Assembly: GCA_002633005.1 (NCBI GenBank)
Contig: NMRA01000015.1
Span: 1,533,439 to 1,597,438 of the forward strand
From: Phoronis australis
Lineage: Eukaryota; Animalia; Phoronida
Direction: 5' to 3'
Length of the DNA stretch: 64,000 nucleotides
The notes beneath the pieces are model-generated. The model was not told the origin of the DNA and made no database searches. It was given only the letters and a program-made list of their open reading frames with translations. Position 1 is the stretch's first letter. Every line of letters starts with the position of its first letter. This document shows positions 1 to 64,000 of the stretch, in pieces. The position numbers and the translations under genes were made by a program.

Positions 1-2769
1 ACAGGGCTATACTTTCTACAAGCTGATCTAAATTTTAACCATGCAAAGGACAAATAACTCCAAGACACGACTTGTACATGAGTACTTCAGACTAGTTGAT
101 TTTTAGGATGAAATAACTGCTTCAGTATTGCTATAGACTAAAATACGCACATCTTGTTGCTGTCAATGGACCACGTGTTTTCTTCAACTGATAAACCAAA
201 ATTCTTGTCAATACAAAGAACTAATGCTGTGTTATAAAGTAATATTTCTATATTGTTCATTCTTTATAAAATTCCCTAACCCATCTGCACCAGTGGTCTC
301 ACAAAATAACCAGAAACAATAAAACTCATTTCTCCCAACCCTTTGAACTTGAACCTTAGACATCACCATGATAACATAAACAATTACACATGTTAAAAGA
401 ACAGGTGCTTAAAGTGAGATTGCATACGCTTTTCCATTCTCCAACATCAAAATAAGATAAATCAGTTTAACATGCCAAAACCTCACACATGGCCATACAG
501 ACATTCCACAGTTGTGAAAGAAATGTTTGTTTCGAAACTTTACGACAAACGCAAATTGAATGAAACAAAACTGGTCATTCAAATATGTTTCTAACACAAC
601 AGTCAATTGAGCAAGCATAGTTTTAATTAAATAGTGCTTTTCACATATAAGACACATATTAAAATTACAGCTGTTCTTAGCATACCAATGACAGTAAAAC
701 AAAAGTAAATCAATATTTCACTGGGTACCAACATGTTTTCTGATTCCAACTGAAACCCTCAACCAGCAGCATTGTATGCTTTTATAAAAAAGATCCAGTG
801 GATTTTGATACCTCAGCTCATCATGGAAACTCATGCTTAGTAGAAAGCAACATGGCCTTACATAGTTTTCCTCCTTTCACCAGCTTATTCATCACTAATG
901 CAGTGTCTAAACAACTATAATAACCAAATGAATAAGTTAATATCATATACATCCAAATTTCAGTTTTACCCTCAAAAGTCAAAACACAATCTTAAATGTT
1001 TAGAATTTACGAAGAAGAAAAGCTGTTACAATTTCTACTGAGTGACAAATGATGTCTGAAGACATGAAGCCATGTGGCAACTCAGCAAACATTGCTGTAC
1101 GAGACAGTCAATACATTGCTGCCCGAGACAGTCAACCATTTCCTTTGTGTAAGAATTTGCATCCGTGGACTGTGACATTAAAAATACTGACTAACTGTAG
1201 TACAGTTGTATGTAATATATAGTTGATGGAAATATATCTAAAAGAATACGTTGGGTTACAAATAAGATAAAACTCAACAACTAAACCCTTTTGCAATTGT
1301 GACAATTAAATGGTAACAAAGAGATTATGCAACTTTTCAAATGGCACCAGTTTAACAAGCAATGAAATCATTTTCACTTTCATTCAAACAAAAATAATTC
1401 TTTAGAAGAAGCAAAATAATGAAGACTACTAAAACGCATGGTGGTTATGAAAACAAAAATAACAATACATGCAAGTATACTACAATGACAGTTCAACTGT
1501 TCACAGCTAAAGCACAGACTACACTGCAAGAGCCGTTAAGAAATGACAAAATTCAAACCCACGCAATTCTCTAATTTCTTGGGAAAGTGATTCAATTTTA
1601 ATAACAATGTCCATAATAGTTCACAGTCGTTTTAAAGCAAAACAAAAATAAAAATAAAAACAACCAGTGAAAAATGTACAATAGCTGTCGCACAGAGAGA
1701 GCATCATGACTAAGAACATTATTTATAGAATCCAGGGTAATGACCAATTTACTGTGTGCTTCAGTCCTGGCCTCCATTAAAAACTTGCTTTTATGAGAAA
1801 CCCAGCATTCATCAATGACGTCACAACAAAAAACTATCTTGACCTACTTTCCTGCACAAGGTCACAAATGTGGGATACAACGGACTAGTATAGCAAACTT
1901 GATACTAAGTAATATCCACATACCTAATCTCCCGAGGTCTATTACGGACAGCTGCATACTGGAAACCCAGCTTCCAATAACTCTGTGTAATCTTATTACA
2001 CTCAGTGGCAAAGTAAGACTAAGTATCACACTACACTTATTATCACTATGAGTGTTAGAGAGTTTTGTTTGAAGTAGAGGAAAATTTAAAATATTATGCA
2101 TTTACAAGATGGTCACATGAAACCCAAAGCCTATAGTATTTTATTCTCACATGCGACCAACAGTCCTTAATTATGCGCAGCGTAATCTCTATTAGAAGTC
2201 TGCCACTATCCTATCGCTACTGAAATATCTACAACAAAATTAGTTAAGAAAACTGTGCTCAACTTCTCACAATGCTGCTACATTTCGTGACTTTCAAATA
2301 AAATGAGCTTAACGACACCCACAGAAAACTAAGGTCAATTCAACAATAACAAAATCATTGCAATTCATCTACTCAATTGCAACATCTTGGCAAATTGATT
2401 GCATTTTCTTGCTAAACTTCCTGAATCATTGTTTTTTTATCATTTTTATTGCCTTTGAATTGTTTGGAATAGAAACTAGACAAGATTGTTGAAGTTTGCA
2501 CAGTTTTAAAATTTGGTAAAAATTTGAGACACCTTTTTCAGAGAGGAGTGCTCAATCTATAATTCTTTCACCACAGCACCTATATGACATCATAACACGT
2601 ATTTGAAAATAACATGGTGTCATGGGTTGACAAAAAAGTATTCAAAAATATAATGTGATCATTGAAAACAAAAATGTGCAGTGAATAGTTACCTTGTTTG
2701 TTATTGCCAACATTTAAATGAACAAATGAACTTTACGCAGAGAAGAACTCACATAATTTTTTGCCTCAT

Positions 2770-5700
2770 CTAGTTAACGGACAAATCATTGAGACTTGAA
2801 ATCAGGCTATCCCCTGTAGACAAGGTAATCTGGCCAACAGGGGGCCAACTTATGTCCGACTCCAGTTCCATCGCGATCTGTTTGTACACTTTTTCAGATG
2901 ACTTGGATGGTCTTATTAATTTTGAGAAACTTCTTAGAAGCCAACTGTCTGATATGAACTCCTGCAACAGTGAAAACAGTTATTAAACTGCCACGTATGA
3001 GGATCAGTCAACGCTTTATCAATACTGAAAACACGTATGCACTTCTTAAATTTTTTGAAAAATGAATGACCAATTGAATGAATAAATTCAAGTAATTAAA
3101 AACATTTAAGGAATCATCAAATTCACAATAAAACATTGATATACTTAAACATGCCTATAAAGTTCCAAGTATTAAGAAGGCTTACACTCAACACTTAAAC
3201 CAACCCTTAAACGGATCACAAGGTTTTAGAAATTCGACGACAACCCCTACTGCCCTTTCAGAGACTTCTAACAGTCACACACCCTTAACCCAAACTCCCT
3301 TTCTTCCAGACCCCAAAATCCCACACCCTCCCTCCCTTGCCCTCTCCCTCAATTGGCCAACTTCTTTGACGTTATACTGGAAAAAAGTCACCACGTTATA
3401 AGTAAGAAGTATTAATCTTCCTACATACCATATGTTGGTCACGTCACATGAACTATAGATAAGTCTCAAAAGACCTCTGCCCCCCATTGGGCTCGAATTC
3501 TTACTTACAACAGGTTATGCATATGCACTCTCAAGTTGGTTAAAATAGCTCCTATTTAGTCCGATTGGAGTACTGTACTCAACTAGTGGCCCAATAGCTC
3601 AGTGGACTACAGGTCCTGCATGGTTAGAGGAAAGTCCCAGGTTCAAGCTCCAGTAGGAACAGAGATCTTACCAGACTAAACTATAGGCAATATGACCTGA
3701 CCATCATATGGTGTACAAGAAGGCTAATACATCTCACTGATACCATATCAGCACGTTGATTTATAACAGCACAGTTACAAAGATCACGTAAGTTATGTTT
3801 ACGTCTATTGTCCGTAAAACATTGTGGTTGTCCCTCTTATGACATCGCAAAACCATTAGAATGTTATAGAATAACTTCAAGTCTAACGTACCTCAATTAA
3901 GATGGAGATGAGAAGGTTACCACACACAACCAACAGAATGGTGACTTTGAACAGTATTGCATCGTCATGAATGTAGATCATCTGCAGAAATAACAAGCAT
4001 GCCTTTTACACAGTCAATGTCAATGACATGATGTTGGTGGGGGTTACCACTCATCCAACTTAAGTACTTTCCACTTTAGTTGATGTGCAGCAAACATAAA
4101 CTAACACTAAGGAGCATTTTTCAAACTTCAGGAGAAGATTTTGAAGTAAATTTCATAAGTTTCAATTTATTTTTCCACATCACGTTCCACGATACAAGTA
4201 CATTACAACCTCGCTGAAAAGTCACCAGCTGCTGACTGATCATCTGGCAGAAACGAGATTATCAGCAAAGACAAACTAGTAAAAAATATGCACTTTTCAC
4301 TCTCAGACGCCAATCCATCATTGTCACCTTGAGTCAATGATGCTCAGTGTAAACCATTAAATCATGTCCTCACTGCCATGTCATGCCAAAACTGGTTGGC
4401 ACAACCATTAATGACAACTGATGATGAAGCAATATTAGTGAATATGGTACGTATGAGTGGCTAAAGAGGGTGCTATAAACATTCGATGTTCAAACTGGTT
4501 ATGGTGTCTATGGCTTCTAAGATATGCAAAATTTTGAAGCAAAATTTCCAGGCTAATTTTCAAATAATTATTGTTATTTTCATGCTATTTCCTTCTGGGG
4601 TTTCACCATAAATACAAAGCTAGACACAAGGACTAACACAAACACAAACACAAAGAAATGGTGTTTCTGTGAGATCATAGTCATGACAAGACGGAAGTAA
4701 TTTTCACTTACTTCTAGGAAATCCCGAAGAAACTTGAAAGGATACATCCACAAAAATGTTGTGAGAAGCGTGAGGATGATTAGAGATAATGTGAAGGGAA
4801 CTGTAAAGTAAAAAATAACAACGTTAATTCTAACAAGGTTAAAGTGATGTTATTGGCGAGAAAAGTGGTTTTCTGAGATCAACCTCAGCAAGGAATCAAA
4901 CCTGGAACCAGCAGTCTAATGTTCTTCTGGTGTAGCTAAGACCCACTTGATAATGACAGTTGAGAAAGTTCAAGCATATTTAACTGGTAAACTTTCTAGC
5001 CTTGATTTCAACGAATGTCTGGCAAGAATTATCAATTAGTAATAAGATCACATAAACACCAAGTATTTGTTGTTTTATAGCTCTGATCAAAGCTAATAAC
5101 TCCAAGATGTCTGTCACATCCAGTAACAATCAAAAATGCATTTTCGGCCATAAAACTGACAAAACAATCATGAGTTTCACAAAACAAAAGTGAAAATTGT
5201 AATGGCATTTTTAAGGTCACACACATAACAAAAGACTATGAACAGATGGTCACATGGCCATTCACAGCACACTTTACATGTTAACACTTTAAGTGTGGTA
5301 AAAGTCTCACTCAAAGTGACACGATGAGGCGAAAAAATGAAAGTTCATTTGTCTTATTTGCCACCAAAAATAAATATAGAAAAGCTTGGCTCACTCCACA
5401 GTCAGCATCAGATATACTATACAACTAAATAATTTGGCAAAATTTGATAAAACCATTGAAAAACTTAATAATTGAGCTGATAGATCTACTCTAATTGTAC
5501 AGCAATATTGCAAGTGAAATGCAGTTGATTTCTGACTCACCATTGGTCCAAATGTGCTTTCTGTACGGAGGACCTTTAGAGAAGCAGACGGCACAGATGA
5601 GATACTGGAAGGCTGAGTAGCAGAAGAGAAGTGTTCCTTCAAAGCACACGGTTGTTTTGACGACGTTGAAGGATGACACATGGGGTAAAAACCTACAGCA

Positions 5701-8700
5701 AAAACGTGAAGGTTCAAGGAGGGACTACGTGTTGTTACTATGGTAATCTTGCTTATGAAAATTGTTGTAGCAATAGGTTGCAGATTTATTAAGCAAGTTT
5801 TTCTGAAATCAAGAATGGTAAAATAGTGAAATCATTTTAACTCGGTTTAGTACAGAAAAATTAGTGAGAAAATTTTCGGAAAAATATTCTCACGAACGTT
5901 ACTTAATTCCGAACTGAACTAAAACGTTTTGTAGGTAAAACAAGGGCTTGACTTGCCACAAAATGAGGTTTACTTTGGATGTGGGGCAACTGTGGAAAAC
6001 TGGAAGACCTAACTCCATTATTTCAGAACTCAAATTATTTCATTTAACAAACCCAGCAATAAACCAACAAAACACACGTCCCAACCTGTTCCTGGAGACA
6101 ACCAGCTTTAGAGCAAACATTGATTAGTTAGGTTATATGTTGATCAAGCATGGATATATTAAGCTTATGCAGCAGAAATAGTGTCTACGCTTATACCCAT
6201 AATTGAATTAACCAATTTCACCGACTAATCACTTCATTGGCAGCCACTTTACAGGAAAATGCCAATGGCTTCCTCATGAAACACTTGACTTTCACTCAAA
6301 TGACCTTGTGAGATCCCGCCAACATTGCAACACAGCTGGGATACACATTCATAACTCACCACGGCTGATCACGGACATATACAAAGACACCCACTTGACA
6401 CATCAGTTGAACCAAGATTTGTACCACAATGGAGAACAACACAGGCAGCGACAGCAGATGACCCAAAGGGGGTTGTGCTACCAAGGTGTTATAGGCAGCT
6501 GTGTGGCCCACTGTAATAGACAAAGGACTATCTGATAAGCAATGACAAAAAGTAACCTAGGGGTCTGCTACCAATTTGTTGCAAGAAGCTGTGTGGACAC
6601 TGTAATAGACAGGGGACTAGGGTAAACAATCACAGATCATGTAGGGGATGGTTTGTTACCCAGCTGCAGTAGACAACCGTGTGTCCTACTGCAATAGATA
6701 GGGTACTAGGGTAAGAACGACAGAAGATAATCAAGGGGATTATCTGCTATCAACTTGTTATTGGCAGGCGTATGGGCCACTCAAATAGACAAGGTACTAA
6801 GTAAACAATAACACGGAGTAAAAACTGGTTTAAGAAGTTATATGACTTAGTCACCATCATAAAGATGAAACAGACATGCTGTTTTAACAGGAAAAAACAA
6901 ACTGTTCTACAGCAAATAGTGAAACCAGGTGCATCAGAAATGTTGCAGACGCATAATTATCTAACATTTAATTTACTGCAGAGCTGCCCTACGTTCGATA
7001 CCCTAAGGCGCCAGATATGGCCCAGTCTGGTGGAACTCAAGGTAAAACTGTGGGGCCCCGACAGCATCATTGCGGCGAACTGCAGACTTCGCCCAAAAGA
7101 CCAGACTGACTGTCTAAGCTACATGGCCGGGATCGCTGAAGAAGAATCTAACATTAATATACTTCCTATTGATTAACAGTGACTGAAACTTTACAAGAAC
7201 TTACTCAAAAATGCCACTGTTGTCGTGACAACCAGATCCAAGTATAAAAACTGTGTGTCACCAAGTTCTTGTTCAATCTGCAATAAAATAAGGTAATCGA
7301 AGAGAAATGAAACAAAACACTATTAACAATTCACGTACAACCAAGTTTTACACGATCAAGTTCCCATGACAATCTGAATCTCATAAGAGTAACGTTACAA
7401 GATGGAGAAATTTCTGTTTGAAGGTGAAAAAGGAGCACAGTCAATCTGATACCGTTTGTAGTGCACAAGGTCTGAGCAGGTCTCAAGACCAAGACTACTG
7501 CACAAAACAACTGAGTTTATTTTATGAAATATCTCCTATTGGTCATCAGGATCTTCACAGCAAAAGTTCCTTTCAAGAATATATAAAGAGACTTTTTTAT
7601 TTGGTACAATAATTTTCCACTTATTTTGCACAAAAATGATAGTCAAAATTGTCATTTTTCCGTCTTTGAAAAACTGATTTACATTATATACTGCAAATAA
7701 GGGAAATTTACCAAAAATTGTTTAAAGACGTCTTCACAACATAAGCCATGCTAGTATTAGCCTAAAATTGTGGAGAAATTTTGACAAAATAAAAGTTCAC
7801 TTGTCGGCCATATTGTGTGCTAAATAAATGAAGAAGTACCATAGTATATGGTGTACACATGTGACTACTGCAAACCACCGAGATGGTGTAAGGTAACTGA
7901 CCAGTAGTGACACCAAGTGGTCACTTACATTGTAGAGAATGATGACAGAGATGAATTGGATCATACTGTACAAAGCCATGTACTTGAACACTCCAAAAGA
8001 TGTGACTAGTGCAGCACGACCTTCTCTGAAAAATCAAGACATTAAAACATGAATTAAACAAGTTACTGATAATACCTGGTATGTTTTGCTGGTTGATTGA
8101 TGATGTCAGTTGCAAATTTTCACACAGAATGTGAACAAGAGCAACGCGGAGCGTTGATATGCACCCATCGTGTGCACTGCATATAGCACAGATACAAGGG
8201 ATGATTACTATTTCAAGCATTTCGAAAAAATGGAGCATTATGCTAGTAATCATAAAATAGCCTCTATGGGGTGCATAGCAAGTCAGCAACACTCTCCTCA
8301 ATAGGAACACACCTGCCAAGACAGGTGACACAATGGTAGTCAGATAGGTCCAAACGTCGTCATCTGTCGTCACGTTCACAGAAATACACTTGCCAAATTT
8401 CACTAGATCCAGAAACAGCTGCATCGGAAAAAAAGCAAACTGCCACTAGGGGGTGCCACGGTAGTCAAACTATTCAAAATCATCAACCATGCTCTTCCCA
8501 ACAGGAACAAATTTACCAGTTTTCTTAACAATTTTTGGAGTGTTTGGCCAATAGAGAGATTGTCGTCAAAAACAAACTAAAACATATTAAAAAAATTGCT
8601 ACTAGGAGGCGTACACTATGTCAAATCCATCTGAAAACGAAAAGTTGTCATCGTCATCACATCGTTAATAGACACCTATATAAAAAATTGCCACGGGGGG

Positions 8701-11700
8701 GGGGTTTACAGGTACTAGATTCGTACAAACAACGTCATCATCTATTTTCACCTTCACACAAATACACATACCAAATTAACACAGATCCTGTAGAGCCACT
8801 GACGCTAAGAAAACAAAACTGTCACTAGGAGGCGCCACAGTAGCCAGAGCTGTTCAAAAATCATCATCAGCCATCTTCTTCCCAGAAAGAACATACGTCA
8901 ATTTAGACAATAATCCTAGGAGTGGTTTGGCTGACAGAGAGGCAGACACCAAAAACAGATCAAAAATAATAAAAACAGCCACTTGGTGACGTGCACTACG
9001 TCAAATCTATCTGAAGACGAAAACATGCCATCCCCTCTCTAATCAAAATCTATTTGCCAAATTTCATAAGAATCCATCCAAGAACTCCAAAGATGCAGAG
9101 AATAATGAAAAAAAATACAATTGCAACAAGGGAGCACAGTGGTAGTTGGATCTGACCAAAAGTCGTCGTCACCAGTTGTCATCTTCACAAAAATACAATT
9201 GGCAAATTTAGCAAGATCTCGTGCTTTGATCATGCTAAACTCAAGACTTCCAACACAACCATGTTGACAAGTCTACCATTTTAATGCTCACTGTTGTTTC
9301 TGTTCACTGGCTTCAATTTTCAGTGCAACCTTATTTATGCTAAAACGTCTCCAGATTGGGGCATTTTCTAAAATATGGGATATCAAAACTGGGGCCGAAA
9401 TTAAAATTCTTTGATTCGGAAGTTTGGGACATGGGCGATTTTAGCATTCATTATGTTTCTCAAAATATTGGGCACTGGGTTTTGTATCAACATGATTGTT
9501 TGTCACAGACCATAATTCTTGAATTTGGGATGACCAATACTGCATGTTGCTAAAATTTATTACAAACCCAGACCTTGCACAAAGTAATTAAATTTTCAAT
9601 GTCTCAAACTCGAGAATTTTTACCATATCTACCACAGTCAAACAACAATCGATTGCCTACCAAGAAGATAATTATATTAGGTTGTAAGCCTGCGTACTAA
9701 CACGCCCCCTGTTGGCTATGCTTCTAGTAAAGCAGTAACTTACCTGACAACAGTAGGAACACACTGTATGTTGGGTGTCTTGGACGTGAACGGAGATGCA
9801 ACGGATGCCTCAGCCTCTGACAGAGAGATGCCAGCATGAGCTGTCTTCAGAGCCTGTGGTGAAGTCAGCACAATTCTCAATAACATACATTACATGGAGA
9901 CAAAGGTTGAACAGAATGGATGCCAGCATGAGCTGTCTTCAGAGCCTGTGGTGAAGTCAGCACAATTCTCAATAACATACATTACATGGAGACAAAGGTT
10001 GAACAGAATGGATGGCATGATTCAATAGAGATAGTTTTGTTCAGAACATGTTGAAACTAGGGACTATTTTATTGACACTTACTGCTAATACTTTCACCAC
10101 ATCCACAAGCACAGTGCTCTCAGTACAGTGTGCACACTTATCTTCACAGCACACTTCACGTGCGTACTCATCAATACAGCTGTATCACTTATCCAACACT
10201 TCAAATCATACATTCCTCAAAACACAGTTCTAGACATCATTTTAGGAAAAATGACCCAATATAACCGTTTAGCTAATGGCAAATGACTCATTAAGCTAAC
10301 ATCTGCATTCTTATGGTATTACGCATTCCAGTTGAACACAGATATTGTTGTGAAACAACTGATAAAAACTAATGTGCATATAATCGAAACAGAACATCAG
10401 TTTCATTGATAGGGGTACTCGGAACACAGCGAAAACATATTGAACAATTGATTTGCGCGAATGAATAAAAAATGCAATCATGTAAGGACCACCCACAAAT
10501 GCAGGTACTCTAAACTGACCCGAATATTTGACCCACATCGACATTTTATTCTAAAATGAACACCAGACTTTGTACCCATACCAACATTACTCCAAATGCA
10601 CTTAACCCAGTCATTAGCCCTGTTCCCACACTTAACCCAGTCATTAGCCCTGTTCCCACACTTAACCCAGTCATTAGCCCTGTTCCCACACTTAACCCAC
10701 AGTCACTAGCCCTGTCCCCACACTTAACCCANNNNNNNNNNNNNNNNNNNNNNNNNNNNNNNNNNNNNNNNNNNNNNNNNNNNNNNNNNNNNNNNNNNNN
10801 NNNNNNNNNNNNNNNNNNNNNNNNNNNNNNNNNNNNNNNNNNNNNNNNNNNNNNNNNNNNNNNNNNNNNNNNNNNNNNNNNNNNNNNNNNNNNNNNNNNN
10901 NNNNNNNNNNNNNNNNNNNNNNNNNNNNNNNNNNNNNNNNNNNNNNNNNNNNNNNNNNNNNNNNNNNNNNNNNNNNNNNNNNNNNNNNNNNNNNNNNNNN
11001 NNNNNNNNNNNNNNNNNNNNNNNNNNNNNNNNNNNNNNNNNNNNNNNNNNNNNNNNNNNNNNNNNNNNNNNNNNNNNNNNNNNNNNNNNNNNNNNNNNNN
11101 NNNNNNNNNNNNNNNNNNNNNNNNNNNNNNNNNNNNNNNNNNNNNNNNNNNNNNNNNNNNNNNNNNNNNNNNNNNNNNNNNNNNNNNNNNNNNNNNNNNN
11201 NNNNNNNNNNNNNNNNNNNNNNNNNNNNNNNNNNNNNNNNNNNNNNNNNNNNNNNNNNNNNNNNNNNNNNNNNNNNNNNNNNNNNNNNNNNNNNNNNNNN
11301 NNNNNNNNNNNNNNNNNNNNNNNNNNNNNNNNNNNNNNNNNNNNNNNNNNNNNNNNNNNNNNNNNNNNNNNNNNCCCTGTCCCCACACTTAACCCAGTCA
11401 CTAGCCCTGTCCCCACACTTACCTCACAGTCACTAGCCCTGTCCCCACACTTAACCCACAGTCACTAGCCCTGACCCCACACTTAACCCACAGTCATTAG
11501 CCCTGTCCCCATACTTACCCCACAGTCATTAGCCCCGTCCCCACACATCCCCACAGTATAGTTCATTTCCTGTAGCTCTTCAACCAACTGAGACTTCTGA
11601 TCTGGCGACATTCTGGCAAAAACTGTACCGCGAACACACAGCTGCAAGGAACAACGAACACTCACTAGCTTTCAAAATAAGTGTGTGTTCAAATACCAGG

Positions 11701-14700
11701 CTTAGTACTAGTTAAGCTATTGGGTTGGGACACATACATATTTCTAAGACAAGCCATGCCTGATTCAATTTGACAGAAGAAATAATTCCAGAAAGTGATT
11801 TAACATCCCGGCTGGAGGGAAGCTATTTCGCAATTTTTTGGGGAATTAAACCATGATCTTAAACCTGTTTTATCAAGTTTGCAGATTTGCAGGTCTCGAA
11901 GTGTGCATAGACTTATTTTAAGATAATTGTTAACCTTTGGTGTTTTTTCCCACATTACAATATTAACATATTGCATAAAATAACACCTATATTTTTCACT
12001 GCTACTCAAAGCAATTCCTTAAATGTGTTATTTATGCACCAAGAGAGACCATTTCAATTGATTCCAATCATGTAACAAATCTTCATAAGAAATTTTCTCG
12101 TCTGCTGATTTTCGACTCTTTTATCAGTTTTGAACATCAATATCTCTTTAGTGCGAGGATCGAATCACTTGAAATTTTACACACCTACTTTATGGTCTAT
12201 GGTTGACGGAACGGCATCTTTGATTTTTGATCTTCCTTTGAACAACGGAGATATTGGTAGCCAAAAATGAAGGTAAAGTGTTTTTTAAAGAAGGACTTTG
12301 ATGGCTGATATCTCAGTTATTTGAGTATAACTCACAAATCTGTGTCACGGTTCCTAATATATTGACAACAAAAATATATAGTTCGAACACAAAGTTTCCC
12401 AAAAATTTTATGGGAAAAAATGAGATTTTCAATTGCTGAGGATTCAAAGAGTAATACTTTTACAACATGAAAAAAGATGACAAAATGCACAGGGACTTCA
12501 TGAAAGTTGGCAATTACGACAAAATGTGCAGGGACCTCATGAAAGTGGACAATTACGACAAAATGTACAAGGACTTCATGAAAGGTGACAATTACGACAA
12601 AATAATATGTAGGTGTTCTCTCACAACTGCCAAAGCGTCATCAGGGGGTACACAAGTAAACAAAGCACTCACATCATAGGAAGTAATGCTCTCATCTTCT
12701 TCCACCACTAGGTTTTCTATGTACTTAACGAATGACTGAGTGTTCTTAACATGGTGTTGAGACAGGCCAACCAGGGGCGAAATGATTCTCGAAATAAATT
12801 TAGCGATGTTGTAAGTGACAGAACCAATACAGCTTACGATCGGTCTAACCAGTATAGGTTCTGGTTTATGTAATTTGGGCAACCCATAGAAAGCTGGATG
12901 ATGTCAAAATTCTGGATAGAGAGGAAAATTGGTTCAGGAGAGGGGTCAAGGAATCAATTTACGAAAGAGTGAAGAATCATAGCTTAAATAGACAAGGGGA
13001 CCTGAGGTTTCTGTTGCCAAGAACATGGGATAGGGCACTAAAGAGTATCCCGCACAAACTGTGCTGTCGACCACATGATGAGTCACGTGACATCTCAGTG
13101 GCCTGCCGAAGTCCTCGAGGGGAGGACGTAACGTAGCCAACTCAATCTTAAGTGCAGTAATTGATTTAATTTTCTACAAACTCAACTGAATGACTGAAAG
13201 TATTCATAGCATTATTATACAGGGACTTCATGAAAGTTGTCAATTACCTTAAAACAAACAAAAAACTTTAAAGGAACTATTAGCGTGAGATTTAAATTCA
13301 AAATTTATGGAAAATTGAAAACTAAGATGTGCAACAACAATTAAGTATTTGATGAACTCACTTTCTGCATGAGTTCTGGAAAGTACCGTTTGACCACATC
13401 ATAAGATTTTCCATTGATGGCGAAGTGATAAGACGACCTCGGGTCTTCTATCATAACTGTCTGGTATGTCACCACGTCACACTCATTTCCAGTATCTGAG
13501 TCGCTGTCGTGGCCACTCTCGGCATACTCCCAGCTGATTTGTGCAGGATGATCACCATCAGGTGGCGCTGCGTTCACCATGATGACACGGTCCTTAGGTT
13601 GAATCATCCTACACTCCCTCGCCACACTCACAGCTGTCAACATGTTGTCTCCTGACAAACATTCATCAATCAGTCTATATCTAACACCAGAATGCATTCA
13701 CAATATTCAATGACTTACTGAGTTGTACACTACTACTAACTATACACATATCTAGGCTTGAAAAGAACTGAAACAAATTTTTACTGCTGAAGGTTGTCAT
13801 TTTTTCAGCCAAAAGTAATATTTCTGTTGGTTGAATGGGGCAAGTTAGTTCTAAGATCAAACACTAGATGGTGTTACTACAGTAACTAGTGAATTGCAGC
13901 TTCAGCTTGAAGAACAAGGATACCATCAGTACAGCAGTATTACTATTGCACAGCACTAACCAGTGACCATGACAGTACGTATGTCAGCCATCTGAAGTTG
14001 ATGTATAATGGATGTAGTCACAGGCTTCAATGTGTTCTGCATGATGAGGAAACCGAGGAACCTTAAGTCACACTCTATTTGGTCCCTGAGAAAATAAACA
14101 GACAACTTCATGGTAACCATATAACTACCCAGCACAGTCTACTTTGTGGCAACTTCTTCACATGCCTGTTTTCCAAGCTATCATGCAGAAAATACAAGGA
14201 TCGTGAGCACAAGGTGCTGCCTCCTGGTGTCCATAGTTGAAACTGCTGGGTCAGGAGATCTGACACCTTTATTCAAGATTTCAAAAACAGTGCAGAATGT
14301 ATATTGTGAATCAACAAAAAACAACACAACAATATACCCAACCTCATTCAAAATCTAATTCTTCTGTTTCTATTTTTAATTGCTCCAACCGTTATCAAAA
14401 CAACTTAAAATAATGTTACAATAGAGACACTGTTCAATACCTAGTGACACTAACCTATGGATCTTCTGTGCTTGATGCCATGCCAGTTTGGAGTCGAGAG
14501 GTTTCCAAGCCACAGCAATCACCCTGAGGCCTTGAAGTGTGTACCGGTGGAGAACCTCATGGAAGTCTTCTGGAACTGAAGACAGGAAACAGTTTCAATT
14601 TGCACAAAAGAGGTTGGGCAGGATTCAGCTCAAATCATGTTCAATAAATCAGATAAAAAGAAACAATAGCCTCTTGAAATAAAAAAACATTCATTATGGA

Positions 14701-17700
14701 ATACTTGCAGCAGCACAACAATGGCAAATTTAGGAGGGGGACCAGGGGACCTGCCACCCCCCTTGCCTGCCGACAAAAATAAATAGTAACAATGACACAG
14801 AAATAAATTCTGGCAAGTACTATGTGGCAGCTTATCGTGGGCATGTACTTGTGTGTGTAAGAGGGGGCACAGATATGTTGTTCTGCTCTCATGATATCCT
14901 AGATCCACCACTGGCATACCAACATTGCTTCAATGGCTTTTTATTATTGATGACGGCGATTTGCTGATGACAAGCAACAAAGTGTTTGACAATAAAATAA
15001 CAAGCTAAAACCTGGTGGCTTCCAACATACATAGCTACGTTCTCATGACTATGACTCAGGTACTCAAGAGCTCCAACTGTGTGACCTGTGGATGTCTAAT
15101 GCAGCCCAAGCATTGGGCAGTCTTCAATCGTCTTCTTAAACAGTTACGATCTTAAATGACAAAATGAAAACATTCCCTCCACCGAGACCCAGCAGAACAG
15201 TAGGGGGTGGAGGTAGCTCGAGCAGAATATCACATCAAGAGCCTCATCCTCAAGACAAATGATCCAGGCCTTGCTCAGACAGATGACCAAGGCCCTGTCC
15301 AGTCAGATGACCAGGGCCCTGTCCAGACAGATGACCAAGGCCCTGTCCAGACAGATGACCAGGGCCCTGTCCAGACAGATGACCAGGCCCTGTCCATACA
15401 GATGACCAAGGTCCTGTCCAGACAGATGGCCAAGGCCCTGTCCAGACAGATGACCAGGGCCCTGTCTACGTTTTTTCTGCACTTTCAAAAATTAGTTAAG
15501 ATACTTCTATAGTTTTCCTTTCCACACAAATACGCCAATCTGATGGAACTTTTTTCCTTTTCCTTTTCGAAAAGTTTTCTGTTAACACAAATATGCAAAT
15601 ATGGCCAGGATGACAGCATTTTTGAAAGTTGCGAGTGCAGCGAATGGTGCGTTTTCACAAAAAAATCCGTTTTCAAGACTGGTTTCAAAAAGTTGTGTTT
15701 GATGTTGTTGATGTTGCCAGTGGATACACCAAGACAGAGTGCACATTGTTAAGAAAGAGATACCATTTCAAAATCTTGTGGATGGTACCTGAATAAGCTA
15801 TTTACCTGTAGTTGGGAGACAGAGGGACGCTACTTTCTCAGGTGCCCCCTTGGTGTAGAGATCCATGTGAGTTTCACCCAGGGTACGCGTAATGACACTC
15901 ATGCGTTGTAGAGAAGAAGAAAAGGTGAATTGACGAACTACACCAATCTCGTATGGAGTCTAGAAAGTGATTGAAAAATGCTGCCTTTAATTACAGGACT
16001 CATTTACATAAAATCTACATAATCCAGAGAAGCATGAGTTTGTTTTTCACTTAACTTGAATAAAGTTCAGCGGTATCGTCATTTTAGTTCGAGCACTCAG
16101 CCATCAGATTAAATTTGACTTAAAGTGCCAGCTTTACTGTATTATAACAAACTTTTTATGTACATTTCAAACAAAGCAACATGAGACAGAACAGTTTGTT
16201 TCAGCTGTCTGCTTAGCACTGTAGAAACAAATTTTGAAGCAGGACATAAGTTTTGGTAATTTTTACAGCACTTCCTCAGTTATTGAATAACAGTCAATAT
16301 ATTTTTCTGCTTTTAGCTGGATATCCAGATACGAAAATGAGAATTTCCAAAGTCGTTTTATCGTAACCGAATATCACAAATCATTATAACAATTAAAATA
16401 TTCAAACATAAAATTTTCTAGAATGATCATTTTTGTTGAAAAATACAATATTCCAGTTTTCTGCTACACTATGTACTAAATAGGTAAAGATTTAGAACTG
16501 TTAGTTAAATCTGAAACATGAATGAGGTAAAAAACACATGGCATACAAGGGGATGCTTGCAAGAAGTAGGTCTTGTATGCAGTTGAATGTAGGTATGGAT
16601 CCATGCAAGTGAACCCATGCATGGTCACATTGTACCAAAAGACGGCAGCACAAGATGTATACGTGTCAACACTGTCTCAACAGATGGCAGCACTAGGTAC
16701 ACAGACACAAGCAGACAACATTATATAATGAACACATCAGGCAATACTGGCCCACTGTGCACCTTGTCAGTTGCCGCGTATGAGTCACGCGAACAGGGAC
16801 GTACGATAGTCGGCATGATACTGTCAAAATGTCTGGTCTCCTGTCTTGTCTCTTCCAACGTCTACGAGAGAAAAACCAGACAGTTTACGCCCTCGGGTAT
16901 GTACTGGCTCCAAAAGGGGGAGGAAAACAACAGAGAAGAGCAACGTGTACAGACAGTTGTGAGTAAAGGGTAAAGAACAACAAAGCAAGAACAAAAGCAA
17001 CAAAGGGTTTTCAAGCAAGCAGCAGATCAACATAACCAGTACTGGCAGGACATCCTGTGCAGTGCTTCAAACAGAAATATATCAGATTAGTGGAGGTTAA
17101 TCTTTGCAGAGGATATTCAGAGAACTTCATTTGGTCCCTGGTTTTGACACATGCAATTAGAAAAGTGAAACGGCTGTGATAAAAAAATCAAAACAAAGGG
17201 TTCCGCACCATACATGAACCAGAACAGTGGTTTTCAAAGATTGTGCTGCATGGGGCTTCTAAGGCACATTCTAGTTTCCAATTAATGGTGGTTTGAACAA
17301 TGAAAAAGAAATCAATTTTCATTCACATTCAATTTGACTTTCCACTTTTACTGTGATTGGTTAGGGGTTGCAATTTCAATTCCTTAAATAGAAAAGGCCT
17401 GTTTAAAACCTGCACAAGTTGCCAGCATCGGTGTTATGGCACGGGGGAAGCATGCTTCACCTGACTGTCCAACAGATGGCAGGAGTACATGCTATCATTT
17501 GTTGGCGGACGTACAACAGTCGGCATGAGACTGTCAAAGCGTGATGTATCATCAGATGGCTCCTCAAGCACCTACACCCAGCAAAGAAATAAAACCAAAT
17601 CAAAGTATTACCTCTGTGCATAAAAGACATGAACACTGTATATGTCCAAAGGACAAACACTATGTGTTCAATACATAAGCAATAAGTACTCAACCCATGA

Positions 17701-20700
17701 ACACTGTGCACTTTACACAAGAACACAGTATGTTCAATCCAAGACCACTGTTCATTGTGTGAACAGCTTGTGCTGAACCTACTTCCATTGCGTTCTCAAA
17801 ACACGAATACTGTGTTTTCAATATAGGAACACTATAAGCTCATTATATCAACACAGTGTGCCCAACACATTAACTCTGTGAGCACATGAACACTGTATGT
17901 TAAATCAAACATTTGAACACTACGCTCAGTACAAAAACAAGCAAAGCGTGACTTGTTAAACACCATAAAATTACGAAAAAGCAATCTCGACTGATAAAAA
18001 TCGTTTTCAGACAGAAAAATTGAAGCCCAATACAGAACAAACTAATCTACATAGAAAGTCACAATGTAAGCAAATAGAATAATGTTGTTCCTGAGACGAA
18101 AAGATGAACTAACACACAAAGACTTAAAGAATGAAATAAGAAATAAAGGCCGAGACCACAACATTAACAATTCAATACAAATACAATGTACAAATACAAC
18201 ATCAGAGACAAGTGTGAATCAAGTATTTCAGAAAGCCTGTCTTAATAATCAACATTAATTTAAAGAAAATGTTAACCTGAAGAACACGAATTGAAAATGA
18301 ATATGGCAACATAAAATTTCCACAAGACCAGTCACCGTTAATAAACAAGCTTAAGATATCACTAAATACAATATCTAAGTTAAGATATCACTAAGTTAAG
18401 ATATCACTAAATACAATTATATATCTAAGTTAAGATATCACTAAGTACAATATCTAAGTGAAGATATCACTAAATACAATATCTAAGTTAAGATATCACT
18501 AAGTACAATATCTAAGTTAAGATATCACTAAATACAATATCTAAGTCTGATGCATTTCAACCAATGAACTTACCCAGTTTGTGGACAAAAACATTTTTAA
18601 ATCCAGTGGGTCACCAGAAAGTTTCCCAGAAATTCTTGTCAGCGAATGACATGTTGCCATGGCAGCAAGAAATGGCCCCCTGGGCAATTCTGATGTGTCT
18701 TGAAAGTTATGCAGGAATCTTCAATGAAAGAAGGTATAGACATGAACACAGGAAAGATCAGTCTAAGCAGGGTTTGATTTGGTGACCTGTAGGTCACAAA
18801 TACCATCTCAGATTTTGTTTGTCGAAATGACAATAACCTCAGGGCCCCGATCCTGTTTGTCTGGTTGAGTAAGTGTGCATGGGATATTGGGCCGAAACGA
18901 GAAATTATATTACAAGACTATTAAAAATATAAAAATAAGGACAATGATAAAGTAATTTTAATAAAAATGTAAAACACAAGCGTACAATGTCCAGCTGGTG
19001 AATGACCAATAGCGAAAAACGCGGAAATTTTTACGGCCCGAAACATGCGTGCAGCCAGCCTTGAAAAAGTCGGTGTCGAACTTTTGTCAAAAAAAATCGG
19101 GAGGACTAAAAAAAAAAAACGGTACCACCTCTGGAAGCGTGTCTGCTTCTGTCTTAGCTCCTCCGCTTCTCCCGCCTCCAAACATTTTTGGCTGCAGAGT
19201 CGTAGTATTTGTCACCGCGGTTTACAATCACACGAGCCGCCATTGAGGAAATCCGCCACGCTATCCCAGATGCCCCGACAATGTTGACAATTTACGTTCC
19301 TCCGAAACATAAAGAGCAACTTCCGCTTTTCGAGGTGAAAGTCGTCGGCAACGCGGCGGTAAGAAAGAAATTTGCCGCGGAAATTTTATATCAAATCCGA
19401 TTTTTTTACGCGGAAATATAATAAAATACGCGGACAGAACATTTGAAAACAGCGGAAATCCGCGTTTCCGTGGAAAATTCCAAGCCCTGATACAAACAAA
19501 TATCAAGTACAATATTAAGGTACTGTACATAACCTACCTTCTGCCCTGAAGTGGTACAACACCCAACAAATCCAGGCCATCTTCAGTTAGTGTACCCGTC
19601 TGTCAACACAGGAACACATTAACATAATTTATAAAGAGCATGGTAACATTCTTCATTTCAAGACAGTCTCTAAAGTTTGGGACAGTCTCTAAAATTTGGG
19701 ACACCAAAATTCAAGTCAAAATTGAATTTTCTTGATTACGAAGATTGGGACGTGTGTGATTTATGACATTCATCATACATTATAACTTGCATTAGTTGAA
19801 CACTCAGCTTGGACAAGTTCCCATAAGCTGTTGTTCTTGCATTGATTCTTCAATAAAATGTAGATCCACAACTCAGGCACTGTATGACAATGATGAATTT
19901 AGAAGGTGGTCCTAGGTCAATAACTGAGATCAAGTGTAACAGTGAGACAGGTGAGGAAACTAAAATGGGTACAAGCTGCAACTGGAGACTTTGTATGCGT
20001 AGAAATATTTGAGCTGGAGACAAATACAAGGTACAAATTCATAACCACTGAAATGAGTGGTACAATCAAGGTGATGGGTCAATTCAAAGTCTATACTTTT
20101 AGTTCACACTCTGTGCTCAGTACTTACAATTTTGTGTATAATAAGCAAAAATAGAGCGGACTTGTTAAGAAATAGTTACTTTTGCTAAGTCCTTAACAAA
20201 AAAATGTTACGTCACATTGGCGAATAATGCACATTTCTGTACTGAGCAACAAACTATTTAGTGTATTCCCTGAGATAAGCTCCTGTAAGTCAAAATTATA
20301 CCTTGTCAAAGCAGACAACATCAATGAGAGCAGACATGTTGATTCGTGGTGGACTGATACAGAAGATACCCTGTTTCTTCAGTCGACTCTGAGCATAGAC
20401 CATGCCAACTGTCATGGCGGCCGGAAGAGCAGGGGGGACAACTATTGTGATGATGTCCATTGTGCGTAAAAACACTTTGAACGGATGAACCTAGAGTAAG
20501 ACAATAAGTTTTGCTGCAGTATTACTGTATTTTGTGAGTAGAAATACTTTGAAGAGATGACTACTCAGCAAGATGGTCTGGTACTACAATGTGGCAAAAA
20601 TACTGCAAAGTGATATTGATCATTGAACGCGATATTTTGACTCTGCAAGATGATGCTACCACCCACCAGCTCATAGAGAAAATAAGCTTGCATTAGCAAA

Positions 20701-23700
20701 TAAAGCAGTTTTTCAATGATGTTACAAAAATAAAACAGTGAAAATATCTCCTACATGGTATGGCAGTACAATGCAAATTAAAACTTGCATGGAGTGGAAG
20801 TACAATACACGAATAAGCACTTTTGTACAGTATGAGTATAAATAATTAGTCTCCTACACACCCTGTAATGGTTATAAGACCAACATGTGGTGTTAAGAGA
20901 CTGTTAATTCTTACTGATACCATACAACAATGTAAAGAACATTTACATGGTATGAGAGAATGACGTAAACAATACTTATAATGTAAACAAGACTTACTAA
21001 TACATGATACAATAGTGCAATGTAAATAACACTTACATGACACTATATGACAGTGGGGTGTAAACATTATTTACACCACATGATAGAGCAATGTGCATAA
21101 GACTTACATTAAGTGATATCATGAAATAGAAAGTGACTGTATGCTATCAAAATAATACTTACATTAAGTGATATCATGAGATATAAAGTGTATGCCATCC
21201 CAATAGAAGCAATGGAAGCCATGAACAGGATGAAGCGGCTGGCATCAGAGTAAAACTTGAAGTCAATAGGCTTAGGAAATAGAATGGCTCGCACCAGGCT
21301 ACCTTTAGCAGTAGAGAACCCTGAAAATGAAAAAACAATTTCTGCTTCACATTTCATGCACAGACATTCTGAATAAATCCGTCTTCAAAATACCGTCCCA
21401 TATGAGTGTAACACATGCACTGAGGACATCTGGTGTAGAAGCACACGCAACAGTCAGTAAGAGACCAATCATTGACAAGTTGACATGCTAGTCTTGACCT
21501 GGCAATACAGTAATGAGAGACCAATGATTTACAGGGTTACAAATAGCTTAGAAGTTAACACAGGACTGACAACACAGTATAGGGAGACCAATGATTGGCT
21601 AGCTCACATGCCAACATTGGCTTCACATTCAATAACTCACCTGTTTGTACAACCACTGCTATAACCTTGGATTGTCCATAGTAACGCGTCTGTATCACTT
21701 GAGTGCCAGAGAAGAGAGTATGACGTTTGTGTAACTCAGGTGAGTACACCTCGTTATCCTCCTGGTGCATCAGAGGGGTCTTGGTTACAGGAACGCTCTC
21801 ACCTGCAATGAAAAGACGGAAGTTAAGCACACTGCACACTACACACAGCCAATGAGTCATATCGCAAAGTGTGCAGTGGGCTTAAAAGCAAACAAATATC
21901 TTCACAATCAACTAAGAGGGTTTATCAAACACAAAAACAACTTTACGGTCTCTAGACTGATCGATATGTTTGTACAATTGTAAATACAAGCTCATGGCCT
22001 TTGGGTTCCAGAATGAACTGGTCACATATCATGCACAGCATAAATGCTATTCTTGTAACCTGACTAAACCAGAGCTGCCTACCAAAAAATTGAGCTTTCA
22101 GTACTATTGAGCTTTTTTCAGTATTTTCTGAAGTTTTTCAGCAACAAATGTATTTGATTCTCTTGAAAGGTTTACATAGTCGCTGTGTTTTCTGGAATTT
22201 GCGTGCCGTCGACAGTCGTCCCGATCACCGTGCACGATTAAAAAGTCCGACTTGCTGAAAGTACACCAAGCGAGTGAGGCACCCCGCTTGCTCTGACTTA
22301 AACAGGGCCATTCCTGAGAATACTTGTGGACGAAAACTTGAACACGCGTTTTCTTTTGTTCCCTCGGCGTAGGCTCGTTCTCCTTCACAGATCGCTTCAT
22401 ATTTGCTTCGTCTGCAACTCAACTGTGAGCCAAGCAACACGCTTTGTTGACTCGGAATTGTAGCCAATGAGCAATTCGCTTTCTAATTATTATCTAATCT
22501 ATCCAATAACGGAGCTTGTTACGGATTCAGTTCAAATTCACCTATTTCTCATATGTAAATTGACTCGAGACGTCAGACAGCAATACAGACGTTATAATTG
22601 GTTAACAACGGTATGACCCAATAACCACGCTTGCTATCATTCATGCTTTCGAGGTAGGCTTGTTTACCATGTCGCGGGCACAAAGACGATGTGAAAGAGA
22701 GAGAATGGCGAATAAAAGATTCTGAACAAAGTTTTTTTTCTTCCGTACAACATGCAGAGCATTCCGTACTACCGTATTTTCAATGAAAATCTGTAACAAA
22801 TACGGACAATCCGTAGTAGTAGGCAGCTCTGCTAAACACTTCAGACAAGTAATTATGTAGTGCAGACTAGAGCAAGAAATCTGACACTTATCTGCCATTC
22901 ACACTTAAAGCTGCATTCTGTCCTGCTCAACTGACAAAACAGGAATCGAATTGGGCCTTTTACTGTCATAAAATAGGTATCGTACAACTATTCACAATGA
23001 CAGGTGAGATAAATAGAATCCAATCAAGGTAAGGAAAATTATGAGATTGGTTTTATGAGATAAAATGCCTGACTTGAATTTCGTCTTTTAACCAATTAAA
23101 CAGGGCAAAATGCTTTGACATAATACACCAATGAGTACATTGTGAAGTCAACCCAAAGGTCAAAGGTTGCAAAACACAGTGAGGACACTAGGCAAGGGTC
23201 AAAACTGACAAGTGATCTATGTACACAAACTGTGTCACTAGGAGAGGTGACTATCACAGTGTCACTAGGAGAGGTGACTACCACCGTGTCACTAGGAGAG
23301 GTGACTACCACTGTCACTAGGAGAGGTGACTATCACTGTGTCACTAGGAGAGGTGACTACCACAGTGTCACTAGGAGAGGTGACTACCACTGTGTCACTA
23401 GGAGAGGTGACTATCACTGTGTCACTAGGAGAGGTGTCTATCACTGTGTCACTAGGAGAGGTGACTATCACAGTGTCATTAGGAGAGGTGAATACCACTG
23501 TGTCATTAGGAGAGGTGACTATCACTGTGTCACTAGGAGAGGTGAATACCACTGTGTCACTAGGAGAGGTGACTATTTCTACACACCTACCCGTTAGCAT
23601 GCTCTCATTCACTATACAATTGCCAGCCAGTAACACAGCGTCACATGACATCATGCAACCATTAGCAGGAATGGATATGACATCACCGGGCACAAGATCT

Positions 23701-26700
23701 GTAGTGGCCACCTGTTCAAATTCTGTAAACATACAAAACATTCCATAACGGTTGACAAAGTTACATGTAAGGCTTGGGGTAGAAGTGCACGATATGATCC
23801 GTGTATTACCAAAACACACTTCTAACACTGTTTACGATAACTCTTCACTAACTTAGTACACAAAATGAACGAGTGAAATTCCACTTTTGTTAAATTTCTC
23901 CAGAAAAGTAAAGATCAAGAACATTTTAGACTATTACAAGAATAGAGTATAGTGTGCAAGTGTCATAAAACAACATTTGCTGAAACTCCCATTATGTGCA
24001 AAAAGGTAACCAGCCTTTGAAAAATGGAAAATTGACCACTTTGGCAATTATTCTTGAGCAAAATGAGTGAAGAATTATCGTAACTACACTACTATAATTA
24101 TGTCAAAGCAACCTAATCTAAAGCAAGCAACTGATCAAGGAGACAGTGTGGTCTAGTGGTACAGTGCGGTCTAGTGGTACAGTGCGGTCTAGTGGTACAG
24201 TGCGGTCTAGTGGTACAGTGCGGTCTAGTGGTACAGTGCGGTCTAGTGGTACAGTGCGGTCTAGTGGTACAGTGCGGTCTAGTGGTACAGTGCGGTCTAG
24301 TGGTACAGTGTGGTCTAGTGGTACAGTGTGGTCTAGTGTTACAGTGTGGTATAGAGGTACAGTGTAAGCCTTACACTCAGACGGTCACTGGTTCAAATCT
24401 CACTACACTGCATTGAAAGACTCTTGAGTGAGGTACCTTCCACCTCATTTGTAATTTTAAGCAAGTGCGAGAGTGCATGTGATAGTTCAAGGAATGTTAA
24501 CATGATGGCAGTGTATTCCACAACCTGTAAGGCTTGTTACAGTAGGGAGTTTGATTCCGCCTCAGCGAGGTAGGCTTACTTGTGTTGAGTTTGAAAACTT
24601 AATTTAAAGAGTATGAACTCCTGGGAAATTAGTAATTTCTTAGTGAATTTATGACATTTTAGACTTTCAGCACTAATTCAATGTATTAATTTCAAAACTT
24701 AAATAAAAATTCCTTAAAGTATAGATGCAGAATGTCAAACATGGTAATGAATTTTGCGATTCCCGTCACGTTCGAATTTTCTGTTTCGAAAAAAACTGTG
24801 ATGTTGCTGAGATTTTTCTTGACCAAGTTGAAAAATTAACGTAAAGCCTCTACAACACAGTTATTTGCAGAGGACTGCATTAGGTAAACACAGCACTTAA
24901 AGAGACACCTACCAGAGTTTCCACGACAGACACTGATAGAGGAGTCCTTTGATGCGACCATGTCGTGCAGCGTCTCGCTTTGCTGCAACAGATATGGAGA
25001 ACTCGAAATATTACAACGTTACCTCACTCGTGTCCACAAACATCAGGATAGTATTAGGGTCCAACTTGAACACGAAGGAGTCAAGTCAAAGTTTTGGAAG
25101 TTCCTTGGCCTTTATTAACTGTGAATGTAGTACTAGTGAAAAGACGTTATAGGTGAAGCTGTCTTGTTGTTTCTACAGTTCATCTCGCATTAGGACGCAC
25201 AATGATCAACCTAGATGATCTTAGTAATTGTGTTCGTTTGTTGGAGCAAAACACAGAAAAAAGACAGTTCAAACTATTACGACATTTCATTTACGAAATA
25301 AATGCATGGTTAATACATTTGCAAAGAACAGAAATTGATGCTAAAAACATGACTCACGTGATCACCAAGTTTTATTTTCAGTGAAAACAGCATCAAAAAC
25401 GTCGGCTTTCTCACAAAAACATTAACCAAGCAATTTTGTCTGAATGAATAAATATGATGAGAACAAACTAATTTAAGCCAGCACAAGTTAGTTAACTAAC
25501 TACAATCCTACCCTGCGTGTCTCGATCAGTGAAACAGTTATAGAGATGAGAGAGATGATGATGATACAAGCAGCGTAGTAGTAATAATTATCAGCCATCC
25601 ACAGGGCCACACTCAACACTTGGAAGATGTAGAAGGGATTGAGGACCTGAAATAAAACAAGTAACCGTGAATATGAAGTATTATACCACATACGTCTTGA
25701 TACGCCCATGTAATAACCGTGCCACGTGTCCATGCTGTAACAGTCCCGTGACATGTTTTTTTGTTAGGAAAAAATGAGTGCAAAGAAATGTCAATTAAAC
25801 CTTTAGTATATGGTACAAATGTGTTGAATTACATGTGTTTTAATAGAGGTGTGTAGCTGCACCGAGTAACTGTTTTCACGAGGCCCAAGGCTGACTGAAA
25901 CTACTTACTTGGCGCAACAACCTCAGTTAATAACATGACCCATGTAAATACATGTGTAGCTTAACATACATGTTCACATAATGAACACTGGTGATACCAT
26001 TCAGTATCACCAAAACTACCAATGAATATCACGTATTCAACAGTATGAACACTACTACTACCATTAAATATCAACAACAATATCCATTAATATCAAGTAT
26101 ACCCCAGATGAACACAGCTAATACAATCCAATATCAACAAGTGTAGCCATGAATAATAAGTATTCCACAAAATGAACACTGCTTATAGCTTCAATATCAA
26201 AAATCAACGAATGAAGCCATACAGGAAAAGGGTTAAGTGTTAATTCAAGAAAATAACAGTAATCTTACCTCAGATACAAATAGCTTGGGGTAAGATTGCA
26301 CTTCAATGTCAATGGAATTCGTCCCATACAAAATACGTCTGGAAAAAATGAAACACGAAACTTGGCATTACGAACAGCAGAAACTGGAGAAACTAAATAA
26401 CGAGAGAAGTAATCAAACAGGCAATTAAAAAGAATTTTCATCGCATAGGTTGGAACTTTATCATGATGGGTGCAAAGTTCACAACATATGCCTGTACCCC
26501 TGGACGCATACACACAAGTTGAAAGGTTTCTCAGTGCCTTCCAGGAGCACAACCATTTATACCCTTGCTAGAACAAATGCAAAGATGAAATAAATATATG
26601 CATTTTATGTTTGCTGATGATGCCTGTCTACTCACTTTACTTGGATGACCTTGAGTGGATAACTTTCACAACTCAATTTGACATATGCACTGTAAATTGT

Positions 26701-29700
26701 AACTCTGATTGTGAATTATGCACAATGTGCTCTGTAACTGATGACTATCACACGCACACTATTATACAATATCAGTCTGTTTTTTGCAATGTCAGCCCTG
26801 GCCAAACCATGATCCATTAGGAGTATCCACTTACTTGCGCTGTTGTACAAGTCGTGTAAAGCCAGTGTAGTCTTCATGTAGCTGCAAGCATTTGACACCA
26901 GCCTCAAGGCCACTACAACAAATTAAACAGAAACAGTGGTGAGAATGGAAGTACAAATTACTATTAAGTATAATTATTAACTGAGACAACCTCAAGGCAA
27001 CCTTAGTCAAGCACAAGATTATTTTCGAGGACTTAACAATATTTATTAGAAAATAATATTTAGCTGAACGGTGGATAACCTTTACACAAATAGAACTGTG
27101 TTTACATTACCAATAATATTTATGAGTTATTTCCTTTCCATCATTTTCCTACAATTGCATGAAGTCCATTACACGCTAGTGCGTTTAGGCCACTACTGGG
27201 TCAGGCATTATTGACTGCCATCAACCATGCTGAATATTTTACAATAGTGAGCAGAGGCACACTGATGACAACACAACCCATATACCACAGTGACATAAAA
27301 TGCCACAACTTCACTGACAGAGACAGAAAATTTTAAATAGACTTAAAGCTAAACACTGGCCATATTACACCAAGAACGTGTTTAAAGATCATTTCTCAAA
27401 CATATTTATTTATTTAAACCAACCACTAACCTACTTTACTAAAAAACATTTCAGTCCATCATTTTTATGACCATCTTAAGATATCATAGCACACTCTAAG
27501 AAAACTGAAACACCTGAAGATGACCACAGAAATAAGTGACCGAAACATCGGGTCAATGTAAATACGTTAGAAACTGGCATAAATAGACCAATAGGTTTTA
27601 TAAATTACATTACTTCAACACCACTTCAAGTAGCTCTGGGAAATTAATATGTTCACAAATGGTAAAATGGACCGAAATCTACACTATCTTCTGCTGAAGA
27701 ATGGCAAAAAATGTATGGTAGCTCATCATGGTTCCTACAGCAGACATATTGAAAAAGCAAACCATACTCCGTGGAGGTCCACTTAGATGTCATTCGTTAT
27801 AGTGTGATTAAAGTAAGTTTTGATGGCGAAATGTCAGCAAATGTAGACTGGTGACATGCCACTGAACACATTACCAGAAAAAGGATGTACGTACCATAGT
27901 TTAAGGAATGCACAGCTGTCAGGGTCCCAGATGTAGCGAATATTTTGGAAATCAAAGTAACGAAGAAACCACGTCTGCAAAGAAAATATGTATATAGTTA
28001 CATATATTAGGCTAACATTACATGCAAAAATGACAAAATACTGAAGTTTAACACATGGTTGTGAATGCAAATGAAACAGTGTGTGATAGCAGGTATTATG
28101 TCACAAATAATTCACAGCACACCATCAACAAATAACCAGCTTGGCCTACTTCAGTCAAATAATATTTAGATAACGTAACATCTTCCTCTAGTTCATAAAA
28201 TTCAGTTACTGTTTCTACCTGAACACTCAAGCTTGACCAGGCCCTAAACAGGTCAAGTATATATATTTACATGCGCCAAGCTTATAACCTTAACTGCTCT
28301 AATCTTTCCTTTTCAACATCATTACTAAAATCTGTCGTGGTGCTCACCCGTAACATATTACCTGGCCCTGGTGATGTTCCCCTGATAGACATACTAATGA
28401 TAACTTCTCATAAAGGCAAGTCACCTCCAAAACTAGACAACTGAGCCAGTATCAGATTAAACAGACATTTATTCCATCAAATTTCATTTCCAAATTGCCC
28501 AAGTTATGAATATGTGAAAAAAGCAACATTTACAAAAATTGTTTTTTGTGCTATTTGTACATGAAACTGACAAATCTGGGTTTAGACATTTAAAAATCCT
28601 CAATGAAACATTACTATGTTGCTTTAAATAAAAATCCTGTTATAATGCCTAAGCAAATGCTGCACTTGATAATTCAAAAGCACGTTATCACTCACTCAGA
28701 ATCCAAGACAACTTGAGTGTAACGCTGTCTCAAAAAATGCACAAGCATTTCCCTTGACATCGGAGACGAGTGTTCGAAGGGACATAGTTAATTTTACGGC
28801 CAAGAAAGCATTTTTTGGATTATTGTTAGATGGGACAGACTTCAGTCTAACTTTAGCCAGAGGTACAAAACAACAAAATCCTCCGTTTGTAATTTCATTA
28901 CAAATTGCCAATTCTCGCATTTGACCGGAAAACATTCGCTGAAACCAACGCTGGTCATTTTACCAGTAAACCACGCTTAAAATACTCTTAGACTAGTATT
29001 TATCCAGTGGGATTTATCTCAGGTTCGATTCCGCCCTGATGATTATCTCAGAAAATCACTTTTCTTACCAATAATGTTCATTTAAAGACATTACGAACCT
29101 CTTCTGTTGTTTCTGCGAGACAGGCAGTGTCCTCGTCAGAACTGGTGTTGTCATTGTTACACTGACTACTCTTACTTGTGTACTCCAGATCACTGAAGAT
29201 TAAAGTCAGGTAAACATTGTTAAATTACACAGTGAACCCGAAATCAATAATCACAACAATCCACAACTCCCACCCCATAACTTTTTTGTGTCAGGGACAA
29301 ATTAATACGTGAATATTCATGCATGTAGAAAACCTATGCAGTTTGTGAAACTATATTGATTTTCTCTAAAGTTGAACACGGAGTTAGCATAAATTGGGCA
29401 TTTTTGTATGGTTCTACAAAGCCTTAACTCCAGATTTCAATGAGCGGTGATGGCCGACGGCTCAGAACATCAAACTCAGTTGGTAAATTATTAATACCAA
29501 CACTAGCCTTGTACTTGCACTCGACTGTCATGACTGGGAACTCTTCACGCACAGCTGTCACAATGAGGAATACTGGGTCACTTTGTCTGATTACCTTTGA
29601 CATTAAATGCAGCAAGAGTGGGGGCTTTAAAATGACAAAACATTCATTTTATGTTATTTATTACTTTGTAAAAATTAATACACATAAACTTCCCTTGTCC

Positions 29701-32700
29701 ACCACACAGCTGCTTACAAAGTCAACTTTTTTAGTTTTCAGTTCACATATCGCACAATACCCACATGACCCTCATATCTCATGTAATATGAATACTCACG
29801 GACCATCCCCAATAGACACGACAAGTACAGCTGCCACAGACGTCTGTTTGTAATAATCCTGAAGAAAAATACACCAGCTGGATAAACTATGATACCATAA
29901 GGTGGGGTACACTTCAGTAATGAAGCCAGTACATTCACTCACCTGTGTAGTCTACTGTAGTAAAATTATTGTCAGGAAGACATTGTGTTTATGTCTTATT
30001 ATTGCGAGTTTATCACAAGTTCATGCAAATAAAAATGGCATCATGTGGGGCATTTTCCCATTGGGGAAATATATTCTGAGCTCATAAATAAACCACAGCA
30101 AAAATTGAGTTCATAAGTGAACCATAGGCACATGTGCCCAAATGAAAAACACTTGTCCAAATGTAATTTCTTTTGAAAAAAAAAACAAAATGCATTTAGT
30201 TGGTTCTGGTCTGTTTTTTTTTTTTGAAAATCGATCAGGCCTTTATCCAGGATTTCGAAAATAGGGTTCCAAAATGGGGTTCCCAATATTCCTGGGCGTC
30301 CATGATTCCGACGCATAACCCCCCCACCCCCAGCAATCCCCCCAAACACACAGATTTTTTTACAAAAAATGCATAGACCAAGGTTTTACATCTAAGTTTA
30401 GAAAAAAGCCTTCTGTAGTGAGCATTTTTACTAAAACAAGTGTAGACCAAGAAGATTTTACAATGCTATCAACCAAGTGTGAGCATAGCAACATTGTATA
30501 TACTTTGTATATACATTGTATATTTCTTCCTGCTTTGAAAAAAGAGCCCCCACTGTGAGTCTTCATAGGCTTCCTAGTATTCATTACAATGTGTGATTCC
30601 AAACTTGAAAGGTTCCTATTGACAGTGGGCGTCCAAATGATACTTTGGGCATCCTTGCCAGGGCAATTAGATTAGTGGTAGGGCGTACATTTGGACGCCC
30701 AGGATGTACGCTGCATAAAGGCCTGTTGGGGGTGCCATATTTTATTTGTTGCTCACTTTTTCAAAAAAAAAAAAGAAAATCCACATGAACCAGACAGAGA
30801 ATGGAAACAACAGCTTTTTTAGCATTATTTTGGATAAAGGTGACTAAATACATGTAAATAGAAAATAACGCAAACATTCCTCAAATATGAATTTGACTGA
30901 CCATCAGTAGAACCCTGGTGGCTTGTGACATCCTGCATGGTGAGTGGGTCAGTTTGAGGCGCCAATCAGCCCTCCAGTAGGCGACCAACAGCCATATGCC
31001 ACAGGTGAGCAGGCACAGCAGGTAGTGGATGAGGTCACCACAACTACAGGGTTTGTAGCCCCGACACAGTAGTTCATCATCAGTGTCTGGATTAAGAAGA
31101 GTGTCCAGACGATCGCCGGCATGGACCCGATTATACAGAACATGGCGTTCCTCTCTCCTGCTACCTGAGGACAAGAGAAAGCCAGACAGAATGCTGGATT
31201 AATTCTTAACAGACTGGTGAATTTCAATACTTCAGTCAATTACAATAGCTACAACTTGTAAATCAAGTCAGTTTGCAAGAAATATTAAGAACTTAGGTCA
31301 CATTTTATGAAAGAAGTTCAATGGAAGCCCCCAAATCCAGAATCCTGTATACACCTGCTGGCTAATACAGGTATGTCTGTTATTTTAAATATGTGCATTC
31401 TGCCCTTAAAAGAGAACAACTCTTAAATGGGTTGACTATGTGTGCCTGTTTAATTTATATTTACTGTACTTTGGGCCAGTCTTTAATACAAATAAACGTA
31501 TGGTATCGCAGGGACTAATTTGATCTTGAATACAGTGTTATCCACAACACAAAATTCAAACTCTACTGGAATTACAAAATTCATGAAAGTTTTGAATAAA
31601 TGTATTGAACTAGTAAAAATCCAAAATGTTGTAATTGGCTTAGGAAATGACTAAACTCCCAATACTTCAAACTTGTTGCAAGTAAGCCAAACTCCCAAAC
31701 TCGTCAAGACAAAATTCAAACACTCGATGCAATGGCAAGATTGTAGAGAACACTGGAATAAGCCTTCAGTCACTTTAATTCAAACACTTTAACGATATAG
31801 CAACACTAAAAAGTTCAACAGAGAAACATAAGCAGTCTATTTTAGTTAGAGGTGACAAATCCTCTAGCATTCCTGTCAGGGAATGAGCAGAGTATCTGTG
31901 TGCAGTAACCCTTCTCCAGCAGGTATTTTTATTACTGTCATCTGTGGCATGTGCGTATGTCATGAGTTTAGTGTTTTCAAGTTGACAACACACTTTTCTT
32001 TGCTACAAAAGCCAGAGAATGATGCAAGAAAATAATGTTGATTTGATTGTTTTTCAGTTAAAAAGCTGTAATGGCAGGGCCCTCAATCCTTCAATTTTGG
32101 GGCCAAATATCGGCCTCATTCTCCTCTGAAAATGTCCCATCAAGCCCAAAAAATCCTCTTCAAGATTAGAATCACTAGTAACTGACCAATGAGATGACTT
32201 GAAATACCAGTTGAGCACAAAACACACCTGGCAACCACTGTGAAAATGGATCCTTTTACTCAACGTTTACCAGGGGATAGGGGTGCTATTGGTGGTGACA
32301 GGGGGAGGGGGGATTTTTCACTTCCTCAAGAAATTGGCCACTCAGAAAGCACAGGCACCAATGTCCTAAGGTGAACAAAGGCCTAGAACAGCCAAGGCGA
32401 GTGCATGCACACCATCTGGATGTTAGCTCTACATGTTAATATAAGCTGACAAGGTGACCAGCAGAACTATGGTGTCAAGGCCAGGGCTAAATTTGGCAAC
32501 TCGAAGCTCATCAATGACACCTCAGATTTTGTTTGGCGACCAGGTAAAAATCCCAAACTGCCACGAAGACATCCAACCAAGTCGGAAGTAGTCTGTCAAA
32601 ATAAGAATTCACTTGTAATTCGCTTCGAAATCTAGGATTGTGGTCACCTTTAAAGTTACATTAATAAGATCATCAATGTGCACACAATTTATGCAAATTT

Positions 32701-33091
32701 TCTGTTCCCATTCAACTGAAAAAAAAACACTGCTGGGGTTTCCCCAGTTTCAGACAACTTCATTTCCTGTTTGGACACAAGCAATTTTGCCAAGTCGCAT
32801 ATGAGAAGTTGACTGACCCGCATTGCTCCCTAGCTGTACTTTGACGGCAAGCTAATATTTTTCATTGACAAAACTGTCCCATGACTGTGTAGCTGATTCA
32901 TCAGCCTAGCTTTGCTTCGGTGTTCACAGCCAGGTTGTATTCGCTTGGCCTTGTTCTCTCCTTGGAAGTTAGAGATGTACTCGAGTTGTGGATTACCAAA
33001 CAAATCTACCGGCCCGCTATAGCAGGTACAAGGGTGATTAATTGTGTGTGAGACGCATCACAAGATGATAATTACCTGATTGGCGGTTCAT
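2770..33091 (-). CDS. ATP13A3: P5B-type ATPase (ATP13A2/ATP13A3-like polyamine-transporting ATPase), complete multi-exon gene, about 1196 aa
   Basis: Hand-assembled GT-AG exons with consistent phases: 33076-33091, 30902-31164, 29800-29858, 29099-29192, 27895-27974, 26835-26912, 26269-26338, 25512-25646, 24913-24982, 23591-23722, 21641-21802, 21163-21320, 20302-20490, 19538-19599, 18574-18718, [17461-17571 or 16763-16861], 15806-15959, 14455-14575, 13961-14085, 13362-13651, 11519-11641, 9744-9853, 7929-8025, 7205-7277, 6360-6510, 5541-5692, 4712-4800, 3892-3981, 2770-2961 (3591 nt with 16a). Motifs: [28 protein letters not shown] (P5B signature), CFDK|TGTLT phosphorylation site, [41 protein letters not shown]. 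The first exon (MNRQSG) is the least certain. The symbol gives family-level similarity, not proven orthology. Confidence 0.93.
3589..3660 (+). mobile_element. tRNA-derived SINE head (degenerate)
   Basis: A-box-like TAGCTCAGTGG and B-box-like GGTTCAAGCTCC about 40 nt apart; no intact cloverleaf. Confidence 0.45.
6470..6810. repeat. Four degenerate ~90-bp tandem copies spanning the acceptor of ATP13A exon 25
   Basis: Repeated core GTGTGGCCCACTGTAATAGACA..GG.ACTA near 6500, 6590, 6680 and 6770. Confidence 0.7.
6969..7146 (+). mobile_element. 5'-truncated LINE 3' end (I/Nimb-like) with GAA tail and target-site duplication
   Basis: Encodes [29 protein letters not shown], resembling the C-terminal Cys/His region of I-group ORF2; ends in GAAGAAGAA; flanked by ATCTAACATT at 6959-6968 and 7146-7155. 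Confidence 0.6.
8130..9240. repeat. Dispersed repeat with internal degenerate tandem units (Helitron/Helentron-associated type), copy 1
   Basis: Starts AACAAGAGCAACGCGGAGCGTTGA (near-identical start at 63361); recurring CCACTAGGGGG, CGTCATC and CCAAATTTCA motifs shared with 62150-64000. Confidence 0.6.
9827..10014. repeat. Near-perfect 92-bp tandem duplication including the acceptor of ATP13A exon 22
   Basis: GATGCCAGCATGAGCTGTCTTCAGAGCCTGTGG...CAGAATGGATG present twice with a period of 92. Confidence 0.9.
10598..11545. repeat. 30-32-bp minisatellite matching the 3' end and donor of ATP13A exon 21; spans an assembly gap
   Basis: Unit CTTAACCC(AC)AGTCA(T/C)TAGCCCTGT(T/C)CCCACA matches exon end CTTACCCCACAGTCATTAGCCCCGTCCCCACA; N run at 10732-11374. 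Confidence 0.9.
10732..11374. other. Assembly gap (N run)
   Basis: 643 consecutive N; the ORFs called across it are artefacts. Confidence 0.99.
12465..12602. repeat. 39-bp tandem repeat; a further copy lies at ~13218-13248 on the other side of the Penelope-like insert
   Basis: AGGGACTTCATGAAAGTTGGCAATTACGACAAAATGTGC units. Confidence 0.8.
12603..13200. mobile_element. Penelope-like retroelement fragment with internal inversion: RT piece on the minus strand, GIY-YIG C-terminus and 3' end on the plus strand
   Basis: Minus strand 12603-12897 gives [26 protein letters not shown] (PLE RT motifs). Plus strand from 12894 gives [21 protein letters not shown]...SLNRQG (PLE endonuclease tail). Degenerate hammerhead-like core at 13103-13131. 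Confidence 0.8.
14719..14913. mobile_element. Degenerate MITE with CAGTGG(C/T)GGAT-type ends
   Basis: Left end CAATGGCAAATTTAGG, right end CCTAGATCCACCACTG; no convincing TSD. Confidence 0.35.
15258..15467. repeat. 24-bp minisatellite
   Basis: About 8 units of CCCTGTCCAGACAGATGACCA(A/G)GG. Confidence 0.92.
16763..16861 (-). CDS. ATP13A alternative exon 16b (paralogue of 16a), [33 protein letters not shown]
   Basis: Pyrimidine-rich TTTTCTCTCGTAG acceptor, AAG|GTGCAC donor, 99 nt, phase 0-0, no stop; aligns to 16a (LEE...T..FDS.MPT.VRP...DS). Confidence 0.75.
17461..17571 (-). CDS. ATP13A alternative exon 16a (N-domain), [37 protein letters not shown]
   Basis: TAG acceptor, GTGAAG donor, 111 nt, phase 0-0, follows [14 protein letters not shown] in frame. 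Confidence 0.85.
18350..18546. repeat. ~29-bp AT-rich tandem repeat just downstream of the exon-15 donor
   Basis: Units of AAGTTAAGATATCACTAA(A/G)TACAATATCT. Confidence 0.9.
18840..19489. mobile_element. CpG-rich non-autonomous DNA transposon-like fragment
   Basis: CAGGGC...GCCCTG ends, repeated GCGGAAAT subterminal motifs, CpG content well above the flanks; no TSD seen. Confidence 0.4.
22070..22831 (-). mobile_element. Non-autonomous hAT-like DNA transposon with 13-bp TIR, 6-bp TSD and a remnant N-terminal zinc finger
   Basis: TIR CAGAGCTGCCTAC / GTAGGCAGCTCTG; TSD CTAAAC at 22064-22069 and 22832-22837; ORF 22104-22400 ([12 protein letters not shown]...AWCT...DF.I.HG...D..RH..S.KH) resembles a BED-type transposase N-terminus. 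Confidence 0.8.
23229..23578. repeat. ~29-bp minisatellite abutting the donor of ATP13A exon 10
   Basis: About 12 units of CTGTGTCACTAGGAGAGGTGACTA(T/C)CA; explains the overlapping repetitive ORFs at 23096-23828. Confidence 0.95.
24140..24450 (+). mobile_element. tRNA-derived SINE whose A-box segment is amplified as an 18-bp tandem array
   Basis: About 12 copies of CAGTG(C/T)GGTCTAGTGGTA, then B-box GGTTCAAATC at ~24390 and CTTGAG..AGGTA body shared with the SINE at 61203. Confidence 0.7.
27514..27546 (+). ncRNA. Degenerate minimal hammerhead-like motif (probable Penelope pLTR remnant)
   Basis: CTGAAGA-TGACCAC-AGAAATAA-GTGACC-GAAAC: core boxes present, stem II imperfect. Confidence 0.35.
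29943..29951 (-). CDS. Candidate 9-nt microexon (Thr-Thr-Gln) of ATP13A
   Basis: Minus strand reads TTTTACTACAGTAG|ACTACACAG|GTGAGT, phase 0-0, between the exons ending VLLM and starting DYYKQ. Confidence 0.4.
30236..30725. mobile_element. MITE with 15-bp TIR
   Basis: CAGGCCTTTATCCAG versus CTGCATAAAGGCCTG (14 of 15 complementary); no TSD seen. Confidence 0.6.
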
Positions 33092-33099
33092 TGTGGTGT

Positions 33100-34470
33100 G
33101 TAGGCACTTCAAAATACATAACCAACCTAAATTTTATGAGTGACTAAATAAGTGTCAGCTGACAAAGTCTGCCATTTTGTCAAACGTGAATCTGACCTTT
33201 GACCTAGCTCCATCCAGCCTTCAGCATTCTGGTCAAAGTAAAATAATTAAAAGCTTAATCTCCTTACAAACTTGTCTCAGTTGCTGTCCTTTAATTATTA
33301 ATGATTTATTATTCGTCACTAATGCAGCGCCCTTTTTCATTCAAAGATAGACGTGTGAGTTACCATGAACAGGTAGATGAATTCTAAAACTCTGGGGAGA
33401 ATAACTGATAAAAGGAATAGCTGGAATCAGCTCTTGCACAGAAGAAGACGAAAAATTTTCTTCCTCCGAAAGATGACGCTGTTGCGTAAACTTTGATCCT
33501 CGTAACACTTACTGAGTAAGCAAAATTATTCCATCTGTTAAGACAAATGTTGCATTTCTTTCAACTTAAAATGTTTTTCCATAAGTGTGGGTCGCTTATC
33601 TTGCACTTCTGTTGGGTATTCAAATGTCTGTTCTGCTTTGTGCCTGGCTGAACTGGCCGCCTGACTGAGCACTGAGCAATCAAGCCAGTTGGGAAGTGAA
33701 ACTGAACGATGAAGTGCGAGAACTGACAACATGCACGGTGACTCTAGTCTGTATAAACCGGCGAGCACGCGATGGCTTTGTAATGTGGATTTTTTAATTA
33801 AAATCTGGAAATGTTCCTTGCTGGTAATAAATTTCTCAGATTTACTACGAATTGAAAGCAAGTGATATTTTGCTTGGAATTGAACTATTTTAAATATCTT
33901 GTGAATTAGAAGTAGGTCAATTGTAGACTGTGACCACTATCTCTAGTACTAGTAGTAGCAGGCAACACGTAGCCCCTTGGTTGGCCGGTTAGGGGCTACA
34001 ATACTTCCCATCGCTTTCTGTACGAATTTCGTCCTGTGTATGGGGTAGGCCAAATCTGGTCACTGATTGAGAGTTTTCACTTCTTCAAAAATACATTCTA
34101 CACTTAAAACTATGACTTAAAAAGCGCTTACATTCTTCAGTGTTCCTTTCTACTTCTACACATATGTTCGATGAAGTACAGCTACTACAGTCAAGGTAAC
34201 TTTGGCGAAGAATTCCAACTCCACTTTTGGTCATCGTTGACTTTTTCACCACGCAAGCGATAACCACAAAGTATTTCAACTTCAACTGAGTCACGTGAGT
34301 TAGGTAAAGGCTTGCGCGAGAGTGAGCAAAGCGTGTGATGCTGGCCCGCGTGACTTGCAAAATAGCCTGGGAAGGTATCAAGTGAAATTTGTAAGATTGG
34401 TGTCCTTTGGACTTTTTATTCGTCAACATGCGTGATTTCACGTAACTCCCTCAAAATGGCACCCGGTAAA
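33100..34470. promoter_or_regulatory. Putative divergent promoter region between ATP13A and the MKKS locus
   Basis: Head-to-head genes with raised CpG; outward-facing YY1-like AAAATGGC at ~33171-33178 (minus) and 34453-34460 (plus); GTCACGTGAG at ~34290; hairpin GTAGCCCCT/AGGGGCTAC at 33969-33999. Confidence 0.45.
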
Positions 34471-35249
34471 AGAAACTCGAGCAAACCGCGACAGATTTTC
34501 ATCGATTTGTTCAAATTATCTTGATTGAATCGTCTCCAGACTTATTGTATGTGTTAATTATAACTCCATGTGCATATATGCATTTTTCATTTGATTTTAT
34601 TTCCTGTATTTTGAAATTCGTAACTTTTTGTGGGGATGTACTATCGCCCCTGTATGCCTGCGGCATCCAGGGTGATGTAATTGCCTACGTCTAGCTTGCC
34701 AGTAGGGATGGCGGTCACTGTCTAAGTCAAAAAGTGACACTCAATTTCATGGTTCGACAGATTTTTATTTCACTACTTCTTGTAATACATTAAAGCTACA
34801 CGTTGCTGTATATGTGTATCATGCAGCTTTGTACTAAGGCTTCGATGACACAGATCCCATGTATGTTGGAAGATTTTCTTCTAATTACGGTACGACTTGC
34901 CCTGGCTTAACTATCAAAGTCTTGTCACTATATGTAGCTTTTTTGAGCATAGAGGGACTCGTATAAATACCGTACTTTGGCAATCCGGATTTCTTTATAA
35001 TGGGTTCCTTCCTTCATCAATGAAATTGTTGAGGTAGCCATTGTTCAATAAAGATAGTTTAATTTTGGATTTGGTGGCAATTCTAAAATACTGGACATAT
35101 CGGCAATTGAAGTACCACAAATTTCTTGATGAAGGTTAACATGTACACTACAATGAGAAATTTGCTGCACATTAGGCTTTTTTAGCATTGTATTCCTACA
35201 ATTTGCCCCATTGTCACTAACACTGTTTTGACCAATTTTCTTTGCAGAT

Positions 35250-35492
35250 ATGGACAAGTTGACCAGCTTTGCTAAACGCAATATTGTCGCTTTAGTGTGT
35301 GTCCCTTCAATCATTGCTATTCACTACTACTGGTATAAAATTCAATACAACCCTGTACTCGTTCCTGAAAAACAACGCAAGCTACGTATCTTTGGCTACA
35401 GTGTTCAAAAGGATACCATCGGTGAATTTGAAGGGCGTTGGGGAAAACTTGTTGATACAGTTGAAAAAGATAAAAAGCCGGATAAAAGTTAG
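35250..35492 (+). CDS. Small single-TM protein, uMKKS1-like (MKKS upstream microprotein 1), 80 aa
   Basis: ATG two nt after a strong acceptor (TTTTCTTTGCAG, ends 35247). Sequence IVALVCVPSIIAIHYYWYKIQYNPVL matches my recollection of human uMKKS1 (VLVVMVPLVGLIHLGWYRIKSSPVF). Same position upstream of MKKS. Confidence 0.8.
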   Translation: MDKLTSFAKRNIVALVCVPSIIAIHYYWYKIQYNPVLVPEKQRKLRIFGYSVQKDTIGEFEGRWGKLVDTVEKDKKPDKS

Positions 35493-35540
35493 AATCTGAT
35501 TTGGTGTAGGACGTATAAATAAACTATATTGTTTGCAAAG

Positions 35541-35714
35541 ATGTCGTTTTGGATGAACACCTCCAATTTTGTGAGTCGCAACAAGTTAGTGTCATTTGCA
35601 ATCATCTTTGGTGCTATCTACTTTGGTTCCTATCCCTTCAAGTCAACTGAAATTTCTCTGGGGAAGGACAGGGCTGAGGAAATGAAGAAAACAAAGCAGG
35701 TATTGGCTTCATAG
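35541..35714 (+). CDS. Small single-TM protein, uMKKS2-like (MKKS upstream microprotein 2), 57 aa
   Basis: Start context CAAAGATG (second ATG at 35553). MNTSNFVSRNKLVSFAIIFGAIYFGSY matches my recollection of human uMKKS2 (MKNTSWIRKNWLLVAGISFIGVHLGTY). Same order as in human. Confidence 0.72.
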   Translation: MSFWMNTSNFVSRNKLVSFAIIFGAIYFGSYPFKSTEISLGKDRAEEMKKTKQVLAS

Positions 35715-36070
35715 AATTGTGTATCTCTTTGGCAAACACGTTGCTGTTATAGAGAAGGCAAATTGAAGACGTCTAGGGCTTTTTGTCCACCTTGTGGCAA
35801 CTTTATTTTTTTTGTTAATTTAGCATTTGAAAAACTTGAAAACGTATCCAAAGATTTGGACATTATTTTGTTTTGCTTTAGGGCGGTTTATGGAACGTTA
35901 TGCCAACAATGTTTACCATTTCTGACAGTGAGTAACAGCACTTACTGGCAGTTAGTCCATTATTCAGTAAAGAATGAAATAGCTTGTAATTTGGTGTTTG
36001 TGATATACCAATGCTTTGTGGTGCTGTTGTAATGAACTGAATTTGTTTTAAATATTTCCTGGAACAAATT

Positions 36071-36076
36071 AATAAA
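36071..36076 (+). terminator. Candidate proximal poly(A) signal for a microprotein-only mRNA (a second AATAAA at 35518-35523)
   Basis: AATAAA followed by GT/T-rich sequence, upstream of the MKKS acceptor at 36137-36138. Confidence 0.45.
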
Positions 36077-36149
36077 ATGCATTCAAAGTCAACGCAAATG
36101 TCTTAATTGTTGCTTCAGTATCCAGTGTTTAATTTCAGAAATAGTGAAA

Positions 36150-39100
36150 ATGAATGACGAGAGGTCACCTTACCGGATCCAACCAAAACAGCCTTCTAAG
36201 TCCTTTCACCTGTCGACCAGTAACCTTCAGTTATGTTCCACATTGAAATGCTTCCTGCGACTCGTGCGATCTTCATATGGTCCTTATGGGATGTTAAAAA
36301 CATTGCAGAACTCAAGCGGTGGTCACGTGACAGTCACCAGTACATCCAGCAGATTGTTTCCTTTACTAACAGTTTCACATCCAGTGTTGAAGATAGTTAA
36401 TGCTGCCCTCTCTGGGCATATACAGACATACTCTGATGGGGGCTTATTTGCTGCGTTACTGTGCACTGAACTTGTTATTTCATCGTTGGACATGCAGTTG
36501 AATCGACGCTTACTTATTGATGTTTATGAATATTTACTTTCTGTATGTGTGAACTATTTGAACACTGATAAGTGTGGTTGTCTATTAAACATTGATTTCT
36601 CAAAGCTGGACATTCTTCTCAGCGTAACTCGGAGTGTGATTCAAACAAAGGTTGGCTGCTTCTTGTCTGACTCCAACTTGCAGCACATTACTCAGTTAGT
36701 TGTCGAAGTGTTTCTGCAAACTCTGACTGATGACCAGACACCCCATGTGCAGTACTTGTGTGTGGAAGGATGTAACCCTCAGTCTAGTCGAACACTGCAG
36801 GGGGTGCTGTTTCAACAGCTATTGAGACAGGATATTGGTTCTGTGAAGTGGATGGTGCTTCCCTCTGGTGAACGATATATCAAGACTGCTTTGTTCAATG
36901 TGTCATTGTCTGGGGACTCTGAGGAACTCATTGATGTCCAATATGAATTGCACAATATGGATGAGAATATGGATGATGTAGTGGTAGATAATATTGTTGA
37001 GATTATGAAGCTCCTTGTGAATGAAGGTGTTGGGCTTGTCATGTGTCAAAAGGTCATTCATCCCAGAGTGAGGCAGTATCTTCAGGGTCAAAAGGTCATC
37101 GTCATTGATAGGCTTGGAAGTTTGTACACCAGTGACCTTCAACGTCTGACTGGTTAGTGAATTTGTTTGCTTTAGTCAAAATTGTGGCAAATGTGCTGAA
37201 TTTATGGAGAAAAATAATGCTAGACAATGCCTCTCACACTTGTGACATTGATTTTGGATTATTGATGTATCTGCATATGTATGGTATGTAATTTGAAAGT
37301 TCTTGTGTGAGTCCTTTAATGTAATACTATTCAACTTAGGAAAACATGATTTGATGCACCAATGGTAATGGAATTTATGAATCTTGCCTCAAAATTCACT
37401 GACAGTGTGTGCAGAATGTTGTTTTCAGTTGGCATCTACATTGGCTTGATAATTTCAATGAAATGTGCAAGTTTTACAGACTTTTACAAATGCTCGTTTC
37501 TAAAATTGTGTCTGCAAAATGGCCCCTATGTTCATGTTTCTATTACAATTGACATCAGCAATCTTGTTACAGGTGGTCAATGCCTCGGCTCCATCAGTTC
37601 AGTGTCCTCCATGACTGACCTAGGAATGCTTACTGGTCTGAACTATGTAGATATTGGACGGAAGATGTACCTTCATCTCCAGAACCACCATAGCCCTGTA
37701 CACACAGTCGTACTATGTAATAGACATGAGGAGTGCTTGCAAGAAATGAAGGTGTGTTGATGGTGTGAGGGTCCTTTGTAGTGAATGGATAGGGATTAGC
37801 TTGAGGGGTCAAATAGAACTTGGCCCCTGAGATGATGGCAAGTGATAAGAACAAAATACTGATGCCAAAAGAGCAAAATGCTGATGCTAAGAATAGCTGA
37901 ACAAAGTGACTGGCAGTAATGTTCACTTGAGCTGGTGACAGTAAAATCTCAACAGTTTTGGATCAAATTAAGGCTTAAATTGCCCTTTTTTGTTTTTCAA
38001 GGGCTTCTAACATTGTGAACCATCAATGGCCACAATTTTCACATTTTCTGTTGATAGCTATGATCATGTGTCTAAGTGTACTGTATTGTAAATTGATGAG
38101 ATTTTATCGTAACCTTTCCCATGGGAAATACCCCCATGGGGTGCATTTGAAAGCTGTGCATACTTGAGAATTTTGTTAATGACAGTCTTTAGTGCCACAA
38201 TGTCAGTGTTAAGTTTATGTAGGCCCTTATGACTAGCGTGCGTGCATCTGGCCGAATACCTTCAAAACTACAGATTTTAACTCAATAAAAGTAATATTTC
38301 TTACTTTCTGAAAATAGATGGCTTTTAGAATTTTGATTTTTTTAACTTAGCATCTGACATTAGTTGAATCCCATAATTTAGGTCTTTTATTGAAATTTAG
38401 CAAAAAAGGAAGGCCTATTCATAGCAAAACAACAGTTATCAATTTCATTGTTTGATATGTTTTCACATTTAAATCTTAAAAATATTGTTAGTTCTCGAAG
38501 TTATCACTTCTGAAAGTCTCTCCCGCAAAAGTGAAACTTTTTAAAATCAATTCCAAACAGTGTTTTGTTGAACAGTGTATAAAGCATGCGACAGTGATTT
38601 CTGAGATTTGATGTTCAGAAGGTAGTAAAATTTGAAATTTTTCTAGGTTCCTACATAACCTTAACTTTTTCTTCACCAGGTGGCAGCAAAGTCTGCACTG
38701 CTCACTCTGCGACTGTTACTGACCAGACCAGCTGTCTTGCATGGTGGAGGCTGTTGGCAAACACATCTAGCTTCATATATCAGACAATGGGTAGGTACAG
38801 GATTTTGACACTTTCTTTGCAGCAAATATAATATAGTCATTCTACTGGATCATTACAGTTAACTGTTGTTAAGGTCAACCCACTGGAACAAGCAAGTTAT
38901 GAATGAAGATTTAAGGATTGGTATTTTGGAGTATGTTTAATTCCCATTTATCTAAGCACTTCTCTTGTGTTGGTGTGGGATATTCAGGGAGGTTGTGCAA
39001 AAATGTTGTGAAGCATTTAAAAATGAAAGAAGTTGTTTATCAACTATTTTCCAATGAAATTTATTGAGAAGTCACATTGGTGCTGTCATTTCACTAGAGT

Positions 39101-40036
39101 TCTGTGACACATCTGTTAGTACGGTGTATGTGGGCAAGCTTTTAGAACACAGAGTGGAGTCTCATAGGTTACTTCTCTGCATAGCCAAACGTATTTTACT
39201 CCACACTGTAAACCAAATGAACTGTTGACCACTGGGAAATTAATTCTAGGTTCACGCGAGTGGAGAATGCTAACAGTTTCTCTGGCTAAAATGCTGGCAT
39301 TTTTGCCAAACAGATGAGCTGACCGTGAACGGGTCATTTCCTGACCACCCAAATTGCTGTTAAAGGAAAACTGATGTCAGAACGTGTTCACTATGCGCTG
39401 TAACTTGGTAGATGTGACGATAAGCATAGGCCTTTTACTTCTTCACGTGTTTCCTTTGATTACGTGGTTTAGCTCCAAAAAGGGAAAGCGAAATTGCACG
39501 TGACTGGCATTTTTGCTACTAGCAAAAGTGCTTGCGAAAAAGCTACCAATTTAACCAGTTTGTGAATAGGTGATACGATGTGGTTGTATTGTAAACTTGT
39601 CTTCATGGCATTTTTAATTCTTGATTTTGGGCAGGTCTCTCAGAACACCAAAGACATCATTCTGGATCTACAGTGCTCTGAATTTCAGCTAATGACAGCT
39701 GCCAACAACTTCGTACACTCCATAGAGAAAGTTGCCATGGCAACATGTGTAGCTAATGATGATGTTCACCAGATTGACAACCTACACTGGCATCACTGGA
39801 CTGACACTAGCGCTACCTGTTGTTGTGGATATGTAACTAGACATAATCAGATGACATTCAAATGTATCTCTTTAGCTGCCAGACACACAGTTGAAGGAAG
39901 TCAAGATGGTAATCCTCATATGATAAAAAATTTGATTGTGGATAGCTTACCTGTCAGATTAAATGGACTTCAGGTTGGTGTGAATGCAGCAAATGTTGTC
40001 TTGGGTATTGCTAATGTAATTGTTTCAAAAGATTAA
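36150..40036 (+). CDS. MKKS: McKusick-Kaufman/Bardet-Biedl syndrome chaperonin-like protein (MKKS/BBS6), 564 aa, 4 coding exons
   Basis: Exons 36150-37152, 37573-37751, 38680-38790, 39635-40036 with compatible phases. Motifs: SSYGPYGMLK, GGHVTVTSTSSRL, HPVLKI, YSDGGLFA (degenerate GDGTT), LVMCQKVIHP, VIDRLG, GGGCWQTHLASYIR, IVDSL. Confidence 0.93.
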
Positions 40037-40159
40037 TGGTCAGCATAGTAAAGTCCAGTTTGTCCCCCCTCTGGGCACAAAATTTGTGGTGAAAGAGTCA
40101 CTTGTTTTTTTAATTTATATTGATAAACAGTGTATGCGGCGTATAGTGTGGGATTTTAA

Positions 40160-40195
40160 AATAAAGTTGGATTAAATGTAACATTTTATTTTATT
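40160..40195. terminator. Facing poly(A) signals of the convergent MKKS (+) and PLOD (-) genes
   Basis: AATAAA at 40160-40165 on plus; TTTATT twice at 40185-40195 (AATAAA on minus). Confidence 0.5.
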
Positions 40196-41143
40196 TAACT
40201 GGTACAAAAATTAGACTAGAAAGATGTAAAAATGTTAATAAGGATTTAGCTTCACAATACACAGACAAGAATTTTATACAAAAGATCTCTACCAAAGTAA
40301 TATGTAATGGGTTAGTTTAAAGTGCTTCTGACTAGGATTGTTGTAAACACATCTGTTACATTATAGGTGGACAACAACAGATTCATAACATTTAAGCACC
40401 AGTATACCAATACAAAATGCAAGAAGAGACTAACAAACTATAAATTGACACTAAGCTACACTATCATAGTTATTAATAGCACCAATATCTTATCACAACT
40501 GTGATACCAACACAGACAAATGTATCCTTGATTAACATATCTTTCAAAAGACAAGGGAAGTATTTGGATAGCAATGATTGTCTCTACTCTAACAACTCCA
40601 TGTAAAATTCTCATAAAGTAACAATACAAAATAATATCTGGCCAAAATAATATTAATGCGTTACAAATTAACTGACCAAAGTTGTGTTCACATGGGTAAG
40701 TTGACCGAGAGTAAGATTTCTCAGAATGATGCAGAGCAACTGATGATGTAGACAGAAATTAAAATGTCTAATTACAAGTTAACATCTATGAGTCAACTTA
40801 CAGAAATAAACCTTTTGAAGGCAGCACAAAAGTATGCTTTATCAGTATAGGCTGGCACAAGGGCACAGGTGTTCCCAAGGACGAAAAGAATATCCGCTAG
40901 TACGCGCTTGCGCAGCTCAAATCTTATGGGAACTTTTCACCCATGGGACTTTTTTTTATCATTTCCACTTCGACACTTAATACCATGTGGACACAGCAAA
41001 GTGAAGAATAACTGGGAGTAACCATGTTACAAGGGGTTAGGTAATAACAGTTGAACAGGGAAGTATAGTGTGAAGATTTTTTAATGTTTTTGGAGATTCA
41101 AAAACTGAGTACTACTAGCAAACTACTGATGAGTATTGGCATG

Positions 41144-41299
41144 TCAGGGGTCTATGAATGAGACCATAATATAGCGAGTGCCTTGAGTGGTGGTAAGACC
41201 CTCGTGAAAGTGTGTCAGTCGTCCAGGAAACATGACTGTCCAACCATCTCTGGTGTCGACCACAGAACAGTTATAACGAATCCATCGACAGCCACCGCC
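41144..41299 (-). CDS. PLOD terminal exon B: [51 protein letters not shown]
   Basis: TCTTGTTCGTTTTAG acceptor, 156 nt, TGA stop; absent from the ORF track. Confidence 0.88.
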
Positions 41300-44200
41300 C
41301 TAAAACGAACAAGACTGACACAGTGAAGCTGAGTGATACTACGGATCAATGAATGAGACCATGATATAGCGCGTGCCAGCAGTAGTAGTGAGCCCCTCGT
41401 GGTAGTGGGTCAGACGGCCAGGGTGAATAAATGCCCAGCCTTCCTTAGTCAAGATCACCGAGCAGTTAGATCGTATGAATCTCGCGCCACCACCCTGCAA
41501 TAGAGCAAAGAGTGAGGTAGGTTGGTGGCTGAGATTAAAGTTGACATGCACAAACTCATGTACACAAACACACTCACCTCTACTGGCCTTTTTAGAGACC
41601 TGATTTTCCTCTGTTACTCATTCTTACTAATATTAAACCACAAGTCACACATCAAAAAATGCATGAAGTTGTTACAAGAAGCGTTTCAGCTGGTAAACTA
41701 TCCATGCAACCACCTGACAGGCAGTGATTTAACCATAGATAGAGTAACTTGATTTACGCAGTTGCAAACGAAAAGAAGCATCATAGCAACACAAGCTTAA
41801 GCAATGGTCTCCGTCACTGGATTACGATCGGAAGAAATTCTTTAGATCAATGTCATATTGAGCAAACATCAAAGTTCTCTAAAGAATTTAAACTCCCGCA
41901 ACAGCACAAAATTACTGAAATCTTCTGTTTCAAGATTCCAATTTTGCATTATGAACACATTTAGCCCCTTTTGCTCCAAGGTTTTACTTAAAATGTTCTG
42001 TATACAGCCACTTAGAAGAGGAGCAGAGTAGCACACAGGCATATGGGACTAAATGTGAACATAAACAGTAATAACAGCTCATCCACAACTTGCATGCGAT
42101 GAAACCCTTTCCTGCATCAACATAATGCTGCTGTATACAGCACATGCTTACTTTAGCACCAAATTAATGGTGAACGTACCTCATGGTCCAAGTCCAGTCG
42201 GATTCAGCGCCACTTCAACGGAGAAAGCCAACTTTTCAGAGTTACTGCCACCCAAAAATGCAATTCACCGATTATCTTACACACACTACTAACTTTAATC
42301 ACTGTGTCCGTGACTTATTAAGTATGCGAGCAGTGAAGTGGTGCAGTTGGTATAAAAGTCTTGTTTCAGGTTTCGGCAGTCCATTTCACCAAGCAAACTG
42401 AATGACCGATATGAGATTATCACAGTCTGAATAACAACCATCTGCATTAGCTCAGTGAAAAGGAATGCAAAACCAGGACACACCAACTAGGTCACTTCAC
42501 TTCATGTTCTATGCATAGTTAATAATGTTTAGGAACACAGTAATTTATGTTAAATGTATGAAGACAGTCAGTTATTTGTATTTTATTAGAAATAATAGCA
42601 GAAATGTTGGCTTTCCCAATGAACATTACCCAGAACAAGACAAAAGTATTCAGACAAAATGACCCATAATTCCCGTCGTAACGACTGGGCAGAAGCCGAA
42701 TTCATTGTCAGGGTAGTCTCCCCTGATGTCCGAGAATAAAGGGGATTTAACAGGAAAGTTAGTATAAAGGTGGCTATGCATTTCTGTGATTAGAATTTTG
42801 TCCCCTAATAGGTATTACTTTTCATTTTCGCTCTTCATAAAATTTGGCCGTCATTACAGGGAAACATTGTTTTGTCTGATTACTTATGTCTTGTAGTGTC
42901 CGTACCTCATAGTCCACTCCAACCTGGTTCAGTGCTACATTGATAGTGTACGTGGAAGAGTCGTGATGGGGCCGTAATGATGCCTGCTCATCAGGTCGGT
43001 AACGCACTACAAAGTTCATGATGGCTCTTGGAGGCTGTAATGACAGCGAATCAATCTCGACATCAACAGGAAAACACGGAACAGGGTCTGACATAAAAAC
43101 CAAACAACATCAGAACTGCATGTAGTAGAGAATACAAATATAACGATTGGTTCTGGTCACCACCACCAGGTGGTGCTGGGTAAAAAAAGATTTCCACCAA
43201 TTTCAGCAGCCAACAGGCGATTTCTTTTTGTTGAAAATAAGGGCTACAAAAAATACATCACTGCAGCATCAATTAAAAGACATTTAGTTTTCAGAAAATT
43301 CAAAAAACAGACCAGAATGAATTATACTATTCTCTTTGTCCTAAAAAGGAAAGCACACTTTCTGTGGTGCCCTAACAAGATGAAATGCGTGTAACACTTC
43401 AAAAATTGAAAACTACCAAAAACAACAGAATCTCCAGTCTATCTAGAATTCAAAAGCTTCCAAGAGTTCACTCAGTGCAAATTACAGCTCAATTTGTTCA
43501 GAAATGCTACCAGTATCGTGCCGAAAAACAAACAAGCATATGCAATCAAACATGACCACGCCCACAAAATGTTTGGCATAAAAATGATTTTAGCAATACC
43601 ACATTTCGACTTGTTTCCATTTCACTGGATTCTGAGTTTGAATAGCAAAAATTATTTTGGCCTGCTAACTAATGATCATTAAAAAAGAAATAGTTGACAT
43701 GTGAAAAGCTACAACACAAAACCAGGAAATAACCAAGACTTGTATTCCGCAGTGCATTGCATCTAGTACTCACATCACTGTAATAGCCAAGGAAGACCTT
43801 CTGTTGCATAGGTTGTACCCACTGTTGCAGTACATAAAGCCACTCCTGTTCATAGTTGATCTGATTCATGTGGATATCTCTAGTAGGTACGTTCTCATAC
43901 CCTCCTGCCAGCCGAGTGTCCTGTGGTACAATAGGAAAAGAATCCTAAAAATTCAAATTCTCCTACCATCTGCATAAAGACACTCTTTGATACACGCATA
44001 TCACGAACATACTCCATTGATATCATGAATGTACTCTCTTAAGTAATCCAATTTACAATAATAATAGCAACTGTGATATGGCAATATGAGATGGACATTT
44101 TTAGTAACTACATTTTCATTCTTGTCAAACATACAATATGGATGAATGTAACTCAACACAAGTACAGCAATGAAAATTTTTTTCTCAAATGGCTGTGTTC

Positions 44201-47200
44201 TCAATGCTCTACACGGGATACCCAAAATGAAATCAGCACCCTCATATTTACACTGAACTCCAGTAAACCAGTGTGTTACCTGATTAGAACCTCCAGACCA
44301 CTCTCCAAAGTGCTCCATCTCTTCTCTCAAGTGTTTTGTATACTTCAGACTCATGATGGGGAACCAGTAGACATCAGGACAAGGCTATGAACAGTAATAA
44401 CGGTAATAATAAACACAATAATAATAATAAAGTTTATTTAAGTCATTTTCAATAATCACCAAGCAGAAATCACCAAGCAGAAATCACCAAGCAGGTCATA
44501 GCAATTAATCGCATATCTGTCATAATCTCAACTGACACCAAGAAGAAAAAAGATATCAACAACAAAGCTGTGGTCTTATCAATATTGCCATTGTCACGGA
44601 GATTTTGTAAATATTGATTTAAGTCATAAATGTACTTGGCAAGACAACGATGATAGACAGGTTCACTACGTCCAAATTTTGACATTTGTTGGAATTTTTG
44701 GGGGAAAGTGGAAACTACTCATTTTTGGAAAACTCATGGAATGAAGAATCAGAAAATAATTGATTCAATTTTTGGAGGCCATCTTGGATTTTCAAAACTG
44801 GTGCTGCTAAAATAGATTTTGCCCAATATATCCGCCCTTGGGTCAGTGAGAATGTTACTTGTTTTAATGGCTGCACCCACATTTTGTGGGGTATGGAATT
44901 GAAAAACACTATTTCTAAAATGATACATATAACCTAAATGATTTTTAATAGCAGCTATGAACCCCCATAATATTTAAAGGAATTACAGAAACGCAGATTA
45001 ACATTTATTTACAGTATATAATCTTTTTGAAAAGACATTTGAGACATATGTTTTGAAGATTTCGATATTATTTCCACTGTTCACTTTGGAATCCAGCCCT
45101 CCTCTACTCAATGGAAATGCATTTAGTCGGATGGCAGATAATTTTGGCAGTAACCAGGCTGAGGATTAATGATAGGAGTTGTAGCCTGCTGTGCAAATCG
45201 ACCAGAAACATGCTATCAGCCACTCTGAATTCACCCTAACACCAAGAGCAATCTTTGCTGCCAGAGGGGCAATGCTGCCATGCACAGACAAGTCGAATCG
45301 AATCCACCTTTTGCAGAAACTTTCTGAAACAGACGTCTTAGAACAAGACAGTCCTCAAGCTGCAAGAGAGGTTTTAAATCCAGACAACATATAAACAACA
45401 TCCACTGAGTTTGTTCACCCAAGCCACAAAACTGCATGTATGGATAGTATGGAAGTGATGTTCTTAACTAGAGATTATGAAAATATCATTCTGGTTGTTG
45501 ACACCCACAAAGACAACTCTTTGAAACCACCCACAAGAGAAAAAGAGGCAGAGAAAAGGTCGAGTACGGTACCCGATAAAAGACGAGACTTACATACAGA
45601 ACATCCCATGACCAAAAAAGGCTCAACGTACTGAATATCTGTCTGCAAAGACATTTGAATAATTATAGTAAAGACTCTGTCAAGATAGCCATTACTTCAG
45701 CTTCAGGATGCACAAAGCACAACCGACGTGATCTACGTTTAGAAGAAAACAATCACGAAGAAGCAGATACATTGCTAATACATCATGCAGTCCTGGCATC
45801 ACATCAAAATGTCGGATTCTCAGCTGATGTTTTTTCATCTGACATAGATGTACTGCTCGTCATTGACTATTATGACAGGCTTCTCAGAAATACTTCAGTC
45901 ACCAGGCAATCTGGGATTGTGGATGTGAATCCAATATGGTCAACATTAGGTGCTTTCAAGGCAAAGGCTCTTCCGGCTTTCCATGCTTTTACAAGGACAG
46001 ACAACATTGGTCCATTCTATAGATTGAATATATATTTGAAGGCAAACACTGATGATATCAATGCTCTGCAAACTTTTTGTACTGCTTATGAAGTAACGGG
46101 TGAACCTCTTTTCACGTTAGCTCCTTTTACATGTGCATACTCACCACAGGGCATACACACAAATAGCATCCCAGAGCTGAGGTGGTACCTCTTCTGTAAA
46201 CATGCCTGACAGTGACACACGTCTACCAACCATTGGTACTTTCAAACAGCAGGTGCTGAGGGTGTTTATTCAAGCCAGAGTGTGGGGCCAGGCAGTCATT
46301 GCTCGACAGGAATTCCTTGACCCATTACAGAATGAATTTACAAGGACAAAGAGACTAGCTGAAACCCTCAATACTGAGGAGCTTCCGGCGCCAGAGGCTA
46401 TCATTGAGATAAATAGATGCTAGTGCAAAAACTATTGCTCTTCCCAAAGACGCTCTTACCAATCAAAGGACCTACCTTACAAAGATCTATGTCAGTATAA
46501 TGCAGAATGTAAGAATGGTGATGATGATGTGATTCCTGCTGACAGTGATGGCTATAGTAGTGATCTATAGACTGATTTGAAACAGGTGACAGTGATGGCT
46601 ATAGTAGTGATCTATAGACTGATTTCAAAGTTTTGAAAGACTATTGACACTACAAAAAACATACTTTCATGTTCTGCAAACGTAAATAAGTTGTTGTTGA
46701 AGGAAACAAGCTATGAACAAAATATACAAGAAAGTAAGATTGTGATCAAATGTGTTGGATTACATGAAGAATGCATTTAGAAAATGTGGCTGCTAATAAA
46801 TGGGGTTTTGAATATGTTTCTCATTTAACAAGTTGCATTTTCAGATTTCTTGACCACAAAAATGTGAGTGCTGCCATTAAAACTAACATTCTAAGTGACA
46901 AAAGAGCAAAGATACTGTCAGAGGAAAATGTATTTTACCAGCCCATTTTTAAAAATCCAAAATGGCTGCCAAGATGGCCATCAATAAAATAAAATTTCCA
47001 AGTCTTGACCAGAGGAATGCAGGTGTAGCCATAAAAACCAATATTCTAAGTGAACCAAATGCAGACTGAAATATTGTTCAAAATCCATTTTACCATCGCC
47101 ATTTTTGAATATCCAAGACGGCTGCCAAAAAAATTGAATCAATTATTTTCTGATTTGTCATTCCACGAGGTTTCCAAAAATGTACAGTTTCCACTTTTCC

Positions 47201-50200
47201 CAAAAAAATCCAACAAACCTGACTATAACAGCAGGATCACATAGACAAACAAATTCACTCGCATGATGATGTCATAATGAGGTATCACAGGTGCAGTAGC
47301 CATAACAACCCTACACAGCAGTGGTCGTAATATCAACCCCTTAAAACAGTAGTCAACAATTCAACACTTTAATGAGAACATCATGAAAATCCCCAACGTG
47401 ACGTGAACCAAATCAATCATGGAGTATTCATTAGTATTTGGCATACTTAAAAGGTGATTATTGGCAACAACATTGTGTATTTAAGATCAGTCCCAAGACG
47501 AGACATGCTCCCAAAGCCTCAGCAGCTCAAGCCCAATATGGCAAGTAGCCAAGTACATTAAGCATGTTCAACTGATAAGGTCACCGGTCTCAATCTCAGT
47601 CAAATCTACTGAATGTCTGTCTACAAGCCATCGGAATTGGTGAAAACTACAAAAACAGAGAATTTTGCCATTCTTTCACTCTAGTTAAAAGCGAATAATA
47701 GTCTATCAAACATAACATTAATCCCCAAAATGCATTCTTTAGCCATAAAACCAATTGTTTCCCTTTTACACCATTGTCATGTCATCATGACCCATCAACT
47801 CAAGCCAGTGTTGTGGGGTAACTCCATTACCTGAGGCACCTCGGTCTCCTCGTTCAAGTAGTGCTGATACTCAGCATGGATGTACTTCTTCTCCCAGTCC
47901 TAAAATAATAACAAGAACAATAAGACATCACTGCTCATTGTTATCATTCATTACATTGCAGAGCAATTTATAATGACAGTAACACACAACAGTAACACAC
48001 GACAGTAAAACAGTGAGCAATGAAACACAAAAAGAGCATGACAAAGGTAAAAGGAACATCCGTTTCAGCAAACTTTAAAATAGGCTGAGGTCATCTGAAA
48101 TAAACAGTAGTTTGCAAAAAAGACACAATTTTACAGCACGTGCTCAATTGTAACTAAGTTACTAAGTAAACACTGGACATTCATTTAAAGTGGACATCAT
48201 CAACATTGCACAATGAGGTTGATGATACGAGAGTGTATTAATATTTGGACACTTACATGACAATTGTACAAATGAAAGTGAGCTGCAGAGCTGGAGACCT
48301 AACTCCTGGGTCCAGCAGTGGGTTAGAAAGGGAATCAAACTTACCCACAAACCTACCCATACTGGGAGACTGCTACTACTAGGTAGCCCTGCATTCACAA
48401 TCAGACAAACATTTAAATAGGTAAATGGGTACAAAAAGCCATGTATTTATGACTGAATAGAGTCAACTGAACTGAACTGAACTGAACTGAAAAGAGTACT
48501 TAGGCCAGACATCATGGTGTTATCTATCAACTGAAGCCACTCACTATCAGCTTGTAACATAACTCAGCATTTAGTCATGAAACCACTCTATTCCCACTTC
48601 AAACATATTGCTTTTTGCACATAAAAGAAGACTTATAAATTTCAACTATTTACATTGAGTTCCGTTTTAATAGCAATTTCCCAGTTTTCCCCAAACTCAA
48701 TCACATCAAACTACAATAACTGCAAGCTGACATCAGTTACAGTCAGTCTAACCCAGAAGCGTCTTCAGACATATTACTTACGTATCTGTTGTTCCAAATT
48801 TCCCACATGTCAGCATGTAAGTGATCATACAGCTTATAGGTGTCGCTGTTTATTAAGTAACCAAAGTCGAATTCATTCCACACATGCATGAAAACGCCCT
48901 AAAATGAACGAGTGATAATTTCCATAAGCGTGTTTGATGACAGATTGGTACAAAAAATTCCTAGTCTAGAAATTGGAAAAATTAGTTGTGCTTTCTGAAA
49001 GATCAATAAATTATAAATTCAAAATTTTAGTATTAAATAATTGTTTTACAAAATAACAACAGATCACGAAAGAAGCAAAAATTTTGTTCCAGTATTTCAA
49101 AGCACATTTTCTTTTCCATGTTTAAGCTTAATAGAAGGAAACTGAAAAAATGTCTACAAATACGATGTTGTTTTTTTAGCTAAATTAGCAGCATAAGGTT
49201 GAGAATGACTGCTGATAACATATTGTATTTACACACATAAAATGATGTACAATCAAAACATAGGACATTGCACATGTGTAAATACATTATGATATCAGCA
49301 ATCAGTGTCAGTTTTCTAATGTCAATTAATATTGCACTAGAACACTTGACATGCTACACGACCTCAATCATAAATAGTCCACATTTGAATACAGGAGATG
49401 CACCACATTTAGATGTTAAGGCATAAATACACCCCTATATTGTGGCTAATTATGACCCTACAAATACTCACCAGTTCTCTTAGACGTTCACAGACTGCCA
49501 TGTCAGCATCAAGATTTGAAATATATCGACTGATAAAGGCACCTTGGAGTTGTTCTACCACAGGGCCGTGAATAAGGTAAGCACCAGACACATAGGGGAC
49601 ATTCCACAGACCCCTGTAGAAATAGAAGGGAAATTTATTTTGTGAACAAACCTCCAGTCCCTATTACGATCACACGATACATCATAGAGAGAATAGGAAA
49701 TCTGATCCTAAATTTCTTTCTTTAAATTTGAGAATTCATTTCAGCGTTTCTCAACATAACTTAAATATTTAGACATATTCTGCCAGTATTCAAATCGTGG
49801 GTCAGTGAAAAATTTCTATGTATATTCAACATGACGATGTAATGCGATTTGGCCATAAATTAGCATAGATCCAAGTAGAGTATACAATGCTCAGGTAATT
49901 CGATTCAACTAGTCATGACTGTCAGAGAACGCAGTGTCTCATTTTACAAATTTGTCATAAAAACCGATAAATAAATAAAAACACCGGTGCCGACATAACG
50001 GTTCAAAACACTGTAACCAATCGGATGAACTAAGTTTCATTTCACATCTTTACATTTACAGCACTTTAATATAAAGTCCTTAAGTACATTAACAGTTTCA
50101 TTAACAGAATTCAACTCACAGCTTCTTCCCTTGTGCAATGTCCATGTAATCATCTGACCTGGCATAGTAACCCTTTGGAGTGAGAGCACCCCAGAAGTTG

Positions 50201-53200
50201 GACCATAGTAGCTTCGGTCGCCGCACCATTGGTGCGATCACAGATCTGAAGATCCAAATGGTAACACGATGAGTGACTGCAGTACTAACACAAATGTTCA
50301 TTGTATTCATTCCGNATATTGTGGCTAATTATGACCCTACAAATACTCACCAGTTCTCTTAGACGTTCACAGACTGCCATGTCAGCATCAAGATTTGAAA
50401 TATATCGACTGATAAAGGCACCTTGGAGTTGTTCTACCACAGGGCCGTGAATAAGGTACACACCAGACACATAGGGGACATTCCACAGACCCCTGTAGAA
50501 ATAGAAGGGAAATTTATTTTGTGAACAAACCTCCAGTCCCTATTACGATCACACGATACATCATAGAGAGAATAGGAAATCTGATCCTAAATTTCTTTCT
50601 TTAAATTTGAGAATTCATTTCAGCGTTTCTCAACATAACTTAAATATTTAGACATATTCTGCCAGTATTCAAATCGTGGGTCAGTGAAAAACTCACAGCT
50701 TCTTCCCTTGTGCAATGTCCATGTAATCATCTGACCTGGCATAGTAACCCTTTGGAGTGAGAGCACCCCAGAAGTTGGACCATAGTAGCTTCGGTCGCCG
50801 CACCATTGGGGCGATCACAGATCTGAAGATCCAAATGGTAACACGATGAGTGACTGCAGTACTAACACAAATGTTTATTGTATTCATTCCGGTCAACACC
50901 TACGTTTGACTAAGTGTCCAACTCTAATTTTCAAAATTTTCACCAGTGCCCCGTTGAACACCCACCAGTTAATTTATATACTTGAGTCACTTTGAGCTCC
51001 TTGAGACACCATATCTTTGTGATCGCTGGCCTCAACTCAGAATCACCATATTACCAGCATTTTGTTGAACTCTCACCCTAGAAGTGGCTCACAGAAATGT
51101 AACTCCCTGACTGTTTACCTGATCTACCAACTGAGGCGAACACCCACCCTCACTTTGCTTAAGCTTCACATTTAAATGCTTATGCTCAGCTACATGTCAA
51201 CACATCGATTTTTAAGCACCTGGGGTTTAAACTAGACGAATACAGACAGGGGTGCATTCGCTAGATAAAAGACTATTGTGAAAAAGTAGGAAAACATAAA
51301 ATCGGGCAGGTGAAACGCGGGTATTTTGCAAGTCTCCTAGGGACTTTGCCAGAGAACACCAGCAAAATGGCAGCAACTGAAGAGATTGGTCAGCAAGGCT
51401 GAACTGTTCATCTATAGGATAGAGCTCACAGCTTCCATTCCAGAAGCGAGGGTTTCTTGCCGCGAGTGCCTTGCTAGAGACTTACATTACAGGAATACAA
51501 GTCTGCATGGTCATAGGCTTACTCAAGTGCGTTTATTTAAATGTAGAGCATGCGTGTTATTTGTTACCTGTTTTGCTGTATAAGGAGAGCCAGAGTCTCC
51601 TGTAATTCCAGCTGGACATCAGAGTCAACAGAGAAGTAGTATTTACAGCTGACTTTCAGACATTCATCTCTACAAGTACAACAGAAGAGTCATAGCACGG
51701 TTTAACCCATGTTTAAAGTGTAATGATTTAGATTATTGCTAGGTATTATTACTTTAAATTTATTAATTCCTATCACATTGTTTTGACCTCCCCTCTGTAT
51801 GGTTGCCATGATGTCTGAATTCAATCAATCAGCCAATGATAACAGAAAGCTGCTGTCCAGCACAAGGGCGCCCTTGAGACAAGTACAATACATGTCACTG
51901 GCTCTACAAGTAGAATAGATGCTTCACCTTGAGTTGCTCATTCCTTCTTGCATTTCAAATAGCGCCATGGCAACTCTTCATCAACACAACTGTATTTTCT
52001 GGGATATGAAAAGCTTCACTGTACAGAGAACAGGAGCAGGTGTCTGTGAAGCTACCTTGAGAAAATACAGTAGTTTTTAATGAAGATAGCGTTAATGAAG
52101 GGCTGCTACTGAACTACCTAAAATGTGAGAAGGAATGAGAGACTTAGATAATGTTATGTGAACACAAAATGGACATAACTGCCTACTGGTAGTAGCTGAT
52201 CAGTACATGTATCATTAGACTATGGGAGAGCCAACAAATGCTGACTTTGTGCAGAGGTGACTTGATGTCCAATGGCACTACAATATCGATCTCTAATTTC
52301 GGATAAAAATAATCACAAAAAATTTCCATTTTTTTAGTTTTCAAAACCTTCTTAAATTGTAGTGAGAGCCCACAATCCTTCAAAATAATGTCCGAAGCCA
52401 TGAAACAGAATTTGAAAATGGCAAACCTTGAGTTTGTGCTATTTCTTTATTTTTTAAAATGGGAAAAAGAAATATTCCTCGTCCACCACAATGGTCAGAC
52501 TACACCATACTTCAAGATTGTGATGACCCCATGCCAAAACTTCAAACCACTTACATTCCCTTGTTCCTTGCATTCCACTCATTCAACTCTCCTGGACCCG
52601 ACGTCATAACTGACTTGTAACTGTCACCGTAACTAGACACAAACTCGTCCACCTCCTGGCTGTGACCTTTCTCCTGTGGCAGACAAATTCATAACCTTCC
52701 CAGAAGATTGCATGTCAACAAAACATGGAATCAATACAGAGTACGAGGCAGGTGATTTAACTGGTCTAAAAGATGGCTTGACCTGACATGTGCATGCTAC
52801 AGCGCGAGTTTCATGCCATTCCGACCAAGCAAAATGTCACCCGTGAAAAGCGGGGGTTTTTCGAATAAACTCGGGATCTTACTGACATGGACTAGCAAAA
52901 TGGCCACCACCGAACTGAAAAGTTGGCTAAGCTGTGATGCTGAATTATGGGAAAAACGTATGCGTAAACATGTTGTTTCCACTCTATAAGTAAAGATTTG
53001 TCACCGCAAAGTTGCGTCACTGAATGCAGAATTGGCCATTCTTATTTTAGCATTCACCTAGCACCCAATCCCTAAGGGTCATTCAATAAACAAACAACAA
53101 TGCCAATAAACATTCTCGCCTACTTTTCATGAAACCTTTATTACAGCTATTACAACATAATTTCACATTTCAGTCAGAAAAGCAGAATGGACCAAAACTA

Positions 53201-56200
53201 CACTGCTAACAACTAACAACACTAAGACAGTGCTAAAGACCCATGCAGCGCCACCTGCTAACAACCAACAACACTAAGATTGTGTTAAAGCTACATGCAG
53301 TGCCACCGTTGTTTTATTTCATGATTAAAGGTGGAACCTTTTGATCAAATTCCTTACTATGGCAGGTTATCCTTCTCAATTACACACTATAACACCAGAG
53401 AAAGAATGGGGTTCATTACTTGCTTCTGAGAAAAAATTCAATACCGTTCGATTGATTAATGTGTTAAATATCATTACATTAGACTTTAAAACGTTTCGCA
53501 ATATAAATGCACTGAGAGCAGAACTACGACACAATACTCACTGCATTGTAGATGAAGACAGAAATTTTGGACTTGGGATAGTTGAGACTAGCTATCCTTT
53601 CCAAAAAGTGGTCCACAAATGGAGTGGGATGTGTGACAAATAAACCCATGAACACTTCAGGAAACTCCTCCTCCTGTTAAAAAGTAGAAAATGTCAGATG
53701 TGGCAATGCGATAGCAGTTGCAGTGCTGTGGCAGAGCGATGGCAAAATGATGTCTTTGAACAATTACACTTTAAATCGATACAACAACATGTTCTCTCTT
53801 GATGGCTTAGTTCACAGTAAAAGTAGACTCCTGGCTACACCACATACAAACATACGGACATGTTACAAGAAACTCCCAATTAAAGGGACACATCAGAGAA
53901 ACTGATGTGAAACATTCAGACAAGACATTGGTCACTAAGTGCTTTAATCACTTAAACCATACTTATACTACAATCTCATCAACATCAGTCATGACGGCTC
54001 AGCACAAGGGAAATGCACCATCAGAATAGCAAGAGTAATGGTACATTGTCTGATTACTTGTGATGTGTACTTAACTAATCAGAGAACACTTAGTGATGTA
54101 CCTTCATGCCACGCAGGCTGATGGTGTTTTCTTTACATGCTTGACAGCCAGACATTGGAGACCACTGATCAGCCAGGTAGTTGGTCAATCGGTTGAAGTC
54201 ATTCTAAATAGGATGAAGAGCATACATTTTAGATCTCTGTCGCATTAAGCTGATAACCAGCTGAAGACAATCTGGGCCAGAGAATGGCATTGATATCATT
54301 CATATCACTGGACAGTGGCTGAACTGTCTCATTCCTTACTCAGATCACATAGGATTTTAGGGCTTGGGAAAACAGACTACCAAAAAGTTACTTTCTAGAG
54401 GCCAAGCTCAGTGCATAAAATGACCAGCCAGATCAAGCCAACTTGTTGAGTTTGGTCTTATAAGCAAATATAGCAAACTCCCACTTTGTCCCAATCCCAG
54501 GAATCTAAGTAACAAATAAACTAAGACCAGTTGTACAACAGTAAGTGGCCCAACCTTAAAGCTAGTTGAACTAAATAAAAACTGACCTTCTCAAAAATAC
54601 TTAGAATGATACTGACAAAATTGAACAAGAATGACATCAATAGCAAGGGCTGTATTAGCATTGATCTTCATCCCAATAGTTTTACATACCTTAATTGGTC
54701 CATTGCCATGAACCACAACAGGAATGTTTCCTGTTCTCATGTTGTACAGATAACTCTTGCTACCTTTAAATTTCAAAGAAACATCGTCTGAAAAAGAAAC
54801 ACTTTGTGAGCATTGGTGTGAAATATTTACTAGAGGAACGCACGCAGCATTGGTGTACAAAAAAAATTGTAGTAGCTAACAATGTTTCTTCTGAGACTCA
54901 GACCTCTGTAGAGTCCAAAAACAAAAAAAAACAGCATAAAAATGAACAATGAACACAGAAACAGAGAGTAAAACAAAGGCAGAAATTAAATGCGTTTAAA
55001 ACAAAAAAACAGCATAAAAATGAACAATGAACACAGAAACAGAGAGTAAAACAAAGGCAGAAATTAAATGTGTTTAAAACTGAAAGCAAAATGCCTCGCC
55101 CAACTCAATAGCAAGCCTAAATTCATTTAAATGTCTCAATTCTATGAAAACCATAAACCAGACAGACACATGCTGTGAATAATACGCTGACAAGTATAAC
55201 AAATAAACTCACCCAAGGCTCCGTTTAGATTTTGAAATATCTCACTTCTTGTATCCAGTTTTATTGAGTACTTCTCCTGCAAGACAAACCACACTCAACA
55301 TTAATTCTCAATACACTATTCACACATAAATGGACAGTGTACAAAAAGCTCTTGGCCTTAAGATAATAAACAGACTAGGTACAAGACAATGTTAGAACTT
55401 ACTTTTCTTAAAAAATAAGTGGCGCCATCTCACTCCTACTTACTCTTAGCTGAAGATCAAGAAATATGTTAGTATAAAACAGCTGGTCGTCATCCTGGTC
55501 TGCTACCACAGAGCTTGTCACTATGTCATATAGAGGCCTAGCGACGCCGATGAAACCTGCCAAATGACAAAAGAGCTCATTAAAGATTCTAGAAGCAATA
55601 GCAGCACAACAGAAAATATTCTGACAATGATTTTTCCATTCAGACCTTCCGCATCTTTTCTCGTCATACACCGATTGGGTTCCCTTTTCTTATAACCCAC
55701 CTGTTTCTCTTCACCACTTGTTCAAGACAACTACATCAAAAACTAAGCCAACTAGGAACAAGTTTTCTCTCCAAAAAACTGTAAATTCTTAAACGATTCT
55801 CCATGACCATGTATGAGAAACAGTCATTTCAGTAACTATAAATGTTTTGCGAATTGAGATGTTGACATACCTCCAGAGTTGAGAAATCTTTTTTCGTTCA
55901 TCTTTACTTTTGGGTATTTTTCCTAAAACAAACGAGGAATACGTCAAGCAATAAATGAATCCTTGTAAACTACAAGGTACAAGAGTGTTCAATACAGCTA
56001 TTCACATTGCTGTGGAGTGTGTTCAACCCCCTGTGTAACCTCCAATAAACCGTTACAAAGCTCACCTGCGGTTTGTACCCTGCATCTGCACTAAAATTCT
56101 TGGTGGTGCCTTGTGGTTACAAAGCACTCCATACAGTAATGTCTCCAGCTTTGCTCCTCATGTGTTGCCTGACAACAGCTTCAGAGAGCCAAGACCGTTA

Positions 56201-58718
56201 ACAACAGAGAAAAACGTTCTTCTTTATTTTCGTCGAGAAATTCGAGAAATATAAATTCCACTTGCATGTCTATCTAGGTGAAGTATTACTATATGGATAT
56301 TTCATTCTCTAAGGGCAAACCCACAGTACCATAATTGTGCACTTATTTCACAGAAAAATCTCCAAAATTGCCATTTTCAATTTTCAGAGGCTAATTACCT
56401 TGTTGTAAATTATCCAGATGTTGTTTTATGACATATACACACTACAAAAACAACCTGTAATAGACTACACTATTCTTGACCTTTATTTTTGCTGATAACT
56501 TTTACAAAATAAAGTTTCACTTGTGCACCATGTGGTGAGGGAAATAGGTGATGAATTACAATAGTATTTTTCTAGAATAAACTTAGACGTAAAATCCACA
56601 TGTCCACACAGCTGTTGTCAACCCACATGCTCACACAGCAGTTGTCCACTAGATCTACCTTTTGTAGTGTTTAACCAATTATTCAGCACAGGCAACTAAA
56701 AATATGCATACTGTAAAAACATAACTCTGAAAACTAATCTAAATACACTAAGTATTAATGGATAAACATGCTGTCATCAAAGCCCAGTGCACTGGATAAT
56801 ATTTAAAGCTGTTTTAACATTGCCTTCTGTCAAACAATTTCAGATTTAGACCACGTATGACAAGGTCAAAGGTCACAATTTCACTGGTTTGGGAAAAGCA
56901 ACTTGAGACAAGGTTCAAGGCATGACCTCAAACAATTACTAAGTTTACTTTCTTTCCAAAACTAGATATCGTTTTAGTAAGTACCAAGTCAATTTCTAAC
57001 AGTTAGAAGTCTAAATCAAAAATTATTTTCATAGAAGAGATTTGAAGCACCATCAACAGAAAGTCTTTTGAAGGTTTTGTCGATCAAATTAATCATTAAC
57101 AAAAACGACAAATGCACAGACACATACCGCTAGAGATCTGTCAGGCCAACAGAATCCTTCAGCTGAGAAGACAACATTGCTGGCAAACTTGTCAAATGCT
57201 TTCAGAAGAGTACTCGGTCCTTCAGAGAAGACGACATCATAACTACAAAATAAAGAACATATAACCAAAAAAATGTAACTTTACAACCAGCATTTGAGTT
57301 ACTGAAACCTGTGTTCTGTTAAAAAATACTTTCGATGTACTTCATGCAAACTGGCGTCAACTTGCTCGTTATTCAGATTAGAAGAGATTTGTGAGCTTGT
57401 GACAGAACACCTTACTGGTTGAGATCAGATTCATCATGATCTCGAGTAACAACAAACTGTCAGACCTTCTCAAGCCTGTACACCACTATAATTTGAGTAA
57501 TGAACAAGTTTAGACCAGTTACATAACAATAGGTAGCCTAAATCAACTTTTTGATAGAAGTCAAGTCTATATCACAATAAATAATGATACCTCGCAACTA
57601 CAGTAGTATTTAAGTAATTAAAGCTTTTCAGTTATGCCCACAAGCTGCATTCTGGAGAAAAAAGGCCACTGTACTAAAACTAAAAATCTTTCATGAAAAA
57701 TAAAAAAAAACTTCCAAGTTCACTCTTAATAACTAAGCTTTCCAGTTTGATGAATCACAGAAACAACAGATTGAAAATCCATTAAAATAAAATTTACTAA
57801 GCAGTAAGCAACAGCAGGAATAAGATGTCTGAGCTTTCAACATAATTTGTCTTAATACAATTTCGTAATAATATATTTCATTCGCAAGTGTAAATATTTT
57901 AACACAAAAGCAAAACAAAGAAATTGATACGTGCCCCCGAATGCAAGCAGCAACACAAAACAGTTTAGATCTCAGGGGTGCCCATTAAACATTCCTTCAA
58001 AAGGGGACAACAAAATTCAAATATCACCCCGGGATACAGTGTTAGTCATTTGACAATTTGGGGGTGACACCTCTCATGAATATAAACACAGCTTTAACAT
58101 TTTGCATTTCGAAAGAACAAAAAAATTAACTCAAACGAAGGGACACAGCAAGGCTCATCAGAATATCCGTGTCAAACATGCATGCCACGTACACAAACAA
58201 TTTTACTACAAAGACTGCCGTGCTTTGCTGACACATGAGATCTGAATCCAAGCCAACCGCAGCATATGTCTCCTGGTTTAAGTTAAAACTGCAGTCTGTC
58301 CCATGACAATAACAGACTCTACTAGTAGCAAGACTTGGTGCATGCTGGGAAATCAAAATGTTCTATTGATGATGGAGCAGTGAACTGAAACAGACATTTA
58401 CCATAAAATTAAAGCTTCAAAGAATTACTAAACTGAGTGCTGGCAGATATCTTGTCCTGAGTGTACACTTTATGCACAGGGAGGTCAGATGCTAAGGTAT
58501 TAGATGTTGATCTGAATTTTGAATACATGTGTGGTAGCACCCACTTAATGATAATGCACAACAGAGCACCTTGGACATTACCTGTCTACGAACATGACAA
58601 TCACGTCATCTCTGTCTTTATACTCCATCAGGGCATCCTTTAACAGATTCACCTTGAAACCACCACCAGGGTAGTTTGCTATATCTCCCCCTCGCCACTC
58701 CATGCCCATACCAAGTAC
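41144..58718 (-). CDS. PLOD: Procollagen-lysine,2-oxoglutarate 5-dioxygenase (multifunctional LH3-like PLOD), 5'-partial
   Basis: Exons 58582-58718, 57128-57242, 55871-55922, 55444-55556, 55213-55276, 54690-54787, 54102-54203, 53542-53673, 52555-52673, 51568-51669, 50120-50245, 49472-49613, 48782-48898, 47831-47899, 44280-44384, 43774-43920, 42906-43034, then 41339-41494 or 41144-41299 (2025 nt, phases consistent). Motifs: [96 protein letters not shown]. Signal-peptide exons were not found in the window. Confidence 0.95.
41339..41494 (-). CDS. PLOD terminal exon A: [51 protein letters not shown]
   Basis: CTCTATTGCAG acceptor, 156 nt, TAG stop. Confidence 0.9.
44665..47225 (+). mobile_element. 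Decayed Academ (AcademX-like) DNA transposon in a PLOD intron
   Basis: Imperfect ~120-bp inverted repeats at ~44685-44803 and ~47097-47217. Frameshifted coding remnants [42 protein letters not shown]..., PAPEAII and a degraded Cys-rich tail (XPG/FEN1-like nuclease plus Cys finger architecture). Confidence 0.7.
50316..50891 (-). repeat. Near-identical second copy of two PLOD exons (50351-50492, 50697-50822); probably an uncollapsed haplotype
   Basis: Begins right after a single N (50315); duplicates 49436-49810 and 50113-50313 with a few substitutions and lacks ~300 bp of intron. Confidence 0.8.
54923..55082. repeat. ~77-bp tandem duplication
   Basis: AAAACAGCATAAAAATGAACAATGAACACAGAAACAGAGAGTAAAAC... 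present twice. Confidence 0.9.
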
Positions 58719-59539
58719 CTAGAATGCAAGACAGTCAACTTTTGTCATTACTGAAAACTAGTATTTCAGTGATTTGATGGTTTGCCGCCAATATCATTGC
58801 TAAGGAAAAATACCGTATAGAAATCAATTCCAAGACATCGAAAATGATTCTGCAGTCTCTACAGAAAATCAACATAAATGAGGTGTAGTTTAAGTGGTCG
58901 CACACAAACTTTTGTCTGGTATTGATAGTTGTTTTTAAAATGTCGCATAAACATGGGGGAAGTTCATTGATTTGATGGGGACAAAATAGAAACTAATGAC
59001 AACCATGAAAATTGTACTAGTAAGGAGACACTTGTTTGCAAAACTTTTATCTGTTCGAGTGGAGGTTGTTAATCAAGTCATATTTCAAGATTAGCAGGGT
59101 TAATTTTACCATGACCTTTTGCTAATTCAATAACCGCAACAACCCTTCCCGTGCATTGTTTTTCTGATCTATTTTGAGAGCAAGCCGACTACTTTACTTT
59201 TCTTGCGCGTACTTCTTGCAAACAAGCTCCCCTTCCAATAAAACCCATGAATTATACTCAAAACAACTAGTGTCAGTGAGTGCTACACAAAACAAGCCTA
59301 CAATATATGGAAACAGATCATACTTGGTTTTGCAAAATGCTTTGTTCAACAACTGGAAATATCCATCAACACTTTTCAATGCACTTAGTCAATAATTCTA
59401 TGCCCAAAGCATTATTCATGTCGCTGTGGCAACAGTCCTGTTCAAAGGCTATAAAGTTGTTTTCACTGAAAAAAATAATTTCGATTTAGACCCCTTAAAC
59501 TCCTATACAGGGCAACATTGAATACCATTGTTTTGATTC

Positions 59540-60530
59540 ATATTTACTTGGCGAAATAAATTTCGCCAAGTATATTGCTCTGACACTAAGTTTTTACTTG
59601 GCGAAATAAATTTCGCCAAGTATGTTGCTCTTCCACTAAGTTTTTTTTTTTGTTTGTTCGCACGATACAGGTCGCAATTTTCGTCCGATCATCACGAAAT
59701 TTACACATAACACGTACTTCCGGAGGTACTGGAAGCCTATTGTTTTTCGTCAAAATCGGATCCAAGATGGCGGCTGTGGCGGCCATTTTGTTTCCATTTA
59801 AAGGTTCAAATGCTTATGGAGGCTACAATTTTTTACGTAAAAGGCTAAGAATCGGCACAGTAAATGGACCGGAAGTTTGCTACAAGTATGCCGGAAATTG
59901 TTTACTTCCGGCTAAAGATGGCGGAAATATCGGCGATCGCGCATGCGCACCTCGATTTTGGCCTAAAACCGTTTTCTCCTGTAGAGGGCGCATTATCAGA
60001 CNGGAATTAGGCGATACCATCAGTTTAGATAGAGCTTTGAACGGGCTTTCAGAAGATGCTTTCCATTTTTCTCTACAACGTCTACTGTTCGAGTTATTTG
60101 AGATTTTGTGATAACGCTGCTCCTTTGTTGAGCGCTCTTGCTGCATTCAGGTTGGTTTAGCTTCTATTGAACTAGACTGCAGCCTATTTCTTAATGATTT
60201 ATGACATCTCAATTCGTCATATGAATGTTATGATGTTCTTCATCATGGCCACCACCATCATCATATTCGTCATCTTCGTCATCATCTCCGACGTCGTCTT
60301 TTCTTCAGTTAATTTCGCCAAGTGTCGCTCAAGACTTTAGCCTATTTCTTAGTGATTTCTGACCTCTACGTTCATTATATGAATGATATCATAACTAGGG
60401 TTGTCCATTATCGCCACCATCGTCGTCATAGCTGTCATCTTCGTCATCATCTCTGTCGTCGTCTTTTCTCGTCCTCTCGAACGTGTTTTTTTTGGTTAAT
60501 TTCGCCAAGTTTCGCTCCTCAGAGCGCTTT
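59540..60530. mobile_element. CpG-rich interspersed repeat with terminal palindromes (possibly Helitron/Helentron-type, non-autonomous)
   Basis: Two copies of the hairpin TACTTGGCGAAAT-AA-ATTTCGCCAAGTA followed by poly-T, repeated TTTCGCCAAG, CAAGATGGCGG motifs and (CAT/CGT)n tracts. Confidence 0.45.
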
Positions 60531-61202
60531 CATTTGTTTCTTAATGAGGTAGTGTTCTCAATTACATGACAACATCATGGACAACATGGAGTTTACTAAT
60601 TGCTTTGAATAACAAGGTGATTCACCGTCACTAATTGATATATACAGGTAATAAGTTCAAAATCTTGGCTTGAAATAATTAGCGCTGCTGCCTGGGATTT
60701 TTAACCTTATATAACTAGAAATTTCATGATATATTGAGCATGGGACTTGTTTTATTGCTGGACCGAAAATTTACCTATATTCCTAGATGTCTCATCAAAC
60801 TCCTTCGATGGGTTTATGTAAAATCCTAATGATCACATGGAAACATGTTTTTCTTGTGATCCTCTCTATGCTTTTGTTTCGTGTTGATGGACGGTTTGTA
60901 CTTGGTGCCACCTAGCATGTTGAGGGAAGGCATTAGGACTTAAATGTTCCCATGTAACCAGAGTCCCACCATTGGTATACTACATCAACCCACCAAATGA
61001 GACAAGAGGTCTTCAAGGTTCTAGGAATAGGTTTATATTCAGTCTATAAAACAAGTATTATTCTCAATAATGTAGAACTTGTTCTTCACACAGTTCACAG
61101 ATGATTTCTGAACTGGGGAAAAATGACAGTGCTTTTGCCTGAAATCAGGTGCTTGTTTTCAGTGTACACCTAATATGCACGCGTCAACATAAGTCTTTGT
61201 GG

Positions 61203-61320
61203 AGGAGGCAGTGTGGCCTGGTTGATAAGTGGCCGCTTTCTTCACTCGAGGTCGTGGGTTCGAGTCCTACCATGTCAGACTGCTAAACCCTTGAGCCAGG
61301 TATCTAGCTCCTCAGCTCGG
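61203..61320 (+). mobile_element. tRNA-derived SINE (degenerate)
   Basis: GGAGGCAGTGTGGCCTGGTTG A-box-like, GGTTCGAGTCC B-box, then CCTTGAGCCAGGTA body. Confidence 0.6.
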
Positions 61321-62149
61321 TTTTAATCATATGTTAATAAAGCATAAAAATATTTTCAGGTGATCAATGCAATGGGCCCACATGAGAGGCCTGTGCACGT
61401 CTGGTACAACGTGTATCAGACCCCTGCAATTATTTTAAGTCTTTGCGATATATCGTCATGCATTACCAGATTCTTGTGCCCACTAATATGGAATTCAGTA
61501 CAGACTCAACAAGGGACATATTTGACAGAGGCGAAATTTAACAAAATTAAAACGTCTCAGTAAAACGTGAAAATACATACCCAACCGTGGATTTATATAA
61601 TTGTTAAATTAAAGTAATTGCTTAGTGTTGATATCATCTGCATGTGCATACGCACACACACACGCACATGCGCACACACACGCACACACATTATACAGAT
61701 AGTGCTTGGCCGCAGACCACGGGCACATGTGGATGATGCCTGTGGAAAGAATTTTAGAGATCAAATGGTATTTGTTTGGAAATGTTCAAGGTCAATTGTT
61801 TAAAATACCCCTGGGTTCATGACCCAGACACATGGGGAGCACTTTGTTATTTTTAAAGGTCACTGATAAAAACAAGGAGAGAGACATAAGTTGATGACCC
61901 ATAGGACCACTGAAGTGACCAATAGATCAGAGGCTAATGGTCAATTGACCCGCATTCTTGACCCACATTTTTCAAAACGATCCCAGTGTACTCTGTCATG
62001 GGGCCATGTAGGGCCTAATCCACAAGTCTGAGTGCGTATTTAGTCAAATATCTAAAAAAATTGATTTTAACTCAGTCAAAGCATATATTTTGTGAAAGCA
62101 GAAAGTTTCTTCAAAGAGTAACTTTACGTGAATCTCTCATTAACTTGTT

Positions 62150-64000
62150 CATGTGACTATGTCCACGACAGCACCGCAAATAGTGTACTTCTGTGGGTGC
62201 CTTTAGTAACATAAAAATGACCATTAGATGGCGCAGAATGCATCAAAACTGTCTGAACTGACATGGTGGCCCCATGTCTGCAATGCACAAATATTTGCCA
62301 AATTTCATGAAAATGAGCCGCAGAACTCCTAAGATATAAATATGTAAAACAAATGACACTAGGGGGCATATCTATAGTCCGCTTGGTCTGAAATTCATCG
62401 TCATCTGTTGCCATCTCTATAGAAGCCCATCTGCAAAATGTTGCAAAGATCCTTCAAAGGGTTAAGGAAATGCAAAAAAATGACCCTTAGGGGTCCCAGA
62501 ATAGTAAAAAAACATTCGAAAATCAACATCAGCCAGAGTCATTGCATCAGGAACACAGCCGTCAATTTTCATAATCGTCATTTGAGTGGTTAGGCAGTTA
62601 GAGGCAGACATCGAAAACATACATGGAAAATTTTAAATAGCCACGAAGTGGTGCAGAAAACATCAAATCTGTCCGAAAATGGGAGGGTGTTGTCGTCTCC
62701 TTGCCCTATTTGCCGAATTTCATGAAAATACATTCATGAACTCCGAAGGTACAGTGGTAAACTTAAAATACACTTTGCTACTAGGGGGCACAGTAATATT
62801 TGGATTAGTTTGACATTTTGTTAACGTTAATCGTGGGCTCCAAAGAAAATTTGACAGGGCTTCTTCAAAGGGTTAAGGAGATGCGACCTGACGTAAAAAA
62901 ACAAAATCACCACTAGGGGGCGACACAGTAGTCAGACTTGTAGGAAAGTCAACTTCAGTCGTGGCTTTCTCATCAGGAACACATCTGTAAATTCACATAA
63001 TGATCCTTTAAGTGGTATGGCAGACAGGGAAGAAGATGCCAGAAAACGGACGCAAAATAACAAAAATCTGTCTGAAAATGGGAAAGTGTTAATGTCTCCT
63101 TCACAGAAACCTACCGGTCGAATTTCATGAAAATGCATTACTAAAATCTGAAGATAGAGAAGCAAACACAAACAACTAAAATTGCCACTAGGGGGCACAG
63201 ACGTATTATGGTCAGTTCGAAACTCGTCGTCATCTGTCATCAGCCAAATAGGAACACACCTGCGAAATTTCAATACGATCCTGCAAGGGGTTTAGGAGAT
63301 ACAGCCATGGACGCCGGACGCCCAGAGCTGATGGCAATACGCACCCACATATAAATATGTAACAAGAGCAACGTGGAGCGTTGAAATGCGTCCACGAATG
63401 CTTCTAAGGGTGTTTATTTGTATCATCAAAATGGTCACTAGATGGCACAAAATAAGTCAAATCGAAAAAAATGGGAACATGCCATCGTTTCCTTAATAGA
63501 AAGGTATTTACCAAATTTCACAAAAATTTGTCAAGGGACTTGAGAGAAACAAAGAAAAAACGAAATTGCCACTAGGGGGTATAGCATTTGTCATATAGAT
63601 ATGAAAGTGGTCGTCTGTTGTTTACTTCATTCAAATACACTAAATAAATTTAATAAAGATCCTGCAGTGGGTTCAGGAAAAACAGCTATGGGCGCAAAAT
63701 AAAACAAAACTTCCACGAGGAGGTGCCACAATAGTCAAAGTCGTCATCGTCAACCGTTTTCTTCACACTGAGAATATATACTACCCCAATTTCACAACCA
63801 TCATTTAAGGTTAGGCGGCAGACCCCAAAAAATAGACTCAAGAACAGCAAAACCAACCACCAGCCACTAAATGGTGCAAACAGGAGGATAGCGTCATCTC
63901 ACCAATAGATGCCTATATTCCAAATTTTATGAAAATCCGTTGACGACCTTTGAAGATACAGAGGCAAACGTAAAAAACGAAAATTGCCACTAGGGGGTAC
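62150..64000. repeat. Two adjacent copies of the dispersed repeat with internal ~140-bp degenerate units (same family as 8130-9240)
   Basis: Periodic CCACTAGGGGGC / CCATTAGATGGC motifs; one copy ends near GGACGCCGGACG..GATGGCAATA (~63340) and the next starts AACAAGAGCAACGTGGAGCGTTGA (63361). Confidence 0.7.

Follow-up and report, generated by a model that had tools for sequence, protein, structure and literature searches.

Two small frames precede MKKS on one spliced RNA of Phoronis australis: likely counterparts of human uMKKS1 and uMKKS2

Introduction

In humans, uMKKS1 has an exon of its own and uMKKS2 shares the exon of MKKS. The two microproteins comprise 63 aa (uMKKS1: Q9HB66; LOC128706665; micro-MKKS63) and 50 aa (uMKKS2: V9GZ13); their sequences are printed in the supplement of PMC7066179 and a mitochondrial membrane location has been reported for both (PMC7066179; PMC11837024; PMC13577902). 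At the human locus the dominant product is reported to be uMKKS1, which is needed for microglial respiration and is lower in Alzheimer's cortex (PMC13577902), and the function of these peptides is also treated in bioRxiv 2024.10.01.615885. Alternative polyadenylation, with mRNAs carrying the uORFs only, has been reported for the human gene, and the taxon range given for the peptides is mammals in the text of PMC11837024 available to us.

The window analysed here is a stretch of 64,000 nucleotides from Phoronis australis. It was found to contain two small frames (ORF1 and ORF2) ahead of MKKS on one spliced RNA. This RNA probably corresponds, in an invertebrate, to the human uMKKS1-uMKKS2-MKKS message, and leaky scanning probably allows three separate proteins to be made from it.

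Transcript structure

The features of the locus are as follows, all on the plus strand.

33473..33496, plus: possible 7-codon uORF (sequence and leader scan), in the mRNA only if transcription begins upstream of 33473
33476..33515, plus: 3' part of leader exon 1, 5' end unmapped (junction 33515-35248 with 40 contig bases on this side; loose ends match)
35248..35699, plus: exon 2, with all of ORF1 and the first 53 codons of ORF2 (RNA depth unbroken at 15-45 in three runs; AG and GT junctions at its ends)
35250..35492, plus: ORF1, uMKKS1-like predicted single-pass membrane microprotein of 80 aa (open frame, conservation, predicted helix 12-32)
35518..35523, plus: candidate AATAAA hexamer between ORF1 and ORF2 (sequence; no poly(A) loose ends listed there)
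35541..35699, plus: codons 1-53 of ORF2, uMKKS2-like predicted membrane microprotein of 54 aa (open frame, reads; relative at metagenome locus L001, E 4e-8)
35700..36138, plus: intron 2, 439 bases, interrupting ORF2 one codon before its stop (junction reads, one contig, no depth at 35736-36043)
36139..36144, plus: last ORF2 codon (Lys) and TAG stop, then TGA (reads; MKKS ATG 5 bases after the stop)
36150..37152, plus: coding part of exon 3, MKKS/BBS6 (Pfam Cpn60_TCP1, E 8e-35; junction reads)
37573..37751, plus: MKKS coding exon (junction reads, frame check)
38680..38790, plus: MKKS coding exon (junction reads, frame check)
39635..40036, plus: last MKKS coding exon (junction reads, frame check)

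ORF1, ORF2 and MKKS sit on one spliced RNA, as the sequence-only reading of this DNA had supposed. Exon 2 is joined to the MKKS exon by 28, 18 and 25 junction reads in three RNA runs (19, 12 and 20 distinct start places) and by one contig, across the GT..AG splice from 35699 to 36139, while the GT..AG junction between exons 1 and 2 (33515 to 35248) was found in 5, 7 and 6 reads and in one contig. Depth is similar on exon 2 and the MKKS exon, all of it from plus-strand RNA, and is zero at 35736-36043 within intron 2 in all four runs. With reads of 151 bases, none singly spanning ORF1 to MKKS, the linkage is given by the common exon, the junction reads and one contig. AATAAA occurs at 35518 and 36071; in the ~18-19% of three runs that was sampled, the intron has no depth and poly(A) ends were not seen. 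The stop of the possible 7-codon uORF is kept, because the read consensus is TAA where the window has TGA.

The locus had previously been described as two ORFs of 80 and 57 aa within one exon of the same strand. The length and strand of ORF1 stand, but ORF2 crosses an intron and, because a splice donor lies within it, has 54 codons when mature; the unspliced 57-aa form (35541-35714) was ruled out by the reads splicing 35699 to 36139. The ORF2 stop (36142-36144) is consequently placed inside the MKKS exon.

The four MKKS exons form one open frame of 564 aa, which is 33% identical to Branchiostoma MKKS over its length (E 3e-101). All 82 matches in the MKKS search bear Cpn60_TCP1, and those with names are mostly called MKKS. 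The product was thus identified as MKKS/BBS6, being a divergent group II chaperonin of ~570 aa with MKKS as its closest named relatives. In a tree built without BBS10, BBS12 and a CCT outgroup, and with five metagenome loci omitted (L007, L011, L014-L016), the window sequence falls outside the vertebrate group and in no starred set.

ORF1 and its family

Scanning of the leader together with the junction reads indicates that, of the long frames ahead of MKKS on its mRNA, ORF1 comes first. Its product has the predicted layout proposed from the sequence, as does that of ORF2: a basic N-terminus (net +2 in each) followed by one hydrophobic stretch, at residues 12-28 in ORF1 (mean hydropathy 1.85) and 16-32 in ORF2 (mean hydropathy 1.58). 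The structure predicted for ORF1 contains a helix at 12-32 (mean pLDDT 81); Foldseek gave no matches to this model, and in a PDB sequence search ORF1 matched only butyrophilin, at E 1.4 or worse, and ORF2 matched nothing.

A HMMER search of 1.84 billion proteins with ORF1 yielded 48 matches, of which 45 are short proteins of one family, with E values reaching 1e-11. The family is spread widely among animals, its named members belonging to an annelid, a scorpion, a springtail and insects, with mosquito and midge represented, and no vertebrate-named protein was among the 20 members looked up. P-x5-H-x2-W is kept in 44 of the 45 short proteins; in the alignment of 48 rows W28 is invariant, and P19, H25, Q32 and V38 are conserved at 90% or more. 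The conserved part comprises the membrane helix and the residues that follow immediately, whereas the C-terminal tail varies freely. In the small number of read alleles, none is listed in ORF1 codons 1-55 and six of eight in the tail are replacements. Pfam gave just three single weak matches across the 48 relatives.

It is likely, judging from sequence comparison, that ORF1 is the counterpart of human uMKKS1. Its top cluster in the language-model-based Atlas is an 'uncharacterized LOC128706665 homolog' of 63 aa from Chordata, with 190 shared features and a score of 0.93. Ungapped comparison by hand with the human peptide of the PMC7066179 supplement gives 11 identical residues of 24; the link to human uMKKS1 is the embedding match plus this comparison. 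The uMKKS1 motif that had been proposed for ORF1 agrees with the same human peptide, and it occurs in one of 5,436 six-frame pieces, namely ORF1 itself.

Gene order in other animals

An initial metagenome scan with a single MKKS protein as query gave none from 49 candidates. Among 16 MKKS-like metagenome loci, an ORF1 relative was found upstream in six, followed in three of those six (L001, L004 and L006) by an ORF2-like frame and then MKKS. At L006 they are intronless, ahead of a 580-aa MKKS frame, while at L001 the first 32 codons are the end of the ORF1 family member P0109. A profile of 43 ORF1 proteins, none from the MKKS-like loci, gave its seven best scores among the 5,436 pieces to the ORF1 of the window and to the six ORFs linked to MKKS, with E values from 3e-26 to 3e-3 and the following piece at 0.12. 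Three insect-like contigs (L007-L009) have an ORF1 relative upstream of MKKS and gave no ORF2 match, their introns being too alike to reveal exons. The order is kept in three other animal contigs, but 'pan-bilaterian', which the sequence-only reading offered as a possibility, is too strong as a universal term, as three of the 16 loci (L012, L014 and L015) show neither frame within at least 5 kb (5.0-5.9 kb) upstream of MKKS and the insect-like loci gave no ORF2.

ORF2 and its relatives

ORF2 is the second frame, directly ahead of the MKKS start, and is likely to be the counterpart of uMKKS2, although this link is weaker than that between ORF1 and uMKKS1. The uMKKS2 motif attributed to it earlier does agree with the human peptide (PMC7066179 supplement), but orthology rests on a short match made by hand, together with position: six of 18 ungapped identities, within the hydrophobic stretch, compared with seven of 22 for the ORF2-like frame of L001.

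The competing explanation that survives best, though it is unlikely, is that ORF1 alone is orthologous and that unrelated small membrane frames fill the second slot across lineages. The modest identity to human uMKKS2 would fit this, as would the Atlas search with ORF2 (no match above 0.86), the frames at L004, L005 and L006, which fail to match the window ORF2 singly where L001 does, and the insect-like loci without a detected ORF2. Against it, the human spacing [WF]-x2-[KR]-N-x14-G-[TS]-Y is kept ungapped in the window and L001 frames, and in only these two of the 5,436 pieces, and the ORF2-like frames are of equal rank and size. Leave-one-out profiles recovered the window, L001 and L006 frames at E 5e-5, 2e-3 and 2e-3, respectively, with L004 (E 0.24) and L005 (E 0.3) each ranked behind one unrelated piece. 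Furthermore, splice-site prediction places an intron at the end of ORF2 in L001, L004 and L005 as well.

Both read alleles in ORF2 are silent (small counts). Paralogy of ORF1 and ORF2 was considered and is unsupported (hhalign probability 1%, E 0.053); the predicted ORF1-ORF2 complex scores 0.01, which is neutral either way.

Proposed translation and function

The start of ORF1 has A at -3 and G at +4, and that of ORF2 has A at -3 and T at +4. Ribosomes would mostly start at ORF1, with its strong context, less often at ORF2 and least often at MKKS, where initiation may be aided by restart after the ORF2 stop. From the ORF1 start to the MKKS ATG there is no out-of-frame ATG, the leader having four ATGs compared with 9.7 expected (P ~0.06 for the scarcity within ORF1 alone); the relatives at L004 and L006 do contain out-of-frame ATGs. 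The strong context of ORF1 also leaves little leak, which counts against leaky scanning. We infer translation of ORF1 and ORF2. Each peptide would enter a mitochondrial membrane through its single helix; ORF1 would probably help in assembling the respiratory chain (complex IV), and both may keep MKKS output low. The location and the repression are carried over by analogy from human work, and the start contexts would be compatible with repression.

It is improbable that the peptides act mainly in cis, their sequence slowing ribosomes and repressing MKKS, with a mitochondrial role that is secondary or vertebrate-specific. The conservation of the ORF1 membrane helix and adjacent residues, with a free C-terminal tail, speaks against this. 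So does the presence of ORF1 relatives in mosquito and midge, a group that is not known to have BBS6. Human data point both ways: repression of a reporter by the human MKKS uORF depends in part on its sequence (PMC7530721) and mutating the uORF starts gives higher output from an MKKS reporter (PMC11837024, which summarises Akimoto 2013), but knock-out lowers respiration (PMC13577902).

An equally slim prospect is a common promoter with translation of MKKS from a different isoform, by skipping of exon 2 or a start in intron 2, in which case the unit would not be functionally polycistronic. By textbook rules a strong start and 80 codons in ORF1 would make downstream starts inefficient, and trace depth (~1) was seen at 36088-36131 in one of four runs. 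However, no junction from exon 1 to exon 3 is among the 15 joints listed of 18, and read depth where exon 3 begins (33, 22 and 31) is near the counts for its junction with exon 2.

That both frames arose by chance in a 5' leader has next to no likelihood: although word-indexed protein searches gave no candidate and Pfam no family for either, this is already refuted for ORF1 by its family, with linked relatives in other animals, and for ORF2 by its relative at L001.

Age and significance

The ORF1-ORF2-MKKS message probably long predates the vertebrates, because the ORFs are likely counterparts of the human microproteins at the same place. A bolder and doubtful proposal is that the uMKKS1-uMKKS2-MKKS message was present in the last bilaterian ancestor, or earlier if the L005/L006 lineage is non-bilaterian. 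Here uMKKS1 would be an ancient complex IV assembly microprotein and the main product. MKKS would be a low-dose passenger, its translation depending on re-initiation where uMKKS2 stops, a site that falls within the MKKS exon in several lineages. If so, mitochondrial and cilium biogenesis would have been coupled on one mRNA for >550 million years.

No account of a uMKKS-MKKS unit outside vertebrates was found in the literature covered, which did not extend to the taxon-range table of MKKS uORFs in PMC7530721 (Fig. 2a, Table S2). Reviews, in the parts available to us, call uMKKS1 a mammalian peptide. If uMKKS1, the likely uMKKS2 and their linkage to MKKS are shown in invertebrates, the message would be among the oldest known multi-protein mRNAs in animals. 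P19, H25, W28, Q32 and V38 are flagged as important in the uMKKS1 family, and insects and other invertebrates are offered as models. MKKS knock-outs, knock-downs and leader variants may affect up to three proteins, and frames of the ORF1/ORF2 type are missed by annotation.

Comparison with known systems

The locus resembles that of human MKKS in having two small frames, each with a single helix (predicted here), in this order before MKKS and with matching core motifs. It differs in the lengths of ORF1 (80 versus 63 aa) and ORF2 (54 versus 50 aa), and in the placement of ORF1 and most of ORF2 in one exon with the ORF2 stop beyond an intron. In the RNA reads sampled, no short uORF-only transcript was seen. 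In the silkworm tricistronic mRNA (PMC2978622), context-dependent scanning yields three proteins from a single animal message, as is proposed for the present locus, but these are unrelated proteins of an insect cytokine system. The bicistronic sloth1/sloth2 (SMIM4/C12orf73) mRNA of Drosophila (PMC9681215) is similar in carrying mitochondrial membrane micropeptides on one mRNA with an old linkage and leaky scanning, location and translation being assumed by analogy at the present locus, and in the 5 bases from the upstream stop to the next ATG. However, Sloth1 and Sloth2 are paralogues that serve complex III and have lost their linkage in jawed vertebrates, whereas ORF1 and ORF2 are not detectably related and are followed by a large chaperonin.

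Transcript structure of the MKKS unit

RNA evidence was drawn from three raw RNA runs (~18–19% of each) and one contig set, aligned to the region, and all reads on the exons implied the + strand. The three-frame MKKS message was found to be real, transcribed and conserved. The sequence-only reading, that two small frames lie upstream of MKKS on the same strand, was borne out by + strand reads and junction reads.

Features of the MKKS unit
Exon 1, ending at 33515, + strand: leader exon (RNA reads)
Exon 2, 35248–35699, + strand: ORF1 and most of ORF2 (RNA reads)
ORF1, 35250–35492, + strand: small frame of 80 codons
ORF2, starting at 35541, + strand: small frame (start from sequence, end from RNA splicing)
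Exon 3, 36139–37152, + strand: end of ORF2 and start of MKKS (RNA reads); three further MKKS exons follow
MKKS, starting at 36150, + strand: chaperonin-like frame (sequence and domain match)

The exon 2–3 junction was covered by 28, 18 and 25 reads in the three runs, near the depth of both exons, with zero depth at 35736–36043 in the intron between them. The exon 2 splice donor lies inside ORF2, and therefore the 57-aa product proposed earlier is an unspliced reading; its open frame is present, but by the junction reads the mRNA codes for 54 aa and the stop falls within the MKKS exon, 5 bases ahead of the MKKS start codon. Similarly, the placement of both ORFs in one exon is correct for ORF1 but not for the end of ORF2, which is spliced across to the MKKS exon. 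No read spanning ORF1 to MKKS was present in the three runs examined, their linkage being given by unbroken depth along the shared exon, by the junction reads and by a contig of 1,447 bases. The motif AATAAA occurs at 35518 and 36071; no transcript of the upstream ORFs only was seen in the RNA data (~18–19% of each run).

Some reads in two of the three raw-read runs have nine other letters at 33511–33515, before the exon 1–2 junction, which is probably an insertion allele. Dispersed-repeat sequence lies in intron 1 (33855–34940), where both strands have deep read coverage with many mismatches and loose ends.

The large downstream gene is MKKS. A Cpn60_TCP1 domain was found in all 82 matches, those with names being mostly called MKKS, and the best identities among the 82 were 39–40%. 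Four read-supported coding exons give a single 564-aa frame. The description of this MKKS as invertebrate holds, since the window sequence falls outside the vertebrate group in a tree, which itself gives no phylum.

ORF1 and ORF2 peptides

Each small frame has, as predicted earlier, a basic N-terminus (net +2) and one hydrophobic stretch. A word-indexed protein search with ORF1 gave no match, and a full HMMER search gave 48, of which three long repetitive proteins were set aside; the other 45 are short proteins of one family. Species names were found for six of 20 looked up (Lamellibrachia, Culicoides, Pandinus, Allacma, Anopheles and Cloeon), all six labelled only as unnamed or hypothetical proteins. 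W28 is invariant in the 48-row alignment, and P19, H25, Q32 and V38 are nearly so. The top ESM Atlas cluster (0.93) is the chordate "uncharacterized LOC128706665 homolog" of 63 aa, followed by two arthropod clusters (0.92). LOC128706665 is given as the MKKS leader protein in bioRxiv 2024.10.01.615885. Residues 13–36 are identical to human uMKKS1 at 11 of 24 positions (ungapped, counted by hand), the human peptide being taken from a supplement of PMC7066179. Judged from its sequence relatives, ORF1 is a conserved gene.

In the AlphaFold2 model of ORF1 (mean pLDDT 81, pTM 0.44), residues 12–32 form a helix. Among the alleles listed from reads, none falls in codons 1–55, and six of eight in the tail replace a residue. 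Conservation on the helix and not on the tail favours a putative membrane protein acting in trans.

A 51-aa frame that precedes MKKS in L001, one of the metagenome loci compared, is similar to ORF2 (E 4e-8). Ungapped identities to human uMKKS2, counted by hand, are 6/18 for window ORF2 and 7/22 for L001 ORF2. The pattern [WF]-x2-[KR]-N-x14-G-[TS]-Y, defined post hoc from the sequences, occurs in two of 5,436 six-frame pieces, namely these two ORFs. The ESM Atlas search with ORF2 gave no cluster above 0.86; both of its alleles among those listed from reads are silent. On peptide comparison ORF2 is a real frame, but its link to uMKKS2 is weaker than that of ORF1 to uMKKS1; orthology with uMKKS2 is quite probable.

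Order of frames in other animals

A metagenome scan with an MKKS alignment gave 16 loci (L001–L016). ORF1 relatives lie upstream of MKKS on the same strand in six (L001, L004, L006 and the near-identical L007–L009), and an independent profile of 43 proteins gave its top ranks to these six and the window ORF. The L001 contig retains just the tail of ORF1, at its edge, and this tail is the same as the last part of P0109, a member of the family; the ORF1 of L007–L009 resembles a mayfly protein most. L001, L004 and L006 each have a second membrane frame after ORF1; L005 has one too, on a contig with no room for ORF1. Leave-one-out ORF2 profiles gave E 2e-3 for L001 and L006 and 0.24–0.3 for L004 and L005. 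L006 is intronless with a 580-aa MKKS frame, a layout as would be expected of a spliced three-frame mRNA. Splice-site prediction for L004 and L005 also places the end of ORF2 in the MKKS exon, with the stop 17 and 3 bases ahead of the ATG, respectively; for L001 it does not. The best ORF1 and MKKS matches (P0086 and P0001) each lie on a JGI contig 6,954 bases long, a circumstantial hint of one more linked case.

Neither ORF was present upstream in L012, L014 and L015 (5.0–5.9 kb upstream), and ORF2 was not found in L007–L009; the six remaining loci (L002, L003, L010, L011, L013 and L016) have <1 kb upstream each and are uninformative on upstream frames. The absences count against universality of the suggested pan-bilaterian range.

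In L002 (690–704) and L003 (825–840), whose upstream exons are off their contigs, a TGA lies just after the predicted MKKS-exon acceptor, where the upstream frame's stop would fall. The insect-like ORF1 of L007–L009, ~3.1–3.6 kb upstream of MKKS, is probably interrupted by an intron ~51 codons in; no final exon for it was located in these loci, and direct splicing to the MKKS exon would give an in-frame fusion.

Predicted translation

The start context is strong for ORF1 and moderate for ORF2 and MKKS. No ATG from the ORF1 start to that of MKKS is out of frame (four ATGs in total against 9.7 expected). Given these two features, leaky scanning may provide graded output from the three starts, with possible restart for MKKS after the close ORF2 stop. 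L004 and L006 together have six out-of-frame ATGs within ORF1, all with a pyrimidine at -3; stronger-context out-of-frame ATGs occur inside their ORF2.

Neighbouring genes

The MKKS unit has as its head-to-head neighbour a P5-type ATPase gene (ATP13A-like) with several exons (7800–33500, - strand; exon 30884–31198, Pfam P5-ATPase E 3e-13). Low-depth minus-strand RNA at 33042–33312 suggests that the two share a bidirectional promoter a few hundred bases long. The ATPase gene contains a 643-base N gap (10732–11374) flanked by tandem repeats, and an intronic stop-free stretch (12595–12903, - strand) that we take by eye to resemble a retroelement reverse-transcriptase fragment; it had no Pfam match. 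A PLOD (procollagen lysyl hydroxylase) gene converges on MKKS (41300–57300, - strand; Pfam GT_PLOD E 2e-12), with minus-strand RNA reaching ~40088–40358, near or overlapping the MKKS 3' end. Near-identical blocks at 49437–50891 (376 bases at 99.5% and 202 bases at 99%) repeat two PLOD exons around a single N at 50315, probably an assembly artefact.

Comparison with the human MKKS leader

The human 63-aa product is reported to be dominant over MKKS, mitochondrial and required for respiration (PMC13577902), both human MKKS uORF peptides are mitochondrial (PMC7066179), a complex IV link of uMKKS1 is a prediction (bioRxiv 2024.10.01.615885), and the uORFs repress MKKS reporters (PMC11837024, PMC7530721). 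The range is worded as "conserved across mammals" in PMC11837024. In a literature largely excluding subscription papers, no report of uMKKS1/2 or of the three-frame layout from a non-vertebrate was found, and the taxon range of PMC7530721 may include invertebrates. The human system is already known, and the window unit is a new, phylogenetically distant member of it.
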